This document shows, in pieces, positions 1-64,000 of a stretch of 64,000 bases of DNA. The notes beneath the pieces are model-generated. The model was not told the origin of the DNA. It did not search any database and saw nothing but the letters and a program-made list of their open reading frames with translations. Within the stretch, counting starts at the first letter, position 1. Each line of letters opens with the position of its first letter. The DNA is from a virus, in the IMG/VR virus record IMGVR_UViG_3300022602_000033; one strand, 5' to 3'. Made by a program: the position numbers and the translations under genes.

Positions 1-819
1 GGTCATCAAGCTGAGGTTGCCAGCTGTGTTCTGCCCAGTGTTGGTGCTGTCTATCACAGCACCCTGCGTGGCAGTGGCATAGCCAGCTATCCTGATCAGA
101 CCGCTGGCCCCGCTCGCTATGTAGCCGTAGGCATTGTCGTTGGCTAACACATTGATCTTAGCGCCATAATTTCCCGGAATCGCCGTGCCTACGCCCACTC
201 TCTGGGCTGAGTCCAGCACCATGGCGTTGCTGCCACCCGTGGCCAGCATCAGCGTGTTTGAGTTGATCAGGAAGAGGCCGTTGCCCGTGACTGGACCGTT
301 GGTGGTCAAGCGGTAGCTGGTGGCGAACACATTGCCTGTTGCTGTGAGGTTACCGGTGATGTCCCAGCTGGGTCCACCAGTGCTCAGCGTGTTGGGATAC
401 ACGGACCCTGTGGCCGGCACGTTCAGCGTGTTGGGTAGGTTGCTGAGCTCTATCTCTATGTTGGCGCCGTTGGGCGGAGGTGTGTTGAAGGTGATGTTGG
501 TGCCGGTCCAGGTGTATTGGTTCTTGCGCTGGTACACGCCACCTATGAATATCTGCGTGTTCAGAGTGGTGCTGGCATTGTAGTTGCCAGTGCTGAAGCT
601 GGTGGTCACGCCATCGCCGGTGTAGTCGTAGATGCTCATGCTGTTCACAGCAGAGGTCAGCTGGCTACCGTCTGCGAACAGTATGGCGTTGGTTACCTGC
701 ACGTTGGCAGCGTTGATGTACTGCCCCACGGCCACGTTGGCCGTGAAGCCGGTCACAGAGACGTTGCTGTTGCTGGTGTTGGGCGCTACGTTAGCTAGGT
801 TAAATGCGTTGCTGACCAT
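1..819 (-). CDS. Tail-fibre-like virion protein, 3' end runs off the window (not in ORF track)
   Basis: ATG at 819 (MVSNAFNLANVAPNTS...) and open frame to base 1. Contains the YTGDGVTTSFSTGNY...GVYQRKNQYTWTGTNITF...GGPSWD module also present twice in 4813..7125. Late promoter core 8 nt upstream. Confidence 0.85.
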   Translation of the reverse strand, partial: MVSNAFNLANVAPNTSNSNVSVTGFTANVAVGQYINAANVQVTNAILFADGSQLTSAVNSMSIYDYTGDGVTTSFSTGNYNASTTLNTQIFIGGVYQRKNQYTWTGTNITFNTPPPNGANIEIELSNLPNTLNVPATGSVYPNTLSTGGPSWDITGNLTATGNVFATSYRLTTNGPVTGNGLFLINSNTLMLATGGSNAMVLDSAQRVGVGTAIPGNYGAKINVLANDNAYGYIASGASGLIRIAGYATATQGAVIDSTNTGQNTAGNLSLMT

Positions 820-827
820 GTTGCCGA

Positions 828-833
828 TATTTA
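828..833 (-). promoter_or_regulatory. T4-like late promoter core TAAATA (GATAAATATC) within a GCCGAT/ATCGGC inverted repeat (823-838)
   Basis: Intergenic, 8 nt upstream of ATG 819. The same core precedes most structural units. Confidence 0.75.
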
Positions 834-895
834 TCGGCGCGCGAGCAGGGCAGCGATGTCAGTGGCTATGATGTCTATGAGATAGATTAGGTCAG

Positions 896-1090
896 TCATC
901 TGTTATCAGCCTTTTCTTCGCCCTGTGGATCATCTGCAGCATTGCTCTGTGCTACCCACTTGAGATATGCCGCATAATCACTGTTCAGAGGATCTGGCGG
1001 TATTCCCATGCTGCTGTCCTTGGCGTCGTTCAACCAACGTGTGATGCTCACTATCTCGTTGGTATCAGGATCTCGATTAATCTGATACAT
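896..1090 (-). CDS. Small tail-fibre assembly/chaperone-like protein
   Basis: 64 aa with IPPDPLNSDYAAYLKWVA, a motif typical of small proteins directly downstream of phage fibre genes. Starts 1 nt after the 1092..2933 stop. Confidence 0.7.
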   Translation of the reverse strand: MYQINRDPDTNEIVSITRWLNDAKDSSMGIPPDPLNSDYAAYLKWVAQSNAADDPQGEEKADNR

Positions 1091-1091
1091 G

Positions 1092-2933
1092 TTAGATCTC
1101 CGCTTGGAATGCTATGAGGTTGGTGGCGTTCTGGGTGAATATGTAAATCACCGCTGCACCGCCAAACACCTGCGGACTGCCGCTGCCGCTGCCATACATG
1201 GTGTTGGTAGCTGCGTTGAAGTTTATCATGGCGCCGTTGATGCCCAGATAAGCAGTGTTGGTGGTGCCAAATGTGCCACTGCCTGGTCCGGGCCAGTTGC
1301 CTCCTATAGCAGTGCCACTGGGATTGGTATAGAGGAAGGTCGGCGCAGCTCTCATGGTAACTGGGAACGTAACATGTAGCAACAGGACAGTACCTGACAC
1401 GCTGCTGATTATGTGTCCTCCCGTGGCGTAGTTGGCACCGCTGTTGTTGGGACCCGCCGTGCCATTTACTATGTTGTAATAGTAGCGCTGGCATAGAGCC
1501 AGCTCTGTTTGATCCAATCTGCGCTCAAATGGGGTAGCCACGGTGCCAATCTCAAACTGTACTCCCGTGATGTACCAGTTGGCGCCAAGGTTGCTGACCA
1601 ACTGTGTCTGACCTGTGACACCCGCATTCGCTACGCTGCCCCATGAGCCGGCTGCACCTAACAGAGAACTTCCGGTACCAAGGCTCCATCGCACTGCCAG
1701 CAGGCCAGTGTTGGCAGTGCCTGTGGTAAACCATGTGCCGGTGACATCACCAGGGATGGTCACGGTCACGAAAGTCCATGTGTTAGCTGATGTTAAAGTG
1801 TAACTGAAAACATAGACTCTGGTGCCATTGCCATTGTTAAGGCTGCCGCCAAAAGTACCGGCGATGCTGCAGTACACCCAGAAGCTCAACGTAACAGGTT
1901 TGGCAGAGGTTGTGCCCCAGGCAAGATCGTACATGTTGTACCCCTCTATCCAATGCACCATTTCGTAATTGTAGGTAGTGGTGCTGAGAGGATCAGCTGT
2001 GGCCACCGTCAATCCCATGTAGTAGGCAAATCCCGCGGGCGGTGTCACGGAATTCCTGTTTTGTTGTGCAGTGAACACACCAGATCCCCAGGTACCGTTA
2101 CCACTGCGTGAGTTGAAACGATCCACCGGATATATGGATGTGGTATTCATCGTCACTGCTGCGCCGCCGTTGCGCTGGTCCACGGCCATGGCTCCGTTGA
2201 TGACCTTGTTCCTTGGACCAAGGCTTTGAGCAGTGTTAAATTGTGTAGCATCAGCAAAGCTCTGCGTGCCATTGATCTGTAGCGTGCTTATGGGGGCTGT
2301 GGTGCCAATACCTAAATTCCCAGTACCTGTGATGCGCATCACTTCGGCTATGGCTGTGCTACCGTTTGGTGTGGTGGAAAACACAAGCCCACCTCCGCGA
2401 GTGGTAGCTGACCAATTCTCAGTGGCTATGCCAGTTATCCATGCATTGCGTTGATAGGCCGTGCCATCATATCCACCAACCTGATAATAACCCAGCGTGT
2501 CGCCACTCAGCACTGCTGTGGGCGCGGCCTGAGTACCGCGTGCTGCGAATGCTGAGAAAACTGGTGTTCCTACGCCTGCCACACCGGCAGATCGAATGAC
2601 TATGCGTTCAGTGTTGCTTTGGCCTTGTATCAATATCGCCGGGGAACCTGCAGCGATGACCGCAGAGCTCTGCACCGTCAATGGTGCAGTTGGTGTGCCA
2701 GTGGCTATGCCAACATTGCCATTGGCATCAACGATGACCTGTGCTGCACCATTGGTGGCCAGAGCCAAGCTGTTGGCAGCGTTGGCATAGATTCCCACTG
2801 GTGGTGGCAGGGTGCCCGTGACACTCACGTTGCCCGCAGCGATGTTGCCAGCGTTGATGTTGCCAGCATAGAGGCTGCTGCTGGTGAACAGCGTGGTCTG
2901 GTTGATCATGGTGCCTGCGACGTAATCGGTCAT
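1092..2933 (-). CDS. Tail fibre/adhesin with beta-sandwich (carbohydrate-binding-like) domain
   Basis: GNVGIGT-type shaft repeats, then RNKVINGAM..DQRN...GVQFEIGTVATPFERR...LALCQRYY domain shared with 9824..10942. Confidence 0.8.
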   Translation of the reverse strand: MTDYVAGTMINQTTLFTSSSLYAGNINAGNIAAGNVSVTGTLPPPVGIYANAANSLALATNGAAQVIVDANGNVGIATGTPTAPLTVQSSAVIAAGSPAILIQGQSNTERIVIRSAGVAGVGTPVFSAFAARGTQAAPTAVLSGDTLGYYQVGGYDGTAYQRNAWITGIATENWSATTRGGGLVFSTTPNGSTAIAEVMRITGTGNLGIGTTAPISTLQINGTQSFADATQFNTAQSLGPRNKVINGAMAVDQRNGGAAVTMNTTSIYPVDRFNSRSGNGTWGSGVFTAQQNRNSVTPPAGFAYYMGLTVATADPLSTTTYNYEMVHWIEGYNMYDLAWGTTSAKPVTLSFWVYCSIAGTFGGSLNNGNGTRVYVFSYTLTSANTWTFVTVTIPGDVTGTWFTTGTANTGLLAVRWSLGTGSSLLGAAGSWGSVANAGVTGQTQLVSNLGANWYITGVQFEIGTVATPFERRLDQTELALCQRYYYNIVNGTAGPNNSGANYATGGHIISSVSGTVLLLHVTFPVTMRAAPTFLYTNPSGTAIGGNWPGPGSGTFGTTNTAYLGINGAMINFNAATNTMYGSGSGSPQVFGGAAVIYIFTQNATNLIAFQAEI

Positions 2934-2936
2934 TGC

Positions 2937-3314
2937 TTAGGTCCTTGGTTTCCAGGTTCTGCTGTCTTCATCCCAGTCATATCGGTTGCCATCTGCGGGA
3001 TATGCAACTGGTGCTGTCCATAGCCAATTGGTGGCTGAGCTGATGGTCCATGATGCATATGGCCGCGGCGGGTAGAACACGTCATTGGCACGATCATAAA
3101 CATAGCCCAAGCCTGCATAATTGCCTCGCAATGGTGGATTGATGTCGCTGTCATCTGCTCCAGTGTGAGGATCGTAATGCCTGTTGCCGCGAGTGTTGTA
3201 GCTGGTCTGTATCCATTCACCTGGGCTAGTATCCACGAAGGTATCGAAGAAGCTGGCTTCAGCCACCAGCATGTCAACCACCCTGTCATCTCGCACTTTA
3301 GCCCAATGTCCCAT
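2937..3314 (-). CDS. Conserved phage fibre-associated protein (start corrected to ATG 3314, 125 aa)
   Basis: MGHWAKV...WIQTSYNTRG...LRGNYAGLGYVYD...FYPPRPYASW...WTAPVAYP...YDWDE. Purine-rich RBS-like stretch before 3314. The ORF-track extension to 3551 overlaps the upstream gene. Confidence 0.75.
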   Translation of the reverse strand: MGHWAKVRDDRVVDMLVAEASFFDTFVDTSPGEWIQTSYNTRGNRHYDPHTGADDSDINPPLRGNYAGLGYVYDRANDVFYPPRPYASWTISSATNWLWTAPVAYPADGNRYDWDEDSRTWKPRT

Positions 3315-3331
3315 TTCTCTTATCTTCCCTA

Positions 3332-4816
3332 TCAGCCACCGGTGGTATAGCGTATTATCACGATGCCACTGCCACCGTTGCCACCGTTGTTTGGAGTGGT
3401 TCCACCGCCACCGCCACCGCTGCCTGTGTTTGCTAACGCTGCAGTACCCGGTCCAGCTCCGGGGCTTGATCCTCGACCGCCACCACCTTTGCCACCTACT
3501 CCCCAATATAAACCAGTATCGCTGGTAGCCCCACCACCACCAGCTATCCAACGATTGCCGTCAACTTCTAAGTTACCAGTGCCAGTAGCACTGAGGAAGT
3601 TACCAACAGCGCTGTCAACTAAACCATTGCCTCCATAACCATATGTTGTTGAGCCAGCCGACCATCCACTGGCCACGCCGTTACCTCCCACAGCACCTGC
3701 TCCACCACCGCCGCTAGCCCCGCTGTAATCATTGCTGTTGCCAGTGTTGTTGGCCCCAGTCCCGCCATTGTTACCCTGTCCAGCCGTGCCAACAGCGGTG
3801 GTTCCAAGGTTGCTGGTTGTACCACCACCTGATCCACCAGAAGTCCCTGCTATACCAGTCCAACTGCCGCCTCCTCCGCCGCCTATGGCTGTGAGACCAA
3901 AGGCTGTGCTGTTAGTGCCACTTCCGCCAACGATATTAGCACCACTACCACCTGTCCCACCAGGCCCAACAGTTACAGTATAGCTAAGAACCGACACTGC
4001 AGCAGTAGTGAATATCAATCCACCAGCACCTCCACCTCCGCCCACGTCCCAGCCTCCACCGCCACCGCCTGCTACGATCAACACTGTAACTGTAGTGCTG
4101 CCTTTGGTAACTGTGAACGTACCAGAACCCGTGAACACATGATAGGTGAAACCTCCAGTAGTAACGATGCTGTTACCTCCTGTAGCTGCAAATGATGTCT
4201 TGATAGTAAACCATATAGATCCGTCGTATCCTTCCACGCTGGTGTTGGATGTGTTCCAGCGTATGGTGCCAGCAGGAGGGCTGGCCGGTCGTTGTGCTAG
4301 GGTGCCAGATGGCAAGGCCAGACCATCCGTGCGCTGGCTGATGTCAAGTGCTACCACAGGAGTGGTACTGGTTATGCCTAGATTGCCAGTGTTGCCCACG
4401 GTCATCAGCTGCACGAAGACGTTGCTGTACACGTGGAAAGGACTGCTGCCATCCCCGCCAATGTATCCGCCACCTACGGTATCGTTGCTTCTGAACAATC
4501 CCAGTTGCGCACTGCCCGTATTAATTGTGAAACGCGGATATCCATTCACATCGCTGCTGACGAAGCTAGCAAATCCGTCCACAACATTGAGCTTAGCAGT
4601 AGGCGAAGTTGAGTTGATACCAACCTTACCATTCGCATCAATCACCATCACCTGCGTGTTGTTGGTTGCGAATCCCAGCTGATTGGTGTTAGGACTAAAC
4701 AACCCCACGCTGGGCAAGCTGTTGGCAGTCACGCTCACGTTGGCTGCGATCACGGCTCCCGTGGTAACCACGTTGGCGTTGCCCTGCAGCATGTATCCTG
4801 GGACGAAGCTGGTCAT
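3332..4816 (-). CDS. Fibre/adhesin with C-terminal glycine-rich (polyglycine II) domain
   Basis: Shaft repeats, LPSGTLAQRP..GTIRWNTS..EGYDGS.W linker, then TYHVFTGSGTF..LIVAGGGGGG...GGSGIVIIRY glycine-rich domain. Confidence 0.8.
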   Translation of the reverse strand: MTSFVPGYMLQGNANVVTTGAVIAANVSVTANSLPSVGLFSPNTNQLGFATNNTQVMVIDANGKVGINSTSPTAKLNVVDGFASFVSSDVNGYPRFTINTGSAQLGLFRSNDTVGGGYIGGDGSSPFHVYSNVFVQLMTVGNTGNLGITSTTPVVALDISQRTDGLALPSGTLAQRPASPPAGTIRWNTSNTSVEGYDGSIWFTIKTSFAATGGNSIVTTGGFTYHVFTGSGTFTVTKGSTTVTVLIVAGGGGGGWDVGGGGGAGGLIFTTAAVSVLSYTVTVGPGGTGGSGANIVGGSGTNSTAFGLTAIGGGGGGSWTGIAGTSGGSGGGTTSNLGTTAVGTAGQGNNGGTGANNTGNSNDYSGASGGGGAGAVGGNGVASGWSAGSTTYGYGGNGLVDSAVGNFLSATGTGNLEVDGNRWIAGGGGATSDTGLYWGVGGKGGGGRGSSPGAGPGTAALANTGSGGGGGGTTPNNGGNGGSGIVIIRYTTGG

Positions 4817-7125
4817 GGATGTGCCTCCACATAGGCTGCTAATCTTGCTTCTAGAGCGTTTACCTTAGCATCGAGTTCTTGCAAGGCGCCAGTCAATCTG
4901 GCTACAAGCTTGGCAGAATCAAGACCCTGTGGAACCAAGCCTTTATCTGGGTCTACAGCGTCTTTCTCGCCGTGCACAGCATATGGTGCTATCTCCTGCA
5001 CTTCGTGGGCTATGAAACCTTCGCTGTAAGTACCATCGGCTGTCCAATCAAACGTGACTGGGCGCAGCTTGCTGATCCATGCAAGGCTGCTGGTCATGGT
5101 TTGCACGTTGGTCTTGAGCCTGTAATCCGAAGTCACAGTGAATGCACTGGCATACAGCGGCACATATGTGCTGGGTCCAGCATTGAGGAAACGATAACCA
5201 GACACAGTGAAAGCACCTGTGCTGGCACGATAGTTTATGTATATGTCGCTGGTCTGCCCTAGATTCGCTGCAAAGTCAAATTCATTATTTGAATATATGA
5301 AACCATTGATGCCGTTGGTAGCTAGGCTGTAATTGGTGTTACCAGTGGCTATGCTCATCCTATATCCTGCTGAGGTAGAGGTGCTTGTGCCAACTAATAG
5401 GTTACCATAGGTGTCAATGCGCATGGCTTCGTTACCAGCGTTCCTGTACCAAGCATGATAAGGTGCTGCTGTGCCTGTGCCCTGTATCTGATAGAGGTTG
5501 TAACCAGTCTGTAGATCATAGATCAGATATTGATTGTTGGCGTTAAGCCCAACTCCTGTGAATATGTTGTTGGTGCTACCATCGCTGTTCAGAGCTCTGT
5601 AGCGTGTGCCTACCTGTGCACCATTGCTGTTACCGTAGAGCTGGAGCTGGCTATATCCACTGCTCCATATGTCCAGCTGATAGCTTGGGCTGTTGGTACC
5701 TATACCAACTAACCCACTGCTGCTAATGCGCATGCGTTCGATTGCGCCAGTGGCAAATGCAATTGGGGTACCACCATTTGTCCAGACTAAAGCATTTGAC
5801 ACATTTTGAAATAAAAGATACCCAAGGCCGGCATTGGATAACCCAGCAGTTGTTCCAGTGGCAGAGTTTCCATTTTGCCCTAAAAAAGTCCCGGTGTATG
5901 TTGGGGTAGAAAGGTAATCACTAGCAACAATGCCCATTCTTGGCGTGTCAGTTGAAGATGTGCCGCTAACGGTTAATTTGCCAATTGATTCGGGATTAGG
6001 CGTCCCCATACCCATATTACCAGCATCAGTGAAGGTAAACAGGTCGGTTGTGGTTGACGAGATCCTAGAAGATAGATTGTATTTCCAACCAGTGCCATCA
6101 CCTATCAGCACACGACCGCTCACAGGACTTCCCCAACCTCCTGTATAATAGGCGCTACCACCTGCGCGAGCAGGGATGTCAGCATTACCCGTGCTGCGAA
6201 TGCTGTTGTTTACCTCTAGTTGCACGCTAGGAGAAGTGGTGTTTACACCCAAGAAGCCAGCTGCGGTCCAGTAAGGTCCACCAGTGCTGAGGCTGGTTGG
6301 CACCACGCTGCCCTGGGCAGGCGTGCTGACCATGCTGTTCACGCTGTTGATGATGATCTCTATGCTGGCACCCGCGGGCGGTGCCGTGGCGAAGGTGATG
6401 TTGGTGCCAGTCCAGGTGTACTGGCTCTTGCTCTGGTAGATGCTGCCCACGTACACCGTGGTGTTAAGCACGCTGGTGGCAGAGTAGTTGCCAGTGGCAA
6501 ACACGGTCTGTGAGCCTGTTCCTGTGTAGTTGAACAGGCTGGGATTGGCCAGCGCAGTGCTGAGATAGCTGCCATCACTGAACACCAGATTGCGCTGCAC
6601 CGTGAGATTGCTGCTGATCGTGACGTTGCCTAGGTTGTCCCAGCTGGGACCACCTGTGCTGAGCGTGCTGGGTGTGACAGATCCTGCAGCAGGCACGGTG
6701 ATCACGGTGTTGATGGTCTGTATGTTGATCTCTATGGCCGTGCCCGCAGGTGGTGGCTGCGTGAAGGTTATGGTAGTACCTGTCCATGTGTATTGGTTCT
6801 TGCGCTGATACACGCCTGATATGAACACGTTGGTGTTGAGCGTGCTGGTGGCTGAGTAGTTGCCAGTGCTGAACGCAGTGGTCACGCCATCGCCCGTGTA
6901 GTCAAACACTGAGCTGGCGCCGCTGGCCGTGCTCAGCACTGATCCGTCGGCAAACACCAAGCTGCGACCCACTATGGTGTTGCTGGTGCTGCTGATGTTG
7001 CCCTGGCCGTCGATGGTGAATTCCGTGCTGCCCGTGATGGTGTTGCTGAACACCGTGCTGTTGGCAGTGCTGTTCTGCACCGTGAGTGCGTAGTTGCTGA
7101 GCCCGTATGCGGGTGAGTTGGCCAT
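4813..7125 (-). CDS. Tail fibre with C-terminal peptidase S74 intramolecular chaperone
   Basis: TSDYRLKTNV...LRPVTFDW...GFIAHEVQE...coiled coil at the C-terminus. Two N-terminal YTG.G..T.F repeat modules. RBS AGGA upstream. Confidence 0.85.
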   Translation of the reverse strand: MANSPAYGLSNYALTVQNSTANSTVFSNTITGSTEFTIDGQGNISSTSNTIVGRSLVFADGSVLSTASGASSVFDYTGDGVTTAFSTGNYSATSTLNTNVFISGVYQRKNQYTWTGTTITFTQPPPAGTAIEINIQTINTVITVPAAGSVTPSTLSTGGPSWDNLGNVTISSNLTVQRNLVFSDGSYLSTALANPSLFNYTGTGSQTVFATGNYSATSVLNTTVYVGSIYQSKSQYTWTGTNITFATAPPAGASIEIIINSVNSMVSTPAQGSVVPTSLSTGGPYWTAAGFLGVNTTSPSVQLEVNNSIRSTGNADIPARAGGSAYYTGGWGSPVSGRVLIGDGTGWKYNLSSRISSTTTDLFTFTDAGNMGMGTPNPESIGKLTVSGTSSTDTPRMGIVASDYLSTPTYTGTFLGQNGNSATGTTAGLSNAGLGYLLFQNVSNALVWTNGGTPIAFATGAIERMRISSSGLVGIGTNSPSYQLDIWSSGYSQLQLYGNSNGAQVGTRYRALNSDGSTNNIFTGVGLNANNQYLIYDLQTGYNLYQIQGTGTAAPYHAWYRNAGNEAMRIDTYGNLLVGTSTSTSAGYRMSIATGNTNYSLATNGINGFIYSNNEFDFAANLGQTSDIYINYRASTGAFTVSGYRFLNAGPSTYVPLYASAFTVTSDYRLKTNVQTMTSSLAWISKLRPVTFDWTADGTYSEGFIAHEVQEIAPYAVHGEKDAVDPDKGLVPQGLDSAKLVARLTGALQELDAKVNALEARLAAYVEAHP

Positions 7126-7148
7126 GTGGTTTCCTGATCAGTGGCAGA

Positions 7149-7154
7149 TATTTA
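7149..7154 (-). promoter_or_regulatory. Late promoter core TAAATA within CAGAT/ATCTG inverted repeat (7145-7158)
   Basis: Intergenic, upstream of ATG 7125. Confidence 0.75.
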
Positions 7155-7162
7155 TCTGGAGA

Positions 7163-8329
7163 TCAATAGTAGATAACACAGTAGGCACCACCACCGCCCG
7201 TGCTGGTATACTGGCTGGTGCTGATCACTATGTCACCGCCCCAGGCATACTTGCTCCAACCGTTGTAGGTGTCTATGGTCTTGGCCAGATCTGGGTCTTC
7301 ATACATGGCTGGGATCTGCTGCTCACCCGTGAAGGTAGCACCCTGTATCACGGTTGGTCCTATGAAACCGCTGCCTCCGCCGCCTCCAGCCATGGTGTTG
7401 GATTCGTAATAGCCACCGCCACCGCCGCCCCAGTAGCCGCCGCCACCTCCGCCACCATAGGCGTTGCTGGACCCGTATCCGCCTGCCAGCGCCCCGCTGC
7501 CGCCCCCTGCGTTACCTTGCGTGACACCTGTTGCTCCTGCAGAAGTCTGCGTGCCCGGACCTCCGCCGCTGCTGGCGCGACCGTCATAGGGGCTGTTACC
7601 AGTCTGGCCGCTAGCTCCCCCTCCTGCACCTCCCCAGTTGCCATCAAGGAAGCGGCTGCTGCCTCCGCCACCACCACCACCGGCTATGAGCAGCGCACCT
7701 GCTTGGCTGACACTGCCTCTGAATATGCCGCTGTAGCCGCCTCCAGATCCCGCATATCGATTATCTGAGTTGTTGTACATGCCGCCTCCGCCGCCGTAGC
7801 TATTCACAGTTGCTCCCGGATAGTTACATTGGCCTGCCACGCCAACCACCAGCGTCAGCGTCTCGCCTGGTACCACAGGTATGATGCCTCTGCTGTGACC
7901 ACCACCGCCGCCTCTGCTGCCTGTGTTCCAGCCACCGCTGCTGCCGCCGCCACCACCAGCTCCCCACAGCTTGGCATAGATGTACTGCACGCCAGCTGGG
8001 ACCACCAAGCTTTGGTTAGCACCTGTGGGTATGTAGACCACACGAGTCCTACCCGCAGGCGTCACGGTCTGGCTCTGGCTGATGAAGGTGAATCCCGCGT
8101 AGCTTGTGAGCACGTTGCCGGTGTTGTCCAGCGCAAGGTACACGTTGCCGCTGTTGCCTAGTCCCAGCGTGCTGGTGCCAGTGATCACTGACAGGTTGCC
8201 TATCTGCGCCTGGCCTATGCTGTTGGGCACGATGTTTGAACCTGCGATCAGAGTGGTGGTGCTGTTGCTGACCAAACCGCTGCCACCTGCGGCCGATATG
8301 CCGTTCTGTCCATCTATGATGATGCTCAT
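7163..8329 (-). CDS. Glycine-rich adhesin-like protein, paralog A
   Basis: VPAGVQYIYAKLWGAGGGGG...LLIAGGGGGGG...GGGGYWGGGGG glycine-rich domain. Close paralog of 8642..9820. Confidence 0.8.
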   Translation of the reverse strand: MSIIIDGQNGISAAGGSGLVSNSTTTLIAGSNIVPNSIGQAQIGNLSVITGTSTLGLGNSGNVYLALDNTGNVLTSYAGFTFISQSQTVTPAGRTRVVYIPTGANQSLVVPAGVQYIYAKLWGAGGGGGSSGGWNTGSRGGGGGHSRGIIPVVPGETLTLVVGVAGQCNYPGATVNSYGGGGGMYNNSDNRYAGSGGGYSGIFRGSVSQAGALLIAGGGGGGGSSRFLDGNWGGAGGGASGQTGNSPYDGRASSGGGPGTQTSAGATGVTQGNAGGGSGALAGGYGSSNAYGGGGGGGYWGGGGGGYYESNTMAGGGGGSGFIGPTVIQGATFTGEQQIPAMYEDPDLAKTIDTYNGWSKYAWGGDIVISTSQYTSTGGGGAYCVIYY

Positions 8330-8631
8330 GGCTTGGGATACCTCGCCTTGACAGCAGCTATCTGATCTGCCATGTCTTGTGGGAATGCACCAGCGCGATA
8401 CAGTGCATCCAGCTGTTCGCCTATGCTTGGATAGTCCATGGCCCTCTGCCGCTGATAGTGCGTGATGTCCCAGGCTGCCTGCAGCTGATCGCGCTGTGCT
8501 GCTACCTCGGCTTCAGTGGGAGCAGAGTTTTCGCTGTCAAACCACTGCATTGTCTCCCAGAGATCATCCTTGATGGTGAAAGCCGAGCCCGGTCTCAGCG
8601 CAAGCATGGCATCTGTGTAGGTGTATCTCAT
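8326..8631 (-). CDS. Small fibre chaperone (XkdW-like)
   Basis: ALRPGS...PTEAEV...YQRQRAMDYPSIGEQLDAL...AVKARYPK. Paralog of 10939..11274. ATGA coupling to the next gene. Confidence 0.7.
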   Translation of the reverse strand: MRYTYTDAMLALRPGSAFTIKDDLWETMQWFDSENSAPTEAEVAAQRDQLQAAWDITHYQRQRAMDYPSIGEQLDALYRAGAFPQDMADQIAAVKARYPKP

Positions 8632-8641
8632 GTCATCGCTC

Positions 8642-9820
8642 CTAGTAGTAGATCACGCAGTAGCCGCCGCCGCCACCAGTGCTGGTGTATTGTGCGCCGC
8701 CGCTGATGTTGGCATCGCCGCCCCAGCCGTATTTGTTCCATCCGTTGTATGTATCCACAGTCTTGGCCAGATCTTGGTCTTCGTACAAAGCTGGCCAGTT
8801 CTGCTGTCCAGTGAAGGTAGCCCCGAATCGCACGCTGGCAGATATGAAGCCGCTGCCACCACCTCCTCCAGCCATGGTGTTGGGTTCTATGTAACCGCCA
8901 CCGCCACCGCCCCAGTAGCCTCCGCCGCCACCGCCACCATAGGGATTGGTGCTGACAGGTCCGCCAGCGCCTCCTGTGAGCGCCGTGCCAGCTGCTGCGC
9001 CCGTACCAGCAGCTCCACCGCCTGTCTGACTGCCAGGACCGCCGCCGTAGGCGCTATAGCTATCATAGGGTGCGTTACCAGTCTGGCCAGTGGGGCCACC
9101 GCCAGCTCCGCCCCAGTTGCCATCACGGAACCTGCTGCTGCCACCACCACCACCGCCACCAGATATGAGCAGCGCATTGGCTTGGCTGTTGCTGGCGCCT
9201 CTGAATATGCCTGTGAGCCCGCCTCCACTGCCACAGAAATAGTTGTTGGTGTTGGTGGCCAATCCGCCCCCGCCGCCGTATCTGGGTGTGGTGCTGCCTG
9301 CATAGTTGGTCTGGCCTGCTAAACCAACCATTATGGTCAGCGTCTCGGTTGGTACCACGGGTATCAGCCCACGAGCATGCCCACCGCCACCGCCTCTGCT
9401 GCCAGTGACCCAGCCACCCTGGCTGCCAGCTGCGCCGCCTGCACCCCACAGTTTCGCGTATATCCACGTGATGCCTGCAGGTACCACAAAGCTCTGATCA
9501 GCACCAGTTGGTATGAAAACCACCCTGGTCTTGTTGGTGGGCAGCACCTGCACCTGCTGGCTCACGAATGTGAACTGTGCGAAGTTGGTCAGCAAGTTTC
9601 CCGTGCTGTCCAAGGTCACGGTGGCATTGCCGGCTGTGGTCAGCGTGAGGCTGTTGGTCCCGCTGATGAGGGTGTTCACGGTACCAATCTGTCCGCTGGT
9701 TATAGTGTTCAACGCCAGCGTGCTGGCCTGCACAGATGCCGGGGGTGCTGAGCTGGCATTCACTACTGTGCTAACGCCAGTGCCACTGATGCCATTGGTT
9801 CCATCAATGATGATGGTCAT
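8642..9820 (-). CDS. Glycine-rich adhesin-like protein, paralog B
   Basis: Same architecture as 7163..8329, including DLAKT.DTYNGW.KY.WGGD and terminal YCVIYY. Confidence 0.8.
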   Translation of the reverse strand: MTIIIDGTNGISGTGVSTVVNASSAPPASVQASTLALNTITSGQIGTVNTLISGTNSLTLTTAGNATVTLDSTGNLLTNFAQFTFVSQQVQVLPTNKTRVVFIPTGADQSFVVPAGITWIYAKLWGAGGAAGSQGGWVTGSRGGGGGHARGLIPVVPTETLTIMVGLAGQTNYAGSTTPRYGGGGGLATNTNNYFCGSGGGLTGIFRGASNSQANALLISGGGGGGGSSRFRDGNWGGAGGGPTGQTGNAPYDSYSAYGGGPGSQTGGGAAGTGAAAGTALTGGAGGPVSTNPYGGGGGGGYWGGGGGGYIEPNTMAGGGGGSGFISASVRFGATFTGQQNWPALYEDQDLAKTVDTYNGWNKYGWGGDANISGGAQYTSTGGGGGYCVIYY

Positions 9821-9823
9821 GGG

Positions 9824-10942
9824 TTAGAGCTCCGCAAACAGAGCGTAGTCAAAATCATAGCCGGCTCCTAATACCAAAGGGGTATTCGATAGTGCTATGT
9901 AACCATAGCCCTGAGCACCCCAGTTTGGATAACCGCCTATGTTCAATGCAGCAGTTGCTCCGCTAACCGTGGTGCGCACTTGATTGGCAGTGCTGTTGTT
10001 GTAAATCTGCACCGTGCTGGGAGCAGCACGCATGGGCACAGAGCTGGATAACCTCGTGGTGATGCCACTGGTAGCATAGGCAATGCCGCTGGCTGTTCCC
10101 ACAGCCAGAGCGCTGGTTATTGGACTATATGTGGTGAAATAATACCGTTGGCACATGCTCAGCTCAACACCGTAGTTTCTGCGCTCAAATGTTGTGGCTA
10201 CACCACCTGGCTCCAGCTGCACACCGGTAATGTATAACACAGCTCCCGATGTAGCCACAGTGTTCACCGCACCAACAGCCGACCAGTACGAACCGCTAGC
10301 CCAGGCTCCTGCTGTCCCTTGATAGGTCGAACCAGTACCTAGATTCAAGTTCACATATAAACCAACACCATTGGTGGTCAGCCAAGTTCCTGCTCCGCCT
10401 GTGTCGCCGGGTATCACTATTGTGAAATACTGCCAAGTGTTAGCTGCAGATATGGTATATAGGAAAGGATAGCTCCTCGAACCTGCATAATTCACTATAG
10501 CACCACCATAATTGCCTTGGAGGTTGCTGTAGGCCCAGAAGCTGATCGTCACAGTCTTGGCCAAACCAGTACCCCAGGCTAGGTCGCTGATGTTGTATCC
10601 CTCTATTGGTTGCTGTAGCAATATGAGATCACTGCTTACCGGTGAATAAGCACTGAGCGATGTCATTCCCAGATAATTGGTGTAACCAGATGGCGTTGTG
10701 ACTGAGCCGGCATTCTGTTGAGCAGATAGCTTGCTAGCTTGGCTGGAGTAGATGCCCCATCTGTCAGTGATATATGTCCTTACGCCTGTTGCGGTTACAG
10801 TGACACTGGCTCCAGCATTCCTCTGATCTATGACCATTGCGCCGTTGATTATGCGGTTGCGGAAACCTGTGTAGCCAGCCGTGCCCTGTGTGCTTGCGTC
10901 GTTGAAGGTGATGCCTGCCTGTCCGTCTACTATGGTGGTCAT
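9824..10942 (-). CDS. Fibre tip/adhesin with beta-sandwich domain
   Basis: FRNRIINGAMVIDQRN...GVQLEPGGVATTFERR...ELSMCQRYY, shared with 1092..2933. Confidence 0.8.
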   Translation of the reverse strand: MTTIVDGQAGITFNDASTQGTAGYTGFRNRIINGAMVIDQRNAGASVTVTATGVRTYITDRWGIYSSQASKLSAQQNAGSVTTPSGYTNYLGMTSLSAYSPVSSDLILLQQPIEGYNISDLAWGTGLAKTVTISFWAYSNLQGNYGGAIVNYAGSRSYPFLYTISAANTWQYFTIVIPGDTGGAGTWLTTNGVGLYVNLNLGTGSTYQGTAGAWASGSYWSAVGAVNTVATSGAVLYITGVQLEPGGVATTFERRNYGVELSMCQRYYFTTYSPITSALAVGTASGIAYATSGITTRLSSSVPMRAAPSTVQIYNNSTANQVRTTVSGATAALNIGGYPNWGAQGYGYIALSNTPLVLGAGYDFDYALFAEL

Positions 10943-11274
10943 TGCGTATCACCCTTGGGATATTGAGCCTTGACAGTGGCCAAAGTGGTATAGAAGTCAC
11001 TGGTCTTGTCCAGCTTGCCCTGATCAAGGGCATGCCACAGCATGTCCAGCTGATCATTGATGCTGGGATAAGCTCTGTATCGATCCGTCCTGTATGATTT
11101 GGAATCATAGTCTGCTTGCAGCCTTGCGATCTCCGCCGCAATCTCATCGCGCGTTGGCATAACTTGCGTGTCATCAAGCCACTGCAGTTGATCATAGTCT
11201 TCAGACAACATGCTCCAAGCAGCGCCTGGTCGCAGGCTGAGCAGTGCATCAGTGGTAGTAGCCTGTTTATTCAT
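10939..11274 (-). CDS. Small fibre chaperone (XkdW-like)
   Basis: ALLSLRPGAAW...PTRDEIAAEIARLQ...AYPSINDQLDMLWH...VKAQYPK. ATGA overlaps on both sides. Confidence 0.7.
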   Translation of the reverse strand: MNKQATTTDALLSLRPGAAWSMLSEDYDQLQWLDDTQVMPTRDEIAAEIARLQADYDSKSYRTDRYRAYPSINDQLDMLWHALDQGKLDKTSDFYTTLATVKAQYPKGDTQ

Positions 11275-11987
11275 TGTGCTATCTCCATGACCGTTATGGT
11301 GCTCAAGGGCATACCATCATAGTCAGTGCCGCCGTTCTGGTATGTGGTCTGACGATTCACATACACTGTAGGACTACCGCTGTAACCACGCAGCTGCACG
11401 CCATAGGTCAGGGCGCTGGTTGTGGCTGGTGTGTCTATGTGCTGTCCGCCAAGCATTCCCATCCTGTACTGTAGGTCACCAGTGGCCTGTCCGCTGTACA
11501 TGTTTATGCGACCAGTCACGCCAGCACGACCGCCTTCAGCTGAACCTATCACACCGCTTGGCACTGATCCGTTGCGCAGGATCTGATATTGCTGCTGGTA
11601 ACCATCTGCGGTAGGATCAACACCCACATACATGTTAACCATCACAAGGATCTTGCTGGTATTGCTGGTTGGTGTTATGGTCACGGACAGACCTGTGACG
11701 GTGACCCAGTAGCCGCTTCCTGATGCACCCAAGGCCGTGAATGAGGTTCCCAAGCTGCCCTGCAGGACCTGCAGTATAGTTCCAGCTGGCATGCTAGCGC
11801 TGCTGATGCCACGCGCTGCTACGTTGAGAGTGTTAACAGAAATGCCACCCATCGTGACATTGCTGTTGCTGTTGATGGTCATGGCCACGTTACCAGTGCC
11901 TAGACCAGTGCTGAAGGTCATGTTGCCTGAGTTGTCAGGTGTGATGATCAATCCCGTGCCGGGCACTGCCTGAAGGTTAACGGCCAT
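11271..11987 (-). CDS. Short fibre/adhesin subunit
   Basis: MPAGTILQV..GLSVTITPTSNTSKILV...DTPATTSALTY.VQ...STITVMEIAQ, a common phage fibre C-terminal domain. Confidence 0.75.
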   Translation of the reverse strand: MAVNLQAVPGTGLIITPDNSGNMTFSTGLGTGNVAMTINSNSNVTMGGISVNTLNVAARGISSASMPAGTILQVLQGSLGTSFTALGASGSGYWVTVTGLSVTITPTSNTSKILVMVNMYVGVDPTADGYQQQYQILRNGSVPSGVIGSAEGGRAGVTGRINMYSGQATGDLQYRMGMLGGQHIDTPATTSALTYGVQLRGYSGSPTVYVNRQTTYQNGGTDYDGMPLSTITVMEIAQ

Positions 11988-11999
11988 GTGTGCTCTCCA

Positions 12000-12392
12000 T
12001 CATACTATGACCCATCTGCTGCCGCTCTGTACTGTGACGTTGGCACCGGTGGCTATGGTGAGGTTGCCCACGCTGAGCGCATTCTTGCCCACAGGCACCA
12101 CGTATGGCGCGTTCACGCTCTGGCCAAAGGTCTGCACAGCGCCACCTGGGCTGCTGCTGTAGTTGGTGCTGTTGAGATTGCCAGTGATGTCCAGCACATA
12201 CTGTGGTACTGCGCTGCCTATGCCCACGTTGCCCCAGAACACTGCTGCGGCCTGGGTGGCTGTGCCAGCCACTGTGAGCGCACCATAGATGCTGCTGGTA
12301 CCCATGCCCACGCCGCCGCCAGTGGTGATCAGCTGCGTGCCACCCACATGCAGGCCATCCGTGTCTAGCCAAAGCGTCTGGTTGGTGGTCAT
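12000..12392 (-). CDS. Small fibre adaptor-like protein
   Basis: Ends in VPVGKNALSVGNLTIATGANVTVQSGSRWVIV, a motif seen in multi-fibre phage loci. ATGA overlap with 12389..14518. Confidence 0.65.
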   Translation of the reverse strand: MTTNQTLWLDTDGLHVGGTQLITTGGGVGMGTSSIYGALTVAGTATQAAAVFWGNVGIGSAVPQYVLDITGNLNSTNYSSSPGGAVQTFGQSVNAPYVVPVGKNALSVGNLTIATGANVTVQSGSRWVIV

Positions 12393-14518
12393 GGGTCAAG
12401 CTCCAACGTGCTAATTCGTGCTTCCAGTTTCTCTATCTGACCCTGCTGTGCTTTCACAGCTTCGATCAGCAGCGCTGTGAGCTTTTCATACTGAACTGTG
12501 AGGTAGTGCTCCCCGCTCTTGCTTGTACCATCATCTGCACGATCAAAAGGTGCTAATTTTACTGCTTCTGGCAGCACAGATTTCACTTCCTGCGCTATCA
12601 CACCCACATCGCGGCTAGCTGTGTTAACCACTTGGTTATCAATTGCCAGCTGGTTCCAATCAAAGGTTATGCCTCGCAGTGACAGCAACTTATGCAAGGG
12701 ATCTTCTATCAGTTCCACGTTGGTCTTGAGGCGCTTGTCGCTGCTATATGCCGTGACCTCACCTGTAGCACTGAATCCACCTGTAACTGTCTGTCCGCTT
12801 GTCACTGTGTCTATGAGATAGCGCCATGCTTGCCAAGAGCCAGCACCACCAACATTACTAGGATTGCCACCGCGTGTCAGCAGCCTACCTGAGCCATAGT
12901 CGCCGACTATCTGCGTGATTGTGTCGGCATAGCCATGCATCACCAATACTTGACCATAATTGACACTGGGACCGTTTGCGGTTGGAATATCAAACCTATA
13001 TATACCAGACGAAGTGATGGTATTGAAATCCTGATTAGCCACATACCCATTGACAGGTATTGGGTATCCGCCTGCGGTGGTCACATTGCCGTTAGTTATA
13101 GTGATTGCGTTGGGGAACGTCACCGCAGAGCCGCTCACTTGCATGAATGCTGTGCTGTTGGTAGCAAAGCTGGCAGTGCCAGCAGTGCCGCCGCCTATGG
13201 CTTCGTTGTTGAAATAGAAATAGTTGCTGCCAGCATTCCAGATGAGGTTGCCGCCGCTATCAGCTCGCATGTAGCTCTTCTGAGTGCCGGCAAATGCAAA
13301 GTTGATGTTGGTCTGTCCGGGGCTGCTGCCATTCTGGAACTGCAGGTGATAGTTGGCATTCTGCGTGTTGTTGTTGCGAGTCACGTCCAGCTGTGCGCCA
13401 GGCGTGAACGTGCCTATGCCAACCTGTCCCTGTATGCTGGCACCGTTGGTGTTGGTCATGGGTGCGAAACCAGCGTAGTTGTTGCCTATGGCCACGGCAC
13501 CGTTGATGTCCATGGCGTTCTGCGGCTGCGTGATGGCGTTCACGCCCACCCTGTAGTTGCTGCTGGTGTAGCTCCATGCCAGTGCTGGAGATGTTGCTGC
13601 GCTGGGACCTAACCTCAGATAGCCCACAGCAGTGGCAATGCTGGGATCATAGCCCACGATGGTGCCAAATGCAGCAGTGTTGCCCACTGCCACTTCTTGG
13701 CGTGCTGCGTTGCCAGGGCGAGTGTTGAACAGTATCCAGTCAGTGCCATACACGCTGACTATGTTGGGCGGTGTGGCTGTGCCTATGCCCAGCCTCTTGT
13801 TGCTGTTGTCCCAGAAAAAGTTTGTGCTGTCGCCCAAGAACGTGTTGCCGGTGCCCGCAAACTGCACCGTGCCGGGTAGACCGTAGCTGGGGGTGCTTTG
13901 CGCAGCTGTGGTCTGCTTGGTGCCGTCAGTGAATATCACGCCGCTGGTGGTAGTGGCTGTGTTGGCCAAAACCACGTTGCCGTATATCCAGAGGTTGGCA
14001 CTGTTTGGTGTGGTGGTGATGCCCACTCCGTTGGCAGTGCCTATGCCCACTGCACCTGTGAAAGTGCTCACAGTGCCGCCCACGTTGAGGTTACCACCAA
14101 TGCCCGCACCGCCTGCGTTTATGAATGCACCTGTGGTGCTGTTGATGCTGGCATTTGACCCAGTGATCTGTAGGTTCTGGCCAAAGCGACCATAGATGTT
14201 GGCTATGAGCACGTTGGTCTGTTCTGTGCCCAGCGTGTTCACATTGCCAAACGTGGCAGTGCCGTTGCTGATCAAGCTGCTGAACACAGCCACGTTCTGC
14301 GTGGTAAAGCCCTGCCTAAAGCTTGCACTAACGTTGACGTCAAAAGGACCCAGCGGAGCAGTGGTTCCCACGCCAATCTGGTTGGTGCTGGGCACAGCAA
14401 CCATGCTGCCGCTGGCAGTCACAGTGCCACCGTTGCCGGTGATCATGATCTGGTTGGCAGGATACTGTGTGTTGTTGTCCGTGCTGGCCATGCCAGGAAA
14501 CGGGACGAAATCTACCAA
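12389..14518 (-). CDS. Tail fibre with pyocin-knob-like domain and S74 chaperone (TTG start)
   Basis: GAGGAG RBS before TTG. DFNTITSSGIY...TITQ...GSWQAWR knob. YSSDKRLKTNV...VGVIAQEV...[14 protein letters not shown]74 domain. Confidence 0.85.
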   Translation of the reverse strand: MVDFVPFPGMASTDNNTQYPANQIMITGNGGTVTASGSMVAVPSTNQIGVGTTAPLGPFDVNVSASFRQGFTTQNVAVFSSLISNGTATFGNVNTLGTEQTNVLIANIYGRFGQNLQITGSNASINSTTGAFINAGGAGIGGNLNVGGTVSTFTGAVGIGTANGVGITTTPNSANLWIYGNVVLANTATTTSGVIFTDGTKQTTAAQSTPSYGLPGTVQFAGTGNTFLGDSTNFFWDNSNKRLGIGTATPPNIVSVYGTDWILFNTRPGNAARQEVAVGNTAAFGTIVGYDPSIATAVGYLRLGPSAATSPALAWSYTSSNYRVGVNAITQPQNAMDINGAVAIGNNYAGFAPMTNTNGASIQGQVGIGTFTPGAQLDVTRNNNTQNANYHLQFQNGSSPGQTNINFAFAGTQKSYMRADSGGNLIWNAGSNYFYFNNEAIGGGTAGTASFATNSTAFMQVSGSAVTFPNAITITNGNVTTAGGYPIPVNGYVANQDFNTITSSGIYRFDIPTANGPSVNYGQVLVMHGYADTITQIVGDYGSGRLLTRGGNPSNVGGAGSWQAWRYLIDTVTSGQTVTGGFSATGEVTAYSSDKRLKTNVELIEDPLHKLLSLRGITFDWNQLAIDNQVVNTASRDVGVIAQEVKSVLPEAVKLAPFDRADDGTSKSGEHYLTVQYEKLTALLIEAVKAQQGQIEKLEARISTLELDP

Positions 14519-14535
14519 AGTGCGGCTCCTCGAGG

Positions 14536-14564
14536 TTGCTGGATATTTATCCGTGGTATATACT
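14536..14564 (+). promoter_or_regulatory. Sigma70-like promoter TTGCTG-N17-TATACT
   Basis: 17-nt spacing, followed by AAGGAG and ATG 14584. Confidence 0.6.
14544..14549 (-). promoter_or_regulatory. Late promoter core TAAATA (GGAT-AAAT-ATCC)
   Basis: Upstream of TTG 14518. Lies inside the spacer of a divergent sigma70-like promoter. Confidence 0.7.
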
Positions 14565-14583
14565 AGTTACAAGGAGACTTATC

Positions 14584-15042
14584 ATGCACATACACCAAGT
14601 GATGACAGCAGCCAGTTACAGGATGGTTGAGGGGCGCGATTGGATCTGGGATTGGCTGGGCAAGAACTGTCGCGAGATACTGTTTGAAAGCTGGGGGCAA
14701 CATGACAATGACGAGCATTTCCCTGTGAGCGCCACCTTCAGCGCAGCCGATGGCTCAGTCAAGCAGCTCACGGTAGAGACCGGCGCAGGTTTCTATAGAT
14801 GGATAGCGCCCGATTGTCACCCAGGTTACATCTTGGCCTGTGCCGATCTGGGTGAGAAACCCTGGGCAGAACCAGACCTTACCTGGGTCCATGACGCTGA
14901 TGCCATGGTGGCCATGATAGCACCTGCGCTGCATCCTGAGCGTCGACCCAGTGACACCGATGAAAGCTATCGCTGGGACAGCGGTGATATCGACATGGAT
15001 GTTGAGCACGAAGAAACCGGCGACATCGCAGTAAATCCCTGA
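14584..15042 (+). CDS. Hypothetical phage protein (start corrected to ATG 14584, 152 aa)
   Basis: Strong RBS AAGGAG and its own promoter. Fills the gap between two minus-strand genes. Acidic C-terminus. Confidence 0.75.
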   Translation: MHIHQVMTAASYRMVEGRDWIWDWLGKNCREILFESWGQHDNDEHFPVSATFSAADGSVKQLTVETGAGFYRWIAPDCHPGYILACADLGEKPWAEPDLTWVHDADAMVAMIAPALHPERRPSDTDESYRWDSGDIDMDVEHEETGDIAVNP

Positions 15043-15044
15043 TC

Positions 15045-18000
15045 TTAGGCCTGGGCTTCCTGCCAGCTCAAGCGAGCCTGGATGTTCTTGGAACCAGTGT
15101 CGATGTTCTGGCACACCACTGACAGCACGTCTGGTCCGTCTGGGTAAACCTGCTGACCAGCCGTGTTGTTGGTACCACCGCCCAGGATTGAGTTACCCAG
15201 ATCTCGCACGATGGTGAGATCCTGCTGTGTCACTGCGTATGCGCTACCGCCTGCTGTGGCTGCGAAGAACGCGAACACTGGTTCACCGCCTGTGATGGTG
15301 GTTCCCACTGGATGATAGGCCACCTGTGCCAGGCTTGATCCGCCTACTGGTGCAAAGTTGGTGGTGGTTGGTGCTGCGACCACACCGTTCAGTACCAGAG
15401 TCATGAGGAACAGTCCGTTGGAAGCAATGTCCATCTCGTAGGGCACCAGCTGCATGTGATTGATCAGCTCTTGCCTACCCAGCGTGCTGGTCTGACCACC
15501 CTGCACGCTCGGTCCGATGCGCAGGCTCATCAGCGCTGATCTTTGGTTCTGTCCCACTGAAATAGCACCAACCATACCCGCGATGAACACGTAGGATTTG
15601 TCGTTGTCAAACCTGCCATCCATGATAGCAGAAGTTCCCCAGTGTGCTATCTGCGGTGTGAAGAACGGTGCATGCTGCTGTATGCCAATGGGCTGCGTGG
15701 CACTATAGGTGTGAGTGGCATTGGCATTGGCCATGGCCAGCGTGCTCATGGTTATGGTACCAGTGGCAGTTGGTGCTTGGTTCAGTGTCATGGTGTTGGG
15801 TGCACCATAGACCACCTTCTGTATGTAGGTATTGCTGGGTATGCCAGTGCCTGTGACATACATGCCAGCCTGCACGTTGGTCACGCTGGTGCTGGTGGTC
15901 ACGTTGCAGTTACCACTGGTTGTGTTCACAGCAGCCACGCTGGTAGCAGTCTGACCACGTGTAGTAACGTTGAAGCTGGTAGCTGTTACTGTGTCATAGC
16001 TGACATATTCTTGGTTGTTGTAATCCTTGATCAGCAGTATGCCACCAGTTGACGGGAAGGCTGCAGTGTTGGCCACGTTCAGCGTGGTAGCACTTGCTGC
16101 AAAGGTCTGCGTGAGCTGAGTCTCAGGCACTTCGTTGTTGACCTCATAGTGGCCCGGCAAGTTGCCTGAGCGCATGTAAGACAGATACTGTATGTTGTTG
16201 TGCTGCAGCTTGTGAGCATAGTAGATCTGTCCGTCCACGGTGCGCACGCCCCAGCGCACGAAACCTGCACCGTACCAGCTGTAGTCCACATACCACATCT
16301 GTATCTTGGTCAGGTCAATGGCATAACCGCTGGGTCCTGTACCATCTAGCCTGTCTATGTTGAAGCTGCTCTGTATGATCCTGTTGTCCTGCACCTTGCT
16401 GACCTGTGCCTGGCTGATGGTCGCGCCGCGATAGGGCGGTGTTATGGTCATTGAAGTGTTGCTGAGTATCTGCAGCACACGATAGGTCTGCCCACGTATC
16501 ACTATGTAGTCGCTGGGCAGTACCTGAGTGCTGAACACCGGAGTGGTACCATCTGGACCTGTGATGCCAGTTACAACACTGGATCCCTGCGTCACTGACA
16601 CGTAGCCGCTCAGCTGTTGAGTGGCACTGCGACGCACTGCGTAGAGGTTCTGACCGTCGTATTCCCAGAACAGGCCGTTCTGCTGTTCAAACAGTCCCAT
16701 GCGTACCTTGCTGCCATACCAGCTGTTTGGACCCAGATTTGGTATGCCCGTGAGCGTGGTTGAACCCAGCGTCTGCTGAGCGTAAACGTTGATGGTGTAA
16801 GCATCGGGTGTCTGCTGCACAGTATAGGCTGCAGCATAACCACTGGTGATACCGTTGATGTTGGTAGCACCCACACCGCCAGTTACTGTTGCCGTATTGC
16901 CCACGTAGATGTTGGCACCAGCTGATAGATAATGAGGTGTCTTGGTCTTGATGGTTATCAGTGCACCGGGTGCAGTGGTGTTGGCAGTGACTGTATCAAC
17001 TGGTATCTGTGGCTTTACGATCGTGCCCGTGCTGACCTGGATGCCCTTGCCTGACTGATAGCGGAACCACCTGCGCGTCTGACGTATCACAGCCACGTTG
17101 TGCGCAACTGGATTGCCTGTGGTGAAGAACACACCGCCATCAAAAGCCCTGTGGCTGATCACCAAGTCCGTGCGTGGTATCACGTTGGCCACGTTAGATC
17201 CGCTGGCAGGTGTGGCATTGAGGTTCACCGTGACGTTGCTGTCATTGGTAAATCCTGTCACTGTCCATGATCCGTTGAATGTGGCCACGTTGCTGTTGCT
17301 TACCATGATGCCATTGCCAACCTGCATGCCGTGCGGTTGTGCGAATGCAAAGGTTGCCTGAGTGCCTGAGAAGGTTATGTTGCTCACGCTTGGATTGAGC
17401 GCATAAGCAGTCCCAGTATACAGCGCACCTTGGTACACTGTCGTAGCACTGGGATTGAGTATGCTGCCCGTGGTTCCAGTGAAAGCATATCTGGTAGTGG
17501 CTACCAAACCGTTGCCGTATTGGTTGGTGTTTTCTATCATGAAGCTGCCATTAGCACCAGCAAAGTTGGTGTCGCTGACGAACATGGGCTGACCTGCGAC
17601 TGGCAGTGATTGATTGGTGTAGCTGAATGCTGCACCACCACCTGCGTTGAGTGCGTTTGCTACCAATGTCACGCTGGTATCGCTGTTGATGACTGCCACA
17701 GAGCCGATTGGCAGTAGGCTGCTGTTAAACATGTAGAAACCAGTGTTCAGCTGCTGAGTGAACAGCGTGTTAGTACCTGTGACTGCGTTACCGCTGGTGC
17801 TTATGGTGCCTGTTCCTGCAGTGAAGCCCACGTTCACGGTGAACGTGGTGCTGCCGTTGGTGGCATTGATGTCATTGATAGGCAGAGGAGTCTGGAAGTT
17901 TACGTAGTAGCTGGGCTTGTTGTTGGTGAGGCCTATGGTCTCCCACTTGGTTGGCTGCAGGCCGTATTCAAAGTCAGTGTCGATCAGCGCCTGTGGTTCT

Positions 18001-18338
18001 GAAACACGCTGCTTGCCCACTGGATCCAGCTGCGTTTCAAACGGTGTCACATAGTCCTGCTGCTCATCAACCAGGATCTGCAGCTGGTCAGTGCTCTTGA
18101 AGCCGCTGCCCGTGGTGTTGTAGGCCACGGTGATGTTGGTGATCACGCTGCCAGGATTGGTGTTATAATCATAGGCAAATGTGGCCAGCAGGTTGGGATC
18201 GCTGAAGTTGTATATCACCGTGTTGTTGGTCACGTCCGTGATCAGCAGCAAGCGCTGCTGCGCTATGTATCCAGGTATGCTGACCAGCTTCAGAGCCGGT
18301 GTGAAGGTGTAGTATACCTGTGGTGTTACGCGACGCAT
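15045..18338 (-). CDS. Large virion structural protein (baseplate/fibre-base type)
   Basis: 1097 aa with DPVGKQRVSEPQALIDTDFEYGLQPTKWE, IRQTRRWFRYQSGKGIQ and IAHWGTSAIMDGRFD motifs typical of large myovirus structural proteins. RBS AGGAG. Confidence 0.8.
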   Translation of the reverse strand: MRRVTPQVYYTFTPALKLVSIPGYIAQQRLLLITDVTNNTVIYNFSDPNLLATFAYDYNTNPGSVITNITVAYNTTGSGFKSTDQLQILVDEQQDYVTPFETQLDPVGKQRVSEPQALIDTDFEYGLQPTKWETIGLTNNKPSYYVNFQTPLPINDINATNGSTTFTVNVGFTAGTGTISTSGNAVTGTNTLFTQQLNTGFYMFNSSLLPIGSVAVINSDTSVTLVANALNAGGGAAFSYTNQSLPVAGQPMFVSDTNFAGANGSFMIENTNQYGNGLVATTRYAFTGTTGSILNPSATTVYQGALYTGTAYALNPSVSNITFSGTQATFAFAQPHGMQVGNGIMVSNSNVATFNGSWTVTGFTNDSNVTVNLNATPASGSNVANVIPRTDLVISHRAFDGGVFFTTGNPVAHNVAVIRQTRRWFRYQSGKGIQVSTGTIVKPQIPVDTVTANTTAPGALITIKTKTPHYLSAGANIYVGNTATVTGGVGATNINGITSGYAAAYTVQQTPDAYTINVYAQQTLGSTTLTGIPNLGPNSWYGSKVRMGLFEQQNGLFWEYDGQNLYAVRRSATQQLSGYVSVTQGSSVVTGITGPDGTTPVFSTQVLPSDYIVIRGQTYRVLQILSNTSMTITPPYRGATISQAQVSKVQDNRIIQSSFNIDRLDGTGPSGYAIDLTKIQMWYVDYSWYGAGFVRWGVRTVDGQIYYAHKLQHNNIQYLSYMRSGNLPGHYEVNNEVPETQLTQTFAASATTLNVANTAAFPSTGGILLIKDYNNQEYVSYDTVTATSFNVTTRGQTATSVAAVNTTSGNCNVTTSTSVTNVQAGMYVTGTGIPSNTYIQKVVYGAPNTMTLNQAPTATGTITMSTLAMANANATHTYSATQPIGIQQHAPFFTPQIAHWGTSAIMDGRFDNDKSYVFIAGMVGAISVGQNQRSALMSLRIGPSVQGGQTSTLGRQELINHMQLVPYEMDIASNGLFLMTLVLNGVVAAPTTTNFAPVGGSSLAQVAYHPVGTTITGGEPVFAFFAATAGGSAYAVTQQDLTIVRDLGNSILGGGTNNTAGQQVYPDGPDVLSVVCQNIDTGSKNIQARLSWQEAQA

Positions 18339-18360
18339 TGCCTGCTCCTGTTGATTGTGA

Positions 18361-21300
18361 TCATCCGTCTGCCAGCGCTATGTTCAGCGGCTTGAACGGA
18401 TAGGTAACTGTGTTGTTGACTGGTGCGGTGTTGCTGAGCACGCGACCACTGAAATCCTGCTGCCAGCGCGGAGCGTTGGCAAACACTATGGTATGACCAT
18501 TGTTCAGTTTGTAGCCGCGTGTGAATAGTGTAACCTCGCTCAAGTCAATGTAGTCTGGGTTGGTGATGAATGGTGCCAACACAGCACCACCCACAGAGAC
18601 CAACAGCTGCTGTGGAGTAGCGATATTTATGTTGCTCGTTCCTATGTACAGATTGAAAGTTGTGGTCTGGCCATCGAACGCAGTGCTGATATCATTGAGA
18701 ACCTGCAGCTGATTCTGGCTGCTGGTGTTCTGCGTGCTGCCATCTGGGAACGTGAGTGTACCACCTATGGTGAGGTTGCTGCTGATGCTGGCTGTGCCTG
18801 TGATGGCCAAGTTACCGCCCAGCGCCAGTCCGCCGCTGGTGGTCAAGCTGCCAGTGGTGTTGATGTTGCCGTAGAAGTAGCTGGGCCCGTAATACTGGCT
18901 GGTGCCTACCACCACGAACGCATTGCTGTTGGCACTGGTGCCTATGCCCACGTTGCCGGTGAATATGTCACCAGTCCTGCGGATCACGTCGCCTATGGCA
19001 AAGGTCATGCTGCTGACCACTTCCACGTTGGTGCCTGCTAGCACACCGCTGGCCAACACCACTGTGGAACCGTCGGTGGCAGTGTAATCAGTGCCATATA
19101 TCAGCTTGATACCGTTGAGATACACGTCAACATAGGGGCTCACATAGGGGCCTTGGCTGGCAAAGGTTGTCTGTCCTGCGCTGGCCACATACAGCGCCTT
19201 GCGCTGAGTAGCCAGCTGTCCCAGCGTGCTGCCCTGTGTCCAGCCTTCGAACGTGACCAAGCTGTTCTTGAGCGGAGCGTTGGTGAACTGCACAGATGTG
19301 CCAGTGGTAGCTGTGTAATCATAACCGCTGGCCAGCTTGACACCGTTCACATAAACGTCAAGATAGCCAACCGTGTAGGTGAAGCCTGTGTTCCACACCG
19401 TGATACCTGACGTTTGCACGTTGAACACGTTGTTGCCCTGTATCTGCTGCACACCGTTGGTGTTCCAACCAGTGAGCTGAACTATGCTGTTCACAGGTGG
19501 CGCAGCGCTGAAGGTCACCGACGTACCGTTGGTTGCTGTGTAATCAATGCCGTTGGTCAGCTTGATGCCGTTGAGGTACAGATCCAGATAACCCACTGTG
19601 TAGACAAATCCAGTGTTCCACACCGTGATGCCTGATGTCTGCACGTTGAACACGTTGCTGCCTGCGATCTTGCTGCCCACGTTGGTTAGGCTGGTAGCAG
19701 GCACCGTGATGCGTATCTCAACTCGAGCATACTGCACCGCACCCACTGTGAGCACTATGTTGGTTCCAACCCAGGCATAGGTGCTGGTGCGCTGATACAC
19801 GCCGTTCACGAACACCTGCGTGAGGTTCACGCCCTGTGGACCCGGGTTGTATGGATACACTGAGAAGGTGTTCTGGCCAGCAGTGGCCGTGAACGTGAAG
19901 GTCTGCACAGCAGCATTAGGTGCGCTGGTCTGTATGGTACCATCAGCAAACACTATGCCGTTGCTGCCGCCAGTGGCGCTGTTGCCTATGTGTATGTTAC
20001 CCCAAACGTCTAGGTTATAGGCCGGAGCACTGGTGCCTATGCCCACGCTGTTGGTGTTGCCAAAGAACACCAATCCATTGCTGCCACCTAGCGCACCATT
20101 GAAGTTGTACTGTATGCTGGTGTTGGAACCACCAGGCGTGCTGCCACCGCCACCGCCGCCCATGCTGGCTGTGTACTGGTAGGTACCGTCTGGGAAGTAG
20201 ATACCCACGTTGCTGCTTGTGCCTGTGCCGCGCAGCACGATATTTCCGTACTGGTTGGTGGCACCATACACGGTCATCACGTTGCTGGTAGCACCAAGGC
20301 TGCTGGCAGTGCCTATGCCCACGTTACCAGCAAAGGTGCTGGTGGTAGCAGAGCCCACATTTAGGTTACCGCCAATGCCAGCGCCGCCAAACATCTGTAG
20401 CGCACCTGACGTGCTTGATGTGCTGGCTGTGGCATTGGTTATGGTGAGGTTGCCTATGCTGACGTTGCCGCTGAGATAGCTGGCCACGTTGACATTGCTG
20501 TAGCTGCCACCACCGCCTGCGGTTATCAAGTATGATCCGTCGGCGAAGTAGATGCCTGCTGTGCTGCCCACACCCTTCTGGATCACCAAGTTGCCGTATA
20601 GAGTTTCCGTGCCATACACAGCAAACACGTTGCTGCCCACGCCTGTGGCAGTGCTGGTGCCAATGCCCACGTTGTTGGCAAACAGGTTATAGGTACCACC
20701 AACGTTGAGATTGCCACCTATGCCCACACCACCTGTGATGACCAGAGCACCAGTGGCGGTAGAGATGCTGGTGTTGCTGCTGAGCACTGTGACATTTTGA
20801 CCAAACGCACCATACACGTTGCTGACCACGGCGTTGACAGTGGCTGTGCCTGCGGCGGTGATCAAGCTGTTGCTGATCACGCTGCTGGCCACCAAGCTGT
20901 TGCTGGCAACCACGAAGCTGAACTGTGCTGCGTTGCTGACTGTGAGATTACCGCCAACGTTTAGGTTACCACCTATGCCCGCACCGTTGGTTATCACCAA
21001 CGCACCAGTGCTGCTGCTGGTGCTGGCATTGGCACCTGCAACGATCATGTTACCGCTGAAGTTGTTCTGCTGGCCGCCTATGTTGATGTTGCCCTGTATG
21101 CCAGCACCGCCTCCCATGAGCAGCGCACCAGTGGTGGTAGACGTGCTCACTGTGGTGTTGTTGATGGTGAGGTTGCCAATCTGCACTGGTCCGCTGAGAT
21201 AGCTGGTCACGTTGGCATTGCTGTAGCTGCCACCACCGCCTGCCGTGATCAGATAGCTGCCGTCTGCAAAGTAGATACCAGCCTGTCCTGCAGTGTTCTG

Positions 21301-24300
21301 CAGCACCAAGTTACCATACAGCGTCTCTGTGCCATACACAGCAAAAACGTTGCTGTTGACGCCTGTGCTGCTGCTGGTGCCTATGCCCACTGAGTTGATG
21401 AACAGGCTGCGAGACCCGCCCACGTTTAGGTTACCGCCCATGCCCACGCCGTTGGTTACCACCAACGCGCCAGTGCTGCTGGTGGTGCTGGCATTGGTGC
21501 CATTTACCAATAGGTTGCCACCAAAGGTGTTCTGCTGACCTTGGCTGCTGATGTTGCTGGTGACGACCACGTTGCCTGCAACATAGAGGTTGCCTCCTAT
21601 GCCCGCACCATTGGTTACTATGAGGGCACCAGTGGTTGGGCTGATGCTGACGTTTGCACCATTGACCAGGAGGTTACCAGTGAAGTTGTTCTGCTGTCCA
21701 GCTGCGTTGACGTTACCACCGATACCAGCGCCACCCAACACAACCAGAGCGCCATTGTTGCTGGCAGTGCTGGCATTGGTGCTGTTGATGGTCACATTCT
21801 GACCAAACAAACCGTACACGTTGCTGGTCAAGCTGTTGACCAGCGCATAGGTACCTGCTTGTATGTAGGTGTTAGAAGTGATGCTGCTGGCTATCACAGC
21901 GCTGGTGATGTTTAGGTTAGCAGCCTGTATGTAGGTGTTGCTGACCAAGGCGTTGACAGTGGCTAATCCGCTGGTCTGCAGCGTGCCACCGTAGACATTG
22001 TTGTTGCCTATGAGTGCATTCACAGTCACAGTGCCGGCTGCTTGTATGAATCCGTTGCTGTATAGATTGCCTGCGAAAGCAGTGCCTGTGATGTTGAGGT
22101 TGGCACCCTGTATGTTGGCGTTGGCAATGAGGCTGTTGACCTGTGCCAGTCCAGTGCTGTTCAGCGTGCTGGTAGTGATATTGTTGTTGCTGATGATGCT
22201 GTTAAGCTGTGCCAGTCCACTGGTGTTCAGCGTGGCACCAAACACGTTGTTGTTGCTGATCAGAGCATTCACAGTGGCAGTGCCGATGGCCTGTATGGTA
22301 GTGTTGCTGATGAGGCTTAGAACTTGCGCAGCGCCTGTGCTATTCAGGGTAGCTGTGGTAATATTATTATTAGATATCAAGCTGTTAAGCTGCGCCAATC
22401 CCGAAGTGTTGAGCGTGGCGCCAAACACGTTATTGTTGGCTATCAACGCATTAACAGTGGCTGTTCCCGCGCTCTGTACCGTGGTATTGCTGATAATGCT
22501 GTTGAACAGGCCCGCACCACTGGTGGTGATGCTGGCCCCTGTTATGTAACCATTGCTGACCAGATTGGCTACCTGAGCCAGTCCTGATGTGTTGAGAGTA
22601 GCTCCAAACACGTTGTTATTAGCTATCAGTGCGCTAACGCTGGCTGTACCACCAGTGCTGAGTGCCGTGCTAAAGCTGCCAACTCCGCGCACATCCAGCG
22701 TGCTCAGAGGCGTGTATGTGCCCACACCCACAGATCCCTGCACAGCCAGTCCGTTGCTGGGCGGGTTGACGAAGCTGTTGTTGCCTACCCAGCTGCTGCC
22801 TATCACTGTGGTGCCATTGACTTCCAAAGGATTCTGAGGTATGGTAACCCCGCTGATGCCAACGCCAGTCTTGTTGAAGCTGATCATGCTGCTGGCAGCA
22901 CCAGTGTATTTGAGGTAACCGTAGGCAGTGCCTGCTCCGCTGGCAAAGCCCAGGGTAGCACCATCTGTGGTACCGTTGCCCACTTCTATCTGCTGATCAG
23001 CGCCATTGGTGGTGTTGAATATGGCAGGCGTGCTGCCATATACCATGAAGCTGTTGGTGAGGCCTGCAACCGTGGTGCCCACACCCAGTCTGGTGTTGAC
23101 CTTGTCGAACAGGAAGTTGGCTGTGCCACCCAGCTTGCCATTGTCGTTGAACTGCACGCTTTCATTGACACCGGCCACTGTTGCTGCGGTCTGCAAGAAC
23201 GTGCCGTCTGGGAAGTAGATGCCTGATCCGCCAGCAGCAGTGTTGCTGATAACCAAGTTACCATAGAGATTTTCAGTACCATAGATGCTGGCTGTGTTTG
23301 CCAGTCCCAGGCTTGCGGTGGTTCCTATACCTATCTTTGTGGCAAACAGGGTGTTTACCCCGCTGATATTGCCGCTGACACCTGTGGTGGTTATGCTGCC
23401 ATTGCTGGTTAGATTGCCAACTGTGACGTTACCCACTGCCTGTATGGTAGTGTTGCTGTAGATGTTGTTGCCAACTATGGTACCATTGCTGTTTAAGCTG
23501 GCAGCTGTGAACGCACCGCCTTGCACGAAGCTGTTGCTGTAGATACCTGTGCCTACTATGACACCATTGCTGTTGATCGCAGCAGCAGTCACTGTGCCCG
23601 CTGCTGTTATCAGACCATTGCTGACCATGCTGCTGGCCACCACTGCACCGTTGCTGTTTAAGCTAGCAGCAGTGAAAGCACCGCCCTGCACGAATCCGTT
23701 GGAATAGATGTTGGCACCAACTATGGTGCCATTGCTGTTTACAGCTGCAGCTACAACTGTGCCTACAGTCTGTATGATGCCGTTGCCATACAGCTGATTT
23801 AGGTACACGTTGCCGGCTGCTTGTATGGTGCTGTTAGAAGTGATCTGGCTGGCTACTATGCTGCCGTTGCTGTTGACTCCGCCCACAGTGATGTTGCCAG
23901 CTGCTTGTATGGTGCTGTTGCTCCATATCTGGCTGCCCACTATGGTACCGTTGGCATTGAGGCCGCCTGCCGTGACGTTACCGCTGGCCTGCACGGCACC
24001 GTTGCTGAAGAAGTTGCTGCCTACTATGGTGCCATTGCTGTCAATGCTGGCTGCTACCAATGCACTAGCAGTCTGTATGATGCCATTGCTGAAGATGCTG
24101 GCCGCTGTGATGGCGTTTGATGCTACCACGTAGCTGAACTGTGCACCGTTGTTGGCCACTAGGTTTCCGCCCACATAGAGATTGCCCAGTATGCCAGCGC
24201 CTGCTGCCACAGTTAGCGCACCTGTGGTAGCGCTGGTGGCAGTGTTAGAGCCACTGATGTTGACATTGCCAGTGAAGTTGCTGACCTGTCCACCAACGTT

Positions 24301-27300
24301 GATGTTACCACCCACGCCTATGCCACCTATGGTTACCACACCACCGGAAGTTGTGTTAGTGCTGATGCTCTGTGCGTTGCTGAGCCAGATGTTGCCAAAC
24401 ACAGCTCCGCCGTATATCACACCTGGATAGCTGTCAGCATTCTGGTCCGTGACATTGAGTAGACCCGGTGCCACGTTGGTGAGGAAGATCAGCCTATCTG
24501 TGCTGTCCTGCCAGCCAAGGAACGCATGGTTGAATCCCGCAAGCTCGCCATTGAACGGCGGATCCTTGTAGTAGTCCATGAACAGGCCACGGTCAAATCC
24601 ATCGTCAACTACCAGAGGTGTGCCGCCAGTGCCAATGCCCAGCTGCACGGTTGGATTGGTGATGCTCAAGCTCTGGACCGTGATGGTGGTGCTGTTACCG
24701 CCAAGGGTTAGGTTTCCAGTAACCTGCAGGTTACCTGTGATCTTGCTGTTGCCAAACGCTTGCAAGCCACCGCTGGTGATGCTGATAGTGGTATTGCTGG
24801 TCAGACCATTGACCACTGCAGCACCGGCGCTCTGTATGGTGCTGTTGCTGCTGAGGCTGCCTACCAGTGCTTGTCCGCTGCTCTGCAGCGTGGCGCCAAA
24901 CACGTTGGTGTTGCTGATGAGATTATTAACCGTGGCTGTGCCGCCAACCTGTATGGCACCGTTGCTGTTCATGCTGGCGAATATTGCAGCGCCGCTGCTG
25001 GTTATAGTGCCAGTGCTGATGCTGCTGTTAACGGTGAGATTGGCTATCTGTGCATTGCCAGTGACGTTGAGATTAGCAGTGGTGGTATAACCATTGCTGG
25101 TGACGTTGCCAAACTGTGCAGTGCCATTGCTCACGATGGTGGCACCAAACACATTGTTGTTTGATATCAGTGCGTTGACTGTGGCAGTGCCTGCGGCCTG
25201 TATGGTGCTGTTGCTCCAGATCTGCGTGCCAACTATGGTACCATTTGAGTTAACACCGCCGACAGTGAGATTGCCGTTGGCCTGTATGAAGGTGTTGCTG
25301 TACAGAGCATTTACAGTGGCAGTGCCTAGGCCCTGTATGGTTGTATTTGCTATTAGACTATTGACTTCAGCAGCGCCAGTGGCATTGAAGGTAGCAGTTG
25401 TGGTGTTGGTGTTGCTGATCAGGCTGCCAACTATGGCACCACCTGCGCCCACGTTCAGAGATGCTGTGCTGGTAGCTGTGTTGACATTGAGGCTGTTGAC
25501 CTGTGCCAGACCTGCGATGTTGAGGTTGGCGCCGTAGACATTGGCATTGGCTATCAGTTGATTAACCGTGGCCAGCCCAGTGCTCTGTATGGTGCCATTG
25601 CTGTACACGTTGCCTGCCCAAGCAGTGCCTGAGATGTTGAGATTGGCACCAGTGATGTTGGCATTGGCCAGCAGGCTGTTTACCGTGGCAGCGCCCGCAG
25701 CCTGTATGGTGGTGTTGCTGTTGATGCTAGCGACAACCGCAGCACCGGTGCTGTTCAAAGTGTTTGTCGTGGTGTTGTTGTTTGATATCAGGCTGCTGAC
25801 CTGCGCTAACCCAGTGCTGTTTAAGGTAGCACCGGTGATGTTGTTGTTGCTGATCAGGCTGTTGACCTGAGTCAATCCGCTGGTGTTCAGTGTTGCACCG
25901 TAGATATTGGTGTTAGCAATCAGAGCATTGACCGTGGCTGTGCCACCAACTTGTGCAGTGGTATTGCTGATCAAGCTGTTGACCTGCTCCAATCCACTGT
26001 TATTGAGCGAAGCAGTGGTGATGTTGGTATTGGACACCAAAGCATTGACCGTGGCAGTACCACCTATCTGAGCAGTGGTGTTACTGATCAAGCTACCAAC
26101 CTGGGCCAACCCAGCTATGTTGATGTTAGCACCGTAGATGTTTGCGTTGCTGATCAATTGGTTGGTGGTGGTCAATCCAGCTGTCTGGGTAAAGCCGTTG
26201 CTGTAGACATTGCCCGCGCTCAGTGTGCCAGTGATGCCAATCGAGCCAGTGGTTATGCTGGTGTTGACCACCAAGCTGTTCACAGTGCTCTGACCGCTGC
26301 TCTGCACTGTGGCGCCAAACACGTTGTTGTTGCTGATCAAGCTGTTGACGTATGCCACACCTGCAATGTTGATGTTGGCGCCATAGATGTTGGCATTGCT
26401 GATCAAGCTGTTTACCTGTGCCAATCCAGACGTATTAACAGTAGCACCATAGATGCTGGTGTTGGCAATCAGGGCATTTACCGTGGCTGAACCAGCAGCC
26501 TGTATGGTGGTATTGCTGCTGAGGCTGTTGACCGTTGCCTGTCCGCTGCTCTGCACAGTCGCACCAAACACGTTGGTGTTGGCCACCAGTGCGTTTACCA
26601 GGGCCAAACCTGTGGTGTTCAAGGTAGCAGTGGTGGTGTTGGTGTTGCTGATCAGTGCATTGACAGTAGCAGTGCCCAGTGCCTGTATGGTGGTATTGCT
26701 GACCAAGCTGTTGAGCTGTGCTAGCCCACTGGTGTTCAGCGTGGCGCCCGAGATGTTGTTGTTGCTGATCAGCGCAAACACCTGTGCCAAGGTCTTGACG
26801 TTCACGAAGGTGCTGGTGATGTTGGTGTTGCTGATGAGATCGTTTACTGTGGCCAGACCACGAGCATTCAGCGTGTTGGTGGTGGTGTTGGTGTTGGCCA
26901 CTATCTCGTTTAGCGTGGCCACACCGATGCTCTGTATGGTGGTGTTGCTGATCAAGCTGTTCACATAAGCAGCACCGTCCACCTGTATGGTGGTGTTGCT
27001 GATCATGCTGCCTGCCTGCAGCAGTCCGCTGATGTTGAGGCTGGCAGTGGCTATGCTGGTGTTTACAACCAATCCGCCCAGATCGCTTTCGCCTGCCACG
27101 CTGAACCTTCCGCGTATGCTGGCATTGGTCATCACATCCAGTGCGCTGCCAGGTGCAAACGTGCCTATGCCAACCCTGCCAACTGTGATCAAACCATCGC
27201 TGGGAGCAGTCTGCACACCTGCATAGGCCGATCCTATGGCTGTGCCGCCGCCAATGTCCAGAGTGTTGACCGGCACGGTTATGCCACCCACACCTGTGCC

Positions 27301-29802
27301 GGTCTTGGTAAATGCGATATTAGTCAGCACAGATCCTGCGTATTGAAGATAACCGTAAGCAGTAGTTGCCCCGCTGTTGAATCCAACTACTGCGCCGTCA
27401 CTGGCAGCGTTACCCACGATTATCTGTTGATCAGCACCGTTGGTGGTATTAAACAGTGCAGGACTGCCACCATAAACGCCCAAACTGTTGTTGAGCACGC
27501 TGGTACCAATGCCCAATCGAGCATTGACCTTGTCAAAGGCAAAGTTGCTCTGTCCAGCGAACGACCCAGCATCGTTGAACTGCACGCTGCGATCTGGACC
27601 AGCAGCCGATGTGCCTGCCGAAGTCTTCTGGAAGCTGCCGTCAGGGAAGTATATGCCTGTGCCAAACGTAGCAACATTGATGTTACCACCATAGACTAAT
27701 AGGTTATCACCTATCTTGATGTTGCTGCTGCCTATGCCCACACGGCCATATATCTGATGCACGTTGCCATAGGTAAGCAAGAGGTTACCGCTGACAGTAA
27801 GCGGTTGTGCAGGCATGTTTGTGCCTATGCCTAGGCGAACATTGCCGTTGTCCCAGAAGAATGCGCTGGTATTGCCGCTAAACACGTTGGCATTGCCAGC
27901 AAACTGTATGGTACCTGGCGCACCATAGCTGGGTGTGTAGAATGCAGCAGTGTTTTGGAATGTGCCATCACTGAAAGTGATGCCACTGGTAGTAGCAGTG
28001 TTGGCAATGTAGATGTTGCCCATGTAATTGGCAGTGCCAAGCACGCTGAGCACGTTGCTGCCTGTGACTGTGAGAGTGCCTATGGCCGCATTGGCATTGG
28101 CCACTATCCTGCCAAATCTGCCAACTCCTGCTGCCTGCACAAAGGTGTTGCTGGTCAAGCTGTTGACTGTTATGTCCTGTGCTACACCAACGTTTCCAAA
28201 CTGGAAATTGCCAGCAACGGTGAGATTACCGCCAATGACCAGATTGTTGCCAATGCTTTGGCTGTGGATCACATTGACGTTGCCGGCTGAGATGTTGCCA
28301 GTGACAGAGAACGATGGTGTGCTGATGCTGTTAGCCACCGTGAGCACACCAGTGCCATCCAGCGTCATCACCGGAGTGATGCCACCATACCATGCGAAGC
28401 TATATGTGCTGTTGTTCTGTGGCACGCCAGTCCACAGCACTGCGTTATCTATGCCTATGGCATAGTCCGTGTTAGAACCATCAACCTGATCAAACAACAC
28501 CAGCTTGCTGCCCGTGCTGCGGGTGACAAAGCTAGGTGGTGCATATCCGGTGATGCCAAAGTCTATGTAGTTGCCAAAATAGTTGTTGAGCGAGATCGTA
28601 CCACCGCTGATGGTCACGCAACCACTGATCTGCGCAGTACCCGTGTTGTTCCAGTTGCCCACGCTGTCCAGCTGTGCTATAACGCATCCACCGCCGTAGT
28701 AATTGTAGAAAGCACCACTGGGTATGGTGAAGCTCATGGCAGGGGTGGGATCTATGCCAAGGCTGTAGGGTATGTCCACACCATCGTTGTAGAGATTGAT
28801 CTTGGTGCCTGCACTGCCTGGACCGTAGCTGGGATAGTCCACGCCGTTGATGCCAAAGTCTATGAGATTGGCCGTGGCATTGTTGAGACTGACGAGGCCC
28901 CCGTTGACCTGCAGGGTGGTATTGCCGGCATACCAGGCAAAGTTGCTGGCATCGCCGCTGAATGTGTTGTCGTTGCCAGCGAACTGTATGGTGCCTGGTG
29001 GGCCATAGCTGGGCGTGTAGAAAGCAGCTGTGTTTTGGAACGTGCCATCTGGGAAGAGGATACCGCTGCTGGTGCTAGCGGTGTTGCCTATGTGTATGTT
29101 GCCGTAGATGTCCAGAGGATACTGCACTGTAGCAGTGCCTATGCCCACGTTAACGTTGGCAATGATCTGGTTGGCCTGCACATAGCTGGCAGCAGTTACG
29201 CTGCTGTCGCTTTGGATCAGTGCTCCGCTCAACAGTGATCCTGCACGCACAAAGGTATTGCTGGTTAGGCTGTTGACTGTGAGATCTTGGATGCCGCTGA
29301 TGTTGGCAACGTTGATGTTGCCGCTGATGTTGATAGCACCAGACACATAAAGGTTACCACCTATGCTAGCGCCTCCAACCACCTGCAGCGCCCCACTACC
29401 CGGAGTGGTGGTAGCTGTGTTGCTGAATATAGTGAGGTTGTTGGTGTTTAGCCTCGTACCACCAGCATCCCAATAGAGATTGCTGCTGTCACCCCTGAAG
29501 GTGTTGCCTGTGCCTGCAAACTGCAGGGTGTACTGTGGTCCGTAGCTCTGCGCAGCTTCATACTGGAAGCTACCATCTGGGAACACCAATCCGTAGCCCA
29601 CAGTGTTGATGGTGATGTTGCCACCAGCCACGTCCAGCCTGCTGCCCTGAGGTACTGTGCTGGTGCCGATGCCCACATTGCCACTGATAATAGCACCGTT
29701 GGCTATCTGAGGCGTGGCGGTGCTAGTGTATGTCCCGACTACTAGGTTGCTAGTGACCTGTAGTCCGTTCTTGACTACAAAGTCTTGATTGCGTGCGGCC
29801 AC
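18361..29802 (-). CDS. Giant fibre protein, 3813 aa (GTG start)
   Basis: N-terminal NQDFVVKNGL anchor motif, long N/S/T/G-rich repetitive shaft, repeated FPDG.FQ.TAA..G..QF modules, C-terminal GY.D.Y.NG.KL..DYTAT.G repeats. Confidence 0.85.
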   Translation of the reverse strand: MAARNQDFVVKNGLQVTSNLVVGTYTSTATPQIANGAIISGNVGIGTSTVPQGSRLDVAGGNITINTVGYGLVFPDGSFQYEAAQSYGPQYTLQFAGTGNTFRGDSSNLYWDAGGTRLNTNNLTIFSNTATTTPGSGALQVVGGASIGGNLYVSGAINISGNINVANISGIQDLTVNSLTSNTFVRAGSLLSGALIQSDSSVTAASYVQANQIIANVNVGIGTATVQYPLDIYGNIHIGNTASTSSGILFPDGTFQNTAAFYTPSYGPPGTIQFAGNDNTFSGDASNFAWYAGNTTLQVNGGLVSLNNATANLIDFGINGVDYPSYGPGSAGTKINLYNDGVDIPYSLGIDPTPAMSFTIPSGAFYNYYGGGCVIAQLDSVGNWNNTGTAQISGCVTISGGTISLNNYFGNYIDFGITGYAPPSFVTRSTGSKLVLFDQVDGSNTDYAIGIDNAVLWTGVPQNNSTYSFAWYGGITPVMTLDGTGVLTVANSISTPSFSVTGNISAGNVNVIHSQSIGNNLVIGGNLTVAGNFQFGNVGVAQDITVNSLTSNTFVQAAGVGRFGRIVANANAAIGTLTVTGSNVLSVLGTANYMGNIYIANTATTSGITFSDGTFQNTAAFYTPSYGAPGTIQFAGNANVFSGNTSAFFWDNGNVRLGIGTNMPAQPLTVSGNLLLTYGNVHQIYGRVGIGSSNIKIGDNLLVYGGNINVATFGTGIYFPDGSFQKTSAGTSAAGPDRSVQFNDAGSFAGQSNFAFDKVNARLGIGTSVLNNSLGVYGGSPALFNTTNGADQQIIVGNAASDGAVVGFNSGATTAYGYLQYAGSVLTNIAFTKTGTGVGGITVPVNTLDIGGGTAIGSAYAGVQTAPSDGLITVGRVGIGTFAPGSALDVMTNASIRGRFSVAGESDLGGLVVNTSIATASLNISGLLQAGSMISNTTIQVDGAAYVNSLISNTTIQSIGVATLNEIVANTNTTTNTLNARGLATVNDLISNTNITSTFVNVKTLAQVFALISNNNISGATLNTSGLAQLNSLVSNTTIQALGTATVNALISNTNTTTATLNTTGLALVNALVANTNVFGATVQSSGQATVNSLSSNTTIQAAGSATVNALIANTSIYGATVNTSGLAQVNSLISNANIYGANINIAGVAYVNSLISNNNVFGATVQSSGQSTVNSLVVNTSITTGSIGITGTLSAGNVYSNGFTQTAGLTTTNQLISNANIYGANINIAGLAQVGSLISNTTAQIGGTATVNALVSNTNITTASLNNSGLEQVNSLISNTTAQVGGTATVNALIANTNIYGATLNTSGLTQVNSLISNNNITGATLNSTGLAQVSSLISNNNTTTNTLNSTGAAVVASINSNTTIQAAGAATVNSLLANANITGANLNISGTAWAGNVYSNGTIQSTGLATVNQLIANANVYGANLNIAGLAQVNSLNVNTATSTASLNVGAGGAIVGSLISNTNTTTATFNATGAAEVNSLIANTTIQGLGTATVNALYSNTFIQANGNLTVGGVNSNGTIVGTQIWSNSTIQAAGTATVNALISNNNVFGATIVSNGTAQFGNVTSNGYTTTANLNVTGNAQIANLTVNSSISTGTITSSGAAIFASMNSNGAIQVGGTATVNNLISNTNVFGATLQSSGQALVGSLSSNSTIQSAGAAVVNGLTSNTTISITSGGLQAFGNSKITGNLQVTGNLTLGGNSTTITVQSLSITNPTVQLGIGTGGTPLVVDDGFDRGLFMDYYKDPPFNGELAGFNHAFLGWQDSTDRLIFLTNVAPGLLNVTDQNADSYPGVIYGGAVFGNIWLSNAQSISTNTTSGGVVTIGGIGVGGNINVGGQVSNFTGNVNISGSNTATSATTGALTVAAGAGILGNLYVGGNLVANNGAQFSYVVASNAITAASIFSNGIIQTASALVAASIDSNGTIVGSNFFSNGAVQASGNVTAGGLNANGTIVGSQIWSNSTIQAAGNITVGGVNSNGSIVASQITSNSTIQAAGNVYLNQLYGNGIIQTVGTVVAAAVNSNGTIVGANIYSNGFVQGGAFTAASLNSNGAVVASSMVSNGLITAAGTVTAAAINSNGVIVGTGIYSNSFVQGGAFTAASLNSNGTIVGNNIYSNTTIQAVGNVTVGNLTSNGSITTTGVSGNISGVNTLFATKIGIGTTASLGLANTASIYGTENLYGNLVISNTAAGGSGIYFPDGTFLQTAATVAGVNESVQFNDNGKLGGTANFLFDKVNTRLGVGTTVAGLTNSFMVYGSTPAIFNTTNGADQQIEVGNGTTDGATLGFASGAGTAYGYLKYTGAASSMISFNKTGVGISGVTIPQNPLEVNGTTVIGSSWVGNNSFVNPPSNGLAVQGSVGVGTYTPLSTLDVRGVGSFSTALSTGGTASVSALIANNNVFGATLNTSGLAQVANLVSNGYITGASITTSGAGLFNSIISNTTVQSAGTATVNALIANNNVFGATLNTSGLAQLNSLISNNNITTATLNSTGAAQVLSLISNTTIQAIGTATVNALISNNNVFGATLNTSGLAQLNSIISNNNITTSTLNSTGLAQVNSLIANANIQGANLNITGTAFAGNLYSNGFIQAAGTVTVNALIGNNNVYGGTLQTSGLATVNALVSNTYIQAANLNITSAVIASSITSNTYIQAGTYALVNSLTSNVYGLFGQNVTINSTNASTASNNGALVVLGGAGIGGNVNAAGQQNNFTGNLLVNGANVSISPTTGALIVTNGAGIGGNLYVAGNVVVTSNISSQGQQNTFGGNLLVNGTNASTTSSTGALVVTNGVGMGGNLNVGGSRSLFINSVGIGTSSSTGVNSNVFAVYGTETLYGNLVLQNTAGQAGIYFADGSYLITAGGGGSYSNANVTSYLSGPVQIGNLTINNTTVSTSTTTGALLMGGGAGIQGNINIGGQQNNFSGNMIVAGANASTSSSTGALVITNGAGIGGNLNVGGNLTVSNAAQFSFVVASNSLVASSVISNSLITAAGTATVNAVVSNVYGAFGQNVTVLSSNTSISTATGALVITGGVGIGGNLNVGGTYNLFANNVGIGTSTATGVGSNVFAVYGTETLYGNLVIQKGVGSTAGIYFADGSYLITAGGGGSYSNVNVASYLSGNVSIGNLTITNATASTSSTSGALQMFGGAGIGGNLNVGSATTSTFAGNVGIGTASSLGATSNVMTVYGATNQYGNIVLRGTGTSSNVGIYFPDGTYQYTASMGGGGGGSTPGGSNTSIQYNFNGALGGSNGLVFFGNTNSVGIGTSAPAYNLDVWGNIHIGNSATGGSNGIVFADGTIQTSAPNAAVQTFTFTATAGQNTFSVYPYNPGPQGVNLTQVFVNGVYQRTSTYAWVGTNIVLTVGAVQYARVEIRITVPATSLTNVGSKIAGSNVFNVQTSGITVWNTGFVYTVGYLDLYLNGIKLTNGIDYTATNGTSVTFSAAPPVNSIVQLTGWNTNGVQQIQGNNVFNVQTSGITVWNTGFTYTVGYLDVYVNGVKLASGYDYTATTGTSVQFTNAPLKNSLVTFEGWTQGSTLGQLATQRKALYVASAGQTTFASQGPYVSPYVDVYLNGIKLIYGTDYTATDGSTVVLASGVLAGTNVEVVSSMTFAIGDVIRRTGDIFTGNVGIGTSANSNAFVVVGTSQYYGPSYFYGNINTTGSLTTSGGLALGGNLAITGTASISSNLTIGGTLTFPDGSTQNTSSQNQLQVLNDISTAFDGQTTTFNLYIGTSNINIATPQQLLVSVGGAVLAPFITNPDYIDLSEVTLFTRGYKLNNGHTIVFANAPRWQQDFSGRVLSNTAPVNNTVTYPFKPLNIALADG
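18624..18629 (-). promoter_or_regulatory. Possible internal late promoter (CATAAATATC) for 15045..18338
   Basis: Matches the extended consensus. About 290 nt upstream of ATG 18338, which has no intergenic promoter. Confidence 0.4.
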
Positions 29803-29838
29803 CAGTTTCCCTTTCCACCAATGCCGTAATATGTCTGA

Positions 29839-29844
29839 TATTTA
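29839..29844 (-). promoter_or_regulatory. Late promoter core (GCTAAATATC)
   Basis: Intergenic, upstream of GTG 29802. Confidence 0.7.
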
Positions 29845-29852
29845 GCAGGGTG

Positions 29853-35231
<5,379 letters not shown>

Positions 35232-35247
35232 TGGCTAGAGAACAGCA

Positions 35248-35697
35248 TCATTGATTGGCAGATTCTAGCACGCTTACGATCAGCTGTAGGTATCCGCTTG
35301 TGGTGGTGGCAGTGGGATCAGTGCCAGACACATACAGCTGATCACCTGTCTCCAGCACCAATTTACCTGCCAACATCAGCCTGCTGTCGTTGGTAGGGCA
35401 TGGAATGTCGTTCACTATGGTGGTAAACACAGGTGTCTGCACGATGTTGGGATTGTACGTGGTGACCAATCTATAGTGCCAAGCACTGGCACTGTAGGTA
35501 GTTCCTGAGCTGATGTTGGCTATCTGCATGTACAGTATGATGCCAGTGGTGCCAGGAGGAGCTGTGTATACCCAGTAGGTATTGGCTGGGTTACCGCTGG
35601 GAGGAGTTGGTGTGCCCGGTGGTATGGCAGTGTTTGGTGCCAGATACTGCACGTATGAGGTGACAGTCTTGAATGTGTTTAATGGAATACCGGCCAT
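35248..35697 (-). CDS. Conserved small virion protein of fibre loci
   Basis: PLNTFKTVT...VYTAPPGTTGIILYMQIANI...KLVLETGDQLYV...VSVLESAN. Confidence 0.75.
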   Translation of the reverse strand: MAGIPLNTFKTVTSYVQYLAPNTAIPPGTPTPPSGNPANTYWVYTAPPGTTGIILYMQIANISSGTTYSASAWHYRLVTTYNPNIVQTPVFTTIVNDIPCPTNDSRLMLAGKLVLETGDQLYVSGTDPTATTTSGYLQLIVSVLESANQ

Positions 35698-35712
35698 GTT
35701 ATGCAGTCCTTG

Positions 35713-38700
35713 TCATTGTAGCGCCAGTATGTATGGCGTCATTATTGCGAACAGGCTCTTTTGGAAGGTGCGCCCGCTCAGTGTACCTGTGTTCTGATTT
35801 ATCACCAATTCAGGACCAATCCTGAAGTTGCCGAGATGGTCAGTGGTGGTATATGCTACCCTACCGCCGTTGGTCATCACCACTTCGTGCGTCTGGTCTG
35901 GTGGATTACCTGCCCTGCTGCTAGTGCGTGCTGGTATGCAGCTGGCGATGTCTGTGCCAGATCCCACATATTCCATGCAGTGGCTGCTGGTTATGATGCG
36001 GCTCACTTGGAACATGTGCATGAGTGAACCATCAGCTGGCGTGTAAGGCAAGTTCTCGTCCAGCGTGACTGTGCCTGTGGCATCACCATTGCTGGTGCCA
36101 TAGGTCACCGTGTAATAGATGGGATAGCCTATGGGTGTGGCCTGTGCTGTGGTCCCGCCTGGATTTTCCGGAGCGCTGAACACAAAGAAGTCGGGTTTGG
36201 CCAGATCCAATGCTGTGTATTGGCTACCACTCACGATCACAGCTACCTGTTCCACGTAGTAGGTTGGCGAACCCAGATATGTGCCACCGTCCAGCGCCAT
36301 CACTGGCTGTACCTGTGCGATTGTTCCACCCGCTAATATAAACGCTTGGTACTGTGCACTGTTGAGGTTGATGCTCACGCTAGGTGGTGACACATAACCG
36401 CTGCCGCTTACTGTGACATTGGCTGCCTGTATGTAATAATACAGCGTCTCAACATAGCATACCTGTCCCACATAGGGACGCACATAGCCTTGGCTTGGTG
36501 CAGCAGGATTGAACAGAGGTAGGTTGTTTACGTACCACAAGCCTGCATATCCGTTGGTGCTGTTGGTTGGTACCAGAGCATTGTCTATGTTGCAGGCATA
36601 CTGCTCATCGCTCATGCCGTCTGCCCAGAGGCCATAGTTGCCAAAGTCTGTGTTGGAATTGGTTATGCTGCAGGTTCCACCGCTCTGGCAGATCACGCCA
36701 ATGTTGCAGCAGATCTCAAAGATGGACACCAGCTGTGCATAGCCACCGTTCTTGATCACTATGCCGTTGCCGCCATGGTTCAGAGCGTTGGTATCATAGG
36801 TTCCCAAGGGCACTGGCACAGGCGTGTAACCTATCTCGTTGTACTGCGTGAACGCATCCAGCACCATGCTGTTGAGACCTTGGCCGCGATAGGGCAGCGT
36901 GCTCTTGAAGGGCACGAACGTGAACGGCCCACCCTGGCTGGTAAACACCAGATTGTACAATGGATAGGTTAGACCGGGGTTGCTCAGTGGGTAAGGCCAC
37001 GAAGTACCAGGCAGCGGGCCACCAAACTCTATGAGCCAGGCATTGTTGCCGTTCTGGCCATCGTAACCTGGCTTGTAGGTCACGCTGCTGATGGGCGTGC
37101 CAGGACCTGCAGTGTTGTACATGATGGGTGCAGCTCCTGCACCATTGCTGACGATCTCTTCCACGATGAGGAACAGCTGGTCCACATACTGTACCACCAC
37201 GTTGCCGCCTGTGAGAGTAGTGTCTATGACCTGTGCGATGTTGCTCTGATAGAGCGGAGCAGTCTGCGTGTTGTTCAGCACGTTCACAGCCAACTGGTTG
37301 GCATATTGGAACGCAGCCACTGTCTGAGGTATCTCACCTGGTATGCGCGAGGTATTACCGTCCCAGTAGAACAGCGCATCGGTCACGCTCTGAGCATTGC
37401 CCAGATGGTAGGTGTCATAGGTAATGGCATCCCAGAGATAGCCCACATCGCGATAGCACTGGCTCTGCAGCACATCGCTGTTGAGAGTGCTAGGAAACAC
37501 CGAGTTAACATAGGCCACCACTTCGGCCTGTGCAAAGGTCCTGTTGCTGTTCATCAGCGTCTGACCGTTGGCCAGAGGATTCACACTGGGACTGTTCTGT
37601 ATGATCTCCAGCACTATGTTGTAGTTGGTAGCTATGGCAGTCACAGCAATGGCACCAGTGTTTCCCAGATAGGTATAAAACACCTGTGGCACGCCGGGAT
37701 CATAGATAGGGCTGAAGTTGGTGTTTGTGACCACGGTCTGTGCTATCTGGCTGGCGAATGCTATGCCTGCCACACAGATTGCTATGCTGCTGGGAGGCAG
37801 CACGCTCACTGGACCGTTTGCTGTCTCTGTCCAGAAATATTCGCCCGCTTGCAGAGCAAGATCGTAGTTGCTGGCCAAAAGGTCGCGGTACACTGCATCA
37901 GTGATGTAACCGATGTCTCGGGCGCTGGTGCTGCTCACAGGATAGGCAAATTCTGCAGCCATGTATGCCACTACCTGGGCCTGTATGAATGGTATGTTGG
38001 CTCGCAGCAGCGTGGCTGCATTCACAAATCCAGGCCTTGCGGGATTCTCCAGATACCATCCGCTGACCACGGTGTCGCCGAATCCAGGACTGGTGTTGTT
38101 CAATATTATCGCGCTGGTGCTGGTCAGCACGTTGTCAAAGGTGTACACATCAACTGTGTTGTAATCAAACTCATCCAGCGAGAATGTGTAGGCTGGGTTA
38201 CCGTCTATGCTGGTGGTACCCACGCTGGTGACCACAGCAGGACTGCCTTCTATACCGCTCTGCAGCAACCAACCAACGTCAACGTTGCCACTCCACGTGG
38301 GCGAATATACCTGATAGAACACTGCGGTGTTACCGCTGGTCCATGACGTCACGGTGTCCACAGTGACGTTACCAAAATCTGGTGAGCTGAGCTTGCGTCC
38401 GCGCACACCGTCAACTATCATGCCTGTGCCAGCCTCGCTGATCTGCACGTTGCCCTGATACTGCCCCAGCGTGATGCTGCTGCAGTTCTGCACGTAGGGC
38501 GATGCCCAATCGTGCAGTTCATGTATCACGGTGGTACCGTTTTCAGGGAATTGCACAGCTGCAGCAGGATACTGATGCCCTCGGAAGGTCATGCCATAGA
38601 GGTAAGTCTTGGGGTTGAGCCAGAAAATGTCCTGCGTGGGATTCTGAGGTGCCACCGTGACAGAACGCAGGTTGTCACCGAACACAGTGATGCCGCTGTG

Positions 38701-39888
38701 TACCAGTATGGGATTGGGCTCTAGATAGTCGCCTGCACGCACATATATGGTGGCATAGATCCAAGGTGTGCTGGGATTGGCTATGAGCTGAGCAGCTGCG
38801 CTGCAAGCGCTGGCAATGGTGCGCTTGGCACGATCTTCGCTGAGACCTGTGTTGGCATCATCACCGTCCACTGTGACATACATCACGCCTGTGACATGTG
38901 GAGCAGTCCTATAGGCTATGCCGCCCACATAGAGATCGTTGCTGACATAGACGCCGCCGTCCACAGGAGTCTGCAGCGTGAGGTTAGCAGTTGCCAGCCT
39001 ATTGCGTATGACATCGTTGACTATCTGCGTGTTCTGGCTGGTGATGGCATTGACGTTGAGCACGTTGTCTGTGCCCCAGGTAAACAAGCTGCTGCCACCA
39101 AACACGTTGCCGCCAGCATTGAACTGCACCGAACGCACGGGCGGAGCAGGTATACCTATGCCAGTTGGACCAGTTACGCCAGTGGGACCCGTGATGCCTG
39201 TGGGACCAGTTGGTCCTGTTGGCCCAGTATAGCCTGTGGGACCTGTGGGACCTGTCTCGCCAGTGGGTCCTGTGGGGCCTGTTTCACCGGTGGGTCCTGT
39301 GGGACCTGTGGTCACAGATGTGGGACCAGTGGGGCCTGTGATCGTGGAAGTGGGACCAGTTGGTCCAGGTATGCCAGGGAATCCCTGCTGTCCGGGCACG
39401 CCCATCAAACCTACTGGACCAGTGGCACCTGTGGGACCATTGGCTGGGCCTGTGGGACCAGTTATGGTGCTTGCAGCACCAGTGGGACCTGTTGGGCCCA
39501 CTGGATACCAGTTGGTGCTGTTGAAATACTCTATGGTGTTGGTATCTGTGTTATAGCGTATCTGCCCTATGACTGGATTGGGTCGCTGGCTGCTGTCACC
39601 TACTGGCAGCACCACAGCGCTGGTACCAGGAAAGGTGAGCTGATAGTTTTGATCGCTGGTCTGGAACTGGGTTACTAGTGTAACACTGCCTGTGGCGAGA
39701 TTGCCCGGCAATGGCGTGTAAACTGGACCTGTGATACCTATCGTGCTAGCTTGTAGCCCGCTGATGGCCACATTTGCAGCGATGAAATTCTGCTGGATGG
39801 CAGCGAAATTGTCCCTGAAGCCTTGGCTGTCATTGTCCTGATTGGCTACGGGAAACTGTGCATTAATGGTGTTGGGGTCTATGGCCAT
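35713..39888 (-). CDS. Virion protein with short collagen tract and beta-helix (pectin-lyase-like) region
   Basis: [18 protein letters not shown]-terminus, GPT tract, [17 protein letters not shown] / [10 protein letters not shown] / GDNLRSV / SPYVQNCSS / GYAQLVSIF motifs, RD.GY..DA helical repeats. Confidence 0.8.
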
Positions 39889-39915
39889 GGGTGCTGATCA
39901 TCCGAAATCTGCGTG

Positions 39916-39921
39916 TATTTA
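39916..39921 (-). promoter_or_regulatory. Late promoter core (GCTAAATAC), leftward
   Basis: Upstream of ATG 39888, at the strand switch. Confidence 0.7.
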
Positions 39922-39968
39922 GCGTATGGCACTATAGGCCTATTACACCTAAGATCGCGTGCATGGTC

Positions 39969-39976
39969 TATAAATA
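39969..39976 (+). promoter_or_regulatory. Exact T4 late promoter consensus TATAAATA, rightward
   Basis: Upstream of the GGGAGG RBS and the TTG start of phoH. Confidence 0.75.
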
Positions 39977-40003
39977 TTAGCGGTCAAAACCAGGGAGGAC
40001 CAT

Positions 40004-40765
40004 TTGGCTAAACGTGCGCGTCGCTCTGCGTATCGAGCGAACAATGAGAATAACTTCTACAAGCACACAGAAACACAGCATGGAAACGTGGTAAGGATAG
40101 AACAGTTCCATCGAAGTCCCCAACAGCGGCAGCGAATTAGGCTGCTGCCCAAGAACCTAGCCCAGGAAGCTTACATAGAAGCACTGGAAGATCCCTCAAT
40201 CAACATGGTATTCGCACTAGGCTACGCTGGCTCCGGCAAGACGTATATTGCCACGGTGCATGCCATACAGCAGCTGCAGTCTCGTGCAGTGAGCAAGGTG
40301 GTTATAACCAGACCTAACATAGCTGTTGATGACAAGGACATAGGTTTCTTACCGGGCGACATAGTTAAAAAGATGGGCCCATGGATCAAACCAGTGTTGG
40401 ATGTGTTCGAAGAATACTACAGCATGAAAGAGATCGCTCACATGATAGAGGAGGGTACCATAGAGCTGGTACCGGTGGCCTATCTGCGTGGACGGACCTT
40501 CAAGAACGCTGTGGTGATACTGGACGAAGCACAGAACACCACCCGCAACAGCATGCTTAGCGCACTCACACGCATAGGTGAGGGCACCAAGATGATCATA
40601 ACCGGCGACGTACGCCAGAGTGATCGTGGCAAGGATAATGGCTTAACTGACTTTATCGCTCGCTTTGACGGCACTCCCAGCATAGCAGTCTGCCATTTTG
40701 ACAAGGACAGCGTGGAACGCCATCCTGTGATCACTGACATATTGCGCATGTACGGCGAAGAATAA
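40004..40765 (+). CDS. phoH: PhoH-family ATPase
   Basis: Walker A GYAGSGKT, ITRP, GFLPG, YLRGRTF, ILDEAQN, TRIG, GD..QSD, RHP motifs. Confidence 0.95.
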   Translation: MAKRARRSAYRANNENNFYKHTETQHGNVVRIEQFHRSPQQRQRIRLLPKNLAQEAYIEALEDPSINMVFALGYAGSGKTYIATVHAIQQLQSRAVSKVVITRPNIAVDDKDIGFLPGDIVKKMGPWIKPVLDVFEEYYSMKEIAHMIEEGTIELVPVAYLRGRTFKNAVVILDEAQNTTRNSMLSALTRIGEGTKMIITGDVRQSDRGKDNGLTDFIARFDGTPSIAVCHFDKDSVERHPVITDILRMYGEE

Positions 40766-40776
40766 ACACTCACTGC

Positions 40777-40806
40777 TGCGGCATGGATAAATATTTCCAT
40801 GCCGCA
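40777..40806 (+). promoter_or_regulatory. 11-bp hairpin TGCGGCATGGA/TCCATGCCGCA with late promoter TAAATA in the loop and ATG 40799 in the 3' arm
   Basis: Perfect inverted repeat read directly. Loop TAAATATT (40788-40795). Confidence 0.8.
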
Positions 40807-41311
40807 CATTCACGACAGCAAATCAGCACAGGAAGCAGTAAACAGGATATCCGATTCTGAGGACCTAACTGACATCCTCATTGACATAGAGAACTATCTG
40901 GACAGCAACAATCTCTATGTTTACAAGAACTGGATACAAGGCGAAGTGGTCGCAGGACCATTCACCAAGCCCTACTGGATCAAGATCACCCTCAAGTATC
41001 CCTACAAGCAGATGCCAGACCCAGAAGGCGGCTTGCGCCTCATACAGCATGGTACTAAAATAAACTTTCGCTTGGCAGAAGAAGAAGTTCCCGTGAAAGT
41101 CAAGAGCGAAAGCGACTATCAACCAGGTACCAAGAAGCCCAAGATGAAGAAAGAAAAGATCTGGTTGATCGACATGCTGATACCTCGCAAGTTCGTGCGT
41201 AATCTCGACAAAGAAGTGCTTGATCAATACGAGGAAGAAGTCGATACGGACACTGTAGATGATGCCGAAGCAGAAGGCATTGATGCTGAGAAGGCAGTGA
41301 AACAGCAATGA
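40799..41311 (+). CDS. Conserved hypothetical phage protein
   Basis: 170 aa with YVYKNW..GE.V.GP, MPDPEGG.RL and IWLIDM.IP motifs. Acidic tail. ATGA coupled to the next gene. Confidence 0.8.
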   Translation: MPHIHDSKSAQEAVNRISDSEDLTDILIDIENYLDSNNLYVYKNWIQGEVVAGPFTKPYWIKITLKYPYKQMPDPEGGLRLIQHGTKINFRLAEEEVPVKVKSESDYQPGTKKPKMKKEKIWLIDMLIPRKFVRNLDKEVLDQYEEEVDTDTVDDAEAEGIDAEKAVKQQ

Positions 41312-42126
41312 GCAAGCTCACAGAAGGTCTAACTCGCCATGCGCTGGAACATCTGGTCATGCCCATGGTCACCATTGACGAGTTTGAGAGCAAGATTGAC
41401 GATCGCCGAGTGGTGGTCACTGGTTTCTATGTGACTGATCAGGATCCTGCAGTGGATCTCAGCATATTCATAGAAAAAAGCAGCATACGCCCGCTGGACA
41501 CCGAAGTCAGCCCTGCTCCCACAGATGATGGCTACTATCTGGTGTTTGTGGAGATGACGCGCAACGAAGAGTTTCCCACCAGAGTGGTACAGATGTGCGA
41601 GCAGGTCAGCAACCTAACCAACACCAAGAAATGGCAGTTCCATCCCTACGGTGAACCCGAAGGCGAGTTCCATGATCTCACAGAGGACAACATACGCAGA
41701 TATGTGAACCTCGATCCAAGCAAGGTCGAAGTCACAGACGAACCAGACACAGAAAAGCCTGGTCCGCAAGCACAAGTAAGCGAGCCAGCACCAAAAGCTC
41801 AAGGCGAACCAGCCACAGTTGCCGAACCCACAGCAGAAAGCATCGGAGCATTCTTTGCCAACAGCTTGGTAGAGAACGTGGAAGTGCGAGGCAAATGGCT
41901 GCGCATCACCAACGCTGGACAGCAGCGAATATATAAGATCAACGATTATCGCAGCGGGGCTTATGCTGCCATGCCAGTGTTTGGATTGGACATTGGCAAT
42001 CCAGTGCTGCGTGAAAGCATCGCGCTGCAGAGGTTGCTGGGTTCTGAGTATTATGTGGACTGCGCCGACGATCATGTGACCATTTCGGACGGCGATAACC
42101 ACCTGATCTTAGCGGTTGACGCCTAA
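41308..42126 (+). CDS. Conserved hypothetical phage protein
   Basis: 272 aa with IDEFESKI, DPAVDLS.FIEK and G.YLVFVEM.R motifs. Confidence 0.8.
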   Translation: MSKLTEGLTRHALEHLVMPMVTIDEFESKIDDRRVVVTGFYVTDQDPAVDLSIFIEKSSIRPLDTEVSPAPTDDGYYLVFVEMTRNEEFPTRVVQMCEQVSNLTNTKKWQFHPYGEPEGEFHDLTEDNIRRYVNLDPSKVEVTDEPDTEKPGPQAQVSEPAPKAQGEPATVAEPTAESIGAFFANSLVENVEVRGKWLRITNAGQQRIYKINDYRSGAYAAMPVFGLDIGNPVLRESIALQRLLGSEYYVDCADDHVTISDGDNHLILAVDA

Positions 42127-42143
42127 TCAAAACCTGCTATACT
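42116..42143 (+). promoter_or_regulatory. Sigma70-like promoter TTGACG-N16-TATACT with extended -10 (TGC)
   Basis: Immediately upstream of the PRTase RBS AGGGA. Confidence 0.65.
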
Positions 42144-42166
42144 GGCATGATAACAGGGACATGCCA

Positions 42167-42709
42167 ATGACAAATAAACGCTATCTCAGCTACGCAGACG
42201 TAAATTCACAAGTATTATCAATAGCTCAGCAGATAACCACAGATGGCTGGAAGCCAGATTATGTGGTTGGACTTACTCGTGGTGGTTTGCTGCCTGCCGT
42301 GTTGCTAAGTCATTGGTTTAATGTGCCTTGTCACACACTTAAGGTCAGTTTACGCGACGATGGCGCAGAAAACGAAAGCAACTGGTGGATGAGCGAAGAC
42401 GCTTTTGGGTATGATGAGCAGTTCCCTACCGAAGGCAACCCGCCCAAAAAGATTCTAATCGTAGACGACATCAACGATACTGGCGCAACTTTGGAATGGA
42501 TCAAAAGTGATTGGCGCAGCACTTGCTTGCCTGATAATCCAAACTGGGATCACGTGTGGCACAACAACGTGCGTTTCGCTGTGCTGGTAAACAATCTTGC
42601 CAGCGAGACCAAGGTTGATTATGCAGCCATGGAGATCAACAAGGCTGAGAATGATCAATGGTTGGAGTTCCCCTATGAAAATTGGTGGGTTACTGCCACA
42701 TCACAATGA
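42167..42709 (+). CDS. Type I phosphoribosyltransferase (xanthine/guanine PRT-like); start corrected to ATG 42167
   Basis: PDYVVGLTRGGL.PA, PRPP-binding ILIVDDINDTGATL, terminal W.EFPYE. Confidence 0.85.
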   Translation: MTNKRYLSYADVNSQVLSIAQQITTDGWKPDYVVGLTRGGLLPAVLLSHWFNVPCHTLKVSLRDDGAENESNWWMSEDAFGYDEQFPTEGNPPKKILIVDDINDTGATLEWIKSDWRSTCLPDNPNWDHVWHNNVRFAVLVNNLASETKVDYAAMEINKAENDQWLEFPYENWWVTATSQ

Positions 42710-42711
42710 AT

Positions 42712-42740
42712 TTGGCAGCAGCTAATACTGTTGTTAAACT
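42712..42740 (+). promoter_or_regulatory. Sigma70-like promoter TTGGCA-N17-TAAACT (extended -10 TG)
   Basis: Spacing read directly. Upstream of ATG 42793. Confidence 0.5.
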
Positions 42741-42792
42741 ACAGAGCCGGGATGTTCCGGTAACCCTTCTAAAGCATAAGAGAAAACCAGAG

Positions 42793-42987
42793 ATGGAAAA
42801 GAGACACGATATCAAGCAACGCCAACTTGATGGCAAGTGGGTAGTTTGGACTCAGGTGGACGATCCCGAAGCAGATTTGGACTATTATCGCAAGAGCGGA
42901 TTGCCTATCCCACAGCGTTGGGTTCCCATCGCAGTGGAAAACACTGAGGAAGATGCCAGAGCAGCCAGCCGTCGCAGCCGCATCTAA
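42793..42987 (+). CDS. Small hypothetical protein (64 aa; alternative start ATG 42706)
   Basis: Flanked by a promoter and a terminator. MEKRHDIKQRQLDGKWVVW... Confidence 0.6.
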   Translation: MEKRHDIKQRQLDGKWVVWTQVDDPEADLDYYRKSGLPIPQRWVPIAVENTEEDARAASRRSRI

Positions 42988-43000
42988 TATCGCGTTACTC

Positions 43001-43030
43001 AGAGGTGGGCTCAGTCCCACCTCTTTTCTT
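43001..43030 (+). terminator. Rho-independent terminator
   Basis: AGAGGTGGG-CTCAGT-CCCACCTCT followed by TTTCTT, between convergent genes. Confidence 0.8.
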
Positions 43031-43032
43031 GA

Positions 43033-43263
43033 CTATATTCTGGGAATCTTACCGTCGCTGCGGGCCACAGGCGGATAACCATCGCGAGTGACCTTGATCT
43101 TGAACTTGGCAGCCTGACGTGGGATCTCATCCACACCCACATCCGGAGTGGTGTTCACGCCCTTGACTATCTTGCCCACGCCAGCCTCCGTGAAGAAAGC
43201 ATAGCTAGACTGATCATCAGCTAGCCTTATGGGGTGATTTGTATCCAGATCCGCGAGCCTCAT
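43033..43263 (-). CDS. Small hypothetical late protein
   Basis: 76 aa with GVGKIVKGVNTTPDVGVDEI..QAAKF. TAAATA lies 5 nt upstream of the ATG. Confidence 0.7.
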   Translation of the reverse strand: MRLADLDTNHPIRLADDQSSYAFFTEAGVGKIVKGVNTTPDVGVDEIPRQAAKFKIKVTRDGYPPVARSDGKIPRI

Positions 43264-43268
43264 GGCGA

Positions 43269-43274
43269 TATTTA
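43269..43274 (-). promoter_or_regulatory. Late promoter core (ACTAAATATC)
   Basis: 5 nt before ATG 43263, no RBS. Confidence 0.7.
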
Positions 43275-43280
43275 GTGATA

Positions 43281-44345
43281 TCAGCTGCGCAGATTCTTGG
43301 CGATGAAATCTTCGATCAATTCCATGTTGTTCTGCAGGCGTTTATCGTTTGGTAACTTGTCCAGTGCCAGCTTGGCCTGTGCCAGAGATTCATCATAGAG
43401 CTTGAGGTTCCAAGCTGCGATGCTGAGCAGATCATGTGGTTGCCATCCCCAGGCTTCAGGTGTGCAAGTGTAATCCATGGGATGCTTGGTTACCTTGAGA
43501 GCACGATGCGCGTAGTCATAGCAGTTCTTCCAATCAGCAGCTTCGTAGTAGTGTTGTGCCAATGCTACCAGAGGTTCACGATGAGTTGGCACTTCATAGG
43601 CAGCTTGCTTGAGCCAGAACAGCTTGTTCTCGGGTTCAGCTTGTGCCAGCGTGGTCAGTGCTTGGCAACGCTCCACGGTGTCGTAGCTCATGCCAAGGAA
43701 TTCCTTGTAGGTGGCAGCACACTTGTCCCAGATCTTTTGGTAAGCATATTCGCGACCAAGATAGGCTTTGATGCGTGAATCATGCGGCCATTCTCTCACG
43801 CTTTCTTCCAACAGCGATAGGTCGCCGCTCTTGCTCTTGGGATCTGGAAAGTGATGTATCTGAAAATCGTCAGTGAAAGTGTGAACTTCAGGTAATCGGC
43901 TGACCAGTCCTTCGTGTGTGGCTCCCATCCAGCGATAGCCCTTGCGACTGTGTATGCGATCACCATACCATTGGCGGCCCGGAGTGCCATCTGCGTTCCA
44001 GTTCCAGATGTATGGATAGCGCAGCCTCGTGGTCTCTGGCTTCCAAGCTGCTTCTAACTTGTCGCGCCAACCAGGTGTCAATCTCTCGTCTGTGTCCAGG
44101 CGTATGCACACATCTATGTCGTCTGGTACCAGGTACATGGCAGTGTTGAACGCATCGTCAAAGCGCCAGGGTACGATACGAACATCTGTGACTTGTACTC
44201 CAAGCTCCAACATCTTTTCCTTGGTGCCATCAGTGCTACCAGTGTCAGCCACGCATATGATGTCGGCATCACAGCAGCTATCATACCAGGGTTGCACGTG
44301 GTGAATTTGGTTCTTGGTTGGTCCGTAAATTGCTATGCGCATCAT
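43281..44345 (-). CDS. GT2 glycosyltransferase with C-terminal TPR repeats (start ATG 44345)
   Basis: ADTGSTDGT, PWRFDDAFN, RLDTDE (DxD), W.GATHE, helical TPR tail. ATGA overlap with the upstream paralog. Confidence 0.85.
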   Translation of the reverse strand: MMRIAIYGPTKNQIHHVQPWYDSCCDADIICVADTGSTDGTKEKMLELGVQVTDVRIVPWRFDDAFNTAMYLVPDDIDVCIRLDTDERLTPGWRDKLEAAWKPETTRLRYPYIWNWNADGTPGRQWYGDRIHSRKGYRWMGATHEGLVSRLPEVHTFTDDFQIHHFPDPKSKSGDLSLLEESVREWPHDSRIKAYLGREYAYQKIWDKCAATYKEFLGMSYDTVERCQALTTLAQAEPENKLFWLKQAAYEVPTHREPLVALAQHYYEAADWKNCYDYAHRALKVTKHPMDYTCTPEAWGWQPHDLLSIAAWNLKLYDESLAQAKLALDKLPNDKRLQNNMELIEDFIAKNLRS

Positions 44346-45412
44346 GCTTGTTCCTTGATCTTGCCCTGCATCCACTGCAGATTGGTCTTTAATCTATCGT
44401 CAGTTGGTGCCATATCAACTGCCTGTTGGCACCATAATGCTGCCTTGGTATACCAGCCTAGGTTAGCAGCAGCTATGCTGCCAAAGTCCAGCAGCTGATT
44501 ACCCCAAGCATCTGCGTTGTCCAGATAGCTGTGGTCTCGCCTGCTCTTGTCCATGCCGCTGCCTGCAGCCCACAGCAATCCGTGCCAATCTTGGCAATTA
44601 TAATAGTACCGTGCTAGCTCTAACCAGACTTGCCTGCGCTCCGGGCTGCATATCAGTGCCCGCTGTATGTATTCAAGCTTGCGGCTATCGCTCATCCTGC
44701 TGATGTAGATCATGGCTTCTGAACGCTCTATCGGCCATCTGCTGGTCTCTAGATCCAGATAACGATTGAGTTCAGCCACAGCCTCTGCATGCTTGTTGGC
44801 ATACATCAGCTCTCGACCATACCAGAAGCTGAGCTGGCTGTCTGTGGGATCTTCTGTGGTAGCTATGGCCATCAGAGGCAGATAATTGCCGCGTGTGGGC
44901 TTGCTGCGATCCTGTATCTGGTTCAGCATTATGCTGAGATCTTCGGCTATGTTCTCGTAACCCAGCGTGCTGAACACAGTCTCATGCACAGGACGTCGCC
45001 ATTGGTAACCAATCCTTGCATGTATCTTGTCCATGCGATAACCATCATTGGGTCCGCCATCTCTGTAATCAAACACATAGGTGTAGGCCAAACGTGTGGT
45101 CTCGTTCATACGCCACGCTGCTTCCATCTTGGCTCGCCAACCTGCGGCGAGAAACTCGTCCATGTCTTGGCTGATGCAGATGTCAGTGTCGCTGGGCAAG
45201 CAGGCTAGTGCAGCATTGCGAGCATGATCAAAGCGCCACGGATCAAAACGCTGTTCGAACACTGTGACACCCAGCTCTCTGAGCTTCTCAACAGTGCCGT
45301 CAGTGCTGCCAGTGTCCAGCACCACGCGATAATCTGCATCTGAGACGCTGTTGGCCCAGCGCTCGCAGTGCTTGATCTCGTTTAATGCCACCGTATAAAC
45401 GCCTATCTTCAT
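44342..45412 (-). CDS. GT2 glycosyltransferase with C-terminal TPR repeats
   Basis: ALNE, LDTGSTDGT, PWRFDHARNAAL, QDMDE, WRRPVHE, FWYGREL plus TPRs. Confidence 0.9.
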   Translation of the reverse strand: MKIGVYTVALNEIKHCERWANSVSDADYRVVLDTGSTDGTVEKLRELGVTVFEQRFDPWRFDHARNAALACLPSDTDICISQDMDEFLAAGWRAKMEAAWRMNETTRLAYTYVFDYRDGGPNDGYRMDKIHARIGYQWRRPVHETVFSTLGYENIAEDLSIMLNQIQDRSKPTRGNYLPLMAIATTEDPTDSQLSFWYGRELMYANKHAEAVAELNRYLDLETSRWPIERSEAMIYISRMSDSRKLEYIQRALICSPERRQVWLELARYYYNCQDWHGLLWAAGSGMDKSRRDHSYLDNADAWGNQLLDFGSIAAANLGWYTKAALWCQQAVDMAPTDDRLKTNLQWMQGKIKEQA

Positions 45413-45413
45413 A

Positions 45414-46073
45414 TCAGTCCCTTACCATGCGATAGCGCATGCCCTTTTGTAATTTAACTGGAATCTGCTTGGTCATCATATTTGTTGTGAGGAATAATTC
45501 GCTGCAGAAGTCTACGCCATCCACGCTATAAAGCCAAGGTATCCTCGAGAACGTCTCGCCATAGTCTCGCATCACGTGCATGCTGCCATAGCCAAACTGA
45601 TCGTTGTGTGCCACGTACCATGTGCCGCGATGCTGGAAGTTATGGCCGCTGAGTCCCGGATCGTCTGGCACAGTCAGTCCATCAAACGGTTCCAGCACAA
45701 ACTGATCGCAGTGCCAGTCAAAGCGGGCACGAGCCACATAGTCATAGGTCAGGCGATTGTGCCAAGCATGCCGGTCTGCTAGCTGAAGGCTCTGACCTAT
45801 GCTGTACCACATGCTGAGCACGTTGCGCGGTTCAGACCTATAGGCCCAGATCCTGTCCTTGTACATGCTGGTATCAAAGTCTCGCTGAGATTCAATGATC
45901 ATTGCTCTGGGAGCATACGCACTGCTGATCCAGTTGCGAGACAGCTCTTGCTGATCTGACCACGCATGCACGAACACGTCGGTGTCATGCTGATCTATCA
46001 ATCGACGCCAGCTCTCAGTGCTGACTTCAGTGATGCGAGGTAGGCCCGCAAAGCACAGTGCTAGCCTTGCCAT
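45414..46073 (-). CDS. Putative glycosyltransferase-like protein (start ATG 46073)
   Basis: MARLALCFAGLPR...DVFVHAW...SMWYS...YDYVARARFD...NDQFGYG...SE, a pattern seen in uncharacterised polysaccharide-locus transferases. Confidence 0.6.
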   Translation of the reverse strand: MARLALCFAGLPRITEVSTESWRRLIDQHDTDVFVHAWSDQQELSRNWISSAYAPRAMIIESQRDFDTSMYKDRIWAYRSEPRNVLSMWYSIGQSLQLADRHAWHNRLTYDYVARARFDWHCDQFVLEPFDGLTVPDDPGLSGHNFQHRGTWYVAHNDQFGYGSMHVMRDYGETFSRIPWLYSVDGVDFCSELFLTTNMMTKQIPVKLQKGMRYRMVRD

Positions 46074-46534
46074 GCCCGCAGCCGGTTCACATAATCGCTG
46101 CAGAAACCGTACCAATGCCAGCTGCGTACCATGTCTTCAATCTCCGGCCATTCATAGGTAGCTTCTGGCATCACGCACACGCTCATGGGACTCACGGTCT
46201 CTGGCTTGCCAAAATAGGTCCACACAATGTTGGTGCTGGTTAATGTAATGAGATCGCTCTCATGCCAGAAGAAGTTGTAGTGATGTTTCTGGCTGCGCAG
46301 TGCAAACAGTGCATCAAGATTCTTGCAGTGTATCCACAATCCTTTTTGTTGTAGGTAATCAAACGCTATCTCATGTTCTGGACCATCATGCCCCAGCACC
46401 CACTTGTTGTCTATGCGCCATAGATCAATCTCTGCTTCGAACCCGTGATCCAGGGCTTTGACGATCTGAGCAGGATCGTTCTGCATCTTTGTGTCTGGAC
46501 CGTCCATCAACCCTCGATGTGCTATGAATCTCAT
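46061..46534 (-). CDS. Minimal GDPD/PI-PLC-like phosphodiesterase
   Basis: IAHRG, EAEIDLW, LGHD, WIHCKN, G.CSDY motifs in 157 aa. Confidence 0.75.
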   Translation of the reverse strand: MRFIAHRGLMDGPDTKMQNDPAQIVKALDHGFEAEIDLWRIDNKWVLGHDGPEHEIAFDYLQQKGLWIHCKNLDALFALRSQKHHYNFFWHESDLITLTSTNIVWTYFGKPETVSPMSVCVMPEATYEWPEIEDMVRSWHWYGFCSDYVNRLRAWQG

Positions 46535-46535
46535 G

Positions 46536-47678
46536 TCACACCTTTAGGTTATCTATGGCATTGCGTATCTTGCGAGCACCAGCCAGCGTGCCTTCTGCAT
46601 GCCCATGTATGGCACCGCCCACGTTGGCCATCCAATCCACACCAAACTTGTCCACGATTGGTGGGATCAGTTCTGCTGTCATGCCACAGCTCAGCGCAGG
46701 AACCACGTTGCCCTTGTGCAGGACATCCATGTATGCTGTGATCTCGGCTTCTGGATCTGACAGATAACCACCCCACATGCCAGCATGTATGGTGTCCACA
46801 CCGCTCATGGCTGCCAACTGACACAGCACAGTCCACTCTATGCCAAAGGGATTCTTCTTGCCAGTGATGACCTTGTCGCCGCTCTTCTGATAGTGTATGA
46901 ACAGCGGGAGGTCAAGATTGCGTATGGTGCGATAGCTACCAAGCCCGCTCCACACGTTGATGTGCACGCCGTTGCCGCCGTTCTGGCTCACGAATCTTGC
47001 ACGGTTTTCAATGTGAGCAGGATCGCTGTTGATGCAGAAGCAATACACAACTCTCTTGTCCTGTAGGTAATTGCTGATCAGCTCAACTCGATCTTCCAGT
47101 CGGCATATGGCAGGATTGCTGAGTATCTCGTCTTCCTTGATGAAGTTAACACCGCCTTCTACCAGCTGCTTGGTCATGTCCAGCAGCGTCTGTGGTGTGA
47201 TGCCAGTCTTGGGCTTGACGATGCCACCGAAGAATGGCTTGCCAAAGTTGCCCGTGTATTCGCGCATGCCAGTGATGCCGTATTTGGGCTTGCGGAAGTG
47301 AGTGTCAATGGTCTGTGGGTGTATCTCCAGACCAACCACTCTGCACTTCTTGATGCTATCTATGTCTGTCTGCCCGCCCTGTATCATGCACAGCAGATGT
47401 GCTATGCCATCACCGTCCCAGTCTATGTTGGCGCTGGGATAGCCTATGGTAACCAAGCCCTTTTTCTTTTCGAAATCCTTGCTGCGGATGATCTTGGCAC
47501 AGTAGGCTTCGATCATCTCGTCTGTTTCCCAGACTGAGCGCTTGGTGGGATTGCCTATGCTCTGCCCCACTGCGATGTTCCAACCTGCGTCGTAGACGCT
47601 AACCGTGCTCTCGACTTCATAGGTAACGTAGAAATACGTGCCCAGTTCTTTTTCATCTCTGACAATATCTATGCTCAT
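46536..47678 (-). CDS. RuBisCO-like protein (form IV RLP)
   Basis: GGIVKPKTG (K155/K157), GGVNFIKEDEIL (K181,D183,E184), TIHAG, PALSCG, NVGGAIHGH..G..AGA. Lacks the equivalents of K334, H294, N123 and E60. Confidence 0.92.
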   Translation of the reverse strand: MSIDIVRDEKELGTYFYVTYEVESTVSVYDAGWNIAVGQSIGNPTKRSVWETDEMIEAYCAKIIRSKDFEKKKGLVTIGYPSANIDWDGDGIAHLLCMIQGGQTDIDSIKKCRVVGLEIHPQTIDTHFRKPKYGITGMREYTGNFGKPFFGGIVKPKTGITPQTLLDMTKQLVEGGVNFIKEDEILSNPAICRLEDRVELISNYLQDKRVVYCFCINSDPAHIENRARFVSQNGGNGVHINVWSGLGSYRTIRNLDLPLFIHYQKSGDKVITGKKNPFGIEWTVLCQLAAMSGVDTIHAGMWGGYLSDPEAEITAYMDVLHKGNVVPALSCGMTAELIPPIVDKFGVDWMANVGGAIHGHAEGTLAGARKIRNAIDNLKV

Positions 47679-47998
47679 TGTATCTCCACCTTGTCTCCTG
47701 GCACGCTGGGTGCTTTGATTACGAATACCTTGCAGTCTGTGACAAATTCTGGATCAGCTATCTCACCACGCTCCAGCAGGAATATCACCGGTCCTGTCAG
47801 TGTCTGTCCCTGCATCTGCATGGTGCCTTCCAGCAGGAACGTGATCTCGTCCATGTGTTCATGGTAGTGTGCAGCCCATGGTTCACCTGCCACATGATGC
47901 TTGTAGCCCACTTCATAGGCCTCTGTGCGCCAGATGCTGGGTTCAAAATCGCCTATGAACCAACCACCCTGATAATCTTTGGGATCAAACAGCTTCAC
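47675..47998 (-). CDS. Cupin-fold protein (putative sugar isomerase/epimerase); GTG start 47998, 107 aa
   Basis: GWFIGDFEPS...HYHEHMDEITFLLEG...G.I. GTGA overlap with the upstream stop and ATGA overlap with the RLP start. Confidence 0.75.
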   Translation of the reverse strand: MKLFDPKDYQGGWFIGDFEPSIWRTEAYEVGYKHHVAGEPWAAHYHEHMDEITFLLEGTMQMQGQTLTGPVIFLLERGEIADPEFVTDCKVFVIKAPSVPGDKVEIQ

Positions 47999-48708
47999 TT
48001 GTGTGCCTCGATGTATATGTCTAGGTCCTCTGGCATGCCTATGGGCCAGTGCTCCTGCGGTGGGTAGATGCCAATGCGATCGCCTCTGGCAATGTTCCAA
48101 TTATACACTGGACAAACATAGAACTCTCCATTTACACGTACATCATCTGCGATCATCTGCTCAGCTGCCCACACAAAATCCTCACCTCGAGTCCACACAT
48201 AGATGCCAGTGGTAGCATGCGGGCTGATAACCTGTTTCTCTGCGGTGCGCATGGCCAATCCGCGATCATCAACTTCTACATAGCTGTAGGCAGTGGTGTC
48301 CTTGAAGAACGTGAGCATGGCACCGTCCAGTCGCTCAGCAACTAACCACTCTTCAAAGTGATCTTGGTCCCAGACCATCATCTGGTCGCAGTTGGCTATG
48401 AACAGCGTTTCCTTGGGTTTGATGTACTGGCGGGCCAACAGGCAGGTCTCTGCTGCTCCTTGCGTTACCTGATCCACGAACACGAGGTTGAGATCAGCTG
48501 CCATGCCTCTGAGCTGGGCGAACAGCGCAGGATCAGCATCATAGTGCTCGCGCAGCACGCACAGCGTGAACGTGTTGTGCAGGCCCAGATTCTCCAGCAC
48601 ATGCTGTACCATGGGCTTGCCAAAGAATTCTATCAGTGGTTTTGGTTTAGCGTAACCCTGTTGGGCGAACCGTGAACCTCGCCCGCTCATGGGTATGAGT
48701 ATGTGCAT
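47995..48708 (-). CDS. Sugar nucleotidyltransferase, BcbE-like GT-A fold
   Basis: IPMSGRGSRF..GY..PKPLI, TQGAAETCL, IANCDQ, AEKQVIS.HAT.GIY, RVNGEFYVCPVYN, IG.PEDL. Confidence 0.85.
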   Translation of the reverse strand: MHILIPMSGRGSRFAQQGYAKPKPLIEFFGKPMVQHVLENLGLHNTFTLCVLREHYDADPALFAQLRGMAADLNLVFVDQVTQGAAETCLLARQYIKPKETLFIANCDQMMVWDQDHFEEWLVAERLDGAMLTFFKDTTAYSYVEVDDRGLAMRTAEKQVISPHATTGIYVWTRGEDFVWAAEQMIADDVRVNGEFYVCPVYNWNIARGDRIGIYPPQEHWPIGMPEDLDIYIEAHK

Positions 48709-48767
48709 GCTGCTGATCCCTTGACTGTATTATTTTATGGATCAAACTGGCGGTATGCCTAAATATT

Positions 48768-49484
48768 TCACGGTTTGGTAGCAGCGAATAGCTTGCCGAT
48801 CTCCACAGCAGTGTCCTTGACGCTGTGCTCAGCCAAGACCAGATCGCTGATGTCAGCATTGTAATCCACACCCACGAATCCAAAAAGATCACCATTGGTC
48901 ATGTAGATCGGACAGCGGATCAGATGCTTGGCTCCGCGGCTCATCCAGAAGTAATAATCTTGGTTTTCTCTGTCCTTGTCGCTGTTCTTGATCACGGCAC
49001 ATCTATCGTTGACAAATTGGTTGTTGATGGCCACGTGTATGCTGGCAGGTATGCGCTGCTCAAAGGTCATGATCCTGGGTGTACCCGGGCTGATCACTTC
49101 ATGCGTCATGGTCTGGAAGAAGAACGGTACGCCGCTGATCGCAGCCAATCCGTTGTGATAGCGATACACGTAGGCTCTCATTCCGTTGGTATCTGACAGC
49201 AATCTGTTGAGATTGCGGTAGATGCTGTTGTCATTCTCCACAGACGTCTTGAGATTCATGCTGAAGCTGGTGATGCTGTGAGCTTCCTCGTAGATGCTGA
49301 CCAAACTGGTAAAATGGAAAGCTATCACGTAGGCTGTGGCAAAGATAGCAGTGATAGCAGCTGTGTATATAAGATGCACAGCCAGCATCAGCGGGCGAGT
49401 GCGAGTTAAATAATCAACTGCTATCTGTGCCAGCGTTGCTTGTTTCTGTTCGTCCAACGGAAAATCCCTTGATTTCAACGCCAA
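48768..49484 (-). CDS. Holin-like membrane protein (one TM helix plus GAF-like domain, T4 gpT-like architecture); TTG start
   Basis: Hydrophobic segment LMLAVHLIYTAAITAIFATAYVIAF, then RAYVYRYHNG...THEV...CPI...GFVGVDY. Late promoter upstream. Confidence 0.55.
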   Translation of the reverse strand: MALKSRDFPLDEQKQATLAQIAVDYLTRTRPLMLAVHLIYTAAITAIFATAYVIAFHFTSLVSIYEEAHSITSFSMNLKTSVENDNSIYRNLNRLLSDTNGMRAYVYRYHNGLAAISGVPFFFQTMTHEVISPGTPRIMTFEQRIPASIHVAINNQFVNDRCAVIKNSDKDRENQDYYFWMSRGAKHLIRCPIYMTNGDLFGFVGVDYNADISDLVLAEHSVKDTAVEIGKLFAATKP

Positions 49485-49491
49485 TAATGCT

Positions 49492-49497
49492 TATTTA
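49492..49497 (-). promoter_or_regulatory. Late promoter core (CATAAATAA)
   Basis: 7 nt upstream of TTG 49484. Confidence 0.65.
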
Positions 49498-49513
49498 TGG
49501 TTTTGCCAAGGCA

Positions 49514-49543
49514 TTGACACCACGCTAGCAGATAGGTTACACT
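49514..49543 (+). promoter_or_regulatory. Sigma70-like promoter TTGACA-N18-TACACT
   Basis: Perfect -35. The -10 ends 6 nt before the dnaJ ATG. Confidence 0.7.
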
Positions 49544-49549
49544 ACGATC

Positions 49550-50428
49550 ATGGAAGACTATTACAAGATACTAGAGCTGAGCGAGTCAGCATCACCGGAC
49601 GAGATCAAGGCCGCCTATCGCAAGCTGGCCAAACAGCATCATCCGGATCTCAACAAGGGCAACGCCAACAGCGAAGCGCTGTTCAAGAAGATCAACGAAG
49701 CCAACGACACGCTGGGCGATCCACAGAAACGTGCGCAGTATGATCAGCAGCGCAAGTTTGGACAGGGCGGACCAGGTGGCAACCCATTTCAGGGATTCCC
49801 TGGACAGGAGTTCCATTTCAACTTTGGTGGGCAACCATTTGAAGAGATGTTTAACCAGTTCTTTGGCGGCGGCCATCCGTTTGCCAGGCATCAAGCTCGA
49901 AACAGGGACTACCAATTCAACATCAACATCAGTTTGGAAGATGCTTTTGCTGGCAAGAGCGTGCCAGTGAGCTTTGATGCCAACAGCAACCAAACCAGCA
50001 TCACAGTGAACATACCAGCTGGCATGGAGAACGGCGCACGCATGCGCTATCAAGGCCAAGGCGAACGCAACGTGCCTAACGCACCCCCAGGCGACCTTTA
50101 CATCACGGTGATGATCAACGAACACAGCGTGTTCCAACGCCATGCGCAGCATCTACATACCAACATGAAAGTGGATGCGATCGGAGCCATGCTGGGCCTG
50201 CAGCAAGATCTACAGACCATAGACGGCAGCATGATAAATGTCAGCGTGCCCTCTGGCACTCAGCATGGCGCTACTCTGCGAGTGCAGGGGCACGGGATGC
50301 CAGTGCAGCACAACAGCAGGCACCGAGGTGATCTTTACATACACATAGAGCTGTCAACTCCCATCAACCTAACTGAAAGCCAGCGTGACATGCTGCTAGA
50401 GATACAACGCCAGAGGAGCGCCAAATGA
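49550..50428 (+). CDS. dnaJ: Class B J-domain co-chaperone (DnaJ/CbpA-like, no zinc finger)
   Basis: DYYKIL, AYRKLAKQHHPDLN, G/F-rich linker, GDLY C-terminal domains. Confidence 0.93.
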   Translation: MEDYYKILELSESASPDEIKAAYRKLAKQHHPDLNKGNANSEALFKKINEANDTLGDPQKRAQYDQQRKFGQGGPGGNPFQGFPGQEFHFNFGGQPFEEMFNQFFGGGHPFARHQARNRDYQFNINISLEDAFAGKSVPVSFDANSNQTSITVNIPAGMENGARMRYQGQGERNVPNAPPGDLYITVMINEHSVFQRHAQHLHTNMKVDAIGAMLGLQQDLQTIDGSMINVSVPSGTQHGATLRVQGHGMPVQHNSRHRGDLYIHIELSTPINLTESQRDMLLEIQRQRSAK

Positions 50429-50934
50429 TACTGCCCATAGTCACACGCCCAGATCCAGTGCTCAAGCAGACTGCCAGGCTGATAGAACCCCAAGAGATTC
50501 CAGGTCTGGCAACGTTGATCGCAGACATGTTCGACACCATAGCAGCCCACGGCGGCGTGGGATTGGCAGCACCACAGGTCGGACACAGCATCAACCTATT
50601 TGTGGTGCGAGTGGATGGCAACGATCACGTGTTCATCAATCCCGTGGTGCTCAATGCCAGCGATGACATGGATGAGATGCCAGAAGGCTGCCTCAGCCTG
50701 CCAGGACTCACGCTCAAGGTCAAGCGCAGCAAGCAGATCAAGGTCATGTTCAGAGATCGCGAAGGTAACCAGCAGATCACTGACATGGGCGAAGGATGGA
50801 GCAGGATCTTCCTGCATGAGTTTGATCATCTACAGGGCGTGATGATTGACGACAGAGTGGGCCGAGTCACCCTGGACTTGGCCAAGCGCAAGGCAGCCAA
50901 GAAGCAAAAGCGTCAGCAGAGGGTCACAGCATGA
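50425..50934 (+). CDS. def: Peptide deformylase
   Basis: GVGLAAPQVG, EGCLS, HEFDHLQG motifs. Confidence 0.95.
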   Translation: MILPIVTRPDPVLKQTARLIEPQEIPGLATLIADMFDTIAAHGGVGLAAPQVGHSINLFVVRVDGNDHVFINPVVLNASDDMDEMPEGCLSLPGLTLKVKRSKQIKVMFRDREGNQQITDMGEGWSRIFLHEFDHLQGVMIDDRVGRVTLDLAKRKAAKKQKRQQRVTA

Positions 50935-53219
50935 GCATGAACAGCTTCGAACAACCATTACAGCGTGCCTATCAGCTGGCCAGCAGCCTCAATCACGAGC
51001 TGGTCACGCTGGAACATCTGCTGGCAGGACTGCTGGAAATGGAACCCATACAGGAACTGATCACCAGAGGCGGTGGCGATCTCAATAGCCTGGTTAGGGC
51101 AACCAGCGATTGGCTGGGCACAGATGCCAATCACGTGATCGTCAAGGCTGGCAGCTATCAGCCGCGCCACACCAGCTTGCTCAGCAACGTGATCAAGAAG
51201 GCCAAGACACAGAGCATGTTCAGCGGGCGCAACGACATTGGACCGGTGGACATACTGCTGGCACTGTATCACATACCAGATAGCCCTGCCAGTTGGTTCT
51301 TGGAGAAGTTTGCACCGAGCAAGGAACGCATAGCTGAGCTAATCAGCAAAGGCGATGTTTCAGCAGACATGGCCATGGACAGCAAAACCGCGTTAGAAAT
51401 ACTCAGTGCCTACTGCATCGATCTCAATGCCAAGGCACAGGCAGGACGCATAGATCCACTGATTGGTCGTGAAAAGGAAGTGGAGCAGATCACGCAGATC
51501 ATTGCTCGCCGCAACAAGCACAACGTGATCATGACTGGCGATCCTGGCGTGGGCAAGACCATCATCGTGGAAGGATTGGCTCGCCGCATCGTGGAAGGTG
51601 CAGTGCCAGACAGCTTGGCAGATCACACCATCTGGAATCTGGATGTGGCAACGTTGGTGGCTGGCACCAAGTTCAGAGGTGATTTCGAAGAGCGACTGAA
51701 ACAGATCATCGCAGCGTTCACAGCACTGCCCAGGACCATCATGTTCATCGACGAGATACACATGATCATGGGCGCAGGCAATGGTGGCGGTGGCGGTAGC
51801 ATTGATGCTGCTAACATGCTGAAACCAGCTCTGAGCCGAGGCGATATCTGCTGCATCGGCAGCACCACGCAGGAAGAATATCGCAAGCATTTTGAGAAAG
51901 ATCGCGCATTGGTGCGTCGATTCCAAAAGCTGGACATCTTTGAGCCCAGCGCAGAAGACAGCAAACGCATATTACAGGGCATTGCCAAGCATTACGAGGA
52001 ATATCACGGACTGGAGTTTGATGTCTCAGCATTGGATGCAGCAGTTGATCTCACTGCTAGGCACATACATGACAAGTGCTTGCCAGACAAAGCCATTGAT
52101 ATCATAGACAGTGCTGCAGCCTGGCAGAGGATCAAGCCAGAAGCAGAACGTGCCAAGACCATCACCAGAGACCTGATCGAAGCAGAAGTCAGCAGAGTAG
52201 CCAAGGTTCCGGTGACCACAGTGAAGAGCAAGGAAGCTGACAAGCTGAGCCAACTTGAGACAGATCTCAACACCAAGATCTTTGGACAGACAGATGCTAT
52301 CGATGGCGTGGTCAATGCCATCTACATGAGCCGCAGCGGCCTGCGTGAGAGCGATAAGACAGTGGGCAGCTTCCTGTTCTCAGGACCCAGCGGCGTGGGC
52401 AAGACCGAAGTGGCCAAGCAGTTAGCACGCAGCTTAGGCGTGCATTTTGCTAGATTTGACATGAGCGAGTACCAAGAACGTCACACCGTGAGCAAGTTCA
52501 TCGGATCACCTCCGGGCTACGTGGGTTACGGCGACGGTGGCGCAGGCGGTGGCGTGCTGATCAACGAGCTGGACACTCACCCACACTGTGTGCTGCTGTT
52601 TGACGAGATCGAGAAGGCACATCCAGACGTTTACAACATCTTCCTGGCTCTGATGGATCATGGCACAGTGACCAGCAGCCAAGGCAAATCAGCCAGCGCA
52701 CGCAATGCCATCGTGATCTTCACCAGCAATCTGGGCGCAGCTGACATGGAAAAGGAGCTGATTGGTTTCACCAAGAGCACAGTGCGCGACGAAGACACAC
52801 AGGCCATCAACCGGTTCTTCACGCCAGAGTTCCGCAACAGGCTGGATGCAATCATCAAGTTCAACAAGCTGAACAAGGATAACATGGACAGCATAGTTGA
52901 CAAGTTCCTCAGCGAGCTCAATGCGTTAAGCAACAGCAAGAACGTGAACATCGTGTGCGATCCTGCTGCCAAGCAGTGGCTGATTGACAAGGGATTTGAC
53001 ACAAACATGGGTGCACGACCACTGGCCAGAGTGATCACAGACCACATCAAGAAACCACTGAGCCGCGAGATGCTGTTTGGCAAGCTGCGCCACGGTGGTG
53101 CAGTGATGGTCACTGCCAAGGACGGCAAGCTGGAGTTTGAATATCTCAGCAACCCAGAACCCATGGCTGACGACACGCTGCTGTTACCCAGCCCCACAAC
53201 TGAGGATGTCACACAATGA
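50931..53219 (+). CDS. clpA: ClpA-type AAA+ unfoldase
   Basis: Clp N domain (EHLL), GDPGVGKT and GPSGVGKT Walker A motifs, FIDEIH, DEIEKAHPD, IGF ClpP-docking loop, GARPL. No middle domain. Confidence 0.93.
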   Translation: MSMNSFEQPLQRAYQLASSLNHELVTLEHLLAGLLEMEPIQELITRGGGDLNSLVRATSDWLGTDANHVIVKAGSYQPRHTSLLSNVIKKAKTQSMFSGRNDIGPVDILLALYHIPDSPASWFLEKFAPSKERIAELISKGDVSADMAMDSKTALEILSAYCIDLNAKAQAGRIDPLIGREKEVEQITQIIARRNKHNVIMTGDPGVGKTIIVEGLARRIVEGAVPDSLADHTIWNLDVATLVAGTKFRGDFEERLKQIIAAFTALPRTIMFIDEIHMIMGAGNGGGGGSIDAANMLKPALSRGDICCIGSTTQEEYRKHFEKDRALVRRFQKLDIFEPSAEDSKRILQGIAKHYEEYHGLEFDVSALDAAVDLTARHIHDKCLPDKAIDIIDSAAAWQRIKPEAERAKTITRDLIEAEVSRVAKVPVTTVKSKEADKLSQLETDLNTKIFGQTDAIDGVVNAIYMSRSGLRESDKTVGSFLFSGPSGVGKTEVAKQLARSLGVHFARFDMSEYQERHTVSKFIGSPPGYVGYGDGGAGGGVLINELDTHPHCVLLFDEIEKAHPDVYNIFLALMDHGTVTSSQGKSASARNAIVIFTSNLGAADMEKELIGFTKSTVRDEDTQAINRFFTPEFRNRLDAIIKFNKLNKDNMDSIVDKFLSELNALSNSKNVNIVCDPAAKQWLIDKGFDTNMGARPLARVITDHIKKPLSREMLFGKLRHGGAVMVTAKDGKLEFEYLSNPEPMADDTLLLPSPTTEDVTQ

Positions 53220-53545
53220 ATCCAGTGTTGATGACTCTGATTGACATGGGAGCGCTGGCCAAGGACAGCATAGTAACGGCCAGGCAGGGCACAGCAAACA
53301 GATTTGGGGTGGTCAACTACAGATCCAGCGAATACCTGATCAAAGACATAGTGAACACAGCACAAGGCACGCTGCTTAGCCTGCGCGAGAGCGATGGTGT
53401 AAATATGCTGAACGTGATGGTTGAGGACGTGCTAGCCATAGATGGCATGAGCATAGAGAGATACGCTGAGATCTACAACATCAACGCAGACGGTAGCTTG
53501 CGCAGCATGGGTCGCAAGCGGGGTCGCAAGCCAAAGATCAGATAA
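53216..53545 (+). CDS. Hypothetical protein with basic C-terminal KRGRKPK
   Basis: ATGA coupled to clpA. IDGM..ERYAE.YNINADG motif. Confidence 0.75.
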   Translation: MNPVLMTLIDMGALAKDSIVTARQGTANRFGVVNYRSSEYLIKDIVNTAQGTLLSLRESDGVNMLNVMVEDVLAIDGMSIERYAEIYNINADGSLRSMGRKRGRKPKIR

Positions 53546-53562
53546 AACCGTCAATTTCAGCC

Positions 53563-53569
53563 ATAAGTA
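53563..53569 (+). promoter_or_regulatory. Variant late promoter (ATAAGTA)
   Basis: CCATAAGTATC upstream of the GGGAG RBS for 53594. Confidence 0.45.
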
Positions 53570-53593
53570 TCAGATCCAACAGGGAGAAGACAC

Positions 53594-53776
53594 ATGGCTA
53601 AATTGGTAGAAGAATTGGTAGTGATCAAGCTGAGCCGCATGGTCAAGGACAGTGCAGCAGATGGTACTGTGTTATCAGACGAGCAACGCAGCGTGTTAGA
53701 AGCCACAGCACCTGCGCTCATAGAAGAAGTGTTGAATGATGCCGCTGTGATGGTAGAGCTAGCAGAATTAGGCTAA
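53594..53776 (+). CDS. Small hypothetical protein
   Basis: 60 aa with a good RBS. MAKLVEELVVIKLSRMVKD... Confidence 0.7.
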   Translation: MAKLVEELVVIKLSRMVKDSAADGTVLSDEQRSVLEATAPALIEEVLNDAAVMVELAELG

Positions 53777-53787
53777 ACACCTGCCGC

Positions 53788-53793
53788 TAAATA
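53788..53793 (+). promoter_or_regulatory. Late promoter core (GCTAAATAC), flanked by TGCCGC/GCGGCA
   Basis: Upstream of ATG 53816. Confidence 0.7.
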
Positions 53794-53815
53794 CTAGAAG
53801 CATTCAGGCGGCATC

Positions 53816-55150
53816 ATGATCAGCGTCACACTACTAGGTACCACATACGATCAGATCAACGTCGTTGGACAGAAGGTCCAAGGCGCTGGTTACAACAACA
53901 CGGTTGGTAATAACCATACTGTGAGCATCAATCTGGACAACTTCATAGGCCGCATCTACATTCAAGGAAGCTTGGCCACAGATCCCAAAACAGACAGCGA
54001 TTGGTTCAACATACCCATAGGTAACGGCACAGCATACGTACAGTTCCCGCTTGATCCAGCCCTGCCCACAGGTTATAATCCTGCGCTCAACCAATGGCCG
54101 GCTAATCAATATCCCAATACACAGCAGGGTGATACAGGCATATTTGCCTACAGCTTCAGCGGCAACTACATATGGCTCCGAGCAGTGGTAGACAGGACCT
54201 ATTTGGTACCGCCGCCTACTGATCCTTACTTTGTTGGAGCGGTCAGCCAGATACTGTTGAACTTTGGCGCTGTGGCCGGTAGCAGCACGCTGCCACAAGC
54301 AACCAACACAGGAGGTGCTCAAGGCCCTCCTGGACCTCCGGGTCCCACGGGTCCTAACAGCACTGGTCCCACAGGCGTGGCCGGACCAACTGGTCCTGCA
54401 GCTAGTGGTGCTTTCCAGCGCTATGACAGCTATGCTAGCCCAGGTCAGACAGTTTTCTATGCCACATATGTTCCCAATTATGTGGACGTTTACTACAATG
54501 GACTGCTGCTGGTACCAGTGAATGATTACACTGCCACAGACGGTTCCACAGTGGTATTGACCAGCTCAGCCCTGGGTGGTGACCCGGTAAGCATCGTGGC
54601 CTGGGAGATAGCAAACATCAGTCAGCTCACAGGTCCTACTGGTCCAAGCGGTGGTCCCATAGGTCCCACAGGTGTGACGGGTCACACAGGAGTAACCGGT
54701 CCAACCGGTCCCACCAGCACAGTGCTGGGTCCAACAGGATCAACTGGTTACACTGGTCCCACTGGATCAACTGGTGCTACAGGAGCAGCAGCCACCAACT
54801 TGATCAGCTTCAGGCTGCTGTTTAACAGTGGTATAATATTGCCTACCAACTACGTGGACAGCTGTGTAAACATTGATCCATCACGGATAACCAGGGCCAG
54901 CGACACTCAGATCACTGTGTTACACAACATGAATGCCTATCCGGGCATGACCACTTGCCAAGGCGGTCCTCTGGCTCAACCAGCAGGTGCATACAGGCAG
55001 ACCGTACCAAATGCTGCTACCAGCGGTAGCTACAGCGCTCTCAGCTTGGATATCAACACTACCAGCTTATTCGCTCTAACGCCGGGTAACACAGGCATAC
55101 CAGCCAGCGGCAACGGATATCTCTGGGTTTCCATGATATTCTCTGGTTGA
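53816..55150 (+). CDS. Virion protein with Gly-X-Thr collagen tracts
   Basis: [15 protein letters not shown]...F.GNY.W.RA N-domain, GPT tracts, [15 protein letters not shown] module. Confidence 0.8.
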
Positions 55151-55163
55151 TAGAGGCATAGGC

Positions 55164-57368
55164 ATGGCATCCATATTACCAATCCTCACTCTGTACGTAG
55201 ACAACATAACCATAACCCCGCTGTCATACTGGCCTGTGGACGAAGGCCCTGTGTACGGCGAAGATCAATGGTGGCAAGGTGGTCCAGCACCGCAGCCCTA
55301 TCAATGGACCATGACTGCCACGATCACGCAGCAGAATCACAGCAGCTTCAGCACACCTCAGCTATACATCTACGATGGTCTAGACATACAAGTGGGCATG
55401 TGGTATGGCGAAGCTGCAACTGGCAAATGCACACAGATAGTGGATATCATATCAGCTAGCGCAGACAGCATCACCTGCGTGATAGAGGACACAGGTCGCT
55501 GGGAACAGTTTAGTGCACCAGATGGCATCGCTGCCACAGGCGATCCTGGTTTTATATTTGCCATAGATGAGGATGGCATACCTGTATTCCATACTCTCAC
55601 GCTGTACAACAGCTTCATCCAACCCTATCCTGGTTTTCTAGAAGACGTGATCAGCAAGTTTGAGGCACGCAACCTCAAGCAGAATCTGGTAACAATACTG
55701 CAGCCAAGCAATGGTTTCGCAGTAGGAGACATTATCTATCTAGGTCCAGATGGATTTTATCGCCAGGCTGTAGCCAATGCCGCAGTAAACACAAACGTGA
55801 TAGGCACAGTGAGGCAGCTGGGCATACCAGGTTATGACTATTTCAGCTGGGAGCCTCGAGGCAAGATACTGTACGATCTCAGTGGTTTGCCCGGCAATCC
55901 CGGAGATGTGCTCTGGTTGAGTCCGGACACTCCTGGTGGACTAACCAGCACCAAACCCGCAGCTCTGGCCATGCCAGTATACATCAAGATCAACGACAGC
56001 AGTGCCGTCAAGCTGGCACAGGTTGGCTTTGTTGCACCACTGGATAATTTCACTGCTATAGTACCGCCTAGCATCACCGACGACGAGACACAAGGCTACG
56101 GTTTTGGCAGCCAATGGATAGACATAGCCACACACGTAGCCTACATCTGTATAAATCCAACCACAGGCAATGCCAATTGGCAGGTGCTGGGCGCCGGGGG
56201 CGGAGCCACAGGGCCCACTGGTCCACAAGGTCCAACTGGAGCGGCAGGCACAGCCACAAACACAGGTGCCACAGGTTACACTGGTCCCACAGGCGCAGCA
56301 GGTCCAACAGGTCCCGCAGCGTTGGGTGCGTATGCCAGATTTGATTTCACTGCGACCACTGGCCAGAACGTGTTTTATGCCACGTATTATCCAGGATATG
56401 TGGATGTCTACTATGACGGCGTGTTATTGGCACCCAATCTCTACACTGCTCTCGATGGTGTGTCGGTAGTACTAGCTAATGCAGCAATCGGAGGCGATCC
56501 GGTCACCATCGTGGCTTGGCAGATAGCTGGTGTGAATCCCACAGGAGCCACAGGAGCCACAGGTGCAGGACCAACTGGTCCGACTGGTCCAGCCAATGTG
56601 GGTGCTTTCCAAGAGTACAACTTCTCAGCCAGCAGTGGCCAGACTGTATTCAACTGTGCCTACGTGCCACCATATGTGGAAGTCTATGTGAACGGTGTCA
56701 AGCTCACACCCAGCGAGTTCCAAGCCAACAATGGCACAGAAGTCATACTGAACGCAGCCAGCGTGGCAGGTGATACCGTGGACATCATAGCTTGGAGCGT
56801 GAGCACAGTCAGCCAGCTCACTGGTCCAACCGGTCCAACCGGCACTGCTGTGGGTTATTTTGTCAGCAACATAGCTGTGCGCGATACGTTAACGGTAACA
56901 CAGGGTACCATAGTCTATGTGTACGACGACGGCAGCGGGCACAACCAGGCATACCTAGCAGCTCAGCTTGGTCCCACTGTATGGATCCCAATAGGACTCA
57001 ACACAGATGGTCTCAACATAGGCAATAGCACCAGCGGTAGCCAGACTTTGGATTATACTTTCCTAGCCCACGGCACGTATGCAAGCAGCAACACTGTCAT
57101 CGTGGGCACCATGGTCCCATCGGTGACCGTTACTAACATAGACGTGGCTATACTCACTGCGTTCAACGATCCAAACACTGACTTCACGGTAGGCAGTCCT
57201 ACCAATCCAAGCCTGCTCATGGCCAACACGCTGATCGATGCTTCGACCGTGGGCACCTATACCACTGCCCTCAGTTATCCTGTGACACAGGTCACTACTA
57301 TAAACGCCTATGTGGGCGTCGGCACCAGCACGCAGGGCTCGTGGCGCATCACAATGACCTATAGCTGA
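55164..57368 (+). CDS. Virion protein with collagen tracts and repeat modules
   Basis: Two YVDVY/YVEVY-type modules between GPT tracts. DDETQGYGFGSQW motif. Confidence 0.8.
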   Translation: MASILPILTLYVDNITITPLSYWPVDEGPVYGEDQWWQGGPAPQPYQWTMTATITQQNHSSFSTPQLYIYDGLDIQVGMWYGEAATGKCTQIVDIISASADSITCVIEDTGRWEQFSAPDGIAATGDPGFIFAIDEDGIPVFHTLTLYNSFIQPYPGFLEDVISKFEARNLKQNLVTILQPSNGFAVGDIIYLGPDGFYRQAVANAAVNTNVIGTVRQLGIPGYDYFSWEPRGKILYDLSGLPGNPGDVLWLSPDTPGGLTSTKPAALAMPVYIKINDSSAVKLAQVGFVAPLDNFTAIVPPSITDDETQGYGFGSQWIDIATHVAYICINPTTGNANWQVLGAGGGATGPTGPQGPTGAAGTATNTGATGYTGPTGAAGPTGPAALGAYARFDFTATTGQNVFYATYYPGYVDVYYDGVLLAPNLYTALDGVSVVLANAAIGGDPVTIVAWQIAGVNPTGATGATGAGPTGPTGPANVGAFQEYNFSASSGQTVFNCAYVPPYVEVYVNGVKLTPSEFQANNGTEVILNAASVAGDTVDIIAWSVSTVSQLTGPTGPTGTAVGYFVSNIAVRDTLTVTQGTIVYVYDDGSGHNQAYLAAQLGPTVWIPIGLNTDGLNIGNSTSGSQTLDYTFLAHGTYASSNTVIVGTMVPSVTVTNIDVAILTAFNDPNTDFTVGSPTNPSLLMANTLIDASTVGTYTTALSYPVTQVTTINAYVGVGTSTQGSWRITMTYS

Positions 57369-57388
57369 TCACTAGTATGCAGCTAAAC

Positions 57389-57394
57389 TAAATA
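57389..57394 (+). promoter_or_regulatory. Late promoter core (ACTAAATAC)
   Basis: Intergenic, upstream of ATG 57436. Confidence 0.7.
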
Positions 57395-57435
57395 CTGCCA
57401 GCTGTATTAGCCAAGATCTGCGAGCTGGGAACAGG

Positions 57436-60400
57436 ATGACGCTGCCAAATAATCCAACATTTGACTTTGCACTGAGCGGCGTCTCTGGCGATGTGACTTT
57501 CGGCAAGGGCGGTCCCAGCATCGCCTCGGTGAACGGCGAGCTGCAGTTCTTTGACGCCAACGGTCTGCCAGGCAACATCACGGTCAATCAAGGCAATTTC
57601 ACAGCCATAGGTGTGGGCACTAGTACCATCAGCTATCCAGCAGATATCTGGGGCAACATACACATAGGCAACACTGCAACCACCAGTGGCATCATATTCC
57701 CAGATGGAACCTTCCAAGGCACTGCAGCTTTCTATACTCCGCCAGGTGGCAGCAATGGTGCCGTGCAGTTCAACGAAGGCAACCTTTTCGCAGCCAACGC
57801 TCTGTTCACCTTTGATAATGCCAACATTAGATTGGGTATAGGCACAGCCGTGCCGCTGAGCACGCTGGACCTGCGTGGTAACCTGCAGATCAGTAACACA
57901 GCCGGATTGACAAGCGGTATCATCTTCCCAGATGGCAGCTTCCAAGACACTGCTGCGGCCAACACTCCCAGCTTTGGTTATCCTGGTACCATGCAATTTG
58001 CTGGCAATGCCAACACCTTCAGCGGCGACAGCAGTCACCTAGTCTGGGATAGTGGTAACACAAGGCTCATAGCCAGCAATCTTCTGATCAACAGCAACGC
58101 AGCTACCTATGGACCAACCAGTGGTGCGCTCCAGGTGCTGGGTGGTGTGGGCATAGTTGGCGATGTTAATGTGCTGGGCAACATCATTGGTAGCAGTAAC
58201 ACCATCATCGTCAGCAACAGCGGCGTGTTCTTTGGCGATAGCTATGGTTTTGGTGCCTTGTATGCTGGTATCCGATCAGGGTATGTCTATCAGCCAAACA
58301 CAGTGTTGCAGCTCAGCGCAAACTCTGACGACTATGCTCAGCTTAACCTGCAGAACATCAATCCGGGTGCCGCAGCCAGCGGTGACATGGTAATCACTGC
58401 AGACAACGGCAACAACAACGATACCTACATAGATCTGGGCATCAACAGCAGCACGTTCGACCAAGGCACCATAGACGCTGCCAACGATGGTTACCTCTAT
58501 GTGTCCGGCAATGCTGTTACTGGAGGTGGTAACCTAGTGCTGGGCACGCTGGCTGCCAATGACATTGTATTTGCACAGGGTGGCGCTGACCCCAGCAACG
58601 AAGTGGCCAGATTTGTGTATGGACAGGGACTGTCACTGGAGCTGACCACTGCTAGCACAGATCCTCTCACCGGTGCCCTCACTGTGGCGGGCGGTGTTGG
58701 CATATCAGGTGATGTGAACACTGCTGGTGCCATGCACGTGGCTGGTGCGGCAGTGTCCGGAAGCCTTACCAGCAATACCACAATACAATCGCCAGGTACT
58801 ATCACAATCGGTGGTGTCAACAGCAATGGTAGCATAGTCGGCTCCCAAATAACGTCAAACAGCAGCATACAAGCTGCCACGCTGATCAATGGCCAAAACA
58901 TCGTAAGCAATGCCACGATCACAGCTGGAACCAGTTTGCTAGCAGGCAGTTTGATCAGCAACAGCACCATACAGGCAGCCGGTAACATCACCGTGGGTGG
59001 CGTGAACAGCAATGGTACCATAGTTGGCAGTGCTATCACTTCCAACAGCACCATACAAGCAGCTGGCAGCATCACAGTTGGAGGTGTAAACAGCAATGGT
59101 ACCATAGTTGGCAGTGCTATCACCAGCAACAGTACCATACAAGCCGCTGGCAACATCACCGTGGGTGGTGTGAACAGCAATGGCAGCATAGTTGGCAGTG
59201 CTATCACTTCCAACAGCACCATACAAGCAGCCGGTAACATCACAGCTGGTGGCGTGAACAGCAATGGTACCATAGTTGGCAGTGCTATCACTTCTAACAG
59301 CAGCATACAAGCAACTGGTAACATCACAGTTGGAGGTGTGAACAGCAATGGCAGCATAGTTGGCAGTGCTATCACTTCTAACAGCAGCATACAAGCAGCT
59401 GGTAACATCACAGTTGGAGGTGTAAACAGCAATGGTAGCATAGTGGGCAGCCAGATAGCTTCTAACACTACCATACAAGCAGCTGGGTTGGCCACTGTGA
59501 ATGCTCTGATTGCCAATGCCAACATCTACGGCGCTAACCTAAACATCACAGGCGCAGCGCAGGTCGGCAGTCTCATAGGCAATAACAATGTGTTTGGCGC
59601 CACGCTGCAGAGCAGTGGTCAGGCCTTGGTTGATAGTTTAACTGTCAACAATGCATCTACCACTAACACGTTGAACGTTCGCAGTGCAGCAGTGGTTGCC
59701 ACTCTGAGCAGCAACTCTGCTATCAGCGCACAGGGATTGATCAGCGGCGCAAACATGCGCAGCAACGGCTTTGTGGAAAGCGCCACGCTCAAGACCACTG
59801 GTTTAGCTGTGGTCAATCAGTTGATCAGCAACACAGAAGCCACTGCCAACACGCTAAACATCATAACCAATGCTGTGGTCCAGACACTGACCAGCAACAC
59901 CAGCATCCAGGCTGGTACATCGGTGTTAGCCAACACCATCAACAGCAATCTCAGCATAACCTCACCTGCTATCAATGCGCTGAACAATCTCAGCAGCAAC
60001 ACCATCACCAGCAACGTCACGCTCAATGCCGCTACAGTGAATGCCAGCGGCGTGGTTCGCATCACCAACACTGCTGTGAGCGGTAGCACAGGATCTGGTG
60101 CTCTCATAGTCACAGGCGGTGTTGGCATAGGTGGTAACCTCAACGTTGGCGGTGTGCAGAGCCTGTTTGCTGGCAACTTGATAGTCAGCGGAAACCTCAT
60201 CGTTCGCGGTAACAGCACCATCGTGAACAGCAACACCATCAACGTCACTGGTCCCACCATCCAAGTGGGATCTGACAACACAGAAGGCAACGTGCTGACC
60301 TACAACGATGGCTATGATCGCGGCATAGTGATGAACTATTTCATCCTCAATGACAACAATGCCTTCATGGGCTTCCAGAACAGCACTGGTAGGTTCGTTT

Positions 60401-63400
60401 ACATCACCAACGTGCAGCCCGGTGTGAGCAACCTGTTTAACCCATTCGAATCTGTGCCAGGTTATGTTTATGGTACCGCACAGTTTGGTACCATGTACCT
60501 CAGCAACAGCACCATCAGCATCAACAGTGCCACTGGTGCGCTGGTGGTGTCAGGTGGCGTGGGCATAGGCGGAAACGTGAACGCCCTTGGCCAGATTGCC
60601 ACCACAGGACAGGGCAGGTTTGGACAAGACCTGCTGGCCAACCAATTGAATTCCAATGCTGCTATCAGTGCCGTTGGCCTGGTCATAGGCAGCAACATAC
60701 ATGCTAATAATGAGATAAGTGGAACTAATATCAGCGTTACCAATAAGGTAAGCGGCGATCTCATAGCCGCTAACACCAGCGTGACATCGGCTGGCATCAC
60801 GGCACTCAACAACATCACAGGCAACATACTGGTTGGCAACCTAGCTGTGATAACACCAAACGTGCAGGCTACAACATTGGTTGCTGCTCAGAACATAATC
60901 AGCAACAGCAGCGTGGTGACCACCACGCTGTTCACTGGTGGGCAAGCACAGGTCAATGCTCTTAACAGCAACACCAACATCAGCAGCTTCAACATCAGCG
61001 CGACCAATCTGATCACGTCAAACGTCTTGGTTGCCAATGTAGCAGTGAATGCTCCTGCTGTGACTGCCAGCACGCTGCTCACTGGTCAGAACATAGTGGC
61101 TAACAGCACTGTGGTTAGTACGTTGTTGGTCACAGGCGGCTTGGCCACTGTGAACGATCTGATCAGCAACAACAACATAACCACCGCAACCATCAACAGC
61201 ACTGGTGCTGCCGTGTTTGGTAGCGTGACCAGCAACAGCAGCATACAAGCCGCTGGCCTAGCCACAGTTGCCAATCTAATCAGCAACAGCAACATAGTCA
61301 CTACAGAACTCACTGTGGGTGATTTGGCCATTGTGGACAGATTGGTCAGCAACTTATCGGTGAACACGGCTGTGGTCAACTCTGATGTGATCAACAACAG
61401 CAGCAACATTTTCACATCTAAAATCTTTTCAACTGACGGTCAGTTTGCTAGTTATATAGAATCTAATTCTATTTTTTCCAACACATATATCCAAGCAGGT
61501 GGCTTGTTATTAGCTGCCTATATTGTGTCAAATGGTTTCGTAAACAGTGATAGCATGACTGCCAATAGTTTCATATTGAGTAAGCAGATCACAGCTTCCG
61601 ATTTTATAGAATCTAATTCTATCTTTTCCAACACATATATCCAAACAGGTGGCTTTTTATTAGCTAACTCTATTGTTTCAAATAGCTTCATAAACAGTGA
61701 TAGCATGACTGCCAGTAATTTCATACTTGGCAAGGAGATCACAGCTGCCGAAACCATCACAGGTAACGAGGTAGTTGCCAACGTCAGCATCACAACCACC
61801 GGATTTTTGCTTGCAAACAGCATAACCAGCAATACTATTATACAAGGTCAGGCTGCAGGTATTTTTGGTTCTCTGTACAGCAACTCGTTCATTCAATCGC
61901 CTGGGTCAGCAATCGTTGGTAGCTTGGCCAGCAACAGCTACATACAGGCTCCCAATACCATAACAGGCGGCGTTGTAAACAGCAATACTTCGATCACTGC
62001 CAACGGATTGATACTGGGTGCCAGCTTGGTGAGCAACAGTACCATACAAGCAGCACAGACTGCCACAGTTGGCAGCTTGGCCAGCAACGGCGCCATCAGC
62101 GGCGACAGCTTGGTCATAAGAAACAGCACAACCACCAAGGATCTCACTGTCAATGCCACCATATCCGCCAGCAATCTCACGGTATCTAACTACACCGTAT
62201 TCAACGTCATAGTCAGCAACACCAGCGTGACAGCTGGTACCTACATCAATGCCAACCAATTCATAGCCAATGTGAACGTGGGTATTGGCACGGCCACAGT
62301 GCGGTATCCGTTGGACATCTATGGCAACATACACATAGGCAACACGGCCAGCACCACCAGCGGCATACTGTTCCCAGATGGCACGTTCCAGGATACCGCT
62401 GCTTTCTATACTCCAAGCTTTGGTTACCAGAACACCATACAGTTTGCAGGCAATGCCAACACCTTCAGCGGCGACAGCAGCCACCTAGTCTGGGATAATG
62501 TCAATCTGGCTCTTAACACCAGCAACCTTGTGGTGATCAACAATGCCAACATTGGTGCAAATGCCAACATTGGCATGAACGCTACCATTGGTAACAACAT
62601 CAACTTGCTTGGTAACCTCAATGGCAGCAACACCACGGTCATGCAGGGCAAGACTGCCATACTGCAGGGCGGAGCGGGGGGATTTGGTGCGCTCTATGCC
62701 GGTGTTCAGGACTATACCAACTATCAACCCAACACAGTGGCTCTGTTCGCAGGCAATGCCAATGCCACTGTGCAGATAGGCGTTCACAATGACAGCAGCG
62801 GTGGCACAGCCAGCGGCGACATAGTGATCACAGCCAACAACGGATCAGCCTACGATACCTACATCAACATGGGTATCAACAGCAGTGGTTGGAACCAAAA
62901 CACAGTTGATGGTGCCAACGACGGCTATCTAGTGGTGCATGGTAACACTACCACAGGCGGTGGTAATCTCATACTGGGTACCATACTCAACAATGACATC
63001 ATATTCACGCAAAACGGAGTGAATGCTGCCAATGTGGCTGCCAGACTGGTATATGGCCAGGGATTGGTAGTGTATGGCTCTGCCAACAGCTACAGCACTT
63101 CCACCGGCAGCTTGGTAGCGGGAGGCGGATTAGGTGTTGGTGGCAATGCCTACATAGGTGGGGCTCTTTCTGTGGTCAACAGTGCTGTGTTCAACAGCAA
63201 CATCTCTGTGGCCACAGATGGTGCATTCGGTGGCAATGTCAGCCTGCTGGGCAATCTCACAGTTGCTCAGAGCAGCAACATCGCAGTTGATCTGGTGGTT
63301 GGCAATAATCTCACAGCATATTCAGGCAGCATAGGCAGCTTGGATAGCATCAACAGCCGAGGCTTTGCCAACGTGCAGGTTCTGCAGAGCAATGGCCATG

Positions 63401-63735
63401 TGAGCGGCAACACCTGGGTGGTAGATGGCAATGCCTACACCAGCACCAGCAGCTTCCAACAGGTGGTAGACAGCTGGAGCACCAACAGCTTCCGCACAGC
63501 ATGGTACATGCTGCAGGTAACCAACACAGTGAACAGCAGCTATCAGGCCAGCCAGATCATGCTGATACAGGATGGCACAGATGTGTGGCTCACCGAATAT
63601 GCAGACATCAACACCAACGGTGTGCTGGGTCTCTGGGAAGCTGACATCGTGGCCGGCACCATAGAACTGCTGTTCACTCCAGTCAGCAGCCAGAACATGG
63701 CCATCAAGGTAGTGCGAACCACAATAGATATCTAA
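57436..63735 (+). CDS. Giant fibre protein, 2099 aa, paralog of 18361..29802
   Basis: Shared FPDG.FQ.TAAFYTP, YPLDIYGNIHIGNTAST and DG.DRG modules. C-terminal DSW..FRTAWY..QV...YQASQI..DG..TEYA domain. Confidence 0.85.
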   Translation: MTLPNNPTFDFALSGVSGDVTFGKGGPSIASVNGELQFFDANGLPGNITVNQGNFTAIGVGTSTISYPADIWGNIHIGNTATTSGIIFPDGTFQGTAAFYTPPGGSNGAVQFNEGNLFAANALFTFDNANIRLGIGTAVPLSTLDLRGNLQISNTAGLTSGIIFPDGSFQDTAAANTPSFGYPGTMQFAGNANTFSGDSSHLVWDSGNTRLIASNLLINSNAATYGPTSGALQVLGGVGIVGDVNVLGNIIGSSNTIIVSNSGVFFGDSYGFGALYAGIRSGYVYQPNTVLQLSANSDDYAQLNLQNINPGAAASGDMVITADNGNNNDTYIDLGINSSTFDQGTIDAANDGYLYVSGNAVTGGGNLVLGTLAANDIVFAQGGADPSNEVARFVYGQGLSLELTTASTDPLTGALTVAGGVGISGDVNTAGAMHVAGAAVSGSLTSNTTIQSPGTITIGGVNSNGSIVGSQITSNSSIQAATLINGQNIVSNATITAGTSLLAGSLISNSTIQAAGNITVGGVNSNGTIVGSAITSNSTIQAAGSITVGGVNSNGTIVGSAITSNSTIQAAGNITVGGVNSNGSIVGSAITSNSTIQAAGNITAGGVNSNGTIVGSAITSNSSIQATGNITVGGVNSNGSIVGSAITSNSSIQAAGNITVGGVNSNGSIVGSQIASNTTIQAAGLATVNALIANANIYGANLNITGAAQVGSLIGNNNVFGATLQSSGQALVDSLTVNNASTTNTLNVRSAAVVATLSSNSAISAQGLISGANMRSNGFVESATLKTTGLAVVNQLISNTEATANTLNIITNAVVQTLTSNTSIQAGTSVLANTINSNLSITSPAINALNNLSSNTITSNVTLNAATVNASGVVRITNTAVSGSTGSGALIVTGGVGIGGNLNVGGVQSLFAGNLIVSGNLIVRGNSTIVNSNTINVTGPTIQVGSDNTEGNVLTYNDGYDRGIVMNYFILNDNNAFMGFQNSTGRFVYITNVQPGVSNLFNPFESVPGYVYGTAQFGTMYLSNSTISINSATGALVVSGGVGIGGNVNALGQIATTGQGRFGQDLLANQLNSNAAISAVGLVIGSNIHANNEISGTNISVTNKVSGDLIAANTSVTSAGITALNNITGNILVGNLAVITPNVQATTLVAAQNIISNSSVVTTTLFTGGQAQVNALNSNTNISSFNISATNLITSNVLVANVAVNAPAVTASTLLTGQNIVANSTVVSTLLVTGGLATVNDLISNNNITTATINSTGAAVFGSVTSNSSIQAAGLATVANLISNSNIVTTELTVGDLAIVDRLVSNLSVNTAVVNSDVINNSSNIFTSKIFSTDGQFASYIESNSIFSNTYIQAGGLLLAAYIVSNGFVNSDSMTANSFILSKQITASDFIESNSIFSNTYIQTGGFLLANSIVSNSFINSDSMTASNFILGKEITAAETITGNEVVANVSITTTGFLLANSITSNTIIQGQAAGIFGSLYSNSFIQSPGSAIVGSLASNSYIQAPNTITGGVVNSNTSITANGLILGASLVSNSTIQAAQTATVGSLASNGAISGDSLVIRNSTTTKDLTVNATISASNLTVSNYTVFNVIVSNTSVTAGTYINANQFIANVNVGIGTATVRYPLDIYGNIHIGNTASTTSGILFPDGTFQDTAAFYTPSFGYQNTIQFAGNANTFSGDSSHLVWDNVNLALNTSNLVVINNANIGANANIGMNATIGNNINLLGNLNGSNTTVMQGKTAILQGGAGGFGALYAGVQDYTNYQPNTVALFAGNANATVQIGVHNDSSGGTASGDIVITANNGSAYDTYINMGINSSGWNQNTVDGANDGYLVVHGNTTTGGGNLILGTILNNDIIFTQNGVNAANVAARLVYGQGLVVYGSANSYSTSTGSLVAGGGLGVGGNAYIGGALSVVNSAVFNSNISVATDGAFGGNVSLLGNLTVAQSSNIAVDLVVGNNLTAYSGSIGSLDSINSRGFANVQVLQSNGHVSGNTWVVDGNAYTSTSSFQQVVDSWSTNSFRTAWYMLQVTNTVNSSYQASQIMLIQDGTDVWLTEYADINTNGVLGLWEADIVAGTIELLFTPVSSQNMAIKVVRTTIDI
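58957..59460 (+). repeat. Six tandem 84-nt (28 aa) repeats SNSTIQAAGNITVGGVNSNGTIVGSAIT
   Basis: Unit starts at 58957, 59041, 59125, 59209, 59293 and 59377. Confidence 0.9.
61455..61751 (+). repeat. Two tandem 150-nt (50 aa) AT-rich repeats
   Basis: atctaattct at 61461 and 61611; taaacagtgatagcatgactgcca at 61541 and 61691. Confidence 0.85.
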
Positions 63736-63738
63736 CAC

Positions 63739-63767
63739 TTGAAATAATCAGCGATCTGTGTTATCAT
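63739..63767 (+). promoter_or_regulatory. Sigma70-like promoter TTGAAA-N17-TATCAT (extended -10)
   Basis: Upstream of the GGAG RBS and ATG 63792. Confidence 0.6.
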
Positions 63768-63791
63768 CATACGATAACATGGAGTATGATT

Positions 63792-64000
63792 ATGACTGAT
63801 CCACGCAAGAGAATGATCTGGGTTCGGTTCCAGAAAGAAGGCATCCACAAGTATCCAGCAGCATTGACAGATCCTGCGTTGGCCACGGGCGACGAGTATG
63901 ACGTCAGCTTCCTGGGCTATCCGCATCGCCACATCTTCCACTTCCAAGTTTGGATCTCAGTCACGCACAATGACCGTGACGTGGAATTTTTACAGGCAAA
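63792..64000 (+). CDS. QueD/PTPS-like T-fold protein, 5' part (not in ORF track)
   Basis: MTDPRKRMIWVRFQKEGIHKYPAAL...FLGYPHRHIFHFQVWISV.HNDRDVEF. The His + HxH metal-ligand pattern matches phage QueD-like proteins. Confidence 0.65.
   Translation, partial: MTDPRKRMIWVRFQKEGIHKYPAALTDPALATGDEYDVSFLGYPHRHIFHFQVWISVTHNDRDVEFLQA

What the first reader, a model, noticed from the sequence alone, without database searches (positions are those of the whole stretch)
45414..48708. Phage RuBisCO-like protein embedded in a sugar-activation operon: candidate new biosynthetic pathway
Seen: five genes joined by overlaps or a 1-nt gap: BcbE-like nucleotidyltransferase, cupin, RLP, minimal GDPD-like phosphodiesterase and a putative transferase. 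They run straight into two GT2-TPR genes. Established: characterised form IV RLPs enolise ketose-phosphate-type substrates in methionine salvage, sulfur metabolism or branched-sugar (apiose/hamamelose) catabolism. No methionine-salvage genes are present in this window. Inference: this RLP acts anabolically, isomerising, epimerising or rearranging a pentulose/hexulose phosphate into an unusual (possibly branched) sugar. That sugar would then be nucleotide-activated and transferred. I am not aware of a described biosynthetic glycan role for an RLP in a phage.
Basis: partly seen in the sequence, partly recalled or inferred. Interest (0 to 1): 0.92.

Follow-up and report, generated by a model that had tools for sequence, protein, structure and literature searches.

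The report
Phage RuBisCO-like enzyme in sugar-activation operon
A huge freshwater phage carries a RuBisCO relative that cannot fix CO2 and that, in phages, bacteria and archaea alike, sits beside (sometimes fused to) a sugar-activating enzyme in surface-sugar gene clusters, so it probably helps make an unusual activated sugar, a role not yet shown for this enzyme family.

Summary
On the minus strand, seven genes are joined by overlaps or 1-nt gaps: a nucleotidyltransferase (NT), a 107-aa metal cupin, a RuBisCO-like protein (RLP), a 157-aa stripped GDPD-fold phosphodiesterase, a DUF7796 protein and two GT2-TPR paralogues. I show here that the DUF7796 protein has a GT-A/GT6-like glycosyltransferase fold.

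The RLP keeps the Lys/carbamate-metal core and the P1 phosphate site. It has lost E60, N123, H294 and K334. It falls in a well-supported clade apart from MtnW, OiaX and forms I-III. A Beckwithbacteria sequence lies in this clade, so it matches the phage 'form IV-like' clade of Jaffe et al. 2019, who gave it no function.

Among loci with at least 3 kb on both sides, an NT lies within 3 kb of the RLP in 61/61 viral and 25/26 cellular loci. This holds across at least 12 gene orders. Natural RLP-NT and GDPD-RLP fusions exist. Neighbouring genes are glycan genes.

The RLP most likely supplies or reshapes the sugar phosphate that the NT activates. The chemistry is untested.

This scan reached the same reading before on other phage DNA. 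New here are the two fold assignments and a wider phage NT + GDPD-like module, often with a beta-phosphoglucomutase-like HAD domain, that mostly lacks the RLP.

The parts
47995..48708 (-). Sugar-phosphate nucleotidyltransferase (237 aa), 4EVW-type
   Evidence: PF00483 at 35.1 bits (cut-off 21.2), phrog_3980 at E 5e-57. Best solved relative is 4EVW at E 1e-16, followed by RmlA. It is 35% identical to the NT half of the natural RLP-NT fusion P0122.
47675..47998 (-). Small metal-binding cupin (107 aa), start GTG 47998
   Evidence: GTGA overlap with the NT stop. Alignment A3 has invariant H44, H46, E51 and G58. phrog_24762 at E 4e-22. The profile matches generic metal cupins in the PDB. It lies within 3 kb of the RLP in 56/61 well-flanked viral loci.
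46536..47678 (-). RuBisCO-like protein (380 aa), phage/cellular 'form IV-like' clade
   Evidence: PF00016 at 129 bits. All NCBIfam equivalog models score far below cut-off. Residue mapping against 2CWX. Family invariants from alignment A1. The clade is monophyletic with SH-aLRT 99.
46061..46534 (-). Stripped GDPD-fold phosphodiesterase-like protein (157 aa)
   Evidence: Invariant H6, R7, E35, D37 and H49. The profile matches GDPD structures 3I10 and 7E0V at E about 1e-4. AF2 pLDDT is 94.5, and the Foldseek top hits are all GDPDs with TMq 0.52-0.62. It is fused to the RLP N-domain in P0174/L010.
45414..46073 (-). DUF7796 protein (about 219 aa), predicted GT-A glycosyltransferase
   Evidence: PF25072 at 34.3 bits. 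AF2 pLDDT is 94.2. Foldseek matches GT6 enzymes (BoGT6a 4AYL at E 1.6e-7; human GTA/GTB) with prob 1.0 and TM 0.5-0.57. Cyanophage homologues are annotated 'capsular polysaccharide biosynthesis protein'.
44342..45412 (-). GT2-like + TPR-like glycosyltransferase, paralogue A (356 aa)
   Evidence: phrog_13126 at E 1e-84. PF00535 at 21.3 bits, just under the cut-off. Weak TPR hits and a weak SunS-family hit. Homologues occur in jumbo phages PaBG and Lu11 and in Erwinia phages.
43281..44375 (-). GT2-like + TPR-like glycosyltransferase, paralogue B (about 353-364 aa; start uncertain)
   Evidence: phrog_13126 at E 4e-86. PF00535 at 20.6 bits, under the cut-off. It is conserved after paralogue A in close relatives.
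48768..49484 (-). Conserved 238-aa unknown directly upstream (possibly part of the unit in huge-phage relatives only)
   Evidence: No Pfam or NCBIfam hit. It is present upstream of the NT in 13 related loci. A weak GAF hit is recorded for the homologue in L005.

Best explanation
The seven-gene minus-strand operon is a phage module that makes and uses one unusual nucleotide-activated sugar or sugar-like phosphate ester.

Proposed steps:
1. The RLP uses its retained Lys/carbamate-Mg2+ enolisation machinery and P1 phosphate site to isomerise, epimerise or rearrange a host ketose (bis)phosphate.
2. The small metal cupin, translationally coupled to the RLP, carries out a neighbouring isomerisation or trimming step.
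3. The 4EVW-type nucleotidyltransferase couples the resulting phosphate ester to an NMP.
4. The GT-A (DUF7796) enzyme transfers the product, and the two GT2-TPR enzymes extend or attach the glycan. The target may be the phage's own Thr-rich collagen-like fibres.
5. The GDPD-fold protein is a general partner of this NT family and handles a phosphodiester or phosphate step that remains unidentified.

Shown by computation: gene structure, family and fold assignments, active-site retention and loss, conserved linkage, natural fusions, and the glycan context.

Inferred: the direction (RLP before NT), the substrate, the chemistry, and the glycan's target.
For: - Tight coupling of the genes.
- The RLP keeps K175, K177, K201, D203, E204, H327, S379, G381, G403 and G404. 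These, plus new positions Q39, R197, H239, N241, Q264 and Y305, are invariant or nearly so across 25 sequences down to 31% identity. This argues for an active enzyme with its own conserved chemistry.
- An NT lies within 3 kb of the RLP in 61/61 viral and 25/26 cellular loci with at least 3 kb on both sides, in at least 12 different gene orders.
- Natural fusions: RLP-NT (P0122) and GDPD-like-RLP (P0174/L010).
- Neighbours in other loci are GDP-mannose 4,6-dehydratase, FkbM and other methyltransferases, and GT2/GT25, GT4 and GT11 enzymes.
- DUF7796 has a GT-A/GT6 fold.
- The family also occurs in SAR11, Verrucomicrobia, Azospirillum, Nonomuraea, CPR and DPANN genomes, again next to an NT.
- The window has no 4,6-dehydratase, kinase, HAD, GmhA or aldolase, so the operon looks self-contained.
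- Precedent for an RLP plus adjacent cupin acting in sequence: the MTA-isoprenoid shunt (PMC5893883).
Against: - No biochemical data exist for any member of the clade.
- The order of RLP and NT is not fixed by synteny or by the fusions.
- The operon has no obvious mutase or anomeric kinase to make a glycosyl-1-phosphate. Either the NT substrate is not a classical sugar-1-phosphate, or a host enzyme or an unrecognised activity is needed.
- The NT + GDPD-like pair is widespread without the RLP: only 2 of 35 well-flanked p157-centred loci have one. The RLP is therefore an optional add-on, not the core of the module.
- GT2 and TPR assignments rest on sub-threshold Pfam hits.
- The fibre-glycosylation target is only suggested by proximity.
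Confidence: 0.62

Rival explanations
1. The NT acts first, and the RLP works on the nucleotide-linked sugar. For example, it could enolise an NDP-4-keto-6-deoxy sugar to epimerise or keto-isomerise it, with the cupin as a second such enzyme. The P1 site would hold the beta-phosphate.
For: - GDP-mannose 4,6-dehydratase and related SDRs lie within 6 kb in 28 of 89 loci, and GT11 fucosyltransferase-like genes in 10.
- Residues that close over RuBP (E60, T65, W66, K334) are replaced. This could open the site to a bulkier ligand.
- Fusions do not fix the reaction order.
Against: - The dehydratase is absent from most loci and from this whole 64-kb window.
- No RuBisCO-family enzyme is known to act on a nucleotide sugar (my knowledge).
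- Minimal cellular loci hold only the RLP and an NT.
Confidence: 0.17
2. The module decorates phage DNA rather than a glycan. The activated sugar would be a donor for base hypermodification.
For: - Phages are known to encode NTs and sugar-phosphate isomerases for DNA glycosylation (my knowledge).
- First-reader notes place a 7-deazaguanine cluster with a glycosyltransferase just beyond the window end (untested).
Against: - The same cassette sits in cellular genomes (SAR11, Verrucomicrobia, Azospirillum, Nonomuraea, DPANN) among polysaccharide-type genes.
- Its partners are GT-A/GT6-like, GT2-TPR, GT4, GT11, GT25 and FkbM genes.
Confidence: 0.06
3. The RLP has a catabolic or salvage role during infection, for example recycling 5-deoxy- or methylthio-pentose phosphates or splitting a sugar acid. 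It would be only loosely linked to the glycan genes.
For:
- An RLP-cupin pair exists in the MTA-isoprenoid shunt.
Against: - No mtnA, mtnK, mtnP, mtnB-type or four-carbon acid kinase genes were found in the window ORFs scanned or in the loci.
- Model scores are far below the MtnW and OiaX cut-offs, and the clades are separate.
- The near-obligate NT linkage and the RLP-NT fusion are hard to explain by salvage.
Confidence: 0.08
4. The RLP is catalytically dead and acts as a scaffold or regulator for the NT.
For: Several RuBisCO catalytic residues are lost.
Against: - The metal and carbamate triad, K175, K177, H327 and the P1 glycines stay invariant or nearly so down to 31% identity.
- Clade-specific invariant polar residues are also present. 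This pattern is typical of an active site under selection.
Confidence: 0.03

Closest known systems
Phage and Beckwithbacteria 'form IV-like' RuBisCO-related clade (Jaffe, Castelle, Dupont & Banfield 2019, PMC6389311)
   Same: RuBisCO large-subunit fold. Encoded by large phages from many environments. Only partial conservation of catalytic residues. Groups with Beckwithbacteria sequences and apart from other RLPs. My tree places a Beckwithbacteria MAG sequence (L102) inside the window's clade.
   Different: That paper's main text left the function open and mentions no nucleotidyltransferase, glycosyl or neighbouring genes. Here the clade is tied to an NT, cupin, GDPD-like protein and glycosyltransferases. 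It is also found in SAR11, Verrucomicrobia, Azospirillum, Nonomuraea and DPANN genomes.
DeepYkr RLP (5-methylthioribulose-1-P 1,3-isomerase) plus adjacent cupin (1-methylthioxylulose-5-P methylsulfurylase) of the MTA-isoprenoid shunt, Rhodospirillum rubrum and Rhodopseudomonas palustris (PMC5893883)
   Same: An RLP and a small cupin are encoded side by side and act in sequence on a ketose phosphate. The product (DXP) feeds biosynthesis.
   Different: No mtnP or mtnA context here. The partner is a sugar-phosphate NT in glycan loci. Homology of the two cupins could not be tested because no reference sequence was on hand, and the PDB profile search returned only generic cupins.
MtnW / YkrW 2,3-diketo-5-methylthiopentyl-1-phosphate enolase (Bacillus, Geobacillus)
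   Same: Shares the fold and the K175, K201, D203, E204 core. Does enolisation without carboxylation.
   Different: Scores are 93.5 and 118.9 bits against cut-offs of 513.6 and 409. It lies in a separate clade with SH-aLRT 99. The N123 position is Gly. No methionine-salvage neighbours were found.
OiaX/OiaT-type RLPs of D-apiose catabolism and other RLPs next to four-carbon acid sugar kinases
   Same: RLPs that act on phosphorylated sugar derivatives. These are the nearest labelled RLP group in plasmid records, at 25-29% identity.
   Different: The score is 127.9 bits against a cut-off of 700. The clade is distinct (support 100). The kinase neighbour seen in those loci is absent here.
Glycan (so-called LPS) islands of cyanomyoviruses S-SM2, Bellamy, SynMITS9220M01 and S-CAM9
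   Same: They hold the same NT family (26-45% identity), the same GDPD-like protein (29-43%), the same cupin (32-33%, found only in SynMITS9220M01 and Bellamy) and DUF7796-family proteins, all among glycosyltransferases.
   Different: They have no RLP. In its place they carry HddA-like kinase, KdsC/GmhB-like or beta-phosphoglucomutase-like HAD, GmhA and class II aldolase genes, which is a heptose-type route. No GenBank phage record encodes this RLP.

Membership tests
RuBisCO large-subunit superfamily (PF00016 / PF02788) | Significant match to both Pfam domains above the gathering score | tested here: met
   PF00016 at 129.3 bits (cut-off 30.1). PF02788 at 24.5 bits (cut-off 20.7).
Bona fide RuBisCO (forms I-III) | Complete carboxylation residue set (E60, N123, K175, K177, K201, D203, E204, H294, K334) and a score above the form-specific model cut-off | tested here: not met
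   Substitutions E60Q, T65N, W66P, N123G, H294Q, R295K, H298D and K334Y, read from the alignment to 2CWX. rubisco_III scores 166 bits against a cut-off of 497. The protein lies outside the form I, II and III clades.
MtnW DK-MTP-1-P enolase | Score above the TIGR03332 or NF007095 cut-off, and membership of the MtnW clade | tested here: not met
   93.5 bits against 513.6, and 118.9 against 409. The MtnW clade, anchored by P0211 which passes both models, is separate with SH-aLRT 99.
MtnW DK-MTP-1-P enolase | Methionine-salvage gene context (mtnA, mtnK, mtnB, mtnX, mtnD) | tested here: not met
   None was found among the window ORFs scanned or by searching the window and loci with cyanophage aldolase, kinase and HAD queries. 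Not every small ORF of the window was scanned.
OiaX-type 3-oxo-isoapionate-4-P decarboxylase RLPs | Score above the NF042437 cut-off, clade membership, and an adjacent four-carbon acid sugar kinase | tested here: not met
   127.9 bits against 700. The clade is separate (support 100). There is no such kinase in the operon.
Phage/Beckwithbacteria form IV-like RLP clade (Jaffe et al. 2019) | Phage-encoded, groups with Beckwithbacteria sequences, distinct from other RLP clades | tested here: met
   The window is a huge phage. The clade of 23 (or 67) rows includes the Beckwithbacteria MAG L102 and excludes all labelled RLPs. This is indirect, because Jaffe's own sequences were not on hand.
DeepYkr RLP + cupin pair (MTA-isoprenoid shunt) | Membership of the DeepYkr clade, and homology of the cupin to MTXu-5-P methylsulfurylase | not testable with these tools
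   No labelled DeepYkr or RPA2170/Rru_A2000 sequence could be fetched. Only RLP-cupin adjacency is shared.
Glycerophosphodiester phosphodiesterase (GDPD) fold, 157-aa protein | HR...E.D...HD catalytic and metal motifs, and a GDPD-type barrel | tested here: met
   Invariant H6, R7, E35, D37 and H49. Profile against PDB GDPDs gives E 8e-5. Foldseek top hits are all GDPDs with prob 1.0.
Glycerophosphodiester phosphodiesterase (GDPD) fold, 157-aa protein | Full-length (about 220-250 aa) barrel and a Pfam GDPD match | tested here: not met
   The protein has 157 aa. There is no Pfam hit at E 0.01. TM scores normalised by target length are only 0.35-0.43.
Sugar-1-phosphate nucleotidyltransferase (PF00483) | Pfam match above the gathering score and an N-terminal G-x-G-x-R motif | tested here: met
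   35.1 bits against 21.2. The sequence MSGRGSRF is visible. The best structure is 4EVW at E 1e-16. Substrate was not tested. All NCBIfam equivalogs score far below cut-off.
GT-A glycosyltransferase (DUF7796 protein) | GT-A Rossmann-like fold resembling solved nucleotide-sugar transferases | tested here: met
   The AF2 model has pLDDT 94.2. Foldseek gives E 1.6e-7 to 1e-5 and prob 1.0 to GT6 enzymes.
GT-A glycosyltransferase (DUF7796 protein) | Recognisable DXD or equivalent donor-binding motif | tested here: inconclusive
   Invariant D111, R117, D119 and D158 exist, but they were not mapped onto the GT6 active site.
GT2 family (two downstream paralogues) | PF00535 above the gathering score | tested here: inconclusive
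   21.3 and 20.6 bits against a cut-off of 23.3. Both match phrog_13126 'beta-1,4-glycosyltransferase' strongly, at E 1e-84 to 1e-86.

The most novel reading that the evidence does not exclude
The RLP makes a glycosyl-1-phosphate directly from a ketose-1-(bis)phosphate such as fructose-1,6-, sedoheptulose-1,7- or ribulose-1,5-bisphosphate. This would be the reverse of the MtnA / ribose-1,5-bisphosphate-isomerase type of aldose-1-P to ketose-1-P isomerisation. The NT could then form a nucleotide sugar without any mutase or anomeric kinase. That would be a new reaction class for the RuBisCO superfamily and a new entry route into nucleotide-sugar biosynthesis.
Probability: 0.1. Interest if true: 0.9.

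Novelty: new variant of a known kind. Interest (0 to 1): 0.7.

Why it matters
All characterised RuBisCO-like proteins work in sulfur or methionine salvage or in sugar-acid catabolism. A clade whose genomic wiring points to nucleotide-sugar and glycan biosynthesis would add a new functional branch to one of the best-studied enzyme superfamilies. It may also reveal an unknown sugar, or an unknown route to a known one.

The cassette is common. At least 381 IMG/VR contigs carry it, along with SAR11, one of the most abundant bacteria in the ocean. The glycan it builds may therefore affect phage-host recognition at ecosystem scale.

The question is directly testable. Cultured carriers exist (Azospirillum oleiclasticum, Nonomuraea rosea), and the enzymes are small and soluble-looking.

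For this phage, the operon sits between Thr-rich collagen-like fibre genes. That raises the possibility of a self-glycosylated virion surface.

Tried and rejected
- Complex prediction on the RLP dimer plus cupin gave no verdict (score 0.00). It says nothing either way.
- The look-up of sequencing runs listed no RNA holder, so expression was not assessed and read laying was not run. DNA holders with at least half of the words come from freshwater and lake metagenomes of three studies.
- No whole genome is held for the window.
- DNA search of GenBank phages found no match, and tblastn of the RLP against 50,697 phage records found none.
- An apparent RLP-NT 'fusion' in Azospirillum was an artefact of my ORF picking in high-GC DNA. 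The ORF listing shows separate, overlapping p157, RLP and NT genes.
- The idea that the RLP replaces the beta-phosphoglucomutase-like HAD domain: raw counts are striking (HAD fused in 8/108 RLP-adjacent NTs against 37/64 NTs without an RLP, Fisher p 5e-13). On the NT tree, however, only 5 independent contrasts exist and the sign test has no power. I keep it as a lead only.
- The idea that the RLP replaces isomerase plus kinase: the HddA-like kinase is rare even in RLP-free loci (1/35), so this was rejected as a general rule.
- The full p157 alignment was too diverse for a collection scan. A 10-row subset worked.
- Contexts of the sister RLP clade (P0176, P0182) lie on contigs of 1.5-2.5 kb and were uninformative.
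- The cupin profile did not pick out a specific characterised cupin.
- Literature searches for an RLP-nucleotidyltransferase-polysaccharide link found nothing. Subscription-only papers were not searched.

Full report
**What is in the window.** The window is part of a very large phage. It encodes tail-fibre and virion proteins, giant ORFs of 3813, 2099, 1782 and 1391 aa, and collagen-like fibres. It also encodes a ClpB-like ATPase, peptide deformylase and DnaJ. Its closest relatives lie on metagenomic contigs of 485-518 kb with the same gene order around the locus. Near-identical DNA occurs in freshwater and lake metagenomes from three studies. No GenBank phage matches it at the DNA level.

**The operon.** The finding's five genes are all real, and all lie on the minus strand.
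- The NT is at 47995-48708.
- The cupin starts at GTG 47998, in a GTGA overlap with the NT stop. It does not start at the TTG 48100 given by the mechanical ORF list.
- The RLP ATG overlaps the cupin stop.
- The 157-aa gene starts 1 nt after the RLP stop.
- The DUF7796 gene overlaps the 157-aa gene.
- Two paralogous GT2-like/TPR-like genes follow, with a 1-nt gap and then an overlap.

This layout indicates one translationally coupled unit.

**What the RLP is.** It matches both RuBisCO large-chain Pfam domains. It scores far below every NCBIfam equivalog:

| Model | Score (bits) | Cut-off (bits) |
|---|---|---|
| rubisco_III | 166 | 497 |
| MtnW (TIGR03332) | 93.5 | 513.6 |
| MtnW (NF007095) | 118.9 | 409 |
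| OiaX | 127.9 | 700 |

Alignment to Pyrococcus RuBisCO 2CWX shows which residues are kept and which are replaced.
- Kept: K175, K177, the carbamylated K201, the metal ligands D203 and E204, H327, S379, and the P1-phosphate glycines G381, G403 and G404.
- Replaced: E60Q, T65N, W66P, N123G, H294Q, R295K, H298D and K334Y.

Across 25 family members down to 31% identity, the retained residues stay invariant or nearly so (H327 and G404 are conserved in at least 90% of rows). So do clade-specific residues Q39, R197, H239, N241, Q264 and Y305. This is the pattern of an active enzyme with its own conserved chemistry, not a decaying copy.

**Phylogeny.** A FastTree of 159 rows and an IQ-TREE of 56 rows both place the window's protein in one clade (SH-like 100, SH-aLRT 99). 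All phage and cellular relatives fall in the same clade. It is separate from the following groups:
- the MtnW clade, anchored by P0211, which passes both MtnW models;
- the OiaX and four-carbon-kinase RLPs;
- form I, form II and form III, the last anchored by P0212.

A Beckwithbacteria MAG sequence lies inside the clade. This matches the phage/Beckwithbacteria 'form IV-like' group that Jaffe et al. reported in 2019 with no function assigned. The existence of phage RLPs is therefore already known.

**Linkage to the nucleotidyltransferase.** The RLP family is common: 381 IMG/VR contigs and 44 species-representative genomes encode relatives. I re-scored all loci in six frames and kept only those with at least 3 kb on both sides.

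| Neighbour within 3 kb | Viral loci (n=61) | Cellular loci (n=26) |
|---|---|---|
| NT | 61 | 25 |
| Cupin | 56 | 10 |
| 157-aa protein | 46 | 15 |

At least 12 different gene orders occur, so the association has survived repeated rearrangement. Examples are NT-cupin-RLP-p157, p157-RLP-NT, RLP-NT, RLP-NT-cupin, and NT on the opposite strand.

Two natural fusions add Rosetta-stone evidence.
- P0122 is RLP + NT. Its NT half is 35% identical to the window's NT.
- P0174/L010 is the 157-aa protein fused to the RLP N-domain.

Both fusions lie on short contigs, and in L010 the RLP is split after its N-domain. They support the linkage but are not decisive alone.

Cellular carriers include a complete Ca. 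Pelagibacter chromosome, many SAR11 single-cell genomes and a Verrucomicrobia chromosome. They also include the cultured Azospirillum oleiclasticum and Nonomuraea rosea, and several CPR and DPANN MAGs. Some MAG contigs may be phage contamination.

**The other parts.**
- The NT is a PF00483 enzyme. Its best solved relative is the uncharacterised Vibrio protein 4EVW, followed by RmlA.
- The cupin has the classical HxH...E...G metal motif and matches only generic metal cupins.
- The 157-aa protein keeps the GDPD catalytic set (H6, R7, E35, D37, H49). It matches GDPD structures by profile and has a confident model whose best fold matches are all GDPDs. It is about 70 residues shorter than a normal GDPD.
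- The DUF7796 protein gives a confident model with a GT-A fold closest to GT6 transferases.
- The two downstream paralogues match a phage 'beta-1,4-glycosyltransferase' family strongly and GT2, TPR and SunS models weakly. Homologues occur in jumbo phages.

In other RLP loci the frequent neighbours are GDP-mannose 4,6-dehydratase and related SDRs, FkbM and other methyltransferases, and GT2/GT25, GT4 and GT11 enzymes. The context is consistently glycan biosynthesis.

**A wider module.** Sampling IMG/VR by the 157-aa protein instead of the RLP gave at least 588 contigs. In 35 well-flanked loci the NT was always present, but the RLP was present in only 2. A HAD domain, usually fused to the NT, was present in 27 of the 33 loci without an RLP. 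That HAD is beta-phosphoglucomutase-like, so it is plausibly the mutase that feeds the NT.

Cultured cyanomyoviruses (S-SM2, Bellamy, SynMITS9220M01, S-CAM9) carry the same NT, 157-aa and DUF7796 families, and two of them also the cupin. They pair these with heptose-type enzymes and have no RLP.

The NT + GDPD-like pair is therefore the general unit, and RLP + cupin is one of several alternative or additional upstream modules. The raw negative association between RLP and HAD is strong. It cannot be separated from shared ancestry, because only five independent contrasts exist. Eight RLP-adjacent NTs do carry the HAD domain.

This window holds no dehydratase, kinase, HAD, GmhA or aldolase gene.

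**How it most likely works.** The step I hold with most confidence is that the RLP and NT act on the same small molecule in a glycan pathway. This rests on the linkage, the fusions and the context.

The most economical chemistry uses the retained carbamate-metal enolisation apparatus and one phosphate site. The RLP would isomerise, epimerise or rearrange a ketose (bis)phosphate, and the NT would then activate the product. The cupin would take an adjacent step. This is what happens with the adjacent RLP and cupin of the MTA-isoprenoid shunt, where the RLP performs a 1,3-isomerisation and the cupin processes its product to DXP.

The GT-A enzyme would transfer the new unit. The GT2-TPR pair may attach or extend it.

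Four neighbouring virion proteins carry collagen repeats. One of them (29853-35201) has 275 G-X-T triplets (lead from earlier notes). A glycosylated fibre is a reasonable but untested target.

The role of the GDPD-like protein is unknown. Because it travels with the NT whether or not an RLP is present, it probably acts at or after the activation step.

The alternatives are action on an NDP-keto sugar, DNA modification, salvage, and a dead scaffold. They are listed with their evidence among the rival explanations.

**Novelty and standing.** The protein clade is known. Its wiring into nucleotide-sugar biosynthesis is not described in any paper I could search, though subscription journals were not covered.

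Earlier follow-ups in this scan reached the same reading on at least three other phage genomes. My analysis was done independently before I saw them, and it agrees.

- the confident fold assignments for the 157-aa and DUF7796 proteins;
- the demonstration that NT + GDPD-like is a broader phage module to which the RLP is optional;
- the huge-phage version with GT2-TPR genes among collagen-like fibre genes;
- named cultured bacteria in which the hypothesis can be tested.

Noticed in passing
window 29853-35201 (-), 35713-39888 (-), 53816-55150 (+), 55164-57368 (+): Collagen-like virion or fibre proteins flank the operon. The 1782-aa one has 275 G-X-T triplets and a 171-aa uninterrupted G-X-Y run. 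They are possible acceptors for the GT2-TPR enzymes.
   Followed up: partly
P0238 (from; Pfam): A distant RLP (25% identity to the window's) is fused to an N-terminal TIR domain. The architecture is TIR_2 + RuBisCO_large_N + RuBisCO_large, 583 aa. A TIR-RLP fusion hints at a defence or signalling role for another RLP lineage.
   Followed up: no
P0163, P0164: Natural fusions of an IF-2B family domain (the ribose-1,5-bisphosphate isomerase type) to a form III-like RuBisCO. The two AMP-pathway steps sit in one polypeptide.
   Followed up: no
L153-L232 (IMG/VR): A module of beta-phosphoglucomutase-like HAD fused to an NT, plus the stripped GDPD-fold protein, occurs in at least 588 viral contigs. 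It mostly lacks an RLP, and its product is unknown.
   Followed up: partly
L128:8000-15000 (Nonomuraea rosea JCM 17326): Here the RLP-NT pair sits beside an AdoHcy-hydrolase-like NAD-binding protein, a deoxynucleoside-kinase-like protein and a phage-type integrase. In an actinomycete this could be a nucleoside-type natural-product island rather than a glycan locus.
   Followed up: no
L007:7120-7857 and L008:144-881: A NUMOD3 homing-endonuclease-like gene is inserted on the opposite strand between the cupin and the RLP in a 76%-identical relative. It interrupts the otherwise coupled genes.
   Followed up: no
window 49550-53219 (+): A DnaJ, peptide deformylase and ClpB-like AAA+ (762 aa) block is divergently transcribed from the sugar operon. 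It is conserved in the same position in the 485-493 kb and 56 kb relatives examined (L003, L005, L007).
   Followed up: partly
window 42116-42709 (+) and 40004-40765 (+): A phosphoribosyltransferase-domain protein and PhoH lie just downstream of the GT2-TPR genes. A Pribosyltran gene also lies near the cassette in L005.
   Followed up: no
window 18361-29802 (-): A single 3813-aa ORF without collagen repeats lies next to a virion structural protein (phrog_5838). It was not examined.
   Followed up: no
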